Below, piece after piece: positions 1 to 64,000 of a stretch of DNA of 64,000 nt. The translations under genes and the position numbers were made by a program. Origin of the DNA: Hwanghaeella sp. GTDB lineage: Bacteria; Pseudomonadota; Alphaproteobacteria; UBA8366; Aestuariispiraceae. The first letter of the stretch is position 1. Each line of letters starts with the position of its first letter. The DNA is taken from contig NZ_OZ245754.1 of assembly GCF_965227365.1 (NCBI RefSeq), positions 2,462,777 to 2,526,776 of the forward strand, written 5' to 3'. The notes beneath the pieces were generated by a model. The model had not been told where the DNA came from. It searched no databases and saw only the letters and a program-made list of their open reading frames with translations.

Positions 1-657
1 TGTCTGGATTTGCGGTTCGAGGGGGCCAGCGCCGTGATCGGCGACCGGTCCTACGGGAAGGATCCCGACCTTGTAGGGAAACTGGGCCTCGCCGCCGTGG
101 AGGGATTCCGGGAAGCGGGCGTCATGCCGGTGATCAAACACCTTCCGGGCCACGGACGGGCATTGGTCGACAGCCATCACGGATTGCCGATCATCGATAC
201 CGATCTGACTATTCTGGAAAAAACGGACTTCAAACCATTCGTCACCTGTCGCGCGGGAACGTGGGGCATGACCGCACATCTGGTGCTGACGGCGGTCGAT
301 CCCGACCGTCCGATCACGCAATCCGCCACCGGCATCCAAGACATCATTCGAGACAGGATCGGATTCGAAGGCCCGCTGATGACCGACGATCTTTCGATGA
401 ACGCGCTGACCGGTGAAATGGTCTGCCGCGCGGACAAGGCCATCGCGGCGGGATGCGATCTGCTGCTGCATTGCAATGGCAAGATCGACGAAATGGAGGC
501 CGTGGCGGAAGCGTCGGTGCCACTTGCCGGCGCAGCGCTGAAAAGGATCAGCGAGACCCCCATTCCCCGGCCCGCCTCCCGTCTCAGCATCGCCGAGGTT
601 CAGGCGGAGCTCACCGAACTGCTCGGCCCTTCCATCCGCGCGGAAGGCAGCGTCTAG
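1..657 (+). CDS. nagZ: beta-N-acetylhexosaminidase (GH3, NagZ-like), C-terminal part; the 5' end lies outside the window
   Basis: Frame is open from base 1. GH3 motif [20 protein letters not shown]. Stop at 655-657. Confidence 0.8.
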
Positions 658-1172
658 AGCGCGTCGCGGATTTCCTTAAGTTCCGCCAGGATTTCCTTCA
701 GGGCCGCCTTGGTCGCGGCCGGCATGCCCGCCGGCGCCATCGGGAACAACGAGCCCTGCGGCCCGGTATCCACAGGTGCACTGACCTCGGCTGCGGCTTC
801 CGTCACGACGGGTTCCGCTGTCGGCGCGGGTTCTGGCGCGGTCGCGGAAACATCCTCCGCCTCGGCCAGAAGGCCCTTCGGCCCCTTTTCCCGCAACAGC
901 TTTTGCACCCCACGGATCGTATAACCCTCGGAATAGAGAAGATCGCGAATACGCGAGAGAAGCTGGACGTCTTCGGGCCGGTAGTAGCGGCGCCCGCCGG
1001 CACGCTTCATCGGCTTTACCTGGGCGAATTTCGTTTCCCAGAACCGCAGCACATGCTGGGGGATGTTGAGATCGGAGGAAACTTCGCTGATGGTCCGAAA
1101 GGCCGCATCAGACTTGCCGCCCCTGGACTCGTTTCGGCCGCCCGTGACTGCGCTCTTCTCTGCCATGGTCAA
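654..1172 (-). CDS. MerR family transcriptional regulator
   Basis: 172-aa ORF with a MerR-type HTH ([25 protein letters not shown]). Sits next to ihfA, as in many alphaproteobacteria. Confidence 0.8.
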
Positions 1173-1236
1173 AAACCGTCCTACCGCGCCGGTATGTTTC
1201 CATCCGGCCGCCCGTCCATTCGGTTAAACCGAATGT

Positions 1237-1539
1237 CTAGTCTTTCAGATTCGCGTTGATTCTGTTCTTGAGAACGTGACTCGGTCTGAAAACCAAGACT
1301 TTGCGGGGCAGAATCGGCACTTCCTCACCCGTTTTCGGGTTTCGGCCGATACGTTCGCCCTTCTGACGCACCGAAAAGCTGCCGAAGGACGAGATCTTCA
1401 CGGATTCCCCGCGAGTAAGCGCATCCGACATTTCACTCAAGACCGCCTCGACCAGATCCGCCGATTCATTCCGGGATAGGCCAACTTCCTGGTATACCGC
1501 TTCGGACAATTCCGCGCGGGTAACCGTCTTCTCAACCAT
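1237..1539 (-). CDS. ihfA: integration host factor subunit alpha
   Basis: 100 aa, HU/IHF family, with the arm motif [17 protein letters not shown]. Confidence 0.92.
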
Positions 1540-1725
1540 ATTCTCCCCCGCCGCCTTTGCAGGACTGTGAAAGAGCCGGGAAGGTCGGGTTCACCCCCCT
1601 AAACCGCCTCGGCGTCGTTGCGCAAAACTTTGGCTATTTCATGAGGTTAACGTCGGGCCTTACCGAGGTCAACGAGAAGCTCCGGGTGGAAAACCGATTA
1701 CCGGAACGGATTGGACCGGGCGGTC

Positions 1726-2703
1726 CTACCAACGCAGAATTGCCGACCCCCAGGAGAATCCGCCGCCCATTGCGGTCAGGGCCAGCAAATCGCCCGGCTT
1801 GAACAGCTGGCGCTCGAAACCATGGGTCAGTGCCAGCGGAATGGTGGCCGCTGAGGTATTGGCGTGGTTCTGGACCGTGACGATCACCTTGTCCTCGTCG
1901 ACGCCGAGCGTTTCCCCGACCTTGGCGATGATCCGGCTGTTGGCCTGATGGGGAATAAGCCAGTTGATGTCCTTCAAGGTCAGGCCATTCGCCTCAAGTC
2001 CCGTCCGAACAGAGGAGGCCATGCTATTGACCGCAAAACGAAAAACTTCCTGCCCCTGCATCCGGACATGACCGGAGGAACCGTTCGTCGCCGGCCCGCC
2101 GTCGACATAGAGTTGGTCGTAACGGGTACCGTCAGTATAGAGATGCGTGGAGAGGATCCCGCGATCGGTGCTGCTGCCCGCACCATCGACCGCGCGCAGA
2201 ACGGCCGCGCCGGCACCGTCTCCAAACAGGACGCAGGTCCCGCGATCGTTCCAGTCCAGGATGCGGGAATAGATTTCCGCACCGATCACCAATGCGGTGG
2301 TCGCCTGCCCCAAGCGGATCATGTTGTCCGCCATGGCGAGGCCGAAGACGAAACCGCTGCAGACCGCCTGCACATCGAAAGCCGGTCCCTTGGTTACGCC
2401 GAGCTGGCTTTGGATGCGTGCCGCCGTCGCGGGAAAGGTATTGTCCGGGGTCGTGGTCGCCAGAACGATCAAGTCGACATCCTGCGGCTTGACCTGGGCC
2501 GCCGACAGCGCCCGCAGGGCCGCTTCCCGCCCTAAATCCGAGGTCAGTTCGCCCTCGGCCGCGATATGGCGCTGCTTGATCCCCGTCCGCTTGACGATCC
2601 ATTCGTCCGAGGTATCGACCTTCTTCGCCAGATCATCATTTGTAAGTACTTGTTCCGGAAGGTAACTGCCGACGCCGATGACCTGGGACCGAAGAATACT
2701 CAT
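1726..2703 (-). CDS. fabH: beta-ketoacyl-ACP synthase III
   Basis: 325 aa. Catalytic motifs AVCSGF, PHQANSRI and ANTSAAT. 4-bp overlap with plsX. Confidence 0.93.
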   Translation of the reverse strand: MSILRSQVIGVGSYLPEQVLTNDDLAKKVDTSDEWIVKRTGIKQRHIAAEGELTSDLGREAALRALSAAQVKPQDVDLIVLATTTPDNTFPATAARIQSQLGVTKGPAFDVQAVCSGFVFGLAMADNMIRLGQATTALVIGAEIYSRILDWNDRGTCVLFGDGAGAAVLRAVDGAGSSTDRGILSTHLYTDGTRYDQLYVDGGPATNGSSGHVRMQGQEVFRFAVNSMASSVRTGLEANGLTLKDINWLIPHQANSRIIAKVGETLGVDEDKVIVTVQNHANTSAATIPLALTHGFERQLFKPGDLLALTAMGGGFSWGSAILRW

Positions 2704-3749
2704 TGTGCTGCAGCCTCCCGCACGGCCTGAGAATCGGCCTGCAAGCTCTCAAAATCCGCCTTCATTGCATCGATGAACCCGTGAACCGCCATATCGGCAG
2801 CCACGCCGATGGCGTTCGCAAACCCGATACCGTCGGTACCGCCGTGGCTTTTCACCACGATGCCGTTCAACCCCAGGAAGACCGCACCATTGTAGCGCCG
2901 CGGATCCAACCGCAGCCGCAGCTTGTCGATCGAACGGCTGGCGAACAGATAACCGATCTTGGCAAGCAGGCTGCTCTGGAAAGTCTCGCGAATGAAAGTG
3001 CTGATCAGTTTGGACGTACCTTCCACGGTCTTCAGCGCGACATTGCCCGTGAAACCGTCGGTCACGATAACATCGACGGTCCCTTTGGAGATATCGTCAC
3101 CTTCGACGAAGCCTTTGAATTCGATCGGCAAATTGCTGTTTCGAATCGTATTCGCCGCGGTTTTGACCTCTTCCTTGCCCTTCAGATCCTCTACCCCGAT
3201 GTTGAGGAGACCGATCGTCGGCTTGGCCAAACCCAGCACGGTGCGCGCGAAAACCTCGCCCATCACCGCGAACTGCACCAGATTCTCGGCGCCGCATTCC
3301 ACATTGGCGCCAAGATCGAGCATGCAGCTTTCACCGCGCATCGTCGGCAGGACCGAGCAGATCGCGGGCCGGTCTATTCCGGGCAAGGTGCGCAGGCCGA
3401 ACATCGCCATCGCCATCAAGGCGCCGGTATTGCCGGCGGACACGGCACAGGAGGCCTCACCGGCCTTCACCGCGTCGATCGCCAGCCGCATACTGGACTG
3501 CTTGCCGTTCCGTAACGCCGCCGACGGCTTGTCGTCATTGGAGATCGCCTTGTCCGTGTGCCGGATCTCGACACAGCCGGACAGCAACGGCTGCGCCTCC
3601 ACCAAGGGGCGGAGACGCGCTTCGTCGCCATAGAGCAGGAAATAGGCGTTCGGCAGACGTTCCCGCGCAATGGCGGCGCCCGTAACAACAATATCGGGGG
3701 CGTGATCGCCCCCCATACCGTCCAGCGAAATTGTCAGCCGATCCGCCAA
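2700..3749 (-). CDS. plsX: phosphate acyltransferase PlsX
   Basis: 349 aa with full-length PlsX-like sequence (GGDHAP, FTGNVALKT). rpmF-plsX-fabH synteny. Confidence 0.93.
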   Translation of the reverse strand: MADRLTISLDGMGGDHAPDIVVTGAAIARERLPNAYFLLYGDEARLRPLVEAQPLLSGCVEIRHTDKAISNDDKPSAALRNGKQSSMRLAIDAVKAGEASCAVSAGNTGALMAMAMFGLRTLPGIDRPAICSVLPTMRGESCMLDLGANVECGAENLVQFAVMGEVFARTVLGLAKPTIGLLNIGVEDLKGKEEVKTAANTIRNSNLPIEFKGFVEGDDISKGTVDVIVTDGFTGNVALKTVEGTSKLISTFIRETFQSSLLAKIGYLFASRSIDKLRLRLDPRRYNGAVFLGLNGIVVKSHGGTDGIGFANAIGVAADMAVHGFIDAMKADFESLQADSQAVREAAAQ

Positions 3750-3881
3750 AGCGATGTCCCGCCGCTTGCCTTGTTCTTTTGCCTTAAAGGGCCCTTATCG
3801 TCCCTTGAAGGAGGCGGTCCGGGCCCGTGCGAGCTATTGAGCGCCCCTGTCCAACCGACCGGACGCCATCAGAACAGGCAA

Positions 3882-4064
3882 TCAGAGTCCGGCCGCTTCC
3901 ACAACCTCGCGGTTGTCGTAATGACCGCAGGATGCGCAAACATGATGCGGACGCTTCAGCTCACCGCAGTTCGGGCATTCGGCATGAGCCGCGCTTTTCA
4001 GGGAGTCATGAGCCCGGCGCATATCGCGACGCGAACGGCTCACCTTTCTTTTGGGTACAGCCAT
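3882..4064 (-). CDS. rpmF: 50S ribosomal protein L32
   Basis: ATG at 4064 gives [23 protein letters not shown]...CASC zinc ribbon. The TTG at 4073 is a less likely start. Confidence 0.9.
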
Positions 4065-4199
4065 TTTCTTCAACTTTCGACAAATGAGAAACGAGCGGCT
4101 TCATAAAGGATTTGATCAGCGACGACAAGCCGCAGCATGCAATAGTTCAGCATGCGCGGACACCCGTACGGCGATCCACCCTCAAACCGTGGCGGTGAC

Positions 4200-4787
4200 T
4201 TAATCCTTACGCTTCAGTTTTGCAAGCTCCGCGAACGGCCCGCTGGGCGCATTCAAGGTAATGACCTCCGCCTTCTGCTTCCCGCCATCGTCTTTCAGAA
4301 GGTCCTCGACGGCCACGCCTTCCGCCCGCGGATACGGATTCAGCGACAGCGAAAGGTGTTGGACGACCAGTTCCCCTATGTCGATGCCCTGGGGTTCGAA
4401 GGGCTCCACAGGATCTTCATCTTCCAGGGTCAGTTCCAGGTTCACCGCTTCCTCGACGGGACCGAATTCGGCGTCGAATTCCTCGTTGACCTCTTCTTCC
4501 ACCGGGTCCAGCGAAACAACACAGGCCTGCACCACGCGGGCTTCCAGCATGCCGGTGACCTTGACCCCGCGCCCGCCGCCCTTGGCAGGACGCAGATGCA
4601 CCTTGGCGGTGAAGGCCGGCAGTCCCAACAGGCCGAGCCGCTTGGCGATCGCGCCGCGCTCGTCCTCCGTCGGGGCCAGACGCACATGACGCCCCTCGCC
4701 CGGCAGAGAATCCGGATCGACCCAAATCGAGAATTCTCTCTCCGCCACGGAAACGGCGGTGCCCGTCTGATCGTCGTGTTCAGTCAT
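4200..4787 (-). CDS. yceD: YceD/DUF177 family protein (large-subunit rRNA accumulation protein)
   Basis: 195-aa acidic protein directly upstream of rpmF, the conserved position. 4-bp overlap with the upstream gene. Confidence 0.78.
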   Translation of the reverse strand: MTEHDDQTGTAVSVAEREFSIWVDPDSLPGEGRHVRLAPTEDERGAIAKRLGLLGLPAFTAKVHLRPAKGGGRGVKVTGMLEARVVQACVVSLDPVEEEVNEEFDAEFGPVEEAVNLELTLEDEDPVEPFEPQGIDIGELVVQHLSLSLNPYPRAEGVAVEDLLKDDGGKQKAEVITLNAPSGPFAELAKLKRKD

Positions 4788-5365
4788 GCTTCATTTCCTG
4801 TTCCGGACCGGGGCTCCGGGAAGGATACCGTGCCGCCTAGAATGGCGGCGGGATCCTGCGCGGCAAGCGCGGTCCTGGCTTCCAATACATAACGCGTCAG
4901 GCCTTCCAGAGCCGCGGCAAATCCCGGCCCCTCGGCCTCATTGCCCCGGTAGACGTTTCGCGTCAGGGCGTCGGCGATATCCTCCACCGGCGTCGCTCCG
5001 CCCAGGGCCTTCTCATACGTTTCGAAACGCCCGTAGAGGGCATCGATCATGCGGTGAATCTTTTTCGGCACGCTCAGGTCCCCGACACCGATTTCCCGCA
5101 GCGAATTGTCCATATCCGCGAAATGCTCCTCCAACAGCGCCCGCAGGACCGGACTTTGCCGCTCTTCACGCGGGAATCGGTTCAGGATCAGGAAGAGATG
5201 CAGCACGATCATATCGAAGCGACCATCCACCGTGTCGGCGACCTTCAGACCGGTATAGAAAACCGGTTTTCTGGCTTGCTCCACCACCGTGCCATACAGC
5301 GCGACCGCCCGGGGATCGTGACTGTCCAGGTCCAGAAAGCGTCGAAAGGCGCGCAACAGGGGCAT
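4784..5365 (-). CDS. ubiquinol-cytochrome c chaperone (Cbp3-like) family protein
   Basis: 193 aa. Recognised family pattern (DGRFDMIVLHLFLILNRF...DMDNSLREIGVGD). Typical neighbour of bamE and yceD in alphaproteobacteria. Confidence 0.7.
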   Translation of the reverse strand: MPLLRAFRRFLDLDSHDPRAVALYGTVVEQARKPVFYTGLKVADTVDGRFDMIVLHLFLILNRFPREERQSPVLRALLEEHFADMDNSLREIGVGDLSVPKKIHRMIDALYGRFETYEKALGGATPVEDIADALTRNVYRGNEAEGPGFAAALEGLTRYVLEARTALAAQDPAAILGGTVSFPEPRSGTGNEA

Positions 5366-5560
5366 GACATTCTCTATAGATCAATGAAACGAGCGCTGCG
5401 ACACGGCGTTCCCGAATTGACACGATCAGGGGCCGGTGCGAGTTTGCCCACCAAATCGGCCCTAATCGCGGCGGGGTCAAGGTCCCGCCCCTGAAAACGT
5501 TCAGGGGCCGCCTTGGACGCCGCGCCGGGTGATCCCATATGCAAGGGGTCGAAGCAGTAA

Positions 5561-6070
5561 ATGAAACGTAGCGAAACAGCGCCAACCATTCAGCTCATGA
5601 TGAAACAAACCGCCCTTCTTCCCAATATCGGTAGAACAGCCCGCCTCTTGACTGGCGTCGCCGTGATCGCGGTCGCGGTCACCGCCTGCACGCCGAAGAC
5701 GGCGCTGCGCGGCAACCTTCCGCGCGACTACCAGATCGAACAGTTGGAAGTGGGCAAACAGCGGAAATCGCAGGTCGAATCGATCCTGGGCAGCCCATCG
5801 GTGATCGGTACGTTCGACGACAACATCTGGTATTACATGAGCCGGCGGACGGAACGCTGGGCCTTCCTGGAGGAAGAAGTCGTCGAGCAGAAGGTCCTCG
5901 CGTTGTATTTCAACGACAACGGCTTCCTCGAACATGTCGAGACCTACACACAGGACGACGCCCGCGACATCGCGACCAGCGACCGGACGACCCCGACGGC
6001 CGGCAAGGAGCTGGGCTTCTTCGAGCAGATTTTCGGCAATCTCGGCAAGGTCGGCGGATCGGGATACTAG
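5561..6070 (+). CDS. bamE: outer membrane protein assembly factor BamE (SmpA/OmlA lipoprotein)
   Basis: Signal peptide with lipobox AVTAC. SmpA/OmlA-like body (QLEVGKQRKSQVESILGSP). Start is ATG 5561 or ATG 5597. Confidence 0.75.
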   Translation: MKRSETAPTIQLMMKQTALLPNIGRTARLLTGVAVIAVAVTACTPKTALRGNLPRDYQIEQLEVGKQRKSQVESILGSPSVIGTFDDNIWYYMSRRTERWAFLEEEVVEQKVLALYFNDNGFLEHVETYTQDDARDIATSDRTTPTAGKELGFFEQIFGNLGKVGGSGY

Positions 6071-6120
6071 GACCCTTCCGCAATAGCACGCTCCAAATAA
6101 CGCCACACCAGGAAACAAGA

Positions 6121-6156
6121 ACCCCCGAGGCATCGCCCCGGGGGTCAGTTTTTTTT
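6121..6156 (+). terminator. rho-independent terminator downstream of bamE
   Basis: ACCCCCG-loop-CGGGGGT stem followed by a T8 run (6149-6156). Confidence 0.75.
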
Positions 6157-6203
6157 CCACCCAGCGAACCGGGTTGAATGGTTAAGTCGGCGTTCGGCGC
6201 CTT

Positions 6204-8276
6204 TTAGTGCGCCAAGGCCGCCAGAAGCAGGATCGCCACGATGTTGGTGATCTTGATCATCGGGTTCACGGCCGGGCCCGCCGTATCCTTGTACGGATCG
6301 CCGACGGTGTCGCCGGTAACCGCAGCCTTATGGGCTTCGGACCCCTTGCCGCCGTGGTTGCCGTCTTCGATGTACTTCTTGGCGTTATCCCAGGCACCGC
6401 CGCCGGCCGTCATCGACAGCGCGACGAAAAGGCCCGTGACGATCACGCCGAGAAGCAGGGCGCCGAGCGCCGCGAAGGCGGCCGCCTGCCCGGCAATCGC
6501 GTTGATCACGAAATAGATCACGATCGGCGAGAAGATCGGCAGCAGCGACGGAATGACCATTTCCTTGATGGCGGTCTTGGTCAGCATGTCGACACAGCGG
6601 CCATATTCCGGCTTGGTCGTGCCCTCCATGATGCCCGGCAGTTCCTTGAACTGACGGCGCACTTCAACGACGACCGCACCGCCGGCGCGGCCGACAGCGG
6701 TCATGCTCATCGCACCGAACAGGTAGGGCAGCAGGCCGCCGAGCAGCAGACCGACCACGACATACGGGTTGGACAGCGAGAAGTTCACGTTCACATCGCT
6801 GAAATAGGCATCCAGGTCCGAGGTATAAGCCGCGAACAGCACCAGCGCACCGAGACCGGCGGAACCGATGGCATAGCCCTTGGTCACCGCTTTCGTGGTG
6901 TTGCCAACGGCGTCCAAGGCATCCGTGGTGTTGCGGACATTGTCTTCCAACTCGGCCATTTCCGCGATACCGCCCGCGTTATCGGTCACCGGACCGTAAG
7001 CGTCGAGCGCCACGACCATACCGGCCAGCGCCAGCATCGTCGTCACCGCGATGGCGATGCCGAACAGACCCGCGAACAGGTAGGTCACGATGATCGCGGC
7101 ACAGATCAGGATGGCCGGGACCGCGGTCGCTTCCATGGAAACGGCGAGGCCCTGGATGACGTTGGTGCCGTGACCGGTTTCGGACGCCTTGGCGACGGAA
7201 CGGACCGGACGGAATTCAGTCGAGGTGTAGTATTCCGTGACCCATACGATCAGGCCCGTCAGCACCAGACCGGTGATGCCGCACCAGAACAGGTCCATGC
7301 CGGTGAAGGTCGTCGCGCCGATCGTCAGTTCCGTGGCCGTTCCGATGGTCATTTCCGTGATCGGATACAGCGCGATCGCCGAGATGACCGCCGAGGCGAA
7401 GAAGCCTTTGTACAGCGCGCCCATGATGTTGTTGCTGCTGCCCAACCGTACGAAGAAGGTCGCGATGATGGACGCAACGAGGCAAACGCCGCCGATCGCC
7501 ATCGGGTAGATCAACATCTGTTCCAGGTTCGGGTTGTTGCCGAGATACAGCAGGGCCAGGACCATGGTGGCGCCGATGGTGACGACATAGGTCTCGAACA
7601 GGTCGGCGGCCATGCCCGCGCAATCGCCGACATTGTCGCCGACGTTATCGGCGATCACCGCCGGGTTGCGGGGATCGTCTTCCGGGATACCGGCTTCCAC
7701 CTTACCGACGAGGTCGGCGCCGACATCGGCGCCCTTGGTGAAGATACCGCCGCCGAGACGGGCAAAGATCGAGATCAGCGACGCGCCGAAGGCTAGGCCG
7801 ATCAGCGGGTTGATCATGTCACGGCCGGTTGCGCCCGTATTGCTGAGGATGGCGTAGTAGACAGCGATGGACAGCAGGGCCAAACCCGCGACCAGCATCC
7901 CCGTCACCGCACCGGAGCGGAAAGACATGCTGAGCCCGGCAGCAAGGCTGGTACGCGCCGCCTCCGTCGTCCGAACGTTCGCGCGGACCGAGACGATCAT
8001 GCCGATATAACCCGCGGCACCGGACATCACCGCGCCGATCAGGAAACCGACCGCCGTGGTCATGCCCAACGTCAGAAACAGCACCACCGCCACGATGATT
8101 CCGGCGATACCGATCGTCGTGTACTGCCGGTTCAGATAGGCGGACGCGCCTTCCTGGATCGCGCCCGCGATTTCCTGCATGCGCTCGTTACCGGCGCTCG
8201 AGGCGATAATGGCACGCGAGGTGAACAGCCCGTACAGGACCGCCAGCACACCGCAGCCGATAATAAGGTAAATCAT
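6204..8276 (-). CDS. hppA: H+-translocating (K+-insensitive type) membrane pyrophosphatase
   Basis: About 690 aa from ATG 8276 ([10 protein letters not shown]...). Motifs [20 protein letters not shown] and [19 protein letters not shown]. The ORF-track extension to 8408 lacks homology-like sequence. Confidence 0.95.
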
Positions 8277-8514
8277 TTTCCTCTGACCCTTCCCAAACTT
8301 GAAGTTTATCCCGATAGGGGATACCCGCCTGGCGGTCTTGTCGCCGCCTGAACGCCCCCAATCGCGGGGTTTTGCCCTTCGCCGTCTGCCTTCCGGCAAC
8401 AGGGACACAGTATACGTCGCCCCGACCTAAGCCGGGGCGCGAACCGCAAAAAAGCTACGGGAAGGTGTAAATTTAGGCAAGTAGAGGAATTGACCGTGCA
8501 ATGCGGCGGATCGA

Positions 8515-9792
8515 TCAGGCCAATCGGGCACCGTCCGGCCGGTAGAAACGCAGCCACAATGCGGCCAGGAAGACGACCAGTACCGGTCCGATGATCGCCA
8601 TGTTCACCGCGTCCCAGCCCACCAGATTCTGCAACATGCCGGCCGACAGGCTCGCCACGCTGACCGATCCGAAGACAATGAAATCATTGAGAGCCTGAAC
8701 CTTGTTCCGCTCCGTCGCCGTATAGGTGCTGGTCAGCAGCGTCGTCCCGCCGATGAACATGAAGTTCCAGCCAACGCCGAGCAGCAAAAGGCCGAGCCAG
8801 AACTCCTCGATATCGACCCCGGACAGGTTGACCGCAACACAGGCGATGTTCAGCACGGTGCCGAGCTTGATGATGTTCAGCACACCAAATCGACGAATCA
8901 GCGAGCCGGTGAAGAAACTGGGCGCGAACATGCCCAGTGCGTGCCATTGGATGACAAAGGCGGTGTCGGCCACGTCAAAGCCGCAGACCTGCATGGCAAG
9001 CGGCGTCGCGGTCATCACGAAGGACATCACCGCATAACCCAGCATGGCTGCGATCACGGCGATGACGAAAACCGGCTGCTTTACGATCTGGCCCATCGGG
9101 CGGCCGGTATCGCGACGCTCTTCGGGCGCCAAATTCGGAATTCGGATGAACTGAAGCACCACGACCGTGATCAGGCAGAGAACGATCACGACGGCATAAG
9201 ACCCCGCGAACATGACCGGCGCCATGAGGTCCTGGCTCTCCCTGGCCAGGGTCGGGCCAACCACGGCGGCGACAACGCCGCCGGCCATGACCAGCGATAT
9301 GGCGCGCGGGCGGAAGGCCTCACTCGCGGTTTCGGATGCCGCGAAGCGGTAATACTGCCAGAACGCATTGTGGAAGCCGATGATCAAACCGCAGACGGTG
9401 AACATCCAGAAACTGCCTTCCAGGATAGCGTAGCAGGCGAGAGCCGCCCCGCCGGCACCGATGAATTGTCCGATGGTGAAACCGACCCGGCGGCCAACCC
9501 GGCGCATGAACATCGATGCCGGGATCGTCGCCATCATGGTGCCGATGAATTGCATGCTGAGCGGCAGTGTCGCTAAACTGGCTTCCGGCAAAGTGCCGAG
9601 GAACGGCAGGGTCACCGTCGCGTTCGGATCCGCCAGCATTTTGCCCGTCAGCGCGGAGATGACCATGTTCAGGCTGGTCCCGGACATGCTCAACGCGAGG
9701 CAAACCGCCAATAGAATGACGTTGCGTTTGGTCGGGTCCGACCCAGAGAAGGCCGAAAGCTTGCCGGACAGGATAGACATGAGGCGTTTCAC
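8515..9792 (-). CDS. MFS transporter
   Basis: 425 aa with about 12 predicted TM helices and an MFS loop motif (MRRVGRRVGF). Confidence 0.75.
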   Translation of the reverse strand: MKRLMSILSGKLSAFSGSDPTKRNVILLAVCLALSMSGTSLNMVISALTGKMLADPNATVTLPFLGTLPEASLATLPLSMQFIGTMMATIPASMFMRRVGRRVGFTIGQFIGAGGAALACYAILEGSFWMFTVCGLIIGFHNAFWQYYRFAASETASEAFRPRAISLVMAGGVVAAVVGPTLARESQDLMAPVMFAGSYAVVIVLCLITVVVLQFIRIPNLAPEERRDTGRPMGQIVKQPVFVIAVIAAMLGYAVMSFVMTATPLAMQVCGFDVADTAFVIQWHALGMFAPSFFTGSLIRRFGVLNIIKLGTVLNIACVAVNLSGVDIEEFWLGLLLLGVGWNFMFIGGTTLLTSTYTATERNKVQALNDFIVFGSVSVASLSAGMLQNLVGWDAVNMAIIGPVLVVFLAALWLRFYRPDGARLA

Positions 9793-9811
9793 TTAAGCAG
9801 TTTTGAACAGG

Positions 9812-10264
9812 TCAGCTTCCGCGTTTTTCGTAGATGCCCTCGATCAGGACATCGACCAGGTTCTCGGACCCGATATTTTTTTCCGCTATTTTTCGGAGGC
9901 GACGCTTGATTGCCACAATACTGATCGGCTGGTCGAGAGGGGCTGCCGAAAAATAGTCGTGAAGCGATAGGTAGGTTTCTTCCTTGATCCGGGGCATGAC
10001 CTGATTGGCCAATTCCTTGCCGTCCTGGTCCATGACCTGAAGCGTGATCTTCAACAGGATATACTTCTTAACCGTTCCCTGCCGAATGACGGGAATGGTC
10101 AAGGATTCGAGCTGGACCAGTTCCGGATCGGGCGGTGGCGGCGGCGGTTCGGGCTCGGCGGGTTCCTCGGTCGCGTCTTTCAGGACAAACCAATAGTAGG
10201 CCGCGCCCCCGGCGGTACCGAAAAGCAGCAATACGGGAATTATGATCAGTAGTAGCTTTTTCAT
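9812..10264 (-). CDS. FliL-like (flagellar basal-body-associated family) membrane-anchored protein
   Basis: 150 aa. N-terminal TM helix, Pro-rich linker, then a FliL-like pattern (LESLTIPVI....KYILLKITLQV). Confidence 0.5.
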   Translation of the reverse strand: MKKLLLIIIPVLLLFGTAGGAAYYWFVLKDATEEPAEPEPPPPPPDPELVQLESLTIPVIRQGTVKKYILLKITLQVMDQDGKELANQVMPRIKEETYLSLHDYFSAAPLDQPISIVAIKRRLRKIAEKNIGSENLVDVLIEGIYEKRGS

Positions 10265-10321
10265 ATGCGCGCGCCGTCAGGCGAGACGCTTAGCATACCC
10301 GGCCCGCACCGGAAACCACCG

Positions 10322-10978
10322 TCACCGGGAATACCCGCTTCCCGGCGATTCACCTTCCTGCTTGCTCCAATCGATATAAACGGCCTGCCTGTTGCCGTGG
10401 CCTCTTTTCGGCAGGAACAATGCCCCCGCAATGACAAAGGCAATGCCGCCGAGTTCCATGACCCAGTTCATCCTGACATCGCCGATCTCATATCCGATGA
10501 TGATGTCGAAATGGTGGAACCCTACCGCGCGCACCGCGACGAATGTCATGACCAGAAAAACGCCCAGCAAGGCGAGCCAATTGGGCCGTAGGATTTTACG
10601 GAAGACCACAGCCAGGATGACAAATCCGCAAGCGGTCGCGCCCATCATCCCGTAAATGAATTGCCTTTGGAATCCGCGTCTCTCGTCGTACCAGCCGTTG
10701 ATCTTGGCGTGGCAGCGCCCGATTGCCGTGAACAGGGACTGCAAGTCCAACTGCTTGTTCACCGCCAGGAACAGGAACAGGACCGCCAGCGCGATCCAGA
10801 AGAAACGCTGCATGGCCACGGTTTCATCCGAATAGATGTGCTTCGCCTTCATTGCCGCGCGCACCGCCAGAAGGGAGGCCAAGGCATAGGCGGCGACCGT
10901 CACCCAGCCCATGATATGCGGATCGCCGATCTTCGGCGACCAGCTCGCGAAGGTGCAGGCTTGGATTTCCTCTAACAT
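10322..10978 (-). CDS. hypothetical integral membrane protein
   Basis: 218 aa with about 6 hydrophobic helices. No family recognised. Confidence 0.5.
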   Translation of the reverse strand: MLEEIQACTFASWSPKIGDPHIMGWVTVAAYALASLLAVRAAMKAKHIYSDETVAMQRFFWIALAVLFLFLAVNKQLDLQSLFTAIGRCHAKINGWYDERRGFQRQFIYGMMGATACGFVILAVVFRKILRPNWLALLGVFLVMTFVAVRAVGFHHFDIIIGYEIGDVRMNWVMELGGIAFVIAGALFLPKRGHGNRQAVYIDWSKQEGESPGSGYSR

Positions 10979-11096
10979 GAACCGAACTCGTCTTTGCCCG
11001 GCCAGGACCAGGACTTCCCCCAGGAGACCAATTCAGGCCCATCCGTGGGTATCATGGTGCGCATTTCTTCGGTCAAATGCAATCCGCGAGCGTCGA

Positions 11097-12254
11097 TTAC
11101 GCCACCCGGTATCGCTCCAAGGCCTCCCAGTTCACGGTGACGCCCAGGCCGGGGCGCATGGGCGGCTTCGCCTTTCCGTCCTGTCGTTTGACCTGCCCGA
11201 AGATATCCAGCGGTTCCTCCAGGATTTCGTCGCGGAAATGGCTGATCGTCGAATCGAATTCCAGCATCGGACTTTGCGGGAACAATCCGCCCGGCAGGTC
11301 CTGCTGGGCGCACAACAGGTGCAGTGTCATCGCCACGCTGACGTCGGATCCCCAGCAATGGTTCATGCAGGGTACGAAATGCGTATGCGCCAGCGCCAAT
11401 ACGTTCAGATATTCCGTGATCCCGCCCAAGCCGCAGACTTCCGGCTGAACGATATCGACGCAGCGCTTCTCGATCAGGTCGCGGAAACCCCAGCGCGTGA
11501 ACTCCGCCTCCCCGCCCGAGACCGGCGTCTTCAGGGCCTGGCACAGATCGCGATAGCCCTGATGGTCCTCATTGGCGACCGGTTCCTCGAACCAGGCGAT
11601 GTCCATCTCGTCCATCGCCGCCCCGACATACATCGCGTCCTTGAAGGCATAGGCATGGTTCGCGTCGACGCCGAGGCCCATCTCCTCGGGGATGGCATTG
11701 CGGACGGCCTCTATCAGTTTGACGTCCTTCTTCGGCCCCATGCCGATCTTCATCTTGGTGCATTTGAAACCCATATCGGCAATAGCGGCGGCTTCATCGG
11801 CGAAGGAGGCCTCAAGGTCCTCCTCCTCCCGCAGCATCATGCCGTATCCATAGACCGTGACCTCTTCCCGGCAGGGGCCGCCGAGCAGCTTCACCAGCGG
11901 CAGGCCCGTCGCCTGACCGGCGATGTCCCACAAGGCGATGTCGATCGCCGATTGCGCCTGCAGCGGCATGCCCTTCTGGCCGTGATCGCGCAACGCATTG
12001 TAGACTTTGTGCCAAAGATACTGCCGGGCGAGCGGATCTTCGCCCAGCAACATGGGTTGGATCACCTGTTCAACGATCGCCTTGTTGCCGAGCGCGACAT
12101 TGCCCGCGCCGAAGACCTCACCGACGCCGACCAGGCCTTCATCGGTTTCCACGCGCACCAAATGACAGGACCGGCGTGTGAACCAGGCCTGGCTGTAGCC
12201 CATCTTTGGCATGTCGTGGCCGTATACACGGCTTTCGATTTTGGTGATCTTCAC
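11097..12254 (-). CDS. enolase-superfamily enzyme (mandelate racemase/muconate lactonizing family), specificity unknown
   Basis: 385 aa. KxK (TKMKIG), metal ligands VDAN / FEEP / SGGE, and DIVQPE...NHCWGS (Asp-His dyad positions). Confidence 0.85.
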   Translation of the reverse strand: MKITKIESRVYGHDMPKMGYSQAWFTRRSCHLVRVETDEGLVGVGEVFGAGNVALGNKAIVEQVIQPMLLGEDPLARQYLWHKVYNALRDHGQKGMPLQAQSAIDIALWDIAGQATGLPLVKLLGGPCREEVTVYGYGMMLREEEDLEASFADEAAAIADMGFKCTKMKIGMGPKKDVKLIEAVRNAIPEEMGLGVDANHAYAFKDAMYVGAAMDEMDIAWFEEPVANEDHQGYRDLCQALKTPVSGGEAEFTRWGFRDLIEKRCVDIVQPEVCGLGGITEYLNVLALAHTHFVPCMNHCWGSDVSVAMTLHLLCAQQDLPGGLFPQSPMLEFDSTISHFRDEILEEPLDIFGQVKRQDGKAKPPMRPGLGVTVNWEALERYRVA

Positions 12255-12311
12255 CTGTCCGCCTCCCCTTCTCTTTTCTTGCTATCGGTCGGCGGAACGG
12301 TTGGATGTTCC

Positions 12312-13562
12312 CTAGCCGGCCTTGCGCGCAGCCTTGACCAATTCCTTCAGGGCGAGCCCCTCGTCCCCCGCTTCCGCCTGCGTCAGGGCATAGCCCGCAT
12401 CCAGCAAGCGGCGACTGGCGATATGGTTGGACGGCTGGTTCACGGTGTCGGTCCCCAGCCATTTGTCGCCCTTGAAGTAGAACACCGAGAATTCCCCCGC
12501 CGCAACATCGCCGCGGATGATCTCCTTGTCATACCCGGCGGTGATGCCGGTCATCTGAAGTTTCAGGTCGAACTGATCGGACCAGAACCAGGGCGCGGCG
12601 TCATACGGTTTCTTTTCTCCGGCCACAGTGGCGCCGGCCGTTCGCGCCTGATCGGTCGCGTTCTGCACGGATTCAAGGCGCAGCGGCCCATCGTAGAAGC
12701 GGCCTTCGAACTGGGCGCAATCCCCCACGGCAAGGATATCCGGGTCGTTGGTCTGGGTGAATTGATCGACGATGATTCCGTTGGCGCAATCGATCCCGGC
12801 CTCGGCCGCGATTTCCTGATTCGGCAATACGCCGATCCCGACGATCACAAGATCCGCCGCAAGAACTTCCCCGCCGCCAAGCACGACACCGGTGACATGA
12901 CCGTTCTCGCCGGCAAGGCTTTCGACCCCGGTCGACAGACGCAAATCGATTCCCTGTTCGCGGTGATGGTCGGCGAAATAACCGCTGACCGTCTTCCCGA
13001 CGCCGCGCGCCATGAGACGGTCGGCCAGCTCGACAACGGCAACGTCGCGCCCCATGGTCTTCAGGGCGGCGGCGCCTTCCAGGCCGATGAACCCGCCGCC
13101 GATGACGACGACCGATTTCACCCGATCCAGTTCGGCCATGATCGCATCGATATCGGACAGCGTTCGAATATAGTGAACACCGCCGAGTTCCGCGCCGGGA
13201 ACGGTGAGCGGACGGACCCGGGTGCCGGTTGCGATCACCAGCTTCCGATATGGCAGGACCGTCCCGTTGTCGCAGGTGACCGTGTGCCCTGCCCGGTCGA
13301 TCGTGGTGGCGGCGACACCGAGCCGCATATCAATGCCCTGATCTTCATAGAAACCGGCCGGACGGAAAAGCAGCGCTTCGCGCGGCTGCTTGCCCATCAG
13401 ATAGGCTTTCGACAAGGGCGGGCGTTGATAGGGCAGTTCGCGTTCGTCGCTCAGCACCGTGATCGGGCCTTCGAAACCGGCGCCACGCGCTGCGATCGCC
13501 ACTTGGTGTCCGGCATGGGACCCGCCGATGACGACAAGGCCCGCTGTTTCGTCCGCCGCCAT
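12312..13562 (-). CDS. FAD/NAD(P)H-dependent ferredoxin reductase (putidaredoxin-reductase-like)
   Basis: 416 aa. Two Rossmann motifs (VVIGGSHAGHQ, VVVIGGGFIGLE) and a reductase C-terminal domain. Confidence 0.85.
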   Translation of the reverse strand: MAADETAGLVVIGGSHAGHQVAIAARGAGFEGPITVLSDERELPYQRPPLSKAYLMGKQPREALLFRPAGFYEDQGIDMRLGVAATTIDRAGHTVTCDNGTVLPYRKLVIATGTRVRPLTVPGAELGGVHYIRTLSDIDAIMAELDRVKSVVVIGGGFIGLEGAAALKTMGRDVAVVELADRLMARGVGKTVSGYFADHHREQGIDLRLSTGVESLAGENGHVTGVVLGGGEVLAADLVIVGIGVLPNQEIAAEAGIDCANGIIVDQFTQTNDPDILAVGDCAQFEGRFYDGPLRLESVQNATDQARTAGATVAGEKKPYDAAPWFWSDQFDLKLQMTGITAGYDKEIIRGDVAAGEFSVFYFKGDKWLGTDTVNQPSNHIASRRLLDAGYALTQAEAGDEGLALKELVKAARKAG

Positions 13563-13885
13563 CAGATCTGGGTTTCCGGCATTTCGACGACGATTCCGTC
13601 CAGCGCGTCGCTCATCTCGATCTGGCAGCTGAGGCGGCTATTCGGCTTCCGCTCGGCAGCCGTATCATCCAGCATCTCGTCTTCCAGCACCTGCACTTTC
13701 GGGAGCTTGTCGAGCCAGGCTTCGTCCACATAAACGTGGCACGTAGCGCACATGCAGGACCCGCCGCATTCCGCCTCGATGCCTTCGACGCCATTCGTCA
13801 ACGCCCCCAGCATCAAACTGGTCCCTGCCCGGACATCAACCGTTTCCTCGGACCCGTCATGTTGCCTGTAGATAACCTTGGGCAT
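13562..13885 (-). CDS. 2Fe-2S ferredoxin (adrenodoxin/putidaredoxin type)
   Basis: 107 aa. Cys ligand pattern [12 protein letters not shown] plus a distal LSCQI. 1-bp overlap with the reductase gene. Confidence 0.9.
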
Positions 13886-14008
13886 CGCCTTATCCCCTGA
13901 TCAAAAGAAACTCAGTTCGGTTCGCTAACAAATCGCGGCGCGAAGGGCAATTACTCCGTGGCGTCATCCGGGTTCCAGGACCTGTTCCCGCATGTCAGGG
14001 AACGAAAC

Positions 14009-15241
14009 TCAGTCGAGCGCGGTGAGAACGGATTCGAACTGCTCCAGGCACCAGTCGACCTGCCCGCGGTCGATCACCAATGGCGGTGCGATGCGGATCG
14101 AATGCTCATGCGTGTCCTTGCAGAGGATTCCCTTGTCCTTCAAAGCCTCGCAATAGCGCCGCGCGCCGCCAGCTTCCGGATCCAGTTCGACGGCGATCAT
14201 CAATCCGCGGCCGCGTACCTCACGCACCGCATTGGCGCGAATGCCTTCCAGGCTTTCCTTGAGATAGGCCCCCTGCTTGGCGGAGTTCTCGATCATTCCC
14301 TCCTCGACAAGGACCCGCATGGCGGTGCGCGCAATGGCGCAGGCCAACGGGTTGCCGCCGAAGGTGGACCCGTGCTGCCCAGGCTGCAAAACGCCGAGGA
14401 CGTCACTGTTAGAGAGTACGGCCGAGACCGGATAGAACCCACCCGACAGGGCCTTCCCGACCAAGGTCACATCCGCCACAATCCCCTCATGCTCTTCGGC
14501 GAGCAGTTTGCCGGTCCGACCCAGGCCCGTCTGAATTTCATCGAGGATCAGCGTGATGTTGCGTTCGGTGCAGATCTCGCGGACCTGCCGCAGGTAACCC
14601 TCGGGCGGGATGATGACGCCGGCTTCGCCCTGGATCGGTTCGACCAGGAAGGCGACGGTATTGTCTGTGATCGCCGCCTTGAACGCCTCGATGTCTCCGA
14701 ACGCGGCGACCCTGAAGCCGGGCGCAAAGGGACCGAATCCGCCGCGAGCCACGGGATCGGTGGAAAACCCGACCACCCCCAGCGTACGGCCGTGGAAATT
14801 GTTTGAGCAGACGATAATCTCCGCCTTGTCCTCGGGCACGCCCTTTACTTCATAGCCCCATTTCCGGACCGCCTTGATGGCGCTTTCCACCGCTTCCGCA
14901 CCGGAATTCATCGGCAGAACCTTGTGGGACCCGGTCAGTTCCGCGATTTCCTCGTAAAAAGGCGCCAGTTGATCGTTCCGGAAGGCGCGCGAGGTCAGCG
15001 TCAGCTTTCCGGCCTGTTCGACCATGGTTTCCAGAATCTTCGGATGGCAGTGGCCCTGGTTCACCGCCGAATAGGCGGACAGGCAATCCAGATACCGGTT
15101 ACCGTCCACGTCCCACAGATACACCCCTTCGCCGCGGCTGAGCACGACATCGATCGGCTTGTAGTTATGCGCGCCGAGAAGCTTTTCCGTCCGGATCAAT
15201 TGGTCTGCGACGCCGGTTTCCTGCATGGCTGCGGAAGGCAT
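14009..15241 (-). CDS. rocD: ornithine--oxo-acid aminotransferase
   Basis: 410 aa class-III aminotransferase. OAT-like [14 protein letters not shown] (PLP Lys). Adjacent to the arginase gene. Confidence 0.87.
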
Positions 15242-15285
15242 GATACTCTCCTACTCTGACTGAATTTACCGCGCGTTTGGATCGA

Positions 15286-16260
15286 TCAGGCCGCGTAGGT
15301 CCAATCTGGGCCCTGCATGCGGTTAACGTCCTGCGGGGCGCGGTCGATGATCTTCTTGCCGAACAAACTGGTGACCAGATCGACGAGCAGAAGAGAGGTC
15401 TTCCCACGCTCGTCCAGGAAGGGGTTCAACTCCGCCAGATCCATCGAGGTGACCAATTCGGAATCGCTCAGCATCTCCATGATCAGATGCGCTTCGCGAT
15501 AGGTCGCGCCGCCCGGCACGGTGGTACCGACCGCCGGCGCGATCGAAGGATCGAGAAAATCGACATCCAGGCTGACATGCAGCATGGCGTCGCGCATCTC
15601 CACCTCTTCCAAGATACCGCCGATCAGATAGGAAACCCCCTTCTCGTCGATCAGGCGCATATCCATCACCGATACGCCGCGGCGGGACAGCAACTGCCGT
15701 TCCATCCGGTCGACCGAGCGGATGCCGAACAGATGAAAATCGGCGGGCGCGACGCCCACCCGGTCCATACCCTCGAAGACGAATTCCATGCCCGGCTCGC
15801 CGCACAGGCCGGCGACCGGCATGCCGTGAATGTTCCCGCTGGGTGTGGTTTCGGGCGTGTTGTAATCGGAATGCGCATCGAGCCACAGAACGACAAGATC
15901 GCGTTCCTGATCGCGCGCACGCCGCGCCATCGCATTGATCGTCCCCAGGGCCATGCTGTGATCCCCGCCCATGAAGATCGGGAATTTGTTTCCTTGCGAG
16001 ATTTCATAGGCTTTCGCGTCGGCGGCCCTGGACCAGGCCGTAACCTCGAGGGTTCGGTTCGGCTGCGGCGCGATGACGACATCGCCCGCATCCTCGACCT
16101 GATGTCCCAGGTCCCGCAGCGATTCGGCCAGCCCGGCGGTACGCAGCGCCGCCGGCCCCATCGCGCAACCGCGCAACTGCGTGCCCGCCTGAATGGGCAG
16201 ACCGAGCAGCACGATGTCCGCTGCGCTCTGTTCCGCCCCGGATTGGATGTCGGCTGTCAT
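15286..16260 (-). CDS. rocF: arginase (ureohydrolase family)
   Basis: ATG at 16260 (MTADIQSG...). Motifs GGDHSMALG, WLDAHSDYNTP, SGNIHGMP and SLDVDFLDP. The longer ORF to 16605 overlaps the lrp gene and is rejected. Confidence 0.85.
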   Translation of the reverse strand: MTADIQSGAEQSAADIVLLGLPIQAGTQLRGCAMGPAALRTAGLAESLRDLGHQVEDAGDVVIAPQPNRTLEVTAWSRAADAKAYEISQGNKFPIFMGGDHSMALGTINAMARRARDQERDLVVLWLDAHSDYNTPETTPSGNIHGMPVAGLCGEPGMEFVFEGMDRVGVAPADFHLFGIRSVDRMERQLLSRRGVSVMDMRLIDEKGVSYLIGGILEEVEMRDAMLHVSLDVDFLDPSIAPAVGTTVPGGATYREAHLIMEMLSDSELVTSMDLAELNPFLDERGKTSLLLVDLVTSLFGKKIIDRAPQDVNRMQGPDWTYAA

Positions 16261-16277
16261 GGGTATTTCCTCTCGGC

Positions 16278-16294
16278 AATGCTCATACAGCATT
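16278..16294. promoter_or_regulatory. inverted repeat AATGCT-N5-AGCATT in the arginase/lrp divergent region (candidate operator)
   Basis: Perfect 6-bp arms inside the AT-rich 127-bp intergenic region. Confidence 0.3.
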
Positions 16295-16387
16295 TGTACG
16301 ACAGGGATATGACGGCATATAGTCGGATAATTGTGCATTTTTTCTATCAAACTGACCAAATTGACGATCAATAATAGGCATATTGGC

Positions 16388-16810
16388 ATGGATGATCTGG
16401 ACAACGCCTTGATATCGCTCTTGCGCGCGGATGCCCGCAGTCCCGTCTCCAGCTTGGCGCAGCGCCTGAACGTATCGCGCGCGACGGTAAAGGCGCGGAT
16501 CGACAGATTGGTCGAAACGGGCGTGATCCAGGGCTTCACGATTACGACCGGGACCGAGGCGCCGAGCGGCGTGCGCTCGATCATGATGGTCGAGGTCGAG
16601 GGCAAGGCGGCGGAAACCGTGTTGCGGCGGTTGCGCGGTATTCCGGAGGTCAGGACGATCTATGCGACCAACGGGCGTTGGGACATCGTCGCGGAACTGG
16701 AAACGGCGAATCTTGCCGATTTCGACGAAGTACTTCGGCGCATCCGCCTGATTGACGGAATCGCCGCAACGGAGACCAGTATTCTCCTCGCTTCGCACAA
16801 ACGGACTTGA
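16388..16810 (+). CDS. Lrp/AsnC family transcriptional regulator
   Basis: ATG 16388 (MDDLDNALISLLRADARSPVSSLAQRLNVSRATV). HTH plus a RAM/ACT-like C-terminal domain. Confidence 0.85.
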   Translation: MDDLDNALISLLRADARSPVSSLAQRLNVSRATVKARIDRLVETGVIQGFTITTGTEAPSGVRSIMMVEVEGKAAETVLRRLRGIPEVRTIYATNGRWDIVAELETANLADFDEVLRRIRLIDGIAATETSILLASHKRT

Positions 16811-16899
16811 TGCCACGAATAAGAACAATCCGGTTGGGCACGGCCCTTGGCGGCGTGTAGGCTGACCGACCGAGACAACACCTTCTATTTCGACAGGAT

Positions 16900-18222
16900 T
16901 TGCCCGTGACTAGACTGACGCGCCGCGGCTGGGTGCCGGCGGAAACAGAGGATTTCGTGATCGCTGTGGCCTCCGAGGCGGCTGTGCTCGACGCAGATGC
17001 GCAGGAAGCCGAAATCGACCGGTTGGTCGCCTGGAACCGCGACATCCATGACCGTGACTGCATCAACCTGAATCCGGCCACCAATGTCATGAACCCGAAA
17101 GCGGAAGCCGTCTTGTCCTCGGGCATCGGCTCCCGCCCCTCGCTCGGCTATCCCGGCGACAAATACGAGATGGGCCTCGAAGCGATCGAACGGATAGAGG
17201 TCATCGCCGCCGAAATCGCCGCAGAGGTTTTCAACGCCGGTTTCGCGGAGATCCGAGTTGCCTCCGGCGCGCTGTCGAACCTCTACGCTTTCATGGCGAC
17301 CTGCGCGCCGGGTGACGACATCATCGTTCCTGCCGCCGTCATCGGCGGTCATGTCACTCATCACGCGCCCGGGGCCGCGGGTCTTTACGGCCTGAACATC
17401 CATGCCGCGCCCGTCGATCCCGCGCGTTACACGGTCGATCTGGACGCGCTAGGACGTTTGGCACGACAGGTCCGTCCCAAGCTGATCACGATCGGCGGCA
17501 GTTTGAACCTGCATCCGCATCCGGTCGCCGAGATCCGGGCCATCTGCGACGAGGTCGGGGCTTACCTGTTGTTCGACGCGGCGCATCTTTGCGGCATGAT
17601 CGCCGGCAAGGCATGGCCCAATCCATTGGATGAAGGCGCGCATCTGATGACGATGAGCACCTATAAGAGCCTGGGCGGCCCGGCCGGCGGCCTGATCGTC
17701 ACGAACGACGCGGTACTGGCGGAACGCTTGGACAAGATCGCCTTTCCCGGTCTGACGGCGAATTTCGACGCCGCGAAATCGGCCGCGCTCGCCCTCTCCC
17801 TGCTGGATTGGAAGCAATTTGGCGAGGCCTATGCCGAAACCATGGTCGACACCGCGGCCGCCCTTGCAGCCGCGTTGCAGAAACGCGGCCTGCCAGTCTT
17901 CACCGCGGGTAATCAAGCAACAGCCTCCCACCAGTTCGCCATCGAAGCGGCAGCTTTCGGCGGCGGCCAGGCCGCGGCCAAGAAATTGCGCCAGGCCAAT
18001 ATCCTGACCTGCGGAATTGGCCTGCCCATAGACCCGGTGCCCGGCGACATGAACGGGTTGCGCTTCGGCACGCCGGAAATCGTTCGCTGGGGCATGACGG
18101 TCGCGGATATGGATCCGCTGGCCGATCTTATCAAACGCGGGTTGGAAGATCCTGCGGCCACCGTCGACGACGCGACGGCCTTCCGCCATCGCTTTCAGGA
18201 TCTGCATTACATTAGAAAATAG
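16900..18222 (+). CDS. serine hydroxymethyltransferase-family PLP enzyme (divergent paralogue)
   Basis: 440 aa with SHMT fold-type I pattern. PLP-Lys motif is MSTYKSLGGPAGG (canonical TTTHKTLxGPRGG). Start is uncertain (TTG 16900 or GTG 16906). Confidence 0.72.
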   Translation: MPVTRLTRRGWVPAETEDFVIAVASEAAVLDADAQEAEIDRLVAWNRDIHDRDCINLNPATNVMNPKAEAVLSSGIGSRPSLGYPGDKYEMGLEAIERIEVIAAEIAAEVFNAGFAEIRVASGALSNLYAFMATCAPGDDIIVPAAVIGGHVTHHAPGAAGLYGLNIHAAPVDPARYTVDLDALGRLARQVRPKLITIGGSLNLHPHPVAEIRAICDEVGAYLLFDAAHLCGMIAGKAWPNPLDEGAHLMTMSTYKSLGGPAGGLIVTNDAVLAERLDKIAFPGLTANFDAAKSAALALSLLDWKQFGEAYAETMVDTAAALAAALQKRGLPVFTAGNQATASHQFAIEAAAFGGGQAAAKKLRQANILTCGIGLPIDPVPGDMNGLRFGTPEIVRWGMTVADMDPLADLIKRGLEDPAATVDDATAFRHRFQDLHYIRK

Positions 18223-18302
18223 CGAAAAGAGTCTCCGGCCGCCTTTGCCCGTCGGAAGAAATCGTTATCCTGGCCGCACTGGCATCACAGTGGACGGGTG
18301 GG

Positions 18303-18749
18303 ATGAACCATCAGCAGGTCTTGAAATCGGCTTTGGCGGGATTGCCGGCGGAAAAAGCCGGCTATTTCGTCGAACTCGGGGCTTTCATCGACGAGACCCC
18401 GGCTTTCGAGGAATACAAGCATTGGATGTTCCTGCTGCTCGCCAAAGGCTGCGAACTGATCCCGCCGGTGCTTGAAAAGAAGGTAATGGCCGCCGAACTG
18501 TCAGGTTTCGTTCGACAGCGCATCATGCGCATTCAGCAGGCCGCCTATAGCCGTGACTACATCCTTAGCAACGGCGCTCCGATCGCCGAAATCGCGACGG
18601 AATTCGCCAGCATGGTCTCGGAGACCGCACTGAAGGCCTATTCAGAAGGAAAGCTGAAGAGCGACGAGCCGGAGGTCATCGTCTATCGCTGGCCCTACGA
18701 CGATGTCGACGCATTCCCCTATGAGGACCTGGACGACCTCGACGACTGA
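18303..18749 (+). CDS. hypothetical protein with an acidic C-terminal tail
   Basis: 148-aa ORF with gene-like codon usage and SD-like GGGTGGG before the ATG. No family recognised. Confidence 0.45.
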   Translation: MNHQQVLKSALAGLPAEKAGYFVELGAFIDETPAFEEYKHWMFLLLAKGCELIPPVLEKKVMAAELSGFVRQRIMRIQQAAYSRDYILSNGAPIAEIATEFASMVSETALKAYSEGKLKSDEPEVIVYRWPYDDVDAFPYEDLDDLDD

Positions 18750-18788
18750 ACCCCGTGCATACGGACGATCGATACAAAGTGAAGAGCA

Positions 18789-19229
18789 CTAGAGCTGGAT
18801 CAATCCCTCGGTCACCAAAGCCAGGAATATGTATCGGCCGAACTTGGCGATGGTGACGATGATTACGAAATCCAGAAGCCTTTCACGCATCAATCCCGCG
18901 ACAATGGTCAGCGGGTCGCCGATGAAGGGCGCCCAACTCATCAGCAGCGACCATTTGCCATAGCGGTGGTACCAATGCTGGGCGCGGTCCAGGGCCTTCT
19001 GTTTGGCGGGGAACCAGGGCCGGTCCCGAAACCGTTCTATCCAGGTCCCCAGAAACCAGTTCACGACGGCACCGAGCGTGTTGCCGACCCCTGCGACGAG
19101 CACCAGGAGCCACGGCACATAGTCTGCCGCCTGCATGCCGACAAAGACGATCTCGGACTGGATAGGCAGGACGGTCGCCGCCCCAAAGGCAGAAAGAAAG
19201 AGACCGCCATACGCCAGTATTTCATTCAT
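18789..19229 (-). CDS. YqaA/DedA-related small membrane protein
   Basis: 146 aa with 4 TM helices. YqaA-like pattern (GNTLGAVVNWFLG...YGKWSLLMSWAPFIGDPLT). Confidence 0.7.
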   Translation of the reverse strand: MNEILAYGGLFLSAFGAATVLPIQSEIVFVGMQAADYVPWLLVLVAGVGNTLGAVVNWFLGTWIERFRDRPWFPAKQKALDRAQHWYHRYGKWSLLMSWAPFIGDPLTIVAGLMRERLLDFVIIVTIAKFGRYIFLALVTEGLIQL

Positions 19230-19322
19230 GACGCAGGCATTCCGATCCGCTCAACCGTGTTCCGACGCGATGTGCCGGGACGCTATCGCCCGGGCCTGCG
19301 TCGCGCAAGGGATGCTTTGCCC

Positions 19323-22040
19323 CTATTCCGTCCCACGCCACCGCAGGCCGTGACGCAGCCGTTTTTCGATTTCAAGGACCGCGAACAAGGCAAAGCCCAT
19401 GCCGAAGATCATGACGGTCTCTTTCAGGGGCATCGCTTCAGTTTCGAAGACGGCCTGAAGCGGCGGCAGGTACGTCATCGCCGCCTGCGCCAACGTGACC
19501 GTGGCGACGGTTATCCAGACCACATTGGTTGCGCGGAGCGTCCGCCAGCCCAGACGCTCTCCATACATGTTGCGTATGAAGAACAGCTGGAACGCTTCCA
19601 TTACTACCAACGTGTTGACCGCAAGGGTCCGGGCCAGTTCCAGGGAATGCCCCTGTTCGATGGCATAAAAGTAGATCCCGAAAACGCCGATGATGAACAA
19701 TATGGAGACCAGCACGATGTGCCAGGCCAAGTCCCCGGTCAGCAAGGGCTGGTTCCGCGGCCTGGGCCGCCGCAGCATGGTATTGCCCTCGGTCGGGTCG
19801 AAAGCGAGCGCGATCCCGAGTGTCGTAACGGTGATCAGGTTGATCCACAGGATTTGAATGGGCGTCACGGGCAGGGTCATGCCGAGCAACAGGGCGACGA
19901 TGATCGTCATCGCCTCGCCGGTGCTGGTCGGCAGCGTCCAACTGATGACCTTCTTGATATTGTCGTAGACGGTCCGCCCCTCCCGCACCGCCGCAACGAT
20001 GGATGCGAAATTGTCATCCGCGAGGACGAGATCCGCGGCTTCCTTGGCCGCCTCGCTACCCTTCCTGCCCATCGCGATCCCCGCATCGGCCCGCTTCAGG
20101 GCCGGTGCGTCGTTCACGCCATCACCGGTCATGGCGACCGTCATGCCGTGGGATTGCAGCGCCATGACAAGGCGCAGTTTGTCCTCCGGGCTGGTCCGGG
20201 CGAAGACATCGGTTTCCAGCACCGCCGCGGCGAGGGCATCATCGTCCATCCGTTCCAGGTCTGCGCCGGTCAGGACGGCGTCCGGGTGGTCCAGGCCGAT
20301 CTGGCGACCAATGGCCATGGCGGTTCCCTTGTGATCGCCGGTGATCATCTTCACGCCGATCCCGGCCCCGCGGCATTCCGCCACCGCCGCCTTGGACTCG
20401 CTGCGCGGCGGATCGATGAAACCGACAAGGCCGAGCAGTGTCAGCGGGCCTTCCACATCGGCGAATTCCAGCACGGTGTGGGACTGATCCGCATCCCGCA
20501 CGGCGATCGCCAGCACACGTTCCCCCAGCCCGGCGATCGCCTCGGCCTTCTCATGCCAGTAGGCGGCGTCAAGCGATGTCACGCCGCCGTCGACCGTACG
20601 CTGATCGCGACACATCTCCAGGATGCGTTCCGGCGCGCCTTTCACGGAAATCACCGCATGGCCTTCCCGGTCGTGGTGGAGGGTCGCCATGAAGCGATGT
20701 TTCGCGTCGAAAGGAATGGTGTCGGTGCGTTTCCAACTCGCGACCCCCTCGGCCAGATCGAGACCGATCTTGCCGCTGAGGGCGAGCAAGGCACCTTCCA
20801 TCGGGTCGCCCTCGACCGCCCAGTCGCCCTCCCTGTCATGCAGGGAGGCATCGTTGCAGAGCGCCGCGACGCGACCGATTTCCTCCAAGACCAGATGGTC
20901 GGGCCCGTCGACGCTGTCGCCGCGCAGACGAATGGTGCCCTTCGGCTCGTAGCCGTTGCCTTCCAGCAGAAACAGATGCTCCTGCGTGGCGACGGAGGCG
21001 ACCATCATTTCGTTCCGGGTCAGCGTGCCGGTCTTGTCGGTGCAGATCACCGATACCGCCCCCAGCGTCTCGATCGACGGCAGGCGGCGAACAATGGCAT
21101 TGCGCCGGGCCATGGCCTGCACGCCAACCGCCAGCGTGATGGTGAGGACCGCCGGCAGACCTTCCGGAATCGCGGCGACCGAAAGACCGACCACGGCCAT
21201 GAATAGTTCCGCGAAATCCAGGTTGCGAACGAAATGACCGAATAGAAGCAACAGGGCCGCCACGCCCAGGATGACCACGGACAGCCACTGCGCGAAGACG
21301 TTCATCTGCCGGATCAACGGCGTGGTCAGCGTCTCCACCTTCGAGAGCATGCCGCTGATCTGGCCGATTTCCGTCGCACCGCCCGACGCGACGACGACCC
21401 CCCTCGCCAGGCCGCTGGTCACCATGGTGCCGCTGAAGGCCATGCAGGCGCGATCGCCCAGCGCCGCGTCAACGCTCACCGGGTCGACGCTCTTTTCCAC
21501 CGGCACGGATTCGCCGGTCAGAATGGCTTCCTGGATTTTCAGCCCCGCGACTTCCAGCAGGCGCATATCCGCGGGCACCTTGGCCCCCGCCTCCAGCAGC
21601 ACGACATCGCCCGGAACGAGTTTCTCGCCTTCCACGGTCTGACGCCGGCCATCGCGTATGACGGAAGCTTGCAGGGCCAACATGCGACGGATGGCATCCA
21701 TCGCCTTTTCCGCCTTGCCTTCCTGAATGACGCCGATCACCGCATTGGCGAGCACAACCGCCAGGATGACCCCCATATCGACGAAATGGCCGAGAATGGC
21801 GGTGATCGCGGCGGATCCCAGCAACACGTAGATCAGAACGTTATGGAACTGCAGCAGCAGCCGGACCAGCAGACCGCGTTTCGCCGCTTCTGGCAGGCGG
21901 TTCAAGCCATAGGTATCAAGGCGCCGGGCCGCCTCGGCGGATGACAAGCCGCCCGAACCGACGCCAAAGCGCTCCAACGCCGCCAGAGCGTTCTCCGCAT
22001 GCCACGCTTGCAGGTCATCGCTCTCGATCGGTCCTGACAT
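19323..22040 (-). CDS. cation-translocating P-type ATPase (P2/P3-like, Ca2+/Mg2+ type)
   Basis: 905 aa. Motifs TGES, PEGLP, ICTDKTGTLT and MTGDGVNDAPAL. Confidence 0.93.
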   Translation of the reverse strand: MSGPIESDDLQAWHAENALAALERFGVGSGGLSSAEAARRLDTYGLNRLPEAAKRGLLVRLLLQFHNVLIYVLLGSAAITAILGHFVDMGVILAVVLANAVIGVIQEGKAEKAMDAIRRMLALQASVIRDGRRQTVEGEKLVPGDVVLLEAGAKVPADMRLLEVAGLKIQEAILTGESVPVEKSVDPVSVDAALGDRACMAFSGTMVTSGLARGVVVASGGATEIGQISGMLSKVETLTTPLIRQMNVFAQWLSVVILGVAALLLLFGHFVRNLDFAELFMAVVGLSVAAIPEGLPAVLTITLAVGVQAMARRNAIVRRLPSIETLGAVSVICTDKTGTLTRNEMMVASVATQEHLFLLEGNGYEPKGTIRLRGDSVDGPDHLVLEEIGRVAALCNDASLHDREGDWAVEGDPMEGALLALSGKIGLDLAEGVASWKRTDTIPFDAKHRFMATLHHDREGHAVISVKGAPERILEMCRDQRTVDGGVTSLDAAYWHEKAEAIAGLGERVLAIAVRDADQSHTVLEFADVEGPLTLLGLVGFIDPPRSESKAAVAECRGAGIGVKMITGDHKGTAMAIGRQIGLDHPDAVLTGADLERMDDDALAAAVLETDVFARTSPEDKLRLVMALQSHGMTVAMTGDGVNDAPALKRADAGIAMGRKGSEAAKEAADLVLADDNFASIVAAVREGRTVYDNIKKVISWTLPTSTGEAMTIIVALLLGMTLPVTPIQILWINLITVTTLGIALAFDPTEGNTMLRRPRPRNQPLLTGDLAWHIVLVSILFIIGVFGIYFYAIEQGHSLELARTLAVNTLVVMEAFQLFFIRNMYGERLGWRTLRATNVVWITVATVTLAQAAMTYLPPLQAVFETEAMPLKETVMIFGMGFALFAVLEIEKRLRHGLRWRGTE

Positions 22041-22159
22041 CCGGCGTCCCTCAGGTAAAAATCCATGCCGGCTTCAGCCCGCCAGGGCCGTACCGCGCCG
22101 GTATGCTGTATCCTGCAAAACCGCACGGCAAGTAGTGTCTTATGAAGATTTACCGCGCC

Positions 22160-22465
22160 CTACTCACCAATCTCCATATCCAGGATGGTGGAGCCCAAAG
22201 CCTTGCCATGGGCATCCAGCGCGAGCGAGCGGGTGACCCCGCCGGCAAGTGCGCCGCGCAGCACGAAATTTAGGGCGTGAAGCTGCGGCAGTTCATAGCG
22301 AACCACGTCTCCGCCCATGACGGGCCCGAAATGCGCGGCCACGCGTTCAGCCGTCACCTCACTCAAGATCAGGGGCCAATCCTCGGCACGATAGGCGATG
22401 ACGGAGATATTACATGTATCCCCCTTGTCGCCGGTGCGGGAATGAGCAATGTCGCGCAACTGCAT
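22160..22465 (-). CDS. AtuA-like ferredoxin-fold domain protein (DUF4387-like), partner of DUF1446
   Basis: 101 aa with motif SRTGDKGDTCNISVIAY...LNFVLRGALAGGVTRSL. 1-bp gap to the upstream DUF1446 gene. Confidence 0.7.
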   Translation of the reverse strand: MQLRDIAHSRTGDKGDTCNISVIAYRAEDWPLILSEVTAERVAAHFGPVMGGDVVRYELPQLHALNFVLRGALAGGVTRSLALDAHGKALGSTILDMEIGE

Positions 22466-22466
22466 C

Positions 22467-23801
22467 TCAGCTCTCCAACATCGTCACTGTCTGGGAGACC
22501 AGCGTCTCCGGAATAAAGGTCGAGGCGATGGCGACGACTTCCCGCGCCTGTTTGGTGACCCCGCCCCCGCCGTAAGGACCGTTGAGATAGAGGCTTTCCA
22601 CCTCCTCCCCGATCCTCTGCGCATCCTCGCGGCTTTCGCAGCGGGCGGCGAACCGCACCCGGACCTCGCGCGGCGGGGCCTGGGAGACATTGCCCGGCAG
22701 CACGGAATTCACGCCGATCAACTCACCGCGGCTTTCCAGCACCTTCGGACCCAGCGCCGCCAGCCTCTGCTCGACAAGGTCGATCGCGAGGCGTCCCCGT
22801 TCCTCCGCCGCCGGTCCGGCATAGGAGATCTGCCCCTCGCCGATCCAGCCGTCCACATATCCGACAGAGACTTTCAGCAGGCCCGTCCGCTTAGCGCCCG
22901 CGGCCCCGTCTATGACGACGCGGTCCGGACCGTCATGGGTGAACGTCACTTTCGAGAAATCCGCCACCACATCGGGCTGGAAATAGGTGGAGGGATCGTG
23001 AACTTCGTAGAGCAGTTGTTCCGTACAGGTCGCGGTCGACACCACGCCGCCGCTGCCCGCCACCTTCGTGATCACCGCGCCGCCATCCGCCCGCACCTCG
23101 GCGAGCGGATAACCGATATGCAGCATATCCGGCACATCCTTGACCCCGGGATCAGCGAAATAACCGCCGGTCACCTGGGCGGCGCATTCCAGCAAATGTC
23201 CGACCAGGGTACCACGCCCGAGGGCGGACCAATCGTCACGCGCCCAACCGAATTCATGTACCAGCGGTGCAAGGAAAAGCACGGGGTCGGCGGCGCGGCC
23301 CGTGATGACGATATCGGCGCCCTGTTCCAGTGCATCCACGATCCCCTCGATCCCGGTATAGGCATTGGCCGACACCAGCTTGTTGCCGAGTTCGGAAACC
23401 GGCCGGCCATCACCGTCCAGGCGGTAATCCCCCTGCAGGATCAGGTCGAGGACGTCATCGCCCGTGACCGCGGCGATCCGCAGCCCTTTCAATCCCATCT
23501 CCCTGGCGACGCGTTGGGCCGCCTCGGCCGCGGCCTTCGGATTGGCGGCCCCCATATTGGTGATGATTTTCGTGCCCTTCGCCCGCGCCGCCGGCAGCAC
23601 GGCCTTCAGGCGCCGGACGAGCATTCCGTCATAACCAGCTGACGGATCGTGCATTTTTTCTTGCTGAGCAAGTGCGATCGTACGCTCTGCAAGGCATTCG
23701 AATGCGAGGTAATCCAGTTCGCCCTTTTCCGCCAATTCGACGGCCGGTTCTATCCTGTCCCCCGCGAAACCGGCACCCGATCCGATCCTTACTGTCTTCA
23801 T
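22467..23801 (-). CDS. acyclic-terpene-utilisation AtuA family protein (DUF1446)
   Basis: 444 aa. N-terminus VRIGSGAGFAGDRIEPAVELAEKGELDYLAFECLAERT is typical of DUF1446. Confidence 0.78.
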   Translation of the reverse strand: MKTVRIGSGAGFAGDRIEPAVELAEKGELDYLAFECLAERTIALAQQEKMHDPSAGYDGMLVRRLKAVLPAARAKGTKIITNMGAANPKAAAEAAQRVAREMGLKGLRIAAVTGDDVLDLILQGDYRLDGDGRPVSELGNKLVSANAYTGIEGIVDALEQGADIVITGRAADPVLFLAPLVHEFGWARDDWSALGRGTLVGHLLECAAQVTGGYFADPGVKDVPDMLHIGYPLAEVRADGGAVITKVAGSGGVVSTATCTEQLLYEVHDPSTYFQPDVVADFSKVTFTHDGPDRVVIDGAAGAKRTGLLKVSVGYVDGWIGEGQISYAGPAAEERGRLAIDLVEQRLAALGPKVLESRGELIGVNSVLPGNVSQAPPREVRVRFAARCESREDAQRIGEEVESLYLNGPYGGGGVTKQAREVVAIASTFIPETLVSQTVTMLES

Positions 23802-25654
23802 TGCAACACTTCCCTACGTCGACGCCCGATTAGAGTTCCACCGATCAGGATCGCGCCAGCCAGGAACGGTCCCATGGGATTCGGCCATATGGCCACCGCG
23901 ATGGCCGCGCCGTACAACCCCATATCCACCAACCGCACGCCGCTGAACCGCGTGCCCGAAAGCAGTCCCGGCACGGAGACCACCAGAACCAGTCCCGATA
24001 TCACCGCCTCAAAAATTGAGAGCACACCGCCGCGCATGGTCATGCCCGGATACAGAAGAAGCGTGAACGGCACGATATAGGTCACCGCCCCCAACCGTAC
24101 CGCTTCGATCGCGGCGGGCAACCAATCCGTTCTGGCGATACCGGCGCCGACGAATACCGCAACGCAGACGGGCGGCGTGATGACGGAGATGGTGGCGAAA
24201 TAAAAGACGAATAGATGCGCAGCCAGCGGATCGACCCCGACCGCGGTCATCGCCGGCGCCAGAACGGCCGCGACCAGAACATAGGCGGCCGTCGTCGGTA
24301 ACCCCATTCCCATCACCAGGCAGACAAGCCCGACGATCAGGGAGACCAGAATGACGGAATCGCCCGCCAGCGTGACGATCAGGGACGACAGCGTGACGCC
24401 GATCCCGGTCATGTTGATCATGGAGACAAGGATCTGCGCCCCACCCAGCAACACACCGATGATCACCATGCCGCGGCCCGCATCGGCCAATCCGTCCACC
24501 ACCATCCTGATCAATTCACGCGTCGGGGTCTGCCCGACACGCACCAGAACGAAAGCCAGCAGCAGGCCGCATATACCGTAGAAGGCCGCGGTTGAAATCG
24601 ATCTGCCGAGCCAGATCCCGATGCCGAGCCCGCCGAGAGCACAAAGCACCGGCAGGACCCGGCGCGGCTTCACAATTTCGGCCCAGGGCGGCAGTTCATC
24701 GTCCGGCACGACGGCCAGGGATCGGCGCAAGGCGAGCATATGCACGGTAACGAAGACGGAGACATAGAACAGCACCGCCGGAATGATCGCCGCCAGGATG
24801 ATGGTGAGATAGGAGACACCCAGAATTTCAGCCATTACGAAGGCGGCCGCCCCCATGATCGGCGGTGCGATCTGGCCGCCGGTCGAGGCGACGGCTTCGA
24901 CCGCCGCGGCCAGCGGGGCCGGATAGCCAAGCCTTTTCATCATCGGGATGGTGAAATTACCCGTCGTCGCCACATTGGCGACGGCGGAGCCGGAGATCAT
25001 ACCGAACAGGCCGCTGGCAATCGTCGCGATCTTGGCGGCCCCGCCCGGCTGTCGACCGCCGAGGCGCATGGCGAGGTCCATGAAGGCCTGCCCGCCGCCG
25101 GTATGCAACAGCAGAGCCCCAAACAGGACGAAGGCGGCGATCACCGTGGCGGCGACGCCGGTCAGCATGCCCCAGACACCCAGGTCGCCCAGAAAGATCG
25201 TCTCCGTCACAAAGGCTATATCGAAACCGCGATGCTGCAGCGGACCGGGCAGATGGTTGCCGAACAGCGCGTAAGCGATTCCCGCCGACACCAGGATCGG
25301 AAAGATCGGTCCGACGGTCCGGCGGCCCAATTCGAGCAGCGCGACCACCAGTCCCGCCGTGAGGGCGATGTCCACCGTCTCCGCCCAGGGCAGGGTCGTC
25401 ATGATCCTGTCGTAATGCACAACGATATAGGCGCAGGCTGCCACGGAGGCGCCGGTCAATAGGAGGTCGACCGCCGCGCCGACCGGCCGCCACTTCCTGC
25501 CCTTGCCCAAGGGATACAGCGTGAAACCCAGCGCCGTCACCAGGGCGAGGAAAACGGCGCGTTGGATCAGGCCTTCAAAGGGGCCGGTTGCCGCCGTGTA
25601 GAAGACGAAACAACCGACCAGGACGGCCAAGCCCTGCTGTACTCGCTCAAACAT
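23798..25654 (-). CDS. TRAP transporter fused permease (TAXI-type, DctQM-like fusion)
   Basis: 618 aa polytopic membrane protein. 4-bp overlap with the DUF1446 gene. Directly downstream of a TAXI binding protein. Confidence 0.83.
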   Translation of the reverse strand: MFERVQQGLAVLVGCFVFYTAATGPFEGLIQRAVFLALVTALGFTLYPLGKGRKWRPVGAAVDLLLTGASVAACAYIVVHYDRIMTTLPWAETVDIALTAGLVVALLELGRRTVGPIFPILVSAGIAYALFGNHLPGPLQHRGFDIAFVTETIFLGDLGVWGMLTGVAATVIAAFVLFGALLLHTGGGQAFMDLAMRLGGRQPGGAAKIATIASGLFGMISGSAVANVATTGNFTIPMMKRLGYPAPLAAAVEAVASTGGQIAPPIMGAAAFVMAEILGVSYLTIILAAIIPAVLFYVSVFVTVHMLALRRSLAVVPDDELPPWAEIVKPRRVLPVLCALGGLGIGIWLGRSISTAAFYGICGLLLAFVLVRVGQTPTRELIRMVVDGLADAGRGMVIIGVLLGGAQILVSMINMTGIGVTLSSLIVTLAGDSVILVSLIVGLVCLVMGMGLPTTAAYVLVAAVLAPAMTAVGVDPLAAHLFVFYFATISVITPPVCVAVFVGAGIARTDWLPAAIEAVRLGAVTYIVPFTLLLYPGMTMRGGVLSIFEAVISGLVLVVSVPGLLSGTRFSGVRLVDMGLYGAAIAVAIWPNPMGPFLAGAILIGGTLIGRRRREVLQ

Positions 25655-25676
25655 GATCTCAGCCGTCCCGTCCGGA

Positions 25677-26648
25677 TCAATTGGCTGGTTTCAGCTTGGC
25701 CGGCAATTCATAGCCGTTCTCGGTGAACCATTTCGCGGCCCCCGGATGCAGCGGCACCGTCCCGTATTGCAGGGTCAGCTCCGCGAGGTTCACGCCCTTC
25801 ACGCTGGCCATGGCGTTCCCCTGAACGGAGGTGTCCTCCATGATCGCCTTCACGATCTTGTAGGCATCCTCTTCGGACATTTCCGGCCCGGCGGCGACAC
25901 CGACGCCGAAGCTCCAGGTCTTGTAGGCGGGAATGCCGTCCGCCGCGCCGGCCGGAATGTCGACGACGGAAATGTCCGGCATCTCGGCAATCAGCTTATC
26001 GGCCTGGGCATCGCTCAATCCCAGGATCCGGATCGGCGTTTGGGTCGCGATGTCCATGGTCGATGAATCGAGCTTCAGACCCGCGCCGGACTTCACATAG
26101 CCCGCAACGCGATTGTCCTTGATGGCGCTGACGATATCGGTGGTCGACCCGCGGACATAGTCCGCCGAAAGGCCGAGCGTCGAGAAGACGGCTTCAGTCG
26201 TCGCTTCGGTCGCGGAGCCTTTGATCCCCGGATTGAACCGTACACCGTTCAACCCCTCCAGGTTTTCAACCGACGCGTCCGCGCGGGTCACGACATTCTG
26301 CGGCGCCCCCGTATAGACCCAAAGCAGGGAGAGATTCTGCGGCCTGCCATCGAACTTTTTCGTCCCGGAAACGGCGTGTTGCACAACATTCGTGGTCACC
26401 AGGCCGAGGTCGACCTGTCCGCGTTCCATGCGGCGGATATTGTCCAGCGTCGCGCCGGTCTCGACGACGGTCGAGCTCAAGCCATCAGCCTTATCGTTGA
26501 TCAACTGGCCGACGGCGACGAAGTAGCCGTAATGGCTGGACGATGCCGAGGTAGAGCCGATCAACAGATTCTTGTCCGCTGCAAACGCGGTGCCGGCAAC
26601 AGAAAATGCCACGGTGGCGCCGAACAGCGCCCGGGTAATTGAATTCAT
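25677..26648 (-). CDS. TAXI-family TRAP transporter solute-binding protein
   Basis: 323 aa with a signal peptide (AFSVAGTAFA) and a TAXI-like body. Confidence 0.8.
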   Translation of the reverse strand: MNSITRALFGATVAFSVAGTAFAADKNLLIGSTSASSSHYGYFVAVGQLINDKADGLSSTVVETGATLDNIRRMERGQVDLGLVTTNVVQHAVSGTKKFDGRPQNLSLLWVYTGAPQNVVTRADASVENLEGLNGVRFNPGIKGSATEATTEAVFSTLGLSADYVRGSTTDIVSAIKDNRVAGYVKSGAGLKLDSSTMDIATQTPIRILGLSDAQADKLIAEMPDISVVDIPAGAADGIPAYKTWSFGVGVAAGPEMSEEDAYKIVKAIMEDTSVQGNAMASVKGVNLAELTLQYGTVPLHPGAAKWFTENGYELPAKLKPAN

Positions 26649-26747
26649 GATTTCCTCCCATATTCGACCTGTAATCCAGGTTCACACGAAACGATATCCT
26701 TGAAAGTTTATTGCGTGAGTTTCGATTTATTTTATAATTGTTGCGTT

Positions 26748-27707
26748 ATGCGCAATTATCCTGATCTACGCGACTGCCAGGCTTTCATGGCCGTCTTCCG
26801 CCATGGATCGTTTCGCCGGGCAGCGGAAGAAATCGGCCTGTCCCCTTCGGCACTGTCACGTCAAATCGTGGGGTTGGAGGAGAGCGTCGGCGCGCGCCTG
26901 TTCAACCGGGACACGCGCAACGTATCACCGACCGACCAGGGAGTGGCTTTCGCGACAATGGCAGAGCGGATGCTGAATGTCGCCGATCTGGAAATGACCG
27001 ATTTCCGCGACTATCTCGCCGCCCGAAACGGCAGGCTTGTCATCGCCGGCCTGCCGTCCGTCACGGCCGGCCTGCTGCCGCGCCTGCTGACCCGGTTCAA
27101 GGCGGCGCATCCCAAGGTCGACGTGGTCGTCCTGGACGCCTTGTCGGACAGCGTCCTCCATGCCGTTGAAAACGGAGAGGCGGATATCGGCTTTACCGCC
27201 GCCACGGTGAGCCCGCGCGGTCGGCTATCCTTCCTGCGCTTGATGGAGGACCGGTTCATCGCCATCGGCACACCGGACAGCGCCCTGTCAGAAGCCCGCC
27301 CCTATTCCTGGCAGGAGATCGTGGAGATGCCCTTCATCGCGATGGCGAAGGGCACCAGCGTCCGCGAGTTGGTCGACTGGGCCTGCCAGCGGATCGGTCA
27401 TCCGCTGGAACCGCAATACGAGGTGTCCCATTTGGCTACCGCTGGTGCGCTCGTCAGCGAGGGTCTGGGCGTCACCGCTTTGCCCGAACTCACGCTTCCC
27501 GTTCTGGGGAACTGGAACCTCGTTCAACGACCGATCTCGGATTTCGGAACCGAGCGGCGGATCGGCCTGATTTGGCGTGCCGGACAGATTCTCTCCCCCA
27601 GCGCCGGCGCCTTCTTGAACATGGTCCGCGGCAACATGACCGACGGGCCGGCCCAGCCGCATGGCGGCCAGCCTTCCCGCACCGATGCGGAAACCCTCAA
27701 TCCCTGA
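26748..27707 (+). CDS. LysR family transcriptional regulator
   Basis: ATG 26748 (MRNYPDLRDCQAFMAVFRHGSFRRAAEEIGLSPSALSRQI). Divergent from the TAXI-TRAP/AtuA operon. Confidence 0.85.
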   Translation: MRNYPDLRDCQAFMAVFRHGSFRRAAEEIGLSPSALSRQIVGLEESVGARLFNRDTRNVSPTDQGVAFATMAERMLNVADLEMTDFRDYLAARNGRLVIAGLPSVTAGLLPRLLTRFKAAHPKVDVVVLDALSDSVLHAVENGEADIGFTAATVSPRGRLSFLRLMEDRFIAIGTPDSALSEARPYSWQEIVEMPFIAMAKGTSVRELVDWACQRIGHPLEPQYEVSHLATAGALVSEGLGVTALPELTLPVLGNWNLVQRPISDFGTERRIGLIWRAGQILSPSAGAFLNMVRGNMTDGPAQPHGGQPSRTDAETLNP

Positions 27708-27761
27708 CTGGCGCCGGACGCGGCAGCGTCGCCGGAATGCAGGATGGAGGGTTAAACGCCC

Positions 27762-29177
27762 TCACAGAAACTCGAGCATCTCTTCGCGTTCTTCCGCATA
27801 CACCGTATAGAAGCTGCGCTCCCATTCCTTCATCTTGAAGTCCAGATAGATATCGCGGAACTCGGCGCCGAACGTCTCGGCGACCAGCGGGTCGATCTCG
27901 AACCCTTCCAGTGCCTCCAGCAACGTGCGCGGCAAACGGCGGATGGCCCCCCCCTTCACCTTGTGAACGCCCTTGGCCGACGCCTTGCCCAGGCTTTGAT
28001 AAAGGTTCTGGTTGAACGGTCTGCCCGGATCGGCGTTCTTGGCGATGCCCTCCAGGCCGGCGCTCAGGGACAAGGCGGCGGAAAGATGGAAATTGGCCGA
28101 CATGTCCGGTGCGCGGTTCTCGATACAGGGGCGGCTCATCGGCAGGCGCAGCATGGCGGACCGGTTATTGTCGCCGTAACAGCGCAGCACCGGCGCCCAG
28201 CTCATGTCCGGCATGGCGCCCTGAGCCAGCAATCCCTTGTATGAGTTATGCGTCGGACAGGTAATCGCCGACAGCGCTTGGGCATGATCCAACAGCCCCG
28301 CCACGAAATGATATCCCAGATCCGGGAAAGCGATACCGTGCTTTTCCGCCAGCGCGCCCGTCCCCATCGCGTCACGATCGAACAGGTTCACGCCGGTCTC
28401 GGCATCGGCCAGCGACATATTGAAATGCGCGCCCGATCGGAAGTCGGTGGAGAACGGCTTTGGCATGAAGGAGGCCACCAATCCCATCTGGGATGCGATC
28501 GACTTTGCCATCAAGCGGAAGAAGGTGACGCGATCGGCCATGGTCAATGCATCGGCATAGTCGAAATCGGTTTCGAACTGGCCGTGCCCGCCTTCCGCGT
28601 CGAAGGAATAGACGCCCCAGCCCAGTTCGTTCATTGCGGTCACCAGCGGGTCCAGGAACACCGACCCCAGAACCGTCTGGTTGACGTCATAGGCCGGGCA
28701 AGGCCCTTTGAACCGTCGTTCCTGAACAGGTTCGATGCCGTCTTCCGTTTTGCGATAGACGTAGAACTCCGTCTCGACGCCGAGGTTGAAGACGTAGCCC
28801 TGCTTCGCGGCTTCCGCGACCGCCTTTTTCAGAATGGTACGGGAACAGTTCGCATAGGGCTCTCCGTGATAGTAAAGGTCGGCCGCAAACCAGGCGAAGC
28901 GCTTGTCCCAAGGCAGAACGGTCATGGAGCTCAAATCCGGGACGGCCGCGCATTCGTCCTGCTCGGGACCGACCAGACCCATCCCATCCATCGCCCCCAC
29001 GGTGAACAGTTCGGAGCCCTTGGCCATTTTTTCGAACCGGTCGATCGGAACCGTCTTGGCCTTCGGCACGCCGTTCACGTCGACATAGGCGGCGAAGCAG
29101 TATTTGACCCCCAACTCCTCCAGTTTCCGCTTCGTTTCGGCAATCAAGGCCGGGTCATTCACACTCGCTTCGCTCAT
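27762..29177 (-). CDS. glutamine synthetase family protein (GlnT / gamma-glutamyl-amine ligase-like)
   Basis: 471 aa with GS catalytic-domain pattern (GVETEFYV, GHGQFE, SFMPKP, NRSAMLRLP). Confidence 0.85.
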   Translation of the reverse strand: MSEASVNDPALIAETKRKLEELGVKYCFAAYVDVNGVPKAKTVPIDRFEKMAKGSELFTVGAMDGMGLVGPEQDECAAVPDLSSMTVLPWDKRFAWFAADLYYHGEPYANCSRTILKKAVAEAAKQGYVFNLGVETEFYVYRKTEDGIEPVQERRFKGPCPAYDVNQTVLGSVFLDPLVTAMNELGWGVYSFDAEGGHGQFETDFDYADALTMADRVTFFRLMAKSIASQMGLVASFMPKPFSTDFRSGAHFNMSLADAETGVNLFDRDAMGTGALAEKHGIAFPDLGYHFVAGLLDHAQALSAITCPTHNSYKGLLAQGAMPDMSWAPVLRCYGDNNRSAMLRLPMSRPCIENRAPDMSANFHLSAALSLSAGLEGIAKNADPGRPFNQNLYQSLGKASAKGVHKVKGGAIRRLPRTLLEALEGFEIDPLVAETFGAEFRDIYLDFKMKEWERSFYTVYAEEREEMLEFL

Positions 29178-29221
29178 TTGGCACCCCCAAAAACAGGTTC
29201 AATGGATTTGGGGAAGTTTCA

Positions 29222-29236
29222 GCAAAAAGAGGGCCA
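29222..29236 (-). promoter_or_regulatory. sigma-54 (-24/-12) promoter candidate for the GS-like gene
   Basis: Minus strand reads TGGCCC-tcttt-TTGCT with canonical GG-N10-GC spacing, about 45 nt upstream of ATG 29177. Confidence 0.55.
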
Positions 29237-29280
29237 TTGCCGCGCCTCAGCGCCGAATAGAAGCCAAGCCGTTGATTTCT

Positions 29281-29307
29281 GTAGGCCGGCACATTGATCC
29301 GGACTAC
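29281..29307. promoter_or_regulatory. inverted repeat GTAGGCCGG-N9-CCGGaCTAC (candidate activator site between the divergent sigma-54 promoters)
   Basis: 9-bp arms with 1 mismatch. A related TAGGC-N5-GCCTA lies at 29378-29392. An AT-rich, IHF-like tract lies between them. Confidence 0.25.
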
Positions 29308-29434
29308 CCGGGTAAATGTCCATTTTTTAATCATGCCTATTTTTTGACCATTCGAAAAAATGAATCAGTTCAAAGTTTAGGCAGAACGCCTACCCTCAAC
29401 CGAAAAAACCGAACAAATTCAAACAGAACCGGGC

Positions 29435-29450
29435 TGGCATATCCATTGCT
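29435..29450 (+). promoter_or_regulatory. sigma-54 (-24/-12) promoter for the creatininase/ABC operon
   Basis: TGGCAT-atcca-TTGCT, a near-perfect match to TGGCAC-N5-TTGCW, 78 nt upstream of ATG 29528. Confidence 0.65.
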
Positions 29451-29527
29451 CTTCCCTCTTCATCCGCGTTTTGCCGAAACAGCCATATCGGCACCGGCAA
29501 TGGGCTCGAAACCGCGTAGGAGTTTAC

Positions 29528-30301
29528 ATGCCCCGTTGGGATCTGATGACCAGCACCGAGATCGGCGACGCCATCGCGTCGGGCATTGATCTGGCCATCC
29601 TGCCGGTTGGCGCGACGGAGCAGCACGGCCCTCATCTGGCGACCGGTTGCGACACGGTCTCGGCAGAGACCATCGCCGTTCTGGCGTCAGAGAAAAGCGG
29701 TGCCTTGGTCCTACCCGGCATCCCCTATGGATGCTCGCTCGGCCATACGGACAAATGGCCCGGAACGCTCTCGCTCCACCCCATGACATTGACTCAGGTC
29801 GTCCTGGAGTCGTGCCGCTGGCTGGCAAAAAACCGCATCCGCAAGGTGCTTCTGCTGTCAGGGCACGCGACAAACGACCCGCCGCTGAAAAGCGCAATCC
29901 TTCAACTCCGCTATGAGTTCCCCGATTGCCGTTATGCGACCATGGGGCTGTGGGAAATCTCCCGCCGGGCGCGGGACCTCTATCTGCGCGACGGCGACGA
30001 TATTCACGCCAATCGGGGCGAGACCTCGATCCTGATGCATCTGCGCCCGGAAATGGTGCGCCCGGACCACGCCGAAGATGTCGGCGACGTCACGCCGGGC
30101 AAGGTCTTTTCCTATGCCATGCCGGCTACGACCCCGAACGGTGTTGTCGGCAGACCGACAGAATCCAGCGCCGAAGACGGCGAGATGATGGTTCGGACCA
30201 TCGTCGAAGATTTGGAGAATTGGATCGAAACGGCACTGGCCGAGGGCTGGCCGGATGTCCCGCATGCCTGCGGTCCCGTGGCCGCCGAGCAACAGATTTG
30301 A
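29528..30301 (+). CDS. creatininase-family amidohydrolase
   Basis: ATG 29528 with AGGAG SD. Family motif LPVGATEQHGPHL...LLSGHATN...ANRGETS. Confidence 0.8.
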   Translation: MPRWDLMTSTEIGDAIASGIDLAILPVGATEQHGPHLATGCDTVSAETIAVLASEKSGALVLPGIPYGCSLGHTDKWPGTLSLHPMTLTQVVLESCRWLAKNRIRKVLLLSGHATNDPPLKSAILQLRYEFPDCRYATMGLWEISRRARDLYLRDGDDIHANRGETSILMHLRPEMVRPDHAEDVGDVTPGKVFSYAMPATTPNGVVGRPTESSAEDGEMMVRTIVEDLENWIETALAEGWPDVPHACGPVAAEQQI

Positions 30302-30428
30302 CGACAGGTTCGAACCAAGGCGCCGCAAGCAAAAAAGTGCGCCGGACGGACGGGGAAGTGAGACGGCCCACAAGCCGAGTTTCACGCGGGGCTCAACCCG
30401 CGATCTGTGGAGAAGGAGAGTATTTGCA

Positions 30429-31526
30429 ATGCTGACCAACAAGAAATCGCTGAAGAGGTTCTCGGTGGGGAAGATGGCGTCGGCCGTGGCCATCGCCGCC
30501 GCCCTGATGACCGGCGCCGTCGGTGCCGCCGAAGCGAAAACCTATAAATTCGCCTACAACATCTATGTCGGCTTCATGCCGTATGGCTGGATGGAGAAAA
30601 GCGGCATTCTCGACAAATGGGCCAAGAAATATGGTGTCGATATCGAGGTCATCCAGGTCAACGACTATGTCGGCGGCATCAACCAGTTCACCGCCGGAGA
30701 GATTGACGGCATGGCCGTCGCCTCGATGGACGGGTTGACCATCCCCGCCGCCAGCGGCGTCGACACCTCCATCGTTCTCGCCGGTGACTTCTCGAACGGG
30801 AATGACGGGATCCTTTCCAAGAACATTACCGACATCAAGTCGCTGAAGGGTGAAACCATTCACCTCTTTGAGCTGACCGTGTCGCACTATCTGCTGTCCC
30901 GGGCCCTGGAACTGAACGGCCTGTCCCTGCGCGACGTGAAGACCGTCAACATCACCGACGCGGATATCGCGCCGGCCTATATGGGGTCGGATGAAATCCA
31001 GCATGCCGTCACCTGGAACCCGATGCTGCTGCAAATGGAAACCAAGGTCGCCGGCACCAAGCGCATCTTCGACAGCGCATCCACGCCGGAGGAGATTGTC
31101 GACGTCATGCTGATGCATACGAAGACGGTCAAGGAGAACCCCGCCGTCGCCAAAGCCCTGGTCGGTGCCTGGTATGAAACCATGGCAATCATGAATGGCG
31201 GCGACGCCGCGGCCGAATCCATGATCGCGGACCTCGCCGACGCGTCCGGCGGTTCCGTCGATGAATACAAGGCCCAGCTCGCCAGCACCAAGATGTACTA
31301 CGATCCCGCCGAAGCCCTCGACCTGATGAATTCCAAACGTCATCAGAAGACCTGGGATTTCGTTCGCACCTTCTCCTACGATGTCGGTCTGTTCGGCGAA
31401 GCCGCCGCCTCGGCTGATTTCATCGGCATCGAATTCCCGGACGGCACTGTCCTGGGGGACAAGGGTAACATCCAGCTGCGCATCGACTCCTCCTTCACCG
31501 AAATGGCCGTGAAGGGCGAGCTCTGA
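30429..31526 (+). CDS. ABC transporter periplasmic binding protein (NitT/TauT-like, of the type found in urea-carboxylase regions)
   Basis: ATG 30429. Signal peptide ...GAVGAAEA. NMT1/SsuA-like fold pattern. Confidence 0.78.
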   Translation: MLTNKKSLKRFSVGKMASAVAIAAALMTGAVGAAEAKTYKFAYNIYVGFMPYGWMEKSGILDKWAKKYGVDIEVIQVNDYVGGINQFTAGEIDGMAVASMDGLTIPAASGVDTSIVLAGDFSNGNDGILSKNITDIKSLKGETIHLFELTVSHYLLSRALELNGLSLRDVKTVNITDADIAPAYMGSDEIQHAVTWNPMLLQMETKVAGTKRIFDSASTPEEIVDVMLMHTKTVKENPAVAKALVGAWYETMAIMNGGDAAAESMIADLADASGGSVDEYKAQLASTKMYYDPAEALDLMNSKRHQKTWDFVRTFSYDVGLFGEAAASADFIGIEFPDGTVLGDKGNIQLRIDSSFTEMAVKGEL

Positions 31527-31628
31527 TCGCCGGTCGTCAGGAACGCTGGCGCAGCCAGGGCCTCGGCTGCGTCGGCTTCCGCGATCGCCCCATTCTTTAC
31601 GTCAACGCGCAGGACAAAGGTCACGGAA

Positions 31629-32441
31629 ATGCGTCGCGCCATTAATTACGTCCCGGACCGGCATAGCGGTCTGCTTCTGGCGATCGTGCCGTTCGCTTTT
31701 CTCCTCGGCGTCTATTTCATCGGGTCCGACGCACGGTTGAGCGCCAATCCGGACGACAAGCTGATGCCGGGGCTGCAAGCCTTCGTCGATGCGATCAATT
31801 CCCTGGCCTTCACCGAGAACAGGCGCACGGGCGAATATGTTTTCTGGACGGATACGCTCATCAGCCTGCAGCGTATTTTTCTCGGCCTTTCGATTTCGAC
31901 CGTCATTGCGGTTGTCCTTGGCCTGCCGATCGGTCTGCTGCCGTATCTAAATCGGTTGTTCGGTCCGTTCATGGCGGCCTTCTCGCTGATCCCGCCGCTG
32001 GCCGTCCTTCCGATCCTTTTCATCATTTTCGGATTGGGCGAACTTTCGAAGATCGTCCTGATCATCTTCGGCGTCGCCCCTTTTCTGGTCCGCGACATGG
32101 CCATGGCGACCGTCGCCATCCCGAAAGAACAGATCGTCAAGGCGCAGACTTTGAGCGCATCGAGTTGGCAGATCCTGATCCACGTTGTTTTCCCGCAGAT
32201 CCTGCCGCGCTTGATCGACTCGCTGCGCCTGATGCTGGGCGCAACCTGGCTGTTCCTGATCGCCGCGGAGGCAATCGCTTCGGAAGGCGGTTTGGGATAC
32301 CGGATCTTCCTCGTCCGGCGTTATCTCGCCATGGATGTCATCCTGCCCTATGTCGCCTGGATAACCCTCCTGGCCTTCCTGATGGATTACCTGTTGATGC
32401 TAGGCTCGCGCGCCTTGTGCCGTTGGCACCACATTCGATGA
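31629..32441 (+). CDS. ABC transporter permease (NitT/TauT family)
   Basis: 270 aa with 6 TM helices and an EAA-like loop (AAEAIASEGGLGY). Confidence 0.85.
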   Translation: MRRAINYVPDRHSGLLLAIVPFAFLLGVYFIGSDARLSANPDDKLMPGLQAFVDAINSLAFTENRRTGEYVFWTDTLISLQRIFLGLSISTVIAVVLGLPIGLLPYLNRLFGPFMAAFSLIPPLAVLPILFIIFGLGELSKIVLIIFGVAPFLVRDMAMATVAIPKEQIVKAQTLSASSWQILIHVVFPQILPRLIDSLRLMLGATWLFLIAAEAIASEGGLGYRIFLVRRYLAMDVILPYVAWITLLAFLMDYLLMLGSRALCRWHHIR

Positions 32442-32463
32442 ACCGGCAAAGGAACGACGCGAT

Positions 32464-33342
32464 ATGACCGAGATCACGATCAATAACGTCTTCAAGGAAT
32501 ATAACGGCGTCCCGGTGCTGGAACGGGTTAACGTGACGCTGCCAGATCACGAGTTCTGCCTGATCCTGGGGTCCTCGGGCGCCGGCAAGAGCACGCTTCT
32601 GCGTATGCTGTTGTCCCAGGAAACACCGACGCGCGGCGAGATATTGATCGATGGCGAACCGATCGATGTGGAGCCCCAGGCTGACCGTGGAGTCGTGTTT
32701 CAGCGCTATTCCGTTTTCCCTCACAAGACCGTATTGGCCAATGTCATGGCCGGCCCCAGTTTTCGCCAATCGCGGTTTGCCGGATGCCTGTTCGGATCAA
32801 GAAAGGCGCAGCTTCGCGACCGAGCGATGGAATTGCTGCAACAGGTCGGATTGGCGGATGCGGCGGAGAAATATCCGGCCCAGCTATCCGGCGGCATGCA
32901 ACAGCGTCTTGCCATTGCACAGGCCCTGATCATGGAACCGAAAGTGCTGTTGCTGGACGAACCCTTCGGCGCGCTCGACCAAAGCACCAAGAAGTCGATG
33001 CATAAACTGATCCTGGATCTGTGGCGCGCCAACAAGATGACCATCGTGATGGTAACCCACGATATCCAGGAAGCCTTCACGCTGGGCACCCGCATCCTGA
33101 TGGTCGACAAGACCCGACAGGATCCGCAGGCACCCGAAGCCTATGGATCGACTATCGTCCACGACATCCGCCTGGACCCCACCCGCAAGGCGCCTCTCGA
33201 CCCGGACGAAAGTGAAGAAAAACAGAGCATGGAGGACATCTTCCTGAAATGGGCCGGAAAGATGGAACATGCGGTTATCAGCGATGAGACACCCGCCGGG
33301 TCGGAAAAACCCGATGCGATCAAAACCAGGGAAGTCGCCTAG
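32464..33342 (+). CDS. ABC transporter ATP-binding protein
   Basis: Walker A GSSGAGKST, signature LSGGMQQR, Walker B LLLDEP. Confidence 0.92.
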   Translation: MTEITINNVFKEYNGVPVLERVNVTLPDHEFCLILGSSGAGKSTLLRMLLSQETPTRGEILIDGEPIDVEPQADRGVVFQRYSVFPHKTVLANVMAGPSFRQSRFAGCLFGSRKAQLRDRAMELLQQVGLADAAEKYPAQLSGGMQQRLAIAQALIMEPKVLLLDEPFGALDQSTKKSMHKLILDLWRANKMTIVMVTHDIQEAFTLGTRILMVDKTRQDPQAPEAYGSTIVHDIRLDPTRKAPLDPDESEEKQSMEDIFLKWAGKMEHAVISDETPAGSEKPDAIKTREVA

Positions 33343-33345
33343 TCG

Positions 33346-34092
33346 ATGACAACTCAGTCCACTGAAAGCTTGCCGCTTTCCGGCAAGGTCTTCGCCGTGA
33401 CCGGCGGCGCCAGAGGCATCGGCGCAGCGGTCTGTTCCGTCCTGAACGCGCGTGGCGCAATCGCTGTCGCGTTCGATATCGATCCCGCCGCCGCGGCAGG
33501 TCGTGAAGCCATAGCCTGCGACGTCACCGACGAAACCTCGGTCAAAGCCGCCTTCGCCGCGCTTCACGAAACCCATGGCCGATTGGACGGGGTCGTCAGC
33601 AATGCGGGCATCATGGTTGAGAAACCTCTCGCGGAGACGACGATGGAGGATTTCGACCGCGTCATCGCGATCAATCTGCGCGGTGTGTTCCTGACGGCCA
33701 AATCCGCCCTGCCCTATTTCCGCAAAGGCATGCCAGATGCGGAGAAACCGCGCATCGTCAACGTCGCCTCCGAACTCGGCCATCTAGGTCGGCCTGAATA
33801 TGCCGCCTATTGCGCCAGCAAAGGCGGGGTCATCACCCTCACACGCGCCCTAGCCCGGGAACTGGCGCCCGACATCCTGGTCAACACGCTGGCCCCCGGC
33901 CCGACGGATACGGACATGCTGCGTGCGGAAAAGAACTACGACAGTTGGGTAAAGGACGGCGAAGGTATTCCGCTGGGACGGGTCGCAACGGCGGAGGAAG
34001 TCGCCTTGGCGGCCGCCTTCCTGTGCGGTCCCGATTCCCGTTTCATGACCGGCACAATCATCGATGTGAATGGCGGCGCGGCGATGTATTGA
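33346..34092 (+). CDS. SDR family oxidoreductase
   Basis: TGGARGIG, NAG, and the YCASK catalytic motif. 3-bp gap after the ABC ATPase gene. Confidence 0.88.
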   Translation: MTTQSTESLPLSGKVFAVTGGARGIGAAVCSVLNARGAIAVAFDIDPAAAAGREAIACDVTDETSVKAAFAALHETHGRLDGVVSNAGIMVEKPLAETTMEDFDRVIAINLRGVFLTAKSALPYFRKGMPDAEKPRIVNVASELGHLGRPEYAAYCASKGGVITLTRALARELAPDILVNTLAPGPTDTDMLRAEKNYDSWVKDGEGIPLGRVATAEEVALAAAFLCGPDSRFMTGTIIDVNGGAAMY

Positions 34093-34104
34093 TCGCCGCG
34101 TATC

Positions 34105-35160
34105 CTAACTCGCCTGCTTTTCCAGGTGGAAACGGCCGAACTGATTGGTCTCCAGCGATCCGTCAGGCAGATCGACATCCTTCAGATATTTGAAGGTCTG
34201 AATGGTCTGCGCCACCAGGTGGTCGCCGGCGGAAATCGGACCGTATCTGGTTTCCGTGCCCGCCTCGATCAATTCCGGTATCGGCGAGACCACGGTCTCG
34301 TAGTCTGTCGCGAAGAACAGCGGAAAGGAATAGCGTTCCTCGTTCACCCGATCGACACGGTGCGAATTGGCCACATAGAGACCGTTCGACCAGTTCTCCA
34401 GCATATCGCCGATATTGATGACGAAGGTGCCTTCCACCGGCGGCGCGTCGACCCATTCGCCGTCATTGCGCAGAACCTGCAGCCCCGGCGCGGTCGGCAG
34501 CAGGATGGTGAAAAGTTCGTAATCCGTGTGGGCGCCTATCCCCATCCGTTTCAGCCGCGCCTGTTCCTCCGCGCTCACCACCTTGTCGGTTTCCCAATAA
34601 TGGATCAGGCGCAACTGGCTGGTCGGCTTTGAAACATGCTTGACGAAAATGTCTTCGGGTAGTCCCAGTCCAAGGGCGAAACCGCGCAGCAAATCCTTGC
34701 CCAGATCCAAAGCCGCCGCGTAATAGCGGTCGACGGCCGCCTTGTGATCGGCCACTTCGTCCGGCCAGACATTCGGGCCGAGCATCCGATTTCCGGCGAG
34801 ATAATCGGGGTCGTCCGCCGGCAGGTCCAGCGCGGTGTCGAAGGCTTCCTTCAAATCGCCGCCGCCTTCGCCGTAGAATTCCTCACCCTGGGGAACATAA
34901 CCGCGATGGTTGGTCGACTTGCCGATATAATAGTCCATCTTGGTTTCGAGCGGCAGAGCGAACAGCGCCTTGGCTGCCTGCTTCAGCCCTTCCACCGTCT
35001 CTTCCGGGATTCCGTGGCCGGCGATATAGACAAAGCCGACATCGCGGGCGGCGCGGTCAAGATCCTTCACCGCCGCCATGCGCTTTTCCGGGTCAGACGA
35101 CCGAAGGCCGGAAACATCCACCAAGGGGATCTCGGAAAAGTTCGTCCGCGCTTTGGCCAT
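34105..35160 (-). CDS. 2-oxoglutarate/Fe(II)-dependent oxygenase, isopenicillin-N-synthase/EFE family (paralogue A)
   Basis: 351 aa. Facial triad GIGAHTDYE ... SHRV, and RYSFPLF (2OG-binding Arg-x-Ser). Confidence 0.85.
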   Translation of the reverse strand: MAKARTNFSEIPLVDVSGLRSSDPEKRMAAVKDLDRAARDVGFVYIAGHGIPEETVEGLKQAAKALFALPLETKMDYYIGKSTNHRGYVPQGEEFYGEGGGDLKEAFDTALDLPADDPDYLAGNRMLGPNVWPDEVADHKAAVDRYYAAALDLGKDLLRGFALGLGLPEDIFVKHVSKPTSQLRLIHYWETDKVVSAEEQARLKRMGIGAHTDYELFTILLPTAPGLQVLRNDGEWVDAPPVEGTFVINIGDMLENWSNGLYVANSHRVDRVNEERYSFPLFFATDYETVVSPIPELIEAGTETRYGPISAGDHLVAQTIQTFKYLKDVDLPDGSLETNQFGRFHLEKQAS

Positions 35161-35313
35161 AACCGCTTCCTATCGCAATACCGATATTGATACCTGGACA
35201 AATATTGTGCAGCGCAATAGATCGCTTGTCCAATGTTCACTGCTCCCACATTATAGGCCGAGCGGAAAAATTTTGCAGCGCACCACTGCCATTCCAATAG
35301 AAGGCAAACCCAC

Positions 35314-36081
35314 GTGATCTCACTTACCGGCAAAACCGCGTTGATCACCGGTGGCAGCCGCGGCATCGGTTACGGTATCGCGGAACGTTTTCTGGAGGCG
35401 GGCGCGCGCCTACATATCCTTGCCGAAACCGAGGCTGCCTTGGAAGCCGCTGACGCATTGGGCACGCAAGTGACCGGGCATGTCTGCGACATCACGGACG
35501 GGGACGCGGTCGCGACGCTGGTCGCCTCCCTCGGACCGATCGACATCCTGGTCAATAATGCCGGCCTGGAACGGATCACCGCGCTGACCGATATGTTCGA
35601 CCCGGCACCGGTCGTCGAAGAGACCTTCCGGCGGATCATGGATATCAACGTGACCGGCACGTTCCTGTTGACCCGCACTGTCCTGCCGCTGATCCCCGAT
35701 GGCGGAACGATCATCAACACCGCCTCAATCTGGGGGAAGTCGGGCCCTGCCTGGTATTCCGCCTATTCCGCCTCGAAACATGCCGTCATCGGATTGACCC
35801 GCGTCTGGGCCCGTGAACTCGGGCAGCGGCGGATCAGGGTCAATGCCGTTTGCCCTGGCTGGGTGGAAACGGAACCGGCGATGCTGTCACTGCAACGGCT
35901 TTCGGACGCAACTAGCCGGGACCCGGACGACCTGTTGAACGAGATCGTCTCGGCGCAGGACCTGCCGGGTTTGATGAAGCCCGCCGATGTCAGCGGATTA
36001 TACGTTTTCCTGGCCAGCGACCTCGCCGCCAGCATCACGGGACAGGCAATCAATGCGGATCGCGGCGAAGTTCACGGATAG
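35314..36081 (+). CDS. SDR family oxidoreductase
   Basis: GTG start. TGGSRGIG, NNAG, YSASK. Confidence 0.86.
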   Translation: MISLTGKTALITGGSRGIGYGIAERFLEAGARLHILAETEAALEAADALGTQVTGHVCDITDGDAVATLVASLGPIDILVNNAGLERITALTDMFDPAPVVEETFRRIMDINVTGTFLLTRTVLPLIPDGGTIINTASIWGKSGPAWYSAYSASKHAVIGLTRVWARELGQRRIRVNAVCPGWVETEPAMLSLQRLSDATSRDPDDLLNEIVSAQDLPGLMKPADVSGLYVFLASDLAASITGQAINADRGEVHG

Positions 36082-36100
36082 GCGCCCGGCGCCCCGCCGG

Positions 36101-36763
36101 TCAGTCCGGCTTCAACGCGTGGGCGACGTCTGCGCAGGTCGCGATCCAGCCGAACAGATGGCCTTCGCTTTGAATTATCGCCATGGTCGCGTCATGCAAG
36201 GCACGGTCGAACGTCGCGCAACCGTCGGCCAGTGTCAGGCAGCGATATCCTCTGTCCACGGCTTCCCGCAACGTCGACTGGACGCAGCATTGGGTCGTGA
36301 CGCCGCCGATGATCAAATGGGTGATCCCGCGCGCCCGCAGGCGCAAATCCAGATCGGTCGCGTAAAAGGAACCGAAGCCCGGCTTGTCGATGATCCATTC
36401 ACCGGGTTCCGGTTGCAATTCGTCGATGAAGTCATGTCCGTATTCCCCGCGGACGAGATAACGCCCCAACGCCCCCGGCGCACCGATTTCAGCGCCCGCG
36501 TCCCGGCTGCGTTGCCGCTTCGCCTCGTTGAGGTCCGACAGGTCGGGCACATGCCCTTCCCGTGTATGGGCGACGGTCAATCCGCTGGCGCGCGCCGCCT
36601 GCAGCAGGTCACGCAGGGCCGGCACAATCGCCTGAACCGGACCGCTCTCGCCGTTCGCCGCTTCGTTCTGGATGAAGTCCCTTTGCATATCGATCAGAAG
36701 AAGCGCCGTCTTATCGGGCGGGAAGGAATATGTCCGATCAGCAAAGGCGGGAACGGTGATCAT
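36101..36763 (-). CDS. isochorismatase-family cysteine hydrolase
   Basis: ATG 36763 with GGAG SD 8 nt upstream (TTG 36790 is an alternative). Motifs ALLLIDMQRDF, a Lys region, and GVTTQCCVQST (catalytic Cys). Confidence 0.8.
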   Translation of the reverse strand: MITVPAFADRTYSFPPDKTALLLIDMQRDFIQNEAANGESGPVQAIVPALRDLLQAARASGLTVAHTREGHVPDLSDLNEAKRQRSRDAGAEIGAPGALGRYLVRGEYGHDFIDELQPEPGEWIIDKPGFGSFYATDLDLRLRARGITHLIIGGVTTQCCVQSTLREAVDRGYRCLTLADGCATFDRALHDATMAIIQSEGHLFGWIATCADVAHALKPD

Positions 36764-37472
36764 GCCTGATACTCCAGCGTCGAAAATCAATTGGGAAACC
36801 GGACCGGCACCGATCCGCTACAGAGGATTGTGGCGCCGCCGCCTGCTGGTGGAAGAGGACGGCAGCCGCGATGCGGATACCATAGTCTGGTGGCTGCAGA
36901 GCCGACAACTCTTTGCCGACATCCGGCTGTCCCCCGATCGCAGCGCCGTTGCCGGCGCGACCTGTTTCGGCGATCTAGATCACGCCGGACTGCAGACGCT
37001 TGTTCTACAGGAAGGGTTTGCCGGTTTTCTGGAATGGACCGACACGGCCTGTGCCTGGCGTCGAAAGGTGGACTATCGCCCCCTACCCGGTCCGCCCGAT
37101 GAAGGCTGGATGGAGGCAAAAGGAAACGATCTGATGATCGAGCGCGGCATCCATCGCGGCTACCTGGAAGAATGGGTGCAAACCGCCGCCACCGATGCCG
37201 TCATGAACGACTGGATCTGGCATGATGGCTGGAACGGCCCGACACTTTTGCGGATCGGCAGCACCTTCATGTTCGCCGAGGATCGGCGCGGCAGCCCACC
37301 GCACGCAGAGAATTTCGAAACGAATGTCCTGGCCGCATTAGGGGACGAGGCTGCCCTCGCCGCGCTTCTCGATTGTGAAATCTCCTTCGGGAAGATCGGC
37401 GCGGACGGAACCTGGTCGATCACGATGTCCACCATTCCCTGGCGCGAGGGCGAAACGGTCACCGCCCTCTGA
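36762..37472 (+). CDS. hypothetical Trp-rich protein
   Basis: 236 aa with gene-like GC3 codon usage. No recognised family. Confidence 0.5.
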   Translation: MPDTPASKINWETGPAPIRYRGLWRRRLLVEEDGSRDADTIVWWLQSRQLFADIRLSPDRSAVAGATCFGDLDHAGLQTLVLQEGFAGFLEWTDTACAWRRKVDYRPLPGPPDEGWMEAKGNDLMIERGIHRGYLEEWVQTAATDAVMNDWIWHDGWNGPTLLRIGSTFMFAEDRRGSPPHAENFETNVLAALGDEAALAALLDCEISFGKIGADGTWSITMSTIPWREGETVTAL

Positions 37473-37537
37473 GCAATATTTTTTGCACTGCAACACTTCC
37501 CTTTTTCTGTCCCGCAGGTATACTTTCTATTCAAAGA

Positions 37538-37645
37538 TTGCGGCTAGGGTTCCGATCGTCATCACGGCGGTGTCTGGACCGAGAGCTGACGCCTGGTCCA
37601 TCAACAGACCGGGTCCACGGCGGGATAAAAGCCCGGGAGGTCATG
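37538..37645 (+). promoter_or_regulatory. guanidine-I riboswitch (ykkC-yxkD class) aptamer
   Basis: Conserved blocks are in the right order and spacing: CTAGGGTTCCG (37544-54), TGGACCGAGAG (37575-85), CACGGCGGGATAAAAGCCCGGGAGG (37616-40). Lies in the 300-nt leader of the DUF1989/carboxylase operon. Confidence 0.85.
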
Positions 37646-37773
37646 GTGGTGCTGCGGTGCGCCCAACCTCCGAGACGTTTGTCTCCCGGATATCAGGACC
37701 GCTCCGTTCAGCATCAGAGCTTCAATTGCCGTCCGCCCCTGGAAAGGGCAGGCCGGCGGTGACGAGGGAGGCG

Positions 37774-38613
37774 ATGATGACGGCCGAAACAGCGAGCATT
37801 GACGAGTTGAAAGCCCGTTATGCCGCATTGAAAGAAACAGGGCAGAAGGAAGGCGAGTTCGAGGCCAGATTGGCCGGCGCCCCTGCAGCGCCCGTGACGA
37901 TCCCGGAAAACAGGATATCGAAACAGGAAACGGTCCCCGGCGGCTGGTATTGGACCACGACCGTGAAGCGCGGGCAGACGCTGCGCATCGTGAATTCGCA
38001 CGCCACGCCCGGTATCGCCCTGCAGATCTGGAACCAACACGACCCGTCCGAACGGTTCAATTCCGCCGATACGATCAAGGTTCAGTGGACGGCGCGGATC
38101 GGCAAGGGCCGTGTGCTGTTGTCCGATATGGGCCGGGTCTTGATGGCGATTACCGAAGACACCTGTGGTTATCATGACTGCGTCGCCGGACACTCGACGG
38201 CAATCACCAACGAAAAGAGTTATGGTTCGGGCACCCTAAGGAACAGCCCTGTCCCGGTGCGCAACAGCCGCGATAACTTCCTGATCGCCGCCGCGAAACT
38301 GGGGCTCGGCAAGCGGGACGTCCATCAATCCTTTTGCGCCTTCGCCCCCGTCGAGACGGGCGAAGAAGGCGCCCTGACCTGGAAGGACGGCGCCCTGAAA
38401 GCCGGCGATTTCATCGATCTGCGCGCGGAAATGGATTGCATCCTCTGCCTGTCGAATTGTCCCCATCCACTGGCACCGGGCGGGAGTTACGATCCTCAAC
38501 CCGTTGCCGTGACCATCTGGGATGCGGGCCCGGTCGCCGAGAATGATCTGTGCCGGACCGGAACCGCGGAAGCGGTCCGCGCCTATGAGAATACGGACCC
38601 GCTTTTCGACTGA
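37774..38613 (+). CDS. urea-carboxylase-associated DUF1989 protein 1 (carboxyguanidine deiminase subunit-like)
   Basis: ATG 37774 after GAGGGAG SD. Motif RGQTLRIVN...ERFNSADT...DTCGYHDCVAGHS. The upstream part of the ORF-track frame covers the riboswitch and is not coding. Confidence 0.8.
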   Translation: MMTAETASIDELKARYAALKETGQKEGEFEARLAGAPAAPVTIPENRISKQETVPGGWYWTTTVKRGQTLRIVNSHATPGIALQIWNQHDPSERFNSADTIKVQWTARIGKGRVLLSDMGRVLMAITEDTCGYHDCVAGHSTAITNEKSYGSGTLRNSPVPVRNSRDNFLIAAAKLGLGKRDVHQSFCAFAPVETGEEGALTWKDGALKAGDFIDLRAEMDCILCLSNCPHPLAPGGSYDPQPVAVTIWDAGPVAENDLCRTGTAEAVRAYENTDPLFD

Positions 38614-38681
38614 GTCCCTTGGATATGCCGATGCGCGGCGGGCGCGGAACGACCCGCATGACCGCCGCCGGGAGATGAAAC

Positions 38682-39323
38682 ATGACCACATTGAGCAACC
38701 TGCAACCGGACACCGCCAAACAACGCCTTAAAGTGCCGGCAAACGCCCCCTTCTCCGCCATCGTGAAGAAGGGGCAGACCATTCGCATCGTCGACAGTTT
38801 CGGCCAACAGGCCGTCGACACCCTATTCTACAACGCCGCGGATACGGACGAGCGCTATTCCGCGCATGACACGGTCGCCGCCCAAGGCGCCGCCTATATC
38901 ACCACCGGATCCAAGGTGCTTTCCAACGAAGGCAACCTGATGTTGACGGTAACCGCGGATACGGTCGGCTATCACGACACATCCGCCGGCGCGTGTTCGG
39001 TTGAATCGAACACGGTTCGCTTCGGCCACCACACGCGCTTCATGCATGCCTGTCGCGAGAACTTCGTTCTGGAAGCCGCGAAATACGGCATGGACAAGCG
39101 AGACATCGTTCCCAACATCAACTTTTTCATGAACGTCCCGATCGAGCCGGACGGCAATCTCGCCATCGTCGACGGCTTGTCGGAACCCGGCAACTATGTG
39201 GAGTTGAAGGCCGAGATGGATGTGATCTGCCTCATCTCGAACTGTCCGCAGGTGAACAATCCCTGCAACGGGTTCAATCCAACGCCGATCGAAATCCTGA
39301 TCTGGGATCGAGAACCGGCATGA
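38682..39323 (+). CDS. urea-carboxylase-associated DUF1989 protein 2 (carboxyguanidine deiminase subunit-like)
   Basis: 213 aa. Motif KGQTIRIVDSFGQQAVD...ERYSAHDT...DTVGYHDTSAGACS. 4-bp overlap with the carboxylase gene. Confidence 0.8.
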   Translation: MTTLSNLQPDTAKQRLKVPANAPFSAIVKKGQTIRIVDSFGQQAVDTLFYNAADTDERYSAHDTVAAQGAAYITTGSKVLSNEGNLMLTVTADTVGYHDTSAGACSVESNTVRFGHHTRFMHACRENFVLEAAKYGMDKRDIVPNINFFMNVPIEPDGNLAIVDGLSEPGNYVELKAEMDVICLISNCPQVNNPCNGFNPTPIEILIWDREPA

Positions 39324-42300
39324 TCAACAAAGTCCTCATCGCCAACCGGGGAGAGATCGCCGTCCGGATCATCCGGACCTTGCGGGAAATGGGTCTCCCC
39401 TCGGTGGCTGTCTATTCCGACGCGGATCGCCACGCCGCGCATGTGCGTCTTGCCGATGAAGCGGTTCGGATCGGTCCCGCGCCCGTCACGGACAGTTATC
39501 TAAACCGTGATGCGATCCTAGCCGCCTGCAAACAGACCGGGGCGGACGCGGTTCACCCGGGTTATGGGTTCCTGTCGGAGAACCCGGATTTCGCCGAAAG
39601 CCTGGAAGCGGAAGGGATCCGGTTCATCGGGCCGACGCCGGACCAGATGCGCATTTTCGGTCTGAAGCACAGCGCCCGCGAAGCGGCCGAGAACAGCGGT
39701 GTGCCGCTGCTGCCCGGCAGCGGATTGGTCGATACGCTGGAAGAAGCGAAGGCGGAGGCAGAACGGATCGGCTATCCCGTCATGCTGAAAAGCACCGCGG
39801 GCGGCGGCGGTATCGGCCTGCAATTATGCGAGAGGGCAGAGGATCTGCCGGAACTGTTCGAAACCGTCAGACGGCTCGCGAGGTCCAACTTTTCCGATCC
39901 GGGCATCTTTATCGAAAAATACATCGCCCATGCCCGTCATGTGGAAGTGCAGATCTTCGGCGACGGCAAGGGCCACGTCGTGTCTCTCGGCGAACGTGAC
40001 TGCTCCCTGCAGCGCCGGAACCAGAAGGTCGTCGAGGAAACGCCCGCCCCGAACCTGCCGCAAGCCACCAGGACGGCCCTGATCGATGCCGCTCTATCCC
40101 TCGGGCGGTCCGTCGATTACCGGTCAGCCGGAACGGTGGAATTCATCTATGACGGCAAGGCGGACGAATTCTACTTTCTGGAGGTGAACACCCGCCTGCA
40201 GGTCGAACATCCGGTCACCGAATTGGTCACCGGCGAGGACCTGGTATCCTGGATGGTGAATCTGGCGGCGGACAAGATGGACCTCGCCGCCTATCCCGAC
40301 GTACTGCCGGTGCGCGGCGCGGCCATGGAGGTGCGCGTCTATGCGGAAGACCCGGGCAAGGGATTTCAACCTTCCGCCGGACCGCTCACGCATGTCTCTT
40401 TTCCCGAAGGCGTGCGCGTAGACAGCTGGATAGAGACCGGGTCCGACGTTTCCATGTATTACGACCCGATGCTGGCCAAGGTCATCGTTCATGCGGACAC
40501 CCGGGACGCGGCGGCGGATGCCCTTTCCGACGCGCTGCGGAAATCGGCCATCTACGGCATTGAAACAAACCTGGCCTATCTCAGGGCGATTTCGGAAAGC
40601 GCCATGTTCCGTGCCGGCCATGTCTTCACGAAGGCGCTCGACCGGTTCGACTTCACGCCCAATACCGTCGACGTTCTTGCCCCCGGAACCCATTCGGCAC
40701 TTCAGGATTGGCCGGGACGGGTCGGTTTTTGGGATGTCGGTGTCCCTCCGTCGGGCCCGATGGACGCACTGAATTTCCGGCTGGCCAACGCCTTGCTCGG
40801 CAACGCGCCCGACGCCGCCGGACTGGAAATGACAATGACCGGGCCGACATTGCGGTTCAACCGCGATGCCGTCATCGTGCTGACCGGTGCCGACTTTCAT
40901 GCGAAGCTCGACGGCGACCCGGTCGATTGTTACCGACCAATCTCTATCCATCGCGGTCAAACGCTCAGTCTTGGCAAGGCCGGGGACGGCGGCGTTCGCG
41001 CCTATCTGGCGGTCGCGGGCGGGTTCGATGCGCCGCTCTATCTGGGCAGCCGTGCGACCTTCGATCTGGGCGGCTTCGGCGGACACGCCACCGGGAACTT
41101 GAAAAGCGGCGATGTCCTGCGTCTGACGGATAAGGCGGATGCCCCGGTTCTTCGCGGCGCCCTGCCCGGATCTCATTGGCCGCACTTGCCCGACGATTGG
41201 GAAATCGGCGTGCTTTACGGTCCACATGGCGCGCCGGACTTTTTCACGGATTCGGATATCGAAATCCTGTTCTCGACGCCCTACGAAGTCCATTTCAACA
41301 GCGCCCGCACAGGTGTCCGCCTGATCGGCCCGAAACCCGCATGGGCAAGGCCCGATGGCGGTGAAGCCGGTCTGCATCCATCGAACATCCACGACAATGC
41401 CTATGCCGTCGGGGCCATAGACTTCACCGGGGACATGCCGATCATTCTCGGCCCCGACGGTCCCAGCCTGGGTGGGTTCACCTGTCCCGCCGTCGTCGCC
41501 AAGGCCGAGCTTTGGAAGATGGGACAGTTGCGGCCGGGTGACCGTGTGCGTTTCAAGCGGCTGGCCCTGGCGGAAGCCGAAGCGCTCGAGGAACAGCAGG
41601 AAGCGTTCCTGAACGCCTTGTCCTTCGGCCGGGATGTCGAGCAGGCAGCCCCGCCCTCGCCCAGCATTCTGAAAGCATCCGGGCTGCGGGAGGACGCGGT
41701 CGTCGCCCGCGACGAAACGAATGGTATCGAGATTTGCTACCGCCGGACGGGTGAAGACTTCCTGCTCGTCGAATTCGGCGAACAGGAACTGGACCTGGAT
41801 CTCCGCGTAAAGGCCCATTTGTTGATGCAACGCATCCAGGCCGAAGAAATGGACACCGTCATCGACCTGACGCCGGGTATACGGTCGCTGCAAGTCCATT
41901 TCGACAACCGCCGGGTCAAGCCGAGCGATATGCTCGCCAAACTGCGCGAGTTCCAGAGCGACCTGCCGGCGCTGGACGATGTGATACTGCCGAGCCGGGT
42001 GGTCCATATGCCTTTGTCCTGGGATGACGAAAGCACGCGGATCGCGACGAAACGCTACCAGGACCTGGTCAGGCCCGATGCGCCCTGGTGCCCCTGGAAC
42101 ATCGAATTCATTCGTCGCATCAACGGGCTGGACAGTGTTGACGACGTCAAGAAGGTCGTTTTCGACGCAGATTACATGGTTCTGGGTTTGGGGGATGTCT
42201 ATCTCGGCGCGCCCGTCGCTACACCTGTCGATCCCCGCCATCGCTTGGTCACCACAAAATACAATCCGGCCCGCACCTGGACGCCACAAAACGCGGTCGG

Positions 42301-42946
42301 GATCGGCGGCGCCTATATGTGCGTTTATGGCATGGAAGGGCCTGGTGGGTATCAATTCGTCGGGCGTACCGTTCAGGTCTGGAACACCCATCGCCAAACC
42401 GGGAATTTCAAAGAAGACAAACCCTGGCTTCTGCGTTTCTTCGACCGCATCAAGTTTTACCCCGTCACCAACGAAGAACTCACCGAAATGCGTGACGGCT
42501 TCCTGCATGGAGAAGCGGAACTGAAGATCGAGGACGGCACATTCGACCTGGCCGAGTATCACCGGTTCCGGGCACAAAATGCGACGTCGATCGAGACCTT
42601 CCGAAGCAGGCGTCAAGCCGCCTTCGACGAAGAACGCGCGCGCTGGGAAGCGCAAGGGATCGCGGCCATTGTCGATGAAACCGATCTGGCGCCGGAACCG
42701 GTCGGCGTTGATCTGGCCGACGGCGCCATGCTGATCGAAGCACCGATGAACGGGTCGGTTTGGAAAGTCTCTGTCGAAATCGGTGATCGCATTTCCGCCG
42801 GCGACAAGGTCGCCGTCCTGGAAGCCATGAAGACAGAAATCGCTGTGGATGCAACGCAGGACGGGCACATCACCGATATCCTGTGCAAGCCGGGACAGAT
42901 CGTCCGGCCGGGTGACCCGCTGCTGGTCATTCAAACGGAGGCTTGA
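39320..42946 (+). CDS. uca: biotin-dependent urea/guanidine carboxylase
   Basis: 1208 aa. N-terminal biotin carboxylase (KVLIANRGEIAVRIIRT, MLKSTAGGGGIGL), central KipA/KipI-like carboxyltransferase domains, and a C-terminal biotinyl motif VLEAMKTEI. Confidence 0.92.
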   Translation: MINKVLIANRGEIAVRIIRTLREMGLPSVAVYSDADRHAAHVRLADEAVRIGPAPVTDSYLNRDAILAACKQTGADAVHPGYGFLSENPDFAESLEAEGIRFIGPTPDQMRIFGLKHSAREAAENSGVPLLPGSGLVDTLEEAKAEAERIGYPVMLKSTAGGGGIGLQLCERAEDLPELFETVRRLARSNFSDPGIFIEKYIAHARHVEVQIFGDGKGHVVSLGERDCSLQRRNQKVVEETPAPNLPQATRTALIDAALSLGRSVDYRSAGTVEFIYDGKADEFYFLEVNTRLQVEHPVTELVTGEDLVSWMVNLAADKMDLAAYPDVLPVRGAAMEVRVYAEDPGKGFQPSAGPLTHVSFPEGVRVDSWIETGSDVSMYYDPMLAKVIVHADTRDAAADALSDALRKSAIYGIETNLAYLRAISESAMFRAGHVFTKALDRFDFTPNTVDVLAPGTHSALQDWPGRVGFWDVGVPPSGPMDALNFRLANALLGNAPDAAGLEMTMTGPTLRFNRDAVIVLTGADFHAKLDGDPVDCYRPISIHRGQTLSLGKAGDGGVRAYLAVAGGFDAPLYLGSRATFDLGGFGGHATGNLKSGDVLRLTDKADAPVLRGALPGSHWPHLPDDWEIGVLYGPHGAPDFFTDSDIEILFSTPYEVHFNSARTGVRLIGPKPAWARPDGGEAGLHPSNIHDNAYAVGAIDFTGDMPIILGPDGPSLGGFTCPAVVAKAELWKMGQLRPGDRVRFKRLALAEAEALEEQQEAFLNALSFGRDVEQAAPPSPSILKASGLREDAVVARDETNGIEICYRRTGEDFLLVEFGEQELDLDLRVKAHLLMQRIQAEEMDTVIDLTPGIRSLQVHFDNRRVKPSDMLAKLREFQSDLPALDDVILPSRVVHMPLSWDDESTRIATKRYQDLVRPDAPWCPWNIEFIRRINGLDSVDDVKKVVFDADYMVLGLGDVYLGAPVATPVDPRHRLVTTKYNPARTWTPQNAVGIGGAYMCVYGMEGPGGYQFVGRTVQVWNTHRQTGNFKEDKPWLLRFFDRIKFYPVTNEELTEMRDGFLHGEAELKIEDGTFDLAEYHRFRAQNATSIETFRSRRQAAFDEERARWEAQGIAAIVDETDLAPEPVGVDLADGAMLIEAPMNGSVWKVSVEIGDRISAGDKVAVLEAMKTEIAVDATQDGHITDILCKPGQIVRPGDPLLVIQTEA

Positions 42947-42949
42947 GGC

Positions 42950-43207
42950 ATGATGCCTGACGCACCGAAAACGACAATGTTCGAACTGAGCCTGGACAGT
43001 TTGGCCGTGGCGATTGTCGTCGAGGCCTTTGGCAGTTTTGCCGAGCTGATCCCACGGCAGCTGGGTATCGGCACAGAGGCCCTGGCAAACGGACTGCAGG
43101 TCAAAGGTTTCATCTGCGAACCGACTGGTATCGCAGCCGCAACCGAGATCACGCAATATGGCCGATGGCGATCCTATTGCGCGGAAACTGCCGCCTGGAG
43201 TGCATAA
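42950..43207 (+). CDS. 85-aa ORF matching only the C-terminal domain of allophanate hydrolase (remnant or stand-alone domain)
   Basis: FGSFAELIPRQLGIGTEALANGLQVKGFICEP...EITQYGRWRSY resembles the AtzF/DUR1,2 AH C-terminus. GGAGG SD present. Occupies the slot where full-length AH normally follows the carboxylase. No amidase-signature domain is present. Confidence 0.5.
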   Translation: MMPDAPKTTMFELSLDSLAVAIVVEAFGSFAELIPRQLGIGTEALANGLQVKGFICEPTGIAAATEITQYGRWRSYCAETAAWSA

Positions 43208-43273
43208 AAGCACAAGACCAAAACCAATTGGCACGGAGAAATAGCGTTTACAGAACCGAACAGGAGCGCCGCC

Positions 43274-44350
43274 ATGGAACTGCCGAAGTATGATGCTAAC
43301 GCCGCCATCCGCCCGACCGATGTCCGCAAGGGCACCGGCTATGCGGCAGAGCGCATCGATTTCGATAGCATCCCCATCGTCGATATCGGTGCGGCGATCA
43401 ACGGAGATCCGGACGGCAAGCAAAGGGCCGCGGCGGCGTTGAGAGAGGCCGCCGCGAATGTCGGTTTCTTCTACATCAAGAACCACGGCGTCCCCGACGA
43501 CGTCATCAGCAAGGCGCAAGCGGCCGCGGATCGTTTCTACGGACTGCCAATAGCGGTGAAATCGCAATACGACGTTGCCAAGGCGAAACGCCACCGGGGC
43601 TATGTTCCGGTCGGCGGTCTCAGCGCCGATCCGACCACTTCCGACCTGCAGGAAGGATACGAGGTCGGCCTGGAAGTGCCTGAGGACGATCCCGACTATC
43701 TATCCGGCAATCCACTGTTCGCGCCGAACAACTGGCCGGCGGAACTACCGGAATTCCGGGCCGACATCTATGCCTATTTCGAAGAGATGATGAAACTCGG
43801 CCGCACGATGTACCGGCTGTTCGCGCTGGCGGTCGGCATGCCGGAAGACTATTTCGACGACAAGGTGACCAAGCCCTGCGCGCAGCTGCGTGTGATGTAC
43901 TACCCGGAGACGGACCCGAAAGACAGCGCGGTCGGCATCGGCGCCCATACGGACTACGAAAGCTTCACTGTGCTCTACCAGTCGGAATCCGGACTGCAGG
44001 TACAGAACCGCGCCGGCGCCTGGATCGAAGCCCCGCCGATCCCCGGTACCTTCATCGTCAACATCGCCGACATGATGATGCGATGGACCAACGAACTTTT
44101 CGTGTCCACACCGCACCGCGTGATCAATACGTCCGGCAGGAAACGCTTCTCCCTGGCGCTGTTCTTTGCGGCTGATTACGACACGGTGGTGGAGTGCCTG
44201 CCTAGTTGCACGAATGCTGACAATCCGCCGAAATATCCGCCGACGCATTTCGGATATTGGATCGAAAACATGCATTCCTATTCCTACGCTTATCGCTGGG
44301 ACGAACGCGGCAAACTGCCGAACCCGGAACTCACGGACACGAGAGGCTGA
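43274..44350 (+). CDS. 2-oxoglutarate/Fe(II)-dependent oxygenase, isopenicillin-N-synthase/EFE family (paralogue B)
   Basis: 358 aa. GIGAHTDYE ... PHRV and RFSLALF. By eye roughly 40% identical to the 34105-35160 product. Confidence 0.85.
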   Translation: MELPKYDANAAIRPTDVRKGTGYAAERIDFDSIPIVDIGAAINGDPDGKQRAAAALREAAANVGFFYIKNHGVPDDVISKAQAAADRFYGLPIAVKSQYDVAKAKRHRGYVPVGGLSADPTTSDLQEGYEVGLEVPEDDPDYLSGNPLFAPNNWPAELPEFRADIYAYFEEMMKLGRTMYRLFALAVGMPEDYFDDKVTKPCAQLRVMYYPETDPKDSAVGIGAHTDYESFTVLYQSESGLQVQNRAGAWIEAPPIPGTFIVNIADMMMRWTNELFVSTPHRVINTSGRKRFSLALFFAADYDTVVECLPSCTNADNPPKYPPTHFGYWIENMHSYSYAYRWDERGKLPNPELTDTRG

Positions 44351-44378
44351 GCCCCGCCCCATTTGAAAGGAACGAGCT

Positions 44379-45281
44379 ATGATCCAGAATCCCATTCCCT
44401 GGCCGAACGGCGCGAAATGCGCCTGCGCGATCACCTTCGATATCGATGCCGACAGCTTGATCCATGTGGCACGGCCCGGCGACTCCCATAACCGCCTATA
44501 CCCGATCAGCATGGGGAAATACGGTCCCGACGTCGCCATTCCACGAATTCTGGAGACCTACAAGCGGCTTGGCATCAAGCAGAGCTTCTTCGTCCCCGCC
44601 TGGTGCATCGACCAATACGCGCCGGTGATGGAGAAGATCCTGGAAGGCGGCCACGAGATCGGCCATCACGGGCTTATTCATGAAGACCCGATCGAGACGA
44701 TGGGCCCGCGTCAGCGCGAAGCCTTCGAAAAGGCGCTTTCAATCCATCGGCGCGTGTGCGGCGGCAAGCCCAAGGGTTATCGCGCCCCGGTCTATAACAT
44801 TACGCCGCAAGTCGTGGATCTGTTGATCGAACATGGCTTCGCCTACGACTCTTCCCTGATGGGGGATGATATCCCCTATCTACTGGAGAAGGACGGCAAC
44901 AGCATCGCGGAAATCCCGGTGCATTGGGGCTGCGACGACTGGCCCCCCTTCGCGCATTACGAGGAAATCGGTTACATGATGCATGTACAGCCGCCATCGC
45001 TCGGCTATCAGGGTTTCTGGGAGGAATTCGAGGCCCAGTATGAAGCCGGCGGTTTCTTCATGATGATAGTACATCCCTTCCTGACCGGCCGCCTCGCGCG
45101 GTGGCGGGTTGTCGAAAAGTGGTTGGAAAACACCTTGGAGACGAAGGATGTCTGGTTCGCCAGACTGGACGAAATCGTCGACTACGTCCGCAGCCTGGAA
45201 AAGGCCGGCACCTATACCCCGCGCAAGGATCTGCTTCCCTACTATCCCGAACAGGTAAACCGGGCCGAAGCAGCGGAATAA
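44379..45281 (+). CDS. polysaccharide deacetylase family protein (PuuE-allantoinase-like size and architecture)
   Basis: 300 aa. NodB-like motifs (TFDIDADS, GHEIGHHG, YRAP). Confidence 0.78.
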   Translation: MIQNPIPWPNGAKCACAITFDIDADSLIHVARPGDSHNRLYPISMGKYGPDVAIPRILETYKRLGIKQSFFVPAWCIDQYAPVMEKILEGGHEIGHHGLIHEDPIETMGPRQREAFEKALSIHRRVCGGKPKGYRAPVYNITPQVVDLLIEHGFAYDSSLMGDDIPYLLEKDGNSIAEIPVHWGCDDWPPFAHYEEIGYMMHVQPPSLGYQGFWEEFEAQYEAGGFFMMIVHPFLTGRLARWRVVEKWLENTLETKDVWFARLDEIVDYVRSLEKAGTYTPRKDLLPYYPEQVNRAEAAE

Positions 45282-45298
45282 CTCCGATCAACCGGAAA

Positions 45299-45327
45299 GA
45301 CCCGCCGCGGATTTCTCCGGGCGGGTC
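45299..45327. terminator. GC-rich hairpin between convergent genes
   Basis: GACCCGCC-loop-GGCGGGTC. The minus-strand reading is followed by TCTTTCC. Confidence 0.45.
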
Positions 45328-45360
45328 CCATCCTGTCAAACCGCTTTGGGAACCGTGCCG

Positions 45361-45912
45361 TTACGCGGCGCGCCCGGCCGGTTCGACTTCCGGGAAGTCG
45401 ATCGGAGTGCCGAACACTTCGTTAACATAGTTGGTCAGCGTGTTCAGCGCGACATGCACAACGATTTCCACCAGTTCCGCATCCGAGAAACCGGCGTCGC
45501 GAACCGCCTGCACGTCGGTAGCGGTGACATCGGCCCGGGAAATCGCGACTTTGCGCGCGAAGGCCACCGCGGCTTCCGCTTTCGGGTCTGAAGAACGGCC
45601 CCGGCGGTTCGCCTCAATTTCAATCGCATCCAGCTTCAGCATACCGGCAATCGCCGTATGGGCAGCGTTGCAGTAGTTGCAGCCATTCACATTGGCGATG
45701 GCAAGCGCGATGCGTTCGCGGGTCCGGGCATCCAGCGCGCCCTTGCCGAGAGCCTCGCTCAAGGAGAGCGTTCCTTCCAACGCCGCCGGACTGTTGGCGA
45801 TAAGCTTGTAGAGGTTCGGTGCGAAACCGATCTTCTTTTCCACTGCTTGCAGCAGGGGTTGGGAAGCCGCAGGGGCGCTGGCGACGTCAGCGGGCAAATT
45901 TACGTTCAACAT
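45361..45912 (-). CDS. carboxymuconolactone decarboxylase / AhpD-like family protein
   Basis: 183 aa with AhpD-type CxxC (NGCNYCNAAH). Confidence 0.83.
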   Translation of the reverse strand: MLNVNLPADVASAPAASQPLLQAVEKKIGFAPNLYKLIANSPAALEGTLSLSEALGKGALDARTRERIALAIANVNGCNYCNAAHTAIAGMLKLDAIEIEANRRGRSSDPKAEAAVAFARKVAISRADVTATDVQAVRDAGFSDAELVEIVVHVALNTLTNYVNEVFGTPIDFPEVEPAGRAA

Positions 45913-46082
45913 TTCTCATTCCTTTCGTGGTTTCTGTAACAGAGGTCCAGGTTGATATTCAGGTTAGGCTTTCTCGCGGGGTTATTCGGCCGGTCAGCCG
46001 CCTTTCGGGTCCCGCATTGACTGACCGTTGTACCGGTGCACCGGGTGACCTTTTTCGGACTCGGTCCTCGGAGCGCCGAAAT

Positions 46083-46454
46083 TCACTTTTTTGTCCCAAG
46101 GCTCGGCCGTAATTCGAACTGGGCCGACAATTCACGTTCCCCTGACAAGGCCCGTATGCAGACATGACGCGGTGTCGCTTTCGACCCGCCGGACAATTGC
46201 TCGATCGCCATCACCATCACGGACCGTTCTGTCGGCTTACAAACGCCACCGCCGGTTTGCGGTCTTCCAATGTCGGCGGCAGTGACCTCGGTTCGGATTC
46301 TATCGATCGGGACCGGGGCCGTTTGAACGACCCTCACTTCCTCAACCTCCGCGCCAAACCAGTCCGCATCCCATAACTGCTCCACCGCCGACCCGGCGGC
46401 GAAGTCCAACGCCAAGGTCAACGCCGTCAACGCTCCTTTAGACATCAGGTTCAT
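46083..46454 (-). CDS. hypothetical small protein
   Basis: ATG 46454 is preceded by a strong SD (GGAGAGGG). 123 aa, no family recognised. Coding status uncertain. Confidence 0.35.
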   Translation of the reverse strand: MNLMSKGALTALTLALDFAAGSAVEQLWDADWFGAEVEEVRVVQTAPVPIDRIRTEVTAADIGRPQTGGGVCKPTERSVMVMAIEQLSGGSKATPRHVCIRALSGERELSAQFELRPSLGTKK

Positions 46455-46520
46455 GTCCCTCTCCTCTCTCAGACCCGCCTCGAACTCCCCCGTCCAAAGG
46501 CTCCAGCGTTTCGTTTCTGC

Positions 46521-46578
46521 AAACATTAACTGATCGGTTAATCTCATATGCTAAACATTAACCGTTCTGTCAATGTTT
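46521..46578. promoter_or_regulatory. candidate TetR operator cluster
   Basis: AAACATTAAC direct repeat (46521-30, 46553-62). Palindromes ATTAACtGATCgGTTAAT (46525-42) and AAACATT-N12-AATGTTT (46553-78). Confidence 0.4.
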
Positions 46579-46698
46579 GTGGTTCGGAAAACGACTGACG
46601 TTTTCGTGATCACAAGCCTTTTCCTTGTTTTCTTGAAACTTTCTGCCATATGTTGACCCGGAAACGGGAAAACCGTTCGGTAATTGTGAAGAGCGAAA

Positions 46699-47268
46699 AT
46701 GTCTGAATCTAAAAGAGATCAACTCATCCAGCGCGCCTTATCGGTCTTCTATAAGGACGGGTTTCATGCGGTTGGCATGGACAAGATCGCGAAAGAGACG
46801 GGTGTTTCAAAAACCGCGATCTATAAACACTTCAGGACCAAGGACGACCTGATCCTGGCGACGCTGCGCCTGCGGGACGAACAGTTTCGAAATTGGATTA
46901 TTCGCCGGATCGAAGAGATTGCGGAGGATCCCGCGGAGAGGATCCTGGCGTCTTTCGATGCATTGAAGGAATGGTTCCTGGAACCGACCTATCTGGGATG
47001 CATGTTCATCAAGGCATCGTCGGAGTTTCAGGAGCGCGACAGTTCCATCCACGCCATCTGCGCGGAGCATAAACGGATCCTGGAACGCTATCTGATTGAC
47101 CTTGCGGAAAAGGCGGGCGCACGGAACCCGGACCAACTGGGCGCGCAGATCCTATTGCTGCAGGAAGGCGCCATCGTGGTGGCGGCCCTAATGAATCCCG
47201 AAAAGGCCGTAAGCGACGCCAAGGCGGCTGCCGCCACCCTGTTGGAGCAGGCCCTCAGCGCCGCTTAA
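46699..47268 (+). CDS. TetR/AcrR family transcriptional regulator
   Basis: 189 aa with N-terminal HTH (GMDKIAKETGVSKTAIYKHF). Confidence 0.88.
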   Translation: MSESKRDQLIQRALSVFYKDGFHAVGMDKIAKETGVSKTAIYKHFRTKDDLILATLRLRDEQFRNWIIRRIEEIAEDPAERILASFDALKEWFLEPTYLGCMFIKASSEFQERDSSIHAICAEHKRILERYLIDLAEKAGARNPDQLGAQILLLQEGAIVVAALMNPEKAVSDAKAAAATLLEQALSAA

Positions 47269-47291
47269 AAAGGAGGCGGACCCTGCCGCCC

Positions 47292-49583
47292 CTATTCGAT
47301 GATAGGCGGATCGTAGGCCCTGCTTTCGGGAATATCGCCGCGCGCGGCCTCGACATCCACAAGGCAACTATGCGCCGTCGGCCCTTGGGCCATGCTGGAC
47401 GTCCCCTTGTCCAGGGTCAGGACATTCGGGTTGCCGTGCCGGCAGGTATTTCCGTCCGGTTCATACCATGCACCGGTGGCAATCTGAATCACGCCGGTCC
47501 GTACATCATCGCTGATCCTGAGCCCCGCGTAACACGCACCGCGCCCATTGAATATCCGCACGATCTGGCCTTCTGAAAGGCCACGCGCAGCGGCATCGTC
47601 AGGATGCATCGTCACAGGTTCGCGCCCGTCAATCCGGTCCGCCCGGCTGACGGAGCCGTGGTCCAACTGGCTGTGAAGTTTGGTTCGCGGCTGATTTGAA
47701 ATCATGTGCAGCGGATAGGATCCGACATTGCCGAGCCATTCGCCCGGCTCAAGCCAGACCGGGTGTCCCGGGCAATCCGCATCACCGAAGCCGGCCACGG
47801 TTTCGGAATAGATTTCGATCTTTCCACTTGGCGTCTTCAAGGGATTCGCGTCGGGGTCATCCCGAAACGCGTCGAACAGAACCGCCGGTTTCTCCGGCGG
47901 CGGAACCTTCATCCAACCCTTTTGCTGCATCGTGTCCCAATCGGGCAGTTCGAAAGCCGAGCGGGAGGCGGATTGGCGTGAAATTTCGTACATCCACTTC
48001 TGCCATTCCTCAGGGCTGCGCCCTTCCGTAAAGGCGTCCTCCAGCCCGAGTTCGGCGGCAATGCCGCGAAAGATGTCGTGGTCGCTCTTCGCCTGACCGA
48101 TCGGCTCGATCGCCTTGTCCATCACGACCTGATAGGCATCACGCGGATTGAGGGCGAGGTCCGACCGCTCAAGCGTCGTGCTGCAGGGAAGAACGATATC
48201 CGCATGACGGGCAAGGCTGTTCCAGCACCACTCGTTGACAATGACGGTTTCCGGCCGCGCCCAGGCTTTCCGCAGGCGGTTCAGGTCCTGATGGTGGTGA
48301 AACGGATTGCCGCCGGCCCACCAGACGAGACGGACGTCGGGATAGGTATGGTCCTTGCCGTTGTACCGGAAGCTGCCGCCCGGGTTTTCCAGCATCTCCG
48401 AAACGCGCGCGACAGGAATGAATTTGCGCACGGAATTCTTGCCCTGGGGGAAGGACGCGAAGTGCATTTTCCGCAAACTCTGCCCCACCTTGTTGGTGGC
48501 GGAGTATCCGAAACCGATGCCGGTGCCCGGCAGGCCGATCTGCCCCAGCATGGCGGCCAGGTTGATCGCCGCCCAATAGGGTTGCTCCCCATGGTCCTGA
48601 CGGGTCAGCGACCAGGAGATCGAGATCATCGTCCGCTGCGACGCCATGCGCCTCGCCAATGCGCGGATCTCATCGGCAGGCAGTTCGCAGATTTCCGACG
48701 CCCATTCCGGCGTTTTGGCAACACCGTCTTCCTCACCCGCGAGATAGGCGGCATAACGGTCGAACCCGACCGTATATCTGTCCAGAAATGCCCGGTCGTG
48801 CAGCCCTTCCGACAACAGCACCTGCGACAGGGCAATCATCAGGGCGGCGTCGGTGGACGGACGCGGCGACAACCACTCGGCCCCGACCGAGTCCAGCAGA
48901 TCCGATCTCAAGGGGGAAACATTGACGAATTTCACGCCCGCCTCGTGCGCGGCAAGCAGGCCCTGTTTCTGAATGTGGCTGCCCGTCCCGCCCTGGGAAA
49001 TCTGTCCGTTCTTCAGCGGAACGCCGCCGAAGGCGACGAAAAGCTCGCAGGCTTCCGCAATCGAATCCCAGCCCGTGCATTCGGCTAACAGTTCGTAGAA
49101 TGAGCCCAAAACATGCGGCACGATGACCTCGGCCGCCGCATAGCTGTAGGTATTCACCGAACTGGTGAACCCGCCCAGGCAGTTCAGGAATCGTTTCAAC
49201 TGTCCTTGCGCGTGATGGAATCGGCCGGCGCTGGCCCAGCCATAAGAGCCGGCATAGATCGACGCATTGCCGAACTCGGTTTTGACGCGCTTCAACTCGG
49301 CGGCGACCAACCGGTTGGCTTCGGCCCAAGTCACCTCTACGAAAACGTCCTCGCCGCGTTTCTCGCCGGCGGTGCCGGGGCCGCCTTCCAACCAGCTCTT
49401 GCGCACCATTGGCGCCTTGATCCGGGTCGGCCCGTCGAGGACATCGACGATTCCATGTCCGATGGGCGACGGATCCGGATCCTCCGCGAAGTCCTTCATG
49501 CCGGTCACACGTCCGTTTTCGACGGAGACATGATAGGTTCCCCAATGAGTGGCGGTGATCAGATCACGGTTGCGGATATCCAT
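47292..49583 (-). CDS. molybdopterin (bis-MGD) oxidoreductase, biotin-sulfoxide/TMAO reductase (BisC) type
   Basis: Collinear with E. coli BisC by eye (ATHWG..., SYGWASAGRFHHAQ, PVARVSEMLENPGG, GHPVWLEPGEW). ATG 49583 has a GAAGGGA SD. GTG 49634 is an alternative start. Confidence 0.9.
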   Translation of the reverse strand: MDIRNRDLITATHWGTYHVSVENGRVTGMKDFAEDPDPSPIGHGIVDVLDGPTRIKAPMVRKSWLEGGPGTAGEKRGEDVFVEVTWAEANRLVAAELKRVKTEFGNASIYAGSYGWASAGRFHHAQGQLKRFLNCLGGFTSSVNTYSYAAAEVIVPHVLGSFYELLAECTGWDSIAEACELFVAFGGVPLKNGQISQGGTGSHIQKQGLLAAHEAGVKFVNVSPLRSDLLDSVGAEWLSPRPSTDAALMIALSQVLLSEGLHDRAFLDRYTVGFDRYAAYLAGEEDGVAKTPEWASEICELPADEIRALARRMASQRTMISISWSLTRQDHGEQPYWAAINLAAMLGQIGLPGTGIGFGYSATNKVGQSLRKMHFASFPQGKNSVRKFIPVARVSEMLENPGGSFRYNGKDHTYPDVRLVWWAGGNPFHHHQDLNRLRKAWARPETVIVNEWCWNSLARHADIVLPCSTTLERSDLALNPRDAYQVVMDKAIEPIGQAKSDHDIFRGIAAELGLEDAFTEGRSPEEWQKWMYEISRQSASRSAFELPDWDTMQQKGWMKVPPPEKPAVLFDAFRDDPDANPLKTPSGKIEIYSETVAGFGDADCPGHPVWLEPGEWLGNVGSYPLHMISNQPRTKLHSQLDHGSVSRADRIDGREPVTMHPDDAAARGLSEGQIVRIFNGRGACYAGLRISDDVRTGVIQIATGAWYEPDGNTCRHGNPNVLTLDKGTSSMAQGPTAHSCLVDVEAARGDIPESRAYDPPIIE

Positions 49584-49706
49584 GGTCAACTGTCCCTTCA
49601 AGAAATTCCGGCGATTGTACTCTCTGCGGGACACAGAACAATTGACAACTATCGCCGCTGGGGAACACTGCCCTTTCCCTGGCAGCCGATAAGTCCAACA
49701 ACGAAG

Positions 49707-49731
49707 AGGGCGCTGAAATGATCAGCGCCCT
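49707..49731 (-). terminator. stem-loop downstream of ahpF
   Basis: Perfect 10-bp stem AGGGCGCTGA-N5-TCAGCGCCCT. The minus-strand trailer CTTCGTTGTT is T-rich. Confidence 0.5.
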
Positions 49732-49838
49732 TAGGGTTTCCATGAGCTGTCCCCGACCATCCTATCGGCGCCGTTCGTCGGGGTGACCGCCCGCACAGCA
49801 GCCACCCCTCTGATGCAACCGAAGCCGGCCGGGGCTTC

Positions 49839-51404
49839 TTATTGTTGGAAATTCTTCAGCAGGTAATCGAAGGCGGACAGGGCCGCTTTCGATCCTTCAC
49901 CCATTGCGATGACGATCTGTTTGTAGGGAACGGTCGTCACGTCACCACAGGCGAAGATGCCGGGAACATTCGTTTCGCAGCGCTCGTTCACGATGATCTC
50001 GCCGAACTTGCTCTGCTCCACGACGTCCTTCACGAACGCGCTGTTCGGCACCAGACCGATTTGAACGAATACACCGGCAAGGTCCTGCTTGCGCACTTCG
50101 TCGGTCGCGCGGTCCTTGTACTCGATCGCCGTGACCTTGCCGCCTTCCGCAATGATCTGCTGCGTCGCGGCGTTCTTGACGATGGTGATATTGTCCCGTG
50201 CCTCAGCCTGATCGACCAGGATCTTGTCGGCCTTCAACTCGGGCAGGAATTCGAACACCGTGACCGATTTTACGATACCCGCCAGATCCAGGGCAGCTTC
50301 GACGCCTGAATTTCCACCGCCGATAACCGCAACGTCCTTGCCTTTGAAGAACGGGCCGTCGCAATGCGGGCAATAGGCCACGCCGTTGCCGATGTTTTCC
50401 TTCTCACCGGGGCAGCCCAGTTCTCGCCATTGCGCACCGGTAGCGATGATCAGGGTCTTCGCGTCGATCACTTCGCCGGAGGTCAGCGTGACCGATTTCG
50501 TCTCGCCGTTCTCCACTTTCTCAACGGAGAAATGTTCCTTCAGGGTGATGTCGTATTCGCGCAGATGCGCCATCAGGGCGTTGGACAGTTCGGGCCCGGT
50601 CGTCTTCGGAACGGAAACAAAGTTCTCGATGCCGAGGGTGTCCTTCACCTGCCCGCCGACCCGGTCCGCAACCACCGTCACCTTCAGCCCCTTGCGCGCC
50701 GCATAGATCGCCGACGCGACGCCGGCCGGCCCGCCGCCTATAACCAGGACGTCCTGCAGCGGCATCTTCTCGACAGGCGCGGATTTGGCCGCCGACTTTG
50801 GTTTCGTTTCCATCAGGCGGTTGACCAGGATCGAGGCATCGACCTTGCCGTTCGCGAACACGTCACCATTCAGATAAACCGTCGGCACACCCTGGATGTT
50901 GCGCTTTTCGATCAACTCCGGATAAAGCCCGCCATCGATCATCTCGCAGGTTATGCGCGGATTGAGGACAGCGAACTGGTTCAGCGTCTGAACCACTTCC
51001 GGACAGTTGTGGCAGCTCAAGCTGACGAAGACTTCGAATTTAAGATCTTCGTCGATACCGGCAATGATCGCCTTCAGGCTGTCATCCAGTTTGATCGGCG
51101 TGCCGGAGGAATGCAGCAATGCCAGCACAAGGGAATTGAACTCGTGCCCGCCAGGAATGCCGGAGAACCGAATGCCGCTGTCGGCGCCGTCGACCTCGAG
51201 CAGGAAGCTGATCGGGCTCATCAGCTTTTCCGGTTCGTCGCGCTCGACCACAGTGATGCGCGCGCTGACGGAAGCAACATCGTCCAAAAATTTCTTCAAC
51301 TCATCGCGTTTTTCATGGCTGCCCGTCTGCAGCACCAGCGCCACGTCCTTGCTCATCGCGGCGGTGTAACCCTTCAAGGCATTCAGAATATCGGGACTCA
51401 ACAT
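49839..51404 (-). CDS. ahpF: alkyl hydroperoxide reductase subunit F
   Basis: 521 aa. Redox centres CHNCP and CPHCDG. FAD/NAD Rossmann motifs. Confidence 0.93.
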
Positions 51405-51481
51405 GGCTTTTATCTCTTTTTTGCAAGCGCAGGGGGCGCGTGTCGGGAATCCAAAAGGGGTCGGCTGCTGTCGGGAGGAGT

Positions 51482-51517
51482 GAAACCCGGCCCCGGGGGA
51501 GGAAGGGGCCGGGTTTC
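51482..51517 (-). terminator. ahpC-ahpF intercistronic stem-loop (attenuator or stabiliser)
   Basis: Perfect 13-bp stem GAAACCCGGCCCC-N10-GGGGCCGGGTTTC, 11 nt after the ahpC stop. Confidence 0.5.
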
Positions 51518-51528
51518 CAAGGTCGGAC

Positions 51529-52092
51529 TTAGATCTTGCCGACCAGGTCCAGGCTCGGCGTCAAGGTTTCTTGACCCTGTTCCCAAGCGGCCGGGCAGAC
51601 TTCGCCGTCATGAGTGGCGACATACTGTGCGGCCTTGACCTTACGCACCATGTCCTTCGCGGACCGGCCGATACCCAGGTCGTGGATTTCGCAGACCTTG
51701 ATGATGCCTTCCGGGTCGGCGAGGAAGGTGCCACGCAGGGCCAGACCTTCTTCTTCGATCATTACGCCGAAACCGCGGGAGATGACGCCGGTCGGGTCAC
51801 CGATCATCGGGTAGTTGATCTTGCCGATCGCATCGCTGGTGTCATGCCACGCCTTGTGGGTGAAATGCGTGTCGGTCGACACGGAGTAGACTTCGACGCC
51901 CAGGCCCTGCAGCTCTTCGTAATACTTCGCCATGTCTTCCAGTTCCGTCGGGCAGACGAAGGTGAAGTCGGCGGGATAGAACACGAAGATCGACCACTGG
52001 CCTTTGACGTCTTCGGACGTGACCGTCTTGAATTCGCCGTTGTGGAAGGCCTGCGCCGTAAATTCGGGGATCGGTTTGTTGATCATGCTCAT
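51529..52092 (-). CDS. ahpC: peroxiredoxin AhpC
   Basis: 187 aa. Peroxidatic Cys motif [10 protein letters not shown] and resolving Cys (EVCPA). Confidence 0.95.
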
Positions 52093-52216
52093 GGATTACA
52101 TCTCTCAAAATTAAAGGTTCATAGGGTCTCGCGGGACCCCGACGTGCGGTGACGTCGATGCGCGCTATATGCCCCCTTGCTGCGACGCAATAAAACGATA
52201 TATATTGGCCAATATG

Positions 52217-52231
52217 ATCGATTTTTTCGAT
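52217..52231. promoter_or_regulatory. LysR-type box ATCGA-N5-TCGAT (T-N11-A), candidate OxyR site in the ahpC/oxyR divergent region
   Basis: Perfect dyad in an AT-rich spacer, 35 nt upstream of the oxyR ATG. Confidence 0.4.
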
Positions 52232-52265
52232 TACTAATGTGGCTTGAACTTCAAAGGTTTGTGCG

Positions 52266-53186
52266 ATGCAAAACCTGCCGACAATGAAACAATTACAATA
52301 TCTTTCAGCCTTGGCCGAACATCTGCATTTCGGCCTCGCAGCAGAATCCTGTTTCGTCACCCAATCCACATTGAGTGCAGGCATCCGAGAATTGGAGGAG
52401 GTCCTTCAGGCAAAGGTCGCCGAACGCACGAACCGGTCGGTCATCATCACGCCGTTGGGGGAACGGCTGACCGCAAAAGCGCGGGAATTGCTGCGCGGGG
52501 CGGAGGAGATGTTGGACCTTGCCCATAGTGCGTCCGCGCCCCTCTCCGGCCCGCTCAGACTGGGTGTCATTCCAACAATCGGGCCCTATATCCTGCCCGC
52601 CGTCCTGCCCTCAATTCACCGAAATTTTCCCGGCCTGGAGCTGTACCTGCGGGAAGATTATACGGACCGCCTGCTGGAACGATTGCAGGACGGAAGATTG
52701 GACCTGCTGTTGCTCGCACTTCCCTATGAGATGGATGGCGTGGAAACGGAACTTCTGTTCGAGGAAGGATTCGTCCTCGCCTGCCCGACAGGCCATCCCT
52801 TGGCCGAAGAAGTGTCGGTGGATACCAGCGCATTCGCCGAACAGCCCCTGCTCTTGCTTGAGGAAGGCCATTGCCTGCGGCGACACGCACTGGAAGCATG
52901 CAGTCTCGAGGGGCGCTTCAAACGCAAGAATTACGAGGCGTCCTCCATGCAGACCCTGGTTCAGATGGTGGCGCTCGGCATGGGGATCACCCTGTTGCCG
53001 CAAATGGCGGTCGAAGCGGAAATCACCAAGGGGCTCGATATCTCATTGGTCCCGTTGAAGGAAGATATCGGCACAAGGCAGATCGGGCTCGTCTGGCGCA
53101 AATCTTCCGCCCGTGAATCGGAGTTTCGAATACTCGGCGATTTGCTGCTCAAGGCGGGGCCGAAGAAATCCTCCGAAGGGACCTGA
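52266..53186 (+). CDS. oxyR: hydrogen-peroxide-inducible LysR regulator OxyR
   Basis: 306 aa. HTH region, plus redox Cys pair context EEGHCLRRHALEAC. Divergent from ahpCF. Confidence 0.87.
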   Translation: MQNLPTMKQLQYLSALAEHLHFGLAAESCFVTQSTLSAGIRELEEVLQAKVAERTNRSVIITPLGERLTAKARELLRGAEEMLDLAHSASAPLSGPLRLGVIPTIGPYILPAVLPSIHRNFPGLELYLREDYTDRLLERLQDGRLDLLLLALPYEMDGVETELLFEEGFVLACPTGHPLAEEVSVDTSAFAEQPLLLLEEGHCLRRHALEACSLEGRFKRKNYEASSMQTLVQMVALGMGITLLPQMAVEAEITKGLDISLVPLKEDIGTRQIGLVWRKSSARESEFRILGDLLLKAGPKKSSEGT

Positions 53187-54297
53187 GCGCCCGCCGCGGC
53201 GAGCCGGCCTCTGTCTGCAACAACTCACGAAGGCGCAGCAAAGCCGCCCTGAACCTGCGCAGCGGGACTTCAAACAAAACCGCGAAGAGGAAGCAGGTCG
53301 CGAGCGTAAAGGTCAGCAACAGGCCGTCCCGTGCAAGGGCCGACCCGTCATTGGGCAGAACGGCCTGCCAGAATTGCAAGGCCGGGTAATGCACCAGGTA
53401 GATCGAGAAGCTGGCCCCGGCGAGCCATGAAACAATCCGGTTCAAGCCGTCCGGCGCCGTCACGCGGTTGAACAGTGTCATCGCCCCGGCGAGATGCGCG
53501 AAGACCAAAAGGCCGAGCAATCCGTTCCAGACGAACTCGTTGGAAAAACGCAGCGCGGCGACATTCCCCTGCCCCAATCCCGCAACCGTCACCGCCAGCA
53601 AATTGTCCGGCACATCGAGGGCAAGCGAAAAAACGTACACGACCAAGGATCCGCCAAAGCCGGCCATCGCCGAACTCAAACCGGAAAGCGCGGAGGGGCC
53701 GCGCCGATACAGCCAGACGCCCAGCAGCCAGGCAGGCATCAACAGCAGCGGCTTGATGCCGATCAGCAGCAGAAACAGGGCCAGTACAAGAAGCCGTCTG
53801 ACCCCGGACAGATAGGCGGTTATGCCGAACAGCGCGTAATACGCCGCTTCGTAACTCAAGGACCAGAACGGTCCGTTGGTACCCGGCCGAAAGGCGTTGC
53901 CGCTCCATTCGGTGGTAAAGCTCATACTCCTCAGCAGGACCTCCCAGATCGGCGCGGGGTTCCACCACCAACCGTCATAACCGGCCGGATCGAGACGCGA
54001 ACCGAGGAAATCCAGCAGAAGGGTCAGCAGAATTGCGGGCAGAACGACGGAATAAAGTCGTGTCGCGCGGGCAAATATGAATGCCGAACCAGACTTGTCC
54101 CTCTCCCGGGCCGCATAGGCGATGACGAAGCCGGAGATCACGAAGAAGACAATGACCGCGTCGCTCCCCAGGTTCCATTCCCGAATAAAAAGATAGTCCC
54201 CCCGCGTGAACCGCTCATAGGCGAAATGAGAGAGCAGCACGACGAAAGCCGCGGCAAATCTCAACAGGTTCAGATAGAAGGAAAACCCCTGCGTCAT
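53149..54297 (-). CDS. acyltransferase family 3 (OafA-like) membrane protein
   Basis: 382 aa with about 10 TM helices. N-terminal LRFAAAFVVLLSHF motif. Confidence 0.8.
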   Translation of the reverse strand: MTQGFSFYLNLLRFAAAFVVLLSHFAYERFTRGDYLFIREWNLGSDAVIVFFVISGFVIAYAARERDKSGSAFIFARATRLYSVVLPAILLTLLLDFLGSRLDPAGYDGWWWNPAPIWEVLLRSMSFTTEWSGNAFRPGTNGPFWSLSYEAAYYALFGITAYLSGVRRLLVLALFLLLIGIKPLLLMPAWLLGVWLYRRGPSALSGLSSAMAGFGGSLVVYVFSLALDVPDNLLAVTVAGLGQGNVAALRFSNEFVWNGLLGLLVFAHLAGAMTLFNRVTAPDGLNRIVSWLAGASFSIYLVHYPALQFWQAVLPNDGSALARDGLLLTFTLATCFLFAVLFEVPLRRFRAALLRLRELLQTEAGSPRRALRSLRRISSAPP

Positions 54298-54301
54298 CTT
54301 C

Positions 54302-55294
54302 CTATCTCCGCCGCGTCGAGAGATGGAGGATTCGTCCCGGGCTCGAAAACAGCGTCAAAGGCTGGATAAGAGCGTCCTTCAAACTGCCATGGGGCTGCGG
54401 CAGCGGCCTTCCCTCCGCGTCGGAAAGACCGAACTCCAGGGCCTCGGCTTTCCGGGGAACGAAGAGTGTTCCGAACATCCAGTCCCAGATCGCCAGCACC
54501 TCACCGTAGTTCTTGTTGTGATGCGCCGGCGCGCGGCTGTGATGAATTTGATGCTGCGCCGGAGAAATCAGAACATGCTCCATGATCCACCCGTAACTCA
54601 GCCAGATATGACTGTGACGCAGGTTGGAGCCGAGAAGGTTGAACAGGAAATAGAACAGATTGATGCCGATAACGGTCGTGATGGATACCGGGCCGAAGAA
54701 GAGTGCGAGCAAACCGCCCTGCAGAATGCCGTAAAATGCGCCGCGCACCAAAGACGAAATCAGATCGTAAACCGGATGTTTCCGATAGGTGGTGATCGGT
54801 GTCATTACCTCGGCACTGTGATGGACCGCATGGAACGGCCAAAGACAGGACGATTCATGATGTAGACGGTGCACCCAATAGACGCAGAAATCGTTGACCA
54901 GCAAGATGGACAGACCGACCAGTATCGGATTGGCGGATTCACCGCTACCGCTTGCACCGCCCATCACACCCAGCATCGACACCGAGACGGCGTTGGTAAC
55001 GGCAATCTGGTTGAATAGCCCGAGGAAGGTCAGCACCCGCCCCAGGGCAAACAGTTTGATATCCAGCAATGTCGAGGCATGGCTCCAAACCTCCCGCGGC
55101 AAAAGCCATGTCAGAAAGGATTTGTTTGGTTTCGCGGCCAGATAGACCGCGAAGGCGATGACGACGGTCGCGATCAGATAGATCGGAAACAGCCGTACGC
55201 CCGGCCCTATCAATACGCTCGCAAGGTCTTCCATGTCGGCCAGACTGCAGTCCCAGTTATTGATGCTCGGATCAGCATGGCCGCTCTCGAGCAA
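54302..55294 (-). CDS. fatty acid hydroxylase / sterol desaturase superfamily membrane protein
   Basis: Three His boxes: HRLHH, HAVHH, HQIHH. Confidence 0.82.
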   Translation of the reverse strand: MLESGHADPSINNWDCSLADMEDLASVLIGPGVRLFPIYLIATVVIAFAVYLAAKPNKSFLTWLLPREVWSHASTLLDIKLFALGRVLTFLGLFNQIAVTNAVSVSMLGVMGGASGSGESANPILVGLSILLVNDFCVYWVHRLHHESSCLWPFHAVHHSAEVMTPITTYRKHPVYDLISSLVRGAFYGILQGGLLALFFGPVSITTVIGINLFYFLFNLLGSNLRHSHIWLSYGWIMEHVLISPAQHQIHHSRAPAHHNKNYGEVLAIWDWMFGTLFVPRKAEALEFGLSDAEGRPLPQPHGSLKDALIQPLTLFSSPGRILHLSTRRR

Positions 55295-55429
55295 GCGGCC
55301 CCGCCCTAATACATAGTCCGGGCACCGCCGAGACGGGCGGGCAATTTGTCGGCATTTGTCTGGGTTTTTGCGGGCATTTCAGCCCGTCGGGTGTCGTTCC
55401 TATCCCGAACCCGGGAAACGGCACGGACG

Positions 55430-56077
55430 TCAGAACCGAAGGCGGCGAAAGACCAGCAGCCCAAGCACGACAGCGCCGGCGAGCACAAGAACCATGTCCT
55501 CTCCAAGGCCCAGCACATTGGCCCGAACCCCCTCCCAGCCCAGCAGAATGACCGGAATGGGCAAAAGCCAAGACGGGCTGCGGACGTGATTGATCAGCAG
55601 CAGGGCAAGGGTTGCCGTGATCGTCGCCAACGGCATGACGCCGATCGCTTGGGTCGGAACAACAGCCTCCTCAGGGAACATGCTCATGGTCGGACCGATC
55701 AACGCCGCGAGCGCCAGGGCGGCCAGACCGATCCAGCATCCGGCGGATCGAAGGTCGAGCTTCGGACGGAAATTTCCGGTACCGATCCCCCAAATCGCAA
55801 TCAGGGCGGCCTGAACCAACGAGGCCCATCCGAAGTACGTCCCGGCCCAGTTCAGTGGCTGATAGGTCTGCCAGTAGAACCCAACGCCAATCCACCCCCA
55901 CAGCAATGCAAGGAAAACAGCAGCAGCCCTATTCCCGATATGCCCCCCCGCGCGCCCGAAGAGCAGGAAAACAGCGACGGCAAGCAGAGTGCAAATCTCG
56001 ATCGGCAGATAGGCGCCGCCATATTCCGCGGTCACATAGGCGTAAACCTCGGCCGAATATGGAATAAGGCGGTTCAC
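55430..56077 (-). CDS. hypothetical integral membrane protein
   Basis: 215 aa with about 6 TM helices. 4-bp overlap with the upstream AKR gene. Confidence 0.5.
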   Translation of the reverse strand: MNRLIPYSAEVYAYVTAEYGGAYLPIEICTLLAVAVFLLFGRAGGHIGNRAAAVFLALLWGWIGVGFYWQTYQPLNWAGTYFGWASLVQAALIAIWGIGTGNFRPKLDLRSAGCWIGLAALALAALIGPTMSMFPEEAVVPTQAIGVMPLATITATLALLLINHVRSPSWLLPIPVILLGWEGVRANVLGLGEDMVLVLAGAVVLGLLVFRRLRF

Positions 56078-57003
56078 AGCGCCTCCACGTAGCGGATCAT
56101 GCGTTGCCGCGTCTCGGCATCGGGAACCTCCCCTTCCATCGCCCGCATGTTCTCATCCATATGCGCGACCTGTGTCGTCGCTGGGATGGCACATGTCACG
56201 GCCGGGTGCGAGATAATGAATTTCAACAGGAATTGGGCCCAGTTCTCGATACCGAACTCCCGCGCCCAATCCGGCAACGGCTTGCCTTTCAGCGCGTCAG
56301 GCAGAGCACCGCGCCTGAAAGGCCGGTTGACGATCACGGCCTTGCCCAGATCCGCCGCCATCGGCAGAAGACGGTCTTCCGCCTCGCGATCCAAGATGTT
56401 GTAGGTCAATTGAACGAAGTCGACCGCATCGCTTTTCATCACCTGCGCCATTTCTCCATGCCGGGACCCATGCGAGGTGGTCAACCCGACATAACGGACC
56501 CTCCCCGCCTGCTTCTGGTCGGCGAGCATCGGTAGATGGGCTTCCCAGTTCACCAGATTGTGGACCTGCATCAAGTTGAACCGATCGATACCCCAGAGCC
56601 GGAAAGACTCCGAAAGCTGGCTCGGTCCTTCTGCACTGCTACGCGTCCAGATCTTGCTCGCACTGAACAAGCCGGTCGTATCCCCCAATTGTTCGAAACA
56701 GTGGCCCAAAACCTCTTCCGAGGTGCCGTACATGGGCGAAGAATCGATCATGCCCCCGCCATGACGGAAGAAGCTGCGCAGTACTTCGGTTCGCTGCGCC
56801 CGTAAGGCCGGCACGGGACCAACATTGAAGGTGACCCATGTTCCCATGCCGACGGCCGGCAGCAACTCACCCGAGGCCGGTATTCGTTTCGCCAGTTTCT
56901 TCTCGGATGCGGTTCCCGCGGAAGGAAACCCCAACAACGATGCCGTGATACCCGACAGGCAACCGGTCAGAACAGCGCGGCGGCGGACGGGAAACTTCAT
57001 CAC
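56074..57003 (-). CDS. aldo/keto reductase with a predicted twin-arginine signal peptide
   Basis: 309 aa. N-terminus VRRRAVLTGCLSGITASLLGF...GTA. AKR body (GMGTW, DSSPMYG). Confidence 0.85.
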   Translation of the reverse strand: MMKFPVRRRAVLTGCLSGITASLLGFPSAGTASEKKLAKRIPASGELLPAVGMGTWVTFNVGPVPALRAQRTEVLRSFFRHGGGMIDSSPMYGTSEEVLGHCFEQLGDTTGLFSASKIWTRSSAEGPSQLSESFRLWGIDRFNLMQVHNLVNWEAHLPMLADQKQAGRVRYVGLTTSHGSRHGEMAQVMKSDAVDFVQLTYNILDREAEDRLLPMAADLGKAVIVNRPFRRGALPDALKGKPLPDWAREFGIENWAQFLLKFIISHPAVTCAIPATTQVAHMDENMRAMEGEVPDAETRQRMIRYVEAL

Positions 57004-57093
57004 ACTCTCCCATACAAATAATCTGTCAGGACAAAGATAGTGTGATCGGCGTGGGTTTCACCCGCGTCCGTATGGCGCAGATATTGGGACGCG

Positions 57094-58356
57094 CTACACC
57101 GGCGCGTGCCCGGAATCGCGGTTCAACCAAGCCAGAACGCCCTTCGCCGCCGCAACGCCCGTGGCGAAGGTGGCCTGCAGCAGATAGCCTCCCGTCGGCG
57201 CTTCCCAGTCCAGCATTTCACCGGCGGCAAAAACGCCGGGCAAGCGCTTCAGCATGAAATTTCCGTCCAATTCTTCAAGCGCAATACCGCCAGCGGAGGA
57301 TATCGCGCGCTCGATGGGCATCGTGGCGGTCAGTGTGATCGGGACCGCCTGAACGAGATCCGCCAATGCATGAGGATCCCGCGGCAGGGCAGGCCCCACG
57401 GCCTCCCGCATCAGATTGACCGCGATCGGCGGAAGGCCCAGGGAACGGCGTAGAAAATCGCTCTGCGAGTGTTTTCCGCGCGGTTTGCCGAGACGCTGCA
57501 GGACGTCTTCATGCGACCGATCCGGCAGCAGATTGACGTGCAGCACCGCCGATCCGTCACGGGCGATCCGCTCCCGCAACAGAGAGGACAAGGCATAAAC
57601 CGCGCCGCCTTCGATGCCCTGCTCGGTCACCATGGCATCACCACGCGCCGTTTGTCCGGCGCAGGTCAAAGCGACGTTCTTCAAGGGCTGTCCCTGAAAC
57701 TTCTTCCTGAAGATATCACTCCAATGGACCGCAAAACCGCTATTGGCGGATCTCAACGGCGCAACGGCGACGTCCATTTCCGCCAAGATATCGACCCACG
57801 CCCCTGTGGATCCGAGGCGCGGCCAACTTCCGCCGCCAAGGGCGAGGAGGGTCGCATGCGGTTCGACCCGCTCCAAATCTCCACCTTCTCTGCGGAAAAG
57901 AAGTGCGCCCGCCTCGTCCCATCCCCGCCATTCCGTTCGGAAGCGGAACACACATCCCTGTGCCCGAAGTCTTTCCAACCACGCCCGCAGCAAGGGCGCG
58001 GCTTTCATCGCCGTCGGGAAAATCCGCCCGCTGGACCCGATGAAGGTCGGCTGTCCCAATCCTTCGGCCCAATCCCGCAGCGCCGTCGGCGGAAAGGCCT
58101 CGATGACCGGCGTCAGGAAAGGACGCCCGGCCCCGTACCGTTGCAGGAATGACGCAAGCATCTCGGAATGGGTCAGATTCAAGCCGCCCCGACCCGCCAT
58201 CTGCAGTTTACGCCCGAATGTCGGCATGCGGTCGTAGACGGTGACCGCCAATCCGGCGCGGCTCAATAGTTCCGCTGCGATCAATCCGGCCGGACCGCCA
58301 CCGATCACCGCAACGGTTAAATTTTCCGCTGTATCACCCATGGCGCCGTTATCCAT
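57094..58356 (-). CDS. HI0933/BaiN-like flavoprotein (TIGR03862-type)
   Basis: 420 aa. Motifs [15 protein letters not shown] and GRKLQMAGRGGLNLTH. Confidence 0.8.
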   Translation of the reverse strand: MDNGAMGDTAENLTVAVIGGGPAGLIAAELLSRAGLAVTVYDRMPTFGRKLQMAGRGGLNLTHSEMLASFLQRYGAGRPFLTPVIEAFPPTALRDWAEGLGQPTFIGSSGRIFPTAMKAAPLLRAWLERLRAQGCVFRFRTEWRGWDEAGALLFRREGGDLERVEPHATLLALGGGSWPRLGSTGAWVDILAEMDVAVAPLRSANSGFAVHWSDIFRKKFQGQPLKNVALTCAGQTARGDAMVTEQGIEGGAVYALSSLLRERIARDGSAVLHVNLLPDRSHEDVLQRLGKPRGKHSQSDFLRRSLGLPPIAVNLMREAVGPALPRDPHALADLVQAVPITLTATMPIERAISSAGGIALEELDGNFMLKRLPGVFAAGEMLDWEAPTGGYLLQATFATGVAAAKGVLAWLNRDSGHAPV

Positions 58357-58409
58357 GGCAGGACTGCTCAGGACAAGTCCGTATCAGGCGGAAGATGACA
58401 CTTGGCACC

Positions 58410-58440
58410 AAAGAAAAAGCCCGCCTTTCGACGGGCCTTC
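58410..58440 (-). terminator. rho-independent terminator after the DUF465 gene
   Basis: Minus strand reads GCCCG-tcgaaagg-CGGGC followed by TTTTTCTTT. Confidence 0.75.
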
Positions 58441-58488
58441 TGCTGATTTTCGCGAGGTGTTTCGCTGGCAGGCCCCACTTTTTCTCAA

Positions 58489-58722
58489 TCAATCAAGAAA
58501 GGTCACGATCTCATCGAGAAGTGCGAGGCGTTGTTTCTTGAGTTCCTCAAGATGCATGTCGTCCATCGGCTCGATATTTTCCTCTCCCCGATGAATTTCC
58601 CGATTGATGCGATGATGCGTATCGCAAAGCTTCGCGAAATGGGCATTCTCCGCTTTCAATGCGTGAATGCGATCCGCATGTTCAGGAAACTCCTCGGCGA
58701 TATCGTGCGGTGTATGCGTCAT
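58489..58722 (-). CDS. YdcH/DUF465 family protein
   Basis: ATG 58722. 77 aa with pattern HALKAENAHFAKLCDTHHRINREI...LEELKKQRLALLDEI. Confidence 0.75.
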   Translation of the reverse strand: MTHTPHDIAEEFPEHADRIHALKAENAHFAKLCDTHHRINREIHRGEENIEPMDDMHLEELKKQRLALLDEIVTFLD

Positions 58723-58829
58723 GATGATCTCCCCTTTTGAACGAATGTTGGGAAGAATTTCCATGCATGCTCCGCGATCGTCATTGATGCTGGTCAAGTC
58801 CGTGTCGAATTTCCGCTGCCGCCTGCCCT

Positions 58830-59951
58830 TTACAGGTTGGGAAAGTAATCCTCACAGGTGCCTTCGCGATACACATCGGCCGTGCAGCAATGGAGACCGC
58901 CGCCGAAGGCATAGGCGTCCCGCAACTCCACTTCGACCACTTCCATGCCAAGCTTGTCCATTTGCTCGGCCTGATACACCTCGCTCTTTTCGACGCAGAC
59001 CGTTCTTGGGTCAAGAACGAGGACGTTCATGCTGAGCCAGACGGAGGAGTAGCAAAGCGCCGGCGGCTGGTTATGGGCAGGCTGGGCGGCATCGACGATT
59101 TCCCAGCCATTGTCATGGAACATCTTGCGCTGGTCGTCCGGGAGACGACGCTGCGGGTTGTTCAGGATCAGGCCCGGTCGAAGCGGCGTGAAGGTCGCAT
59201 CGATATGAATCGGATACGGATCCCCGGGGAAGTTCACGGCATGGACCCGATGCTCCGGGAAATGCCGCCGCAGCCACTCGATCCCTTTCAGATTGGTCGT
59301 GAAACCATGCTGAACGACAAGGTCTCGTCCGAATCGCAGCACGTCGGCGGCATCGAACAGCGGCTCCTCTTCCGTCGTGACGAAGAATTTTTCCGCTGTC
59401 CATTTCAGCCGTTTTTCCACACCGATCTTTTCCGACAGATAATCCGGCCGGTAATCGGCGTCGGTAAGTCGCGGTTTCGGCGCCGCCTCATGCCGGAAAT
59501 TGGGGTCTTCTTCCCAATAGCGCTGCATCAACGGGCGATAGCATAGATACTCGAACCACCGGCAGCGATAAGACATCGTCGCTTCCAGTATTTCCGGCCC
59601 GACGGTCAACAGCACGTCCCGCGGCGGCATACAGCCGAATTGGCTCGCGGTTTCGAAATCGGGTGTCGTGACCGGTTGAGAAAAGTCTATCGGGGTTGGG
59701 CGGTCGACCCGGATGCCCCGTGCTTTCAACTGCTCGGCAAAGCGGTCCAGCAACTCGTTGGCGCGATCGATTGTTTCCTGCGGGCGTCGACCCCATTGGC
59801 CTCGCATGTCGCTGTCTTCGGGAACCTTGGCATCGAGAGCCGGTTCCTCGGGCGGGATGTGACAGTCATCCGCACGCCCGACAATCACATGACGCAACGG
59901 ATCCCATTCATTCCAACTGTTTACGACCGTTGGTTCGCCTGCCTGCGTCAT
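58830..59951 (-). CDS. glycine/L-arginine amidinotransferase (AGAT/StrB family)
   Basis: ATG 59951. 373 aa, collinear with vertebrate AGAT by eye. Catalytic Asp (FDAADV), His (IHIDATF) and Cys (GGGLHCCTADV) are present. Confidence 0.88.
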   Translation of the reverse strand: MTQAGEPTVVNSWNEWDPLRHVIVGRADDCHIPPEEPALDAKVPEDSDMRGQWGRRPQETIDRANELLDRFAEQLKARGIRVDRPTPIDFSQPVTTPDFETASQFGCMPPRDVLLTVGPEILEATMSYRCRWFEYLCYRPLMQRYWEEDPNFRHEAAPKPRLTDADYRPDYLSEKIGVEKRLKWTAEKFFVTTEEEPLFDAADVLRFGRDLVVQHGFTTNLKGIEWLRRHFPEHRVHAVNFPGDPYPIHIDATFTPLRPGLILNNPQRRLPDDQRKMFHDNGWEIVDAAQPAHNQPPALCYSSVWLSMNVLVLDPRTVCVEKSEVYQAEQMDKLGMEVVEVELRDAYAFGGGLHCCTADVYREGTCEDYFPNL

Positions 59952-60278
59952 ACCTCGACTCCCTCTCCATCCTGGATTTCGGGCATTATCATCACAGGAA
60001 GGGAATGAAAACCGAATTGAGGGAGATTGCGTTCCGCCACAACGCATTACCCCTCCCTGAACAGGAGGCACCACATTCAGCGAGCCCCTATGATAGAAAC
60101 GTAGGGTGCGGGGAAAAATGTCCTCTCTTAGCTCCGGCGAAGCTTGGCTGAAAACCTGGGCTTTCCAGGCCTTGCCAGGCCCTTGTCGCATCATGCACGG
60201 AGCCATAAAATACAGGGGCGGCCTTCGCGAAGCGATAGCCATGCTTGTCGATTTCCCTGTCGGCGCATCCGGCGAAAC

Positions 60279-60293
60279 GCCTGAACGGTGCCA
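60279..60293 (-). promoter_or_regulatory. weak sigma-54-like element upstream of the amidinotransferase
   Basis: Minus strand reads TTGGCAC-cgttc-agGCg. The -24 box is perfect. The -12 box keeps only the GC. Confidence 0.2.
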
Positions 60294-60338
60294 ACTTCCG
60301 GCACCGCTCTTAGTCACTCTCTGAAGGCATTGGTCCAA

Positions 60339-61289
60339 ATGTCGCGTATTGATTGGGATCATCTTCGATACGTCCTTGCGCTTGGTCGCGCCGGCACGCT
60401 TTTGGGCGCGGCCGAAATGCTCGGCGTCAATCATACGACGGTGCTGCGGCGTCTCGATGCTCTCGAGAGCCAACTCAGCACTAGGTTGTTCGACAGGCAA
60501 CGCACCGGTTACGAGCCGACCGATGCCGGCTTGACCCTTCTCGAGAAGGCGCGATCCATGGAGCAGAAGGCCGATGAGATCGAACGGCAGATCCTCGGCG
60601 CCGACCGGACGCTCGAGGGGCCTCTACGCGTCGTGACCGCCTTCGCGGTCATGGAGCACCTCTTGGCGGAGCCCCTTGCCGAATTCGTCAGAGCCTATCC
60701 AAGCATCGAGGTCGAAGTGGTCGAGAACGCGGTCCTCAGCGATCTTTCGAGCCGCCGCATCGACCTTGCCCCCACCTCCAACAGACGCGAGGCGGACGTT
60801 GCCGTACGCCTGTCCGCTCAGGTTTCGGAACACCTGTTCGGCCGGCAACTCGGCATGACGCAATACGCCGTATACGCATTGCGGGGGGAAAACACGCTGC
60901 CGCAGGTAATCACGCCGGTGGAGACATTGATCCGGACCGCGCCCTGGGTGACCTTCGAACTGGACCCTGCGACGCGGGTCTACGACAGGTGGACGCAAAC
61001 CAACCTGGCGGAGGCAAATGTCGTCGCCCGCGTTGATTTCTTCAATGCAAAGGCGGCAATGCTGCGGACAGGCATCGGCGTGGGATTCCTACCGACATTC
61101 ATGGAGAAAAACCATCCCGAGTTCATAAGGATATCGGACACGATCCCTGATCTGAGCCTGCCGCTTTGGATCGTGACCCATCCCGACCTGCGCTACACGG
61201 CCAGAGTCCGTACCTTCATGAAATTTGTCGGCGACCTGTTGTCGAAACGACTGTGGAACTTGGCCGAACAGGTCAATGATATCCGCTGA
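60339..61289 (+). CDS. LysR family transcriptional regulator
   Basis: ATG 60339 (MSRIDWDHLRYVLALGRAGTLLGAAEMLGVNHTTVLRRL). Confidence 0.85.
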   Translation: MSRIDWDHLRYVLALGRAGTLLGAAEMLGVNHTTVLRRLDALESQLSTRLFDRQRTGYEPTDAGLTLLEKARSMEQKADEIERQILGADRTLEGPLRVVTAFAVMEHLLAEPLAEFVRAYPSIEVEVVENAVLSDLSSRRIDLAPTSNRREADVAVRLSAQVSEHLFGRQLGMTQYAVYALRGENTLPQVITPVETLIRTAPWVTFELDPATRVYDRWTQTNLAEANVVARVDFFNAKAAMLRTGIGVGFLPTFMEKNHPEFIRISDTIPDLSLPLWIVTHPDLRYTARVRTFMKFVGDLLSKRLWNLAEQVNDIR

Positions 61290-61427
61290 CCGGGAAAAAA
61301 CTCGACGCTACTAGCAAATCCCTCGACGGCCGGCTCCCACCCGCCTCGCCGTAAACGGCCATACGCCCAAGGACGAACACCCGCACGCCGGAATGAGCCG
61401 GACGTGCAGGCGTTAATCCTTCGTTCC

Positions 61428-62225
61428 TTAAGCAGGCACTTTTGCCGTCAATAAGCAGTCGTCCGATAGCGGTACAAGCGGACTATGGTCGCGATTGTTG
61501 TGGTACTCGGCCCGCTTCTGCTTCGTTGGTGCGTTTTTCACCGAATTTGCATTGATGAACAGCAACGTGCGCGGCCAAGGCGTAACATTGCCGGCCGACG
61601 CGTGAAGCAGATTGCAGTTGATAAAGACAGCCGTGCCAGCTTTGCCGGTCAGAGATTCTATACCATTCTCGTCGGCAAGACGTTTTACCGTGTCGCCCTT
61701 TACCTCCATGACGGTATAGCCTGTCTTGTCGGGGTCGGCCGCCGTATCCTCGATCTCACCCAGGCGATGAGATCCCGGAATTACCAACATTGGCCCGGCC
61801 GTTTCCAGAATGTCATCCAGGAACACGGCGATCATCAACGCATTGGGCGTAGGCATCCCGTCTTCGTAATGCCACGTTCCGTAATCCTGATGCCACCAGA
61901 ATCCTTCTCCATCAAATCCACGCTTGGGGTTGATGCGAAGCTGATGAATATAGACGTCGTCGCCGACCAATTGCTTGGCCACCTCAATCCAACGCGGATG
62001 CCGTGAAAGTTTGTAGAACTCATCGGTATACTTGTCCGCACCGTAGATCAGCCGGGGAGCCTTTCCATTCTTTTCCATGGCAACCTCAGGGCGATCCAGA
62101 TGCTTGTCCAGTATCTCATCCAAACCGTGTTTCAATACCGCGACCTCCTCGGCAGTAAAGAGCCCTTCCTTCGTCAGGTAGCCTCTGGCGTTGTATTCAT
62201 CGACTTCTTCCTTCGAGAGATTCAT
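61428..62225 (-). CDS. phytanoyl-CoA dioxygenase (PhyH) family Fe(II)/2OG oxygenase, ectoine-hydroxylase-like
   Basis: 265 aa. FWWHQDYGTWHYEDGMP resembles the EctD signature F-x-WHSDFETWH-x-EDG-M/L-P. Distal His in CNLLHAS. Confidence 0.8.
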   Translation of the reverse strand: MNLSKEEVDEYNARGYLTKEGLFTAEEVAVLKHGLDEILDKHLDRPEVAMEKNGKAPRLIYGADKYTDEFYKLSRHPRWIEVAKQLVGDDVYIHQLRINPKRGFDGEGFWWHQDYGTWHYEDGMPTPNALMIAVFLDDILETAGPMLVIPGSHRLGEIEDTAADPDKTGYTVMEVKGDTVKRLADENGIESLTGKAGTAVFINCNLLHASAGNVTPWPRTLLFINANSVKNAPTKQKRAEYHNNRDHSPLVPLSDDCLLTAKVPA

Positions 62226-62253
62226 GTCATTCCTCCTTTTTATGGACGGTACA

Positions 62254-63003
62254 CTAGAGACTTATGCCGCCATCAATCGAATACATGCATCCTGTGACGA
62301 AGGCCGACTCGTCGGATACAAGATAGACGATGAGCGGCGCGATATCTTCAGGCATGCCCAACTGCCCCATCGGCTGCCTCGCGGCGAATGCCTCCATTGC
62401 CTTTTCGGCATCCCCCATGCGGGACAGCCGTTCTCGCAAGGATGGCGAGTCCACGATGCCGGGGCATACAGCATTGCACCGTATTCCGTCGCGAATGAAA
62501 TCGATGGCAATCGCCTTGGTGATGCCCAGGATCGCCGCCTTGCTCGCGGAATACGCAAATCTGTTGGGCACGCCTTTCACGGTCGAGGCCATCGACGACA
62601 TGTTGACGATACTGCCCGTTCCGCGCGCCAGCATGCCCGGAAGAAACGCCTTGATCACACGATAGGTGCCCGTCCCGTTGATATCTTGAGTCCGGTCCCA
62701 CTCCTCTTCCGAGCAATCGAGGATCGTTCCCTCGGACACGTATCCCGCGCAGTTGAAAAGAGCGTCAACCGGCCCGACCGCCTCTGCGACCTCCTGAACG
62801 CGGCGACTGTCGGTCACATCCATGACCTCACCGATCACGCCTTCAACCCCCCGCAGCCTTTCCACCGACACGGGGTCCTTGTCCGTCGCCACGACCGCCG
62901 CGCCTTCCCTTATCATCGCCAAGGCGCTGGCAAGACCGATCCCCTGGCCAGCACCGGTGACGAATATGCGCTTACCGGATAATCTGCCACACCCGTGTTC
63001 CAC
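62254..63003 (-). CDS. SDR family oxidoreductase
   Basis: GTG 63003 with GGGGAGGG SD (TTG 63036 is an alternative). TGAGQGIG, YSASK. Confidence 0.85.
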   Translation of the reverse strand: MEHGCGRLSGKRIFVTGAGQGIGLASALAMIREGAAVVATDKDPVSVERLRGVEGVIGEVMDVTDSRRVQEVAEAVGPVDALFNCAGYVSEGTILDCSEEEWDRTQDINGTGTYRVIKAFLPGMLARGTGSIVNMSSMASTVKGVPNRFAYSASKAAILGITKAIAIDFIRDGIRCNAVCPGIVDSPSLRERLSRMGDAEKAMEAFAARQPMGQLGMPEDIAPLIVYLVSDESAFVTGCMYSIDGGISL

Positions 63004-63017
63004 GCTACGCCCTCCCC

Positions 63018-63815
63018 TCAAGACCTGTTCAGCCAATCGATCAATATCCGATTGAATTCATCGGGCCGTTCGACGTTCGGGAAATGTTGGCAATCGGCGA
63101 TCTCGACATATTTGCCACCTGGGATCATTTCCGACATCCGACGATTTTCGCTGGCGGGCGTCCCCTGATCGTTCGCGCCGCACACCACCAAAGCGGGCGG
63201 CTTCAATTCGCCCAAGCGCCCCGTGAAGTCGAAGCTGCGCACCGCGTGTACGCAACCGAGGAAGCCGGCGACATCCGTCACCAGAATACTCTCGAAGATC
63301 TGACGCCATCGTCCGGGACGCTTTTCCCGAAACTCGGCAGTAAGCCATCGGGCCATGGTACTCTCTGCCAGCGGGGCCAGGGATTGCGCATCCTGCACCG
63401 TCCTCTTGCGTTCAATCCAAACGGACTCGGCGGCGGGAACGGAAGCCGGCAGGGTATCGGCGAACAACGCGGACCGGATCAGGTCCGGATACCGGAGGGC
63501 CAACGACTGCCCCAGCATGCCGCCGATCGACAGACCGACGAAATCGACCGGCCCGATATCCAGGGCAGTGATGACATGGGCGGCATCGTCAGCGAGCTCA
63601 TCCATCGTATAGTCGCCGAAGACGGTTTCGCTGGCTCCGTGGCCGCGCATGTCTACGCGGAGCACTCTGTAACCGGAGGCCAGCAATTCGGGAACCTGTT
63701 CAGCCCACATCGAACTGTCCGCAGTCAAGGAATGCGCGAGGCAAACCGTTTGTGCGGCGCCCTCGGGTCCGAGGAGATCGAAGTACAATCTTCGATTTTC
63801 TTTCGGAAGGAACAT
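63018..63815 (-). CDS. alpha/beta hydrolase (3-oxoadipate enol-lactonase-like)
   Basis: 265 aa. HSLTADS region, nucleophile elbow GLSIGG, C-terminal His (CQHFPNVE). Confidence 0.82.
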   Translation of the reverse strand: MFLPKENRRLYFDLLGPEGAAQTVCLAHSLTADSSMWAEQVPELLASGYRVLRVDMRGHGASETVFGDYTMDELADDAAHVITALDIGPVDFVGLSIGGMLGQSLALRYPDLIRSALFADTLPASVPAAESVWIERKRTVQDAQSLAPLAESTMARWLTAEFREKRPGRWRQIFESILVTDVAGFLGCVHAVRSFDFTGRLGELKPPALVVCGANDQGTPASENRRMSEMIPGGKYVEIADCQHFPNVERPDEFNRILIDWLNRS

Positions 63816-64000
63816 TTGCGTTTCCCCTCAATTGTCGAGCGATCTTCACCGACATCAATTTCCCTCCGGCACCGTTCCGAAGGCGGACATACCACGCATC
63901 AATTTTTTTTCAGGAACAATGCGGAATACTGCAAGAGAACCTTGCATCTTTGCACAGTGACGGCTGCGGCGAAGGGGCCCCGGTGATGTGCAAACAAAAA

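Follow-up and report, generated by a model that had tools for sequence, protein, structure and literature searches.

A glycine amidinotransferase-type gene of Hwanghaeella sp. whose family is probably tied to creatine and guanidinoacetate

The gene at 58830-59951 (minus strand) of the window, by which the whole 64,000-nt stretch of Hwanghaeella sp. DNA is meant, encodes a protein that is, judged by its sequence, a Cys-His-Asp amidinotransferase of the AGAT type (GATM, KEGG K00613-type). The physiological role of its family is probably tied to creatine and guanidinoacetate, as indicated by the genes found beside the orthologs. Taken as a whole, the explanation favoured here, namely an AGAT-type enzyme with a role in creatine or guanidinoacetate metabolism at a locus independent of the neighbouring LysR gene, is considered fairly probable. 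Nothing about the locus is unusual, and its gene is an ordinary representative of an enzyme family already known.

The AGAT-type gene and its flanks

The minus-strand open reading frame enclosing the gene runs from 60500 to 58830, and its conserved part begins at the ATG at 59951-59949, preceded at 59968-59959 by the Shine-Dalgarno (SD) sequence GGAGAGGGAG. In 79 orthologs the motif VNSWNEWD lies 3-9 residues after the N-terminus, which agrees with a start at 59951. On the other strand, the LysR gene was found to start at the ATG at 60339 and not at the GTG at 60288, and an identical 316-aa product is on record (P0121). The 387-bp gap that had been described upstream of the AGAT gene was thereby confirmed as 59952-60338, between the two ATG codons. 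The features of this region are as follows.

58489..58722, minus strand: small DUF465 (YdcH-like) gene, 107 nt downstream of the AGAT gene
58830..59951, minus strand: AGAT-type amidinotransferase coding sequence, 373 aa; triad C355/H249/D200, substrate-binding D112, D251, R268 and S303, flap Y246 and I248
59959..59968, minus strand: Shine-Dalgarno sequence GGAGAGGGAG, 7 nt before the AGAT ATG
59952..60140, minus strand: portion of the gap next to AGAT; neither a homolog in 165 loci nor a match to Rfam or to R1, the leader of related loci described below
60183..60211, plus strand: sigma-70-like promoter candidate for LysR, TTGTCG-17-TAAAAT; its TTGTCGC block is also kept ahead of LysR in locus L161
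60283..60309, no strand: dyad GAACGGTGCC-N7-GGCACCGCTC; core GTG-N11-CAC kept in relatives lacking AGAT
60339..61289, plus strand: LysR-family regulator, 316 aa, HTH_1 and LysR_substrate domains; divergent from AGAT, syntenic with the PhyH-SDR-hydrolase block
61428..63815, minus strand: PhyH-type (EctD/GriE-like) dioxygenase, SDR and alpha/beta hydrolase; block conserved with LysR, outside the AGAT unit

The GC content of the AGAT gene is like that of its surroundings. No terminator-like site was seen between it and the DUF465 gene, and it either stands alone or is possibly co-transcribed with that gene. DUF465 was not detected beside AGAT in other loci by tblastn, at thresholds that are insensitive for so short a protein.

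Assignment of the encoded protein

The preliminary description had read the 373-aa product as collinear with glycine amidinotransferase and as keeping an intact Asp/His/Cys triad, and both points were borne out. When the PDB was searched with phmmer, human AGAT (1jdw) was matched with E=2e-85 and 290 bits, residues 9-370 of the 373 in the query aligning with chain residues 65-422 at 44% identity over 354 aligned columns. The human residues D170, D254, H303, D305, R322, S355 and C407 correspond to D112, D200, H249, D251, R268, S303 and C355 of the window protein. The triad (C355/H249/D200) was invariant in 23 members of the clade, as were the guanidino- and carboxylate-binding residues D112, D251, R268 and S303.

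The human 300-flap residues Asn300 and Met302, which we take from the structural literature on AGAT and CyrA to shape acceptor specificity, are replaced by Y246 and I248, a Tyr/Ile pair that is nearly invariant in the clade. The window protein therefore does not carry the human-type glycine-acceptor flap (Asn300, Met302), and since both residues differ, glycine specificity is not assured. Likeness to vertebrate AGAT (1JDW) otherwise extends over the full collinear length and includes the triad, the Asp170/Asp305 guanidino clamp, Arg322 and Ser355, and the ranking from the low-confidence fold model given below points the same way. Unlike the vertebrate enzyme, the window protein has no mitochondrial presequence, and its gene is bacterial and stand-alone, with a link to creatinase in relatives. 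Creatinase is a creatine-degrading enzyme; in the vertebrate synthesis of creatine, AGAT precedes GAMT.

The next matches in the PDB, all full-length, were HsvA (E=4e-66, 227 bits), SxtG (4e-63, 217 bits) and StrB1 (2e-52, 182 bits). These enzymes share family and catalytic machinery with the window protein, and CyrA and AmtA are further amidinotransferases of natural-product pathways. It could be supposed from this common family that the gene encodes the starter enzyme of such a pathway, as CyrA, SxtG, AmtA, HsvA and StrB1 do. The protein is, however, closer to vertebrate AGAT than to HsvA, SxtG or StrB1, and unlike theirs its gene lies in no biosynthetic cluster: neither the window nor the 160 ortholog loci described below showed PKS, NRPS or other biosynthetic genes nearby. 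The gene is also single-copy and stand-alone, under a constraint like that of housekeeping genes, and a place in natural-product synthesis is considered very improbable.

Equally little credence is given to the reading of the protein as a hydrolase of the guanidino-modifying superfamily (ADI/DDAH/ArgZ-like) with no transferase activity. Pfam ADI and NCBIfam DDAH do give matches that would fit it, but these are marginal, at 17-25 bits: NCBIfam scores for DDAH and ADI fall well short of the thresholds, and the match to Pfam ADI, just above its own (24.6 versus 22.8 bits), covers only the C-terminal 56 residues. The match to AGAT is by contrast full-length at 290 bits. An AlphaFold model of low confidence (pLDDT 58.7, pTM 0.67; shallow alignment) was used for ranking only. 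With this low-confidence model (pLDDT 58.7), Foldseek placed AGAT (TM 0.73-0.76) above HsvA, SxtG and StrB1, and it parted the four amidinotransferases (TM 0.67-0.76) from DDAH, ADI and ArgZ (0.4-0.5). The initial reading as an amidinotransferase and not an ADI/DDAH hydrolase thus held, with 290 bits for AGAT against about 20-25 bits for the ADI/DDAH models, and neither the phmmer scores nor the Foldseek ranking placed the protein with hydrolases of that type.

Spread and conservation of the family

At E<1e-20, a protein search returned 3,520 clusters, of which the 120 best were 78-90% identical to the window protein and came from Rhodobacteraceae, Rhizobiales and unclassified marine Alphaproteobacteria. 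Thousands of marine Alphaproteobacteria, from the Rhodobacterales, SAR116 and the Rhizobiales, carry an ortholog of the gene. The clusters carry the name 'glycine amidinotransferase' at JGI and 'serine/threonine protein kinase' at NCBI; the latter is a mislabel. With the homologs of marine Rhodobacteraceae, SAR116 and Rhizobiales annotated as GATM (K00613), the window protein shares the orthologous group, the length, the N-terminus and 79-94% amino acid identity. Unlike them, the window copy lies in a genome of the Rhodospirillales and adjoins a LysR gene, and unlike subsets of them it has neither a creatinase neighbour nor the R1 leader. A study of a North Sea bloom puts GATM (K00613) among taurine-related genes, by annotation alone (bioRxiv 10.1101/2024.12.10.627767). 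In the literature searched, no paper was found that reports a tested function of this bacterial AGAT clade or describes the R1 leader.

Among the orthologs, amino acid identity is 79-94% versus only 29-55% at third codon positions, and GC3 ranges from 0.16 to 0.84 by host. Purifying selection on this old family is very strong. For comparison, the H+-pyrophosphatase of the window shows 97% identity with the Hwanghaeella grinnelliae enzyme (Rhodospirillales, Aestuariispiraceae) and about 80% with the enzymes of other Alphaproteobacteria; the amidinotransferase, at 88-94% identity to copies from other orders, is the better conserved of the two. Recent horizontal transfer was considered as the cause of identities of at least 90% across orders and was rejected, as synonymous sites are saturated, GC3 follows the host and the gene does not stand out from its surroundings in GC content.

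Gene neighbourhoods of the orthologs

The loci of 160 orthologs (80 from genomes and 80 from metagenomes) were compared. Clustering of the neighbouring open reading frames showed that the surroundings of AGAT vary and that the gene usually stands alone. The neighbours seen in the window (LysR, PhyH, SDR, hydrolase, DUF465 and flavoprotein genes) were beside AGAT in none of the 160.

The sole specific partner that recurred was a protein with Creatinase_N and Peptidase_M24 domains, encoded within 3.5 kb of AGAT in 19 of the 160 loci and absent from that distance in the other 141. Against creatine amidinohydrolase (1chm) it gave E=3e-160, and on this match it is a true creatinase. Its gene lies 4-21 bp upstream of AGAT on the same strand, in an operonic arrangement, in nine of the 19 creatinase loci; at locus L156, an EamA transporter gene comes first, followed by creatinase and then AGAT. 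Rarer neighbours were a GcvT/DmdA-like aminomethyltransferase and a threonine-aldolase-like PLP enzyme. Inside the window, no creatinase, GcvT-like or aldolase partner was found.

A structured leader in related loci

Outside the window, a strongly conserved leader of about 130 nt, here called R1, was observed directly upstream of the AGAT ATG in 16 genome and four metagenome loci (Rhodobacteraceae). It consists, in order, of the hairpin GGCGAUGGCGUCGCC, a variable hairpin, the invariant segment UCCUGNACGCCGGGAC, a long hairpin (P3) and an anti-SD/SD pair. The R1 covariance model also matched upstream of the creatinase genes of loci L025, L073, L051, L069, L132 and L029, and R1 cores were seen by eye in the creatinase leaders of L010 and L086, giving eight creatinase genes in all. 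The hairpins differ in sequence between the AGAT and creatinase copies while their pairing is kept; six pairs show compensatory changes, a number reached in 0 of 500 shuffles. In the creatinase copies, GACCUC after the invariant core can pair with the SD sequence GGAGGUC. The leaders of these relatives matched no family of Rfam 15. From these patterns, R1 looks like a translational riboswitch or leader common to AGAT and creatinase genes.

Arginine and guanidine genes of the window

The arginase, the ornithine aminotransferase (OAT) and the guanidine-mineralising system that had been reported for the window are all present.

14009-15241, minus strand: ornithine aminotransferase (TIGR01885, 535 bits), adjoining the arginase gene
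15286-16605, minus strand: arginase (TIGR01229, 285 bits)
37533-37641: Guanidine-I riboswitch (86 bits), the sole Rfam match in the window at gathering thresholds
39320-42946: urea/guanidine carboxylase, following two DUF1989 genes downstream of the Guanidine-I riboswitch

The riboswitch, the two DUF1989 genes, the carboxylase and a 2-oxoglutarate dioxygenase resembling EFE make up a guanidine operon from 37.5 to 44.4 kb. The AGAT gene lies 14 kb from this operon and 42 kb from the arginase gene (14 to 43 kb overall). Between the operon and AGAT are genes for a molybdopterin oxidoreductase, an AhpF-like reductase, another LysR regulator, an acyltransferase, a fatty-acid hydroxylase, an aldo-keto reductase and a flavoprotein.

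These genes allow a pathway in which AGAT makes a guanidino compound from arginine, the ornithine formed goes to OAT, the product or guanidine enters the guanidine carboxylase system, and the divergent LysR regulator controls the gene through the dyad. Every gene named in it exists in the window, the EFE-like dioxygenase of the operon could free guanidine from a guanidino amino acid, and divergent pairs of a LysR gene and its target are common. The distances of 14 kb and 42 kb, with unrelated genes intervening, speak against it, and such synteny occurs in 0 of the 160 orthologous loci. The tie between AGAT and the arginase, OAT and guanidine genes thus comes down to co-location, with creatinase as the partner elsewhere. 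As creatinase is the only recurrent specific partner in the 160 loci, AGAT would be tied to creatine and guanidinoacetate metabolism rather than to the guanidine system 14 kb away, and the arginine-to-guanidine pathway is held to be rather unlikely. The control by LysR that it assumes is taken up with the gap.

The LysR gene and its half of the gap

Proteins 85-90% identical to the LysR protein, its closest relatives, were located on contigs. Loci L161, L162 and L164 hold the LysR gene together with the PhyH, SDR and hydrolase genes and have no AGAT; the PhyH protein of the window is 94% identical to that of L161. On its other flank, LysR adjoins genes for a sigma-54 activator and a peptide ABC transporter in these relatives, and an amidinotransferase gene is absent there. 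Nucleotide homology between the window and the LysR relatives is confined to 60337 to 63827. In a MAFFT alignment of the regions upstream of LysR, weak homology was seen over the proximal 170-200 nt. It takes in a TTGTCGC block coinciding with the promoter candidate at 60183-60211, and all three aligned sequences have GTG-N11-CAC where the dyad lies, at the same distance from the LysR ATG. The pairing of LysR with AGAT is not conserved in relatives: the LysR relatives lack AGAT, and the 160 AGAT loci lack this LysR.

The perfect 7-bp dyad that had been pointed out next to the LysR gene, CGGTGCC-N7-GGCACCG at 60286-60306, is present; lengthened to 10 nt, its arms are 90% complementary across the 7-nt spacer. 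Of the dinucleotide-shuffled versions of the region, 26% had a perfect 7-bp dyad and 12% the 10-nt version, so the dyad is not beyond chance on its own. It lacks the canonical T-N11-A box of LysR-type regulators, GGTGCC-N7-GGCACC being T-N13-A with the core GTG-N11-CAC. Because this core travels with LysR in relatives, the dyad is assigned to the LysR gene, most simply as a candidate for the gene's own operator or a 5'-UTR element. The arrangement resembles a LysR-type regulator with a divergent promoter/operator in that there is a divergent neighbour and a dyad just upstream of the start. Unlike a canonical system of this type, it has T-N13-A spacing, and its conserved partners are the PhyH-SDR-hydrolase genes and not AGAT.

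The same evidence speaks against the regulatory step of the arginine-to-guanidine pathway: LysR and the dyad core are kept where AGAT is absent and a sigma-54 activator stands in its place, and the dyad has no T-N11-A box and is within chance. The weak sigma-54-like box noted earlier, TGGCACCGTTCAGGCG, does match at eight of 11 consensus positions; its letters are simply those of a dyad arm on the minus strand. This 8/11 match was the sole sigma-54 promoter match, and no Sigma54_activat protein was found among the scanned subset of window open reading frames.

The view of the whole gap as a leader or divergent control region of AGAT is therefore not supported for the LysR half, which with the dyad goes with LysR in relatives that have no AGAT there. 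The LysR-near half of the 387 bp, dyad included, would be the promoter/operator of the LysR gene itself, and the juxtaposition of LysR and AGAT may be the outcome of a local rearrangement.

The leader next to the AGAT gene

The statement that the gap holds no known riboswitch was upheld by the proposed Rfam covariance-model search: with Rfam 15 over 59800-60450 and E values up to 10 allowed, the best match had E=10 and no riboswitch was found in the gap. Compared at the nucleotide level with the loci, the whole 387-bp gap showed chance similarity only. R1 was likewise not found in the window, the covariance search giving 5.5 bits at best with filters off and the pattern searches for the invariant cores giving matches at chance level. 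A sigma-70 promoter for AGAT like the TTCCCCG-N16-GCTATA of relatives was considered and rejected; the window has TTCCCC-N13-CTATCA, in which the spacing is wrong, and the promoter scan did not report it.

The AGAT-proximal leader might instead be an undescribed, lineage-specific riboswitch or attenuator, acting through alternative pairings of GGGAGGGG, CUCCCUC and GAGGGAG at the SD sequence or through a 30-codon upstream open reading frame (uORF). The three segments are mutually complementary and the SD sequence is occluded in the predicted fold; according to the predicted folds, it may pair with CUCCCUC at 60019-60025 or with a pyrimidine run at about 59990-60005. The gap as a whole folds somewhat better than shuffles (z = -2.2), orthologs of other lineages have a structured leader, and the uORF, at 59948-60040, ends in a stop that overlaps the AGAT start (ATGA). 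Set against this, the 147 nt nearest AGAT do not fold better than shuffles (z = -1.4), the leader matches neither Rfam nor R1 and has a homolog in 0 of 165 loci, so that there is no covariation support, and the uORF begins with GTG and has no SD sequence. Such regulation is thus regarded as improbable. The preferred reading is that the AGAT gene of the window would have a lineage-specific untranslated region with a strong SD sequence and no recognisable riboswitch.

Discussion

The enzyme would work by a ping-pong mechanism: Cys355 would first accept the amidino group from a guanidino donor, with arginine and ornithine interconverting, and then hand it on to a small amine. Glycine and guanidinoacetate would be the likeliest acceptor pair. 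Because orthologs repeatedly adjoin creatinase or form an operon with it, and have a 5' leader in common with it, the likeliest role would be to draw nitrogen from creatine or guanidinoacetate. A plausible reverse route, whose direction is a guess, would convert guanidinoacetate and ornithine to glycine and arginine, after which arginase would regenerate ornithine and release urea. In the window itself, the lack of a creatinase and the distance of 42 kb to the arginase gene count against a role in creatine use, and so do the 141 of 160 orthologous loci that have no creatinase within 3.5 kb.

A bolder extension, which we offer as a tentative possibility, is that AGAT serves in marine Alphaproteobacteria not for creatine synthesis but as a catabolic 'amidino shuttle', that in Rhodobacteraceae a new creatine- or guanidinoacetate-sensing riboswitch class induces both AGAT and creatinase, and that the window copy is under different control. 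Guanidinoacetate or another guanidino acid from plankton and animals would give its amidino group to ornithine, and the arginine so formed would be kept or split by arginase. If true, this would allow nitrogen to be scavenged without a dedicated guanidino-acid hydrolase.

R1 could be a new riboswitch class, and if so, its ligand would identify the pathway. The AGAT family is among the most conserved proteins of marine Alphaproteobacteria, and, judging by its genomic link to creatinase, it may take part in turning over creatine and guanidinoacetate, nitrogen-rich compounds of seawater.

Conservation and naming of the amidinotransferase

The amidinotransferase of the window (58830-59951, minus strand) was compared with its orthologs at 160 fetched loci (L001-L160). 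The proteins were 79-94% identical between alphaproteobacterial orders, while the genes of the same comparison had saturated synonymous sites and GC3 values between 0.16 and 0.84. The H+-pyrophosphatase encoded in the window's own genome was less constrained. The family, including the homologous protein records P0002, P0005, P0013 and others, is annotated by NCBI as 'serine/threonine protein kinase', a name backed by no domain or structural match; the JGI name is glycine amidinotransferase.

A structured leader in relatives

In Rhodobacteraceae and SAR116, a conserved structured 5' leader of ~130 nt was found directly upstream of amidinotransferase and creatinase genes alike. It contains the hairpin GGCGAUGGCGUCGCC and a stretch, UCCUGNACGCCGGGAC, that does not vary; a further hairpin shows covariation, and the SD is sequestered.

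Leader copies at the fetched loci
L065:5872-6003, L078:5851-5982, L073:5874-6003 and 17 further loci: upstream of the amidinotransferase
L025:9119-9259, L073:8461-8555, L051:9570-9661 (minus strand): upstream of creatinase
L069:8497-8650, L132:5942-6050, L029:5623-5735 (minus strand): upstream of creatinase

No matching family was present in Rfam 15, and the leader, which the window lacks, may be a riboswitch of a new kind, a candidate for the control of creatine/guanidinoacetate metabolism.

Window 59948-60040, minus strand: uORF of 30 codons with a GTG start, its stop overlapping the amidinotransferase start (ATGA)

Neither an SD sequence nor comparative support was found for this uORF.

Other genes of the window

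60339-63815: LysR, PhyH-type dioxygenase, SDR and alpha/beta hydrolase genes; conserved at L161:5001-8474, a metagenome relative
43274-44350, plus strand: DIOX_N/2OG-Fe(II) dioxygenase
34105-35160, minus strand: DIOX_N/2OG-Fe(II) dioxygenase
27762-31526: glutamine-synthetase-like gene, creatininase-family gene and NMT1-type ABC transporter, upstream of the guanidine operon

The PhyH-type dioxygenase is EctD/GriE-like, with 94% amino acid identity between the window and metagenome relatives, and its block looks like a hydroxylation/catabolic unit for an amino-acid or ectoine-like substrate. One of the two DIOX_N/2OG-Fe(II) dioxygenases directly follows the guanidine carboxylase genes under the guanidine-I riboswitch. 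Its top PDB match was 9ovh, 'ethylene/succinate-forming enzyme' (E=6e-66), and it could be a hydroxylase freeing guanidine from a guanidino amino acid. The glutamine-synthetase-like, creatininase-family and transporter genes before the guanidine operon are a further sign that this region may be devoted to small nitrogen-rich compounds.
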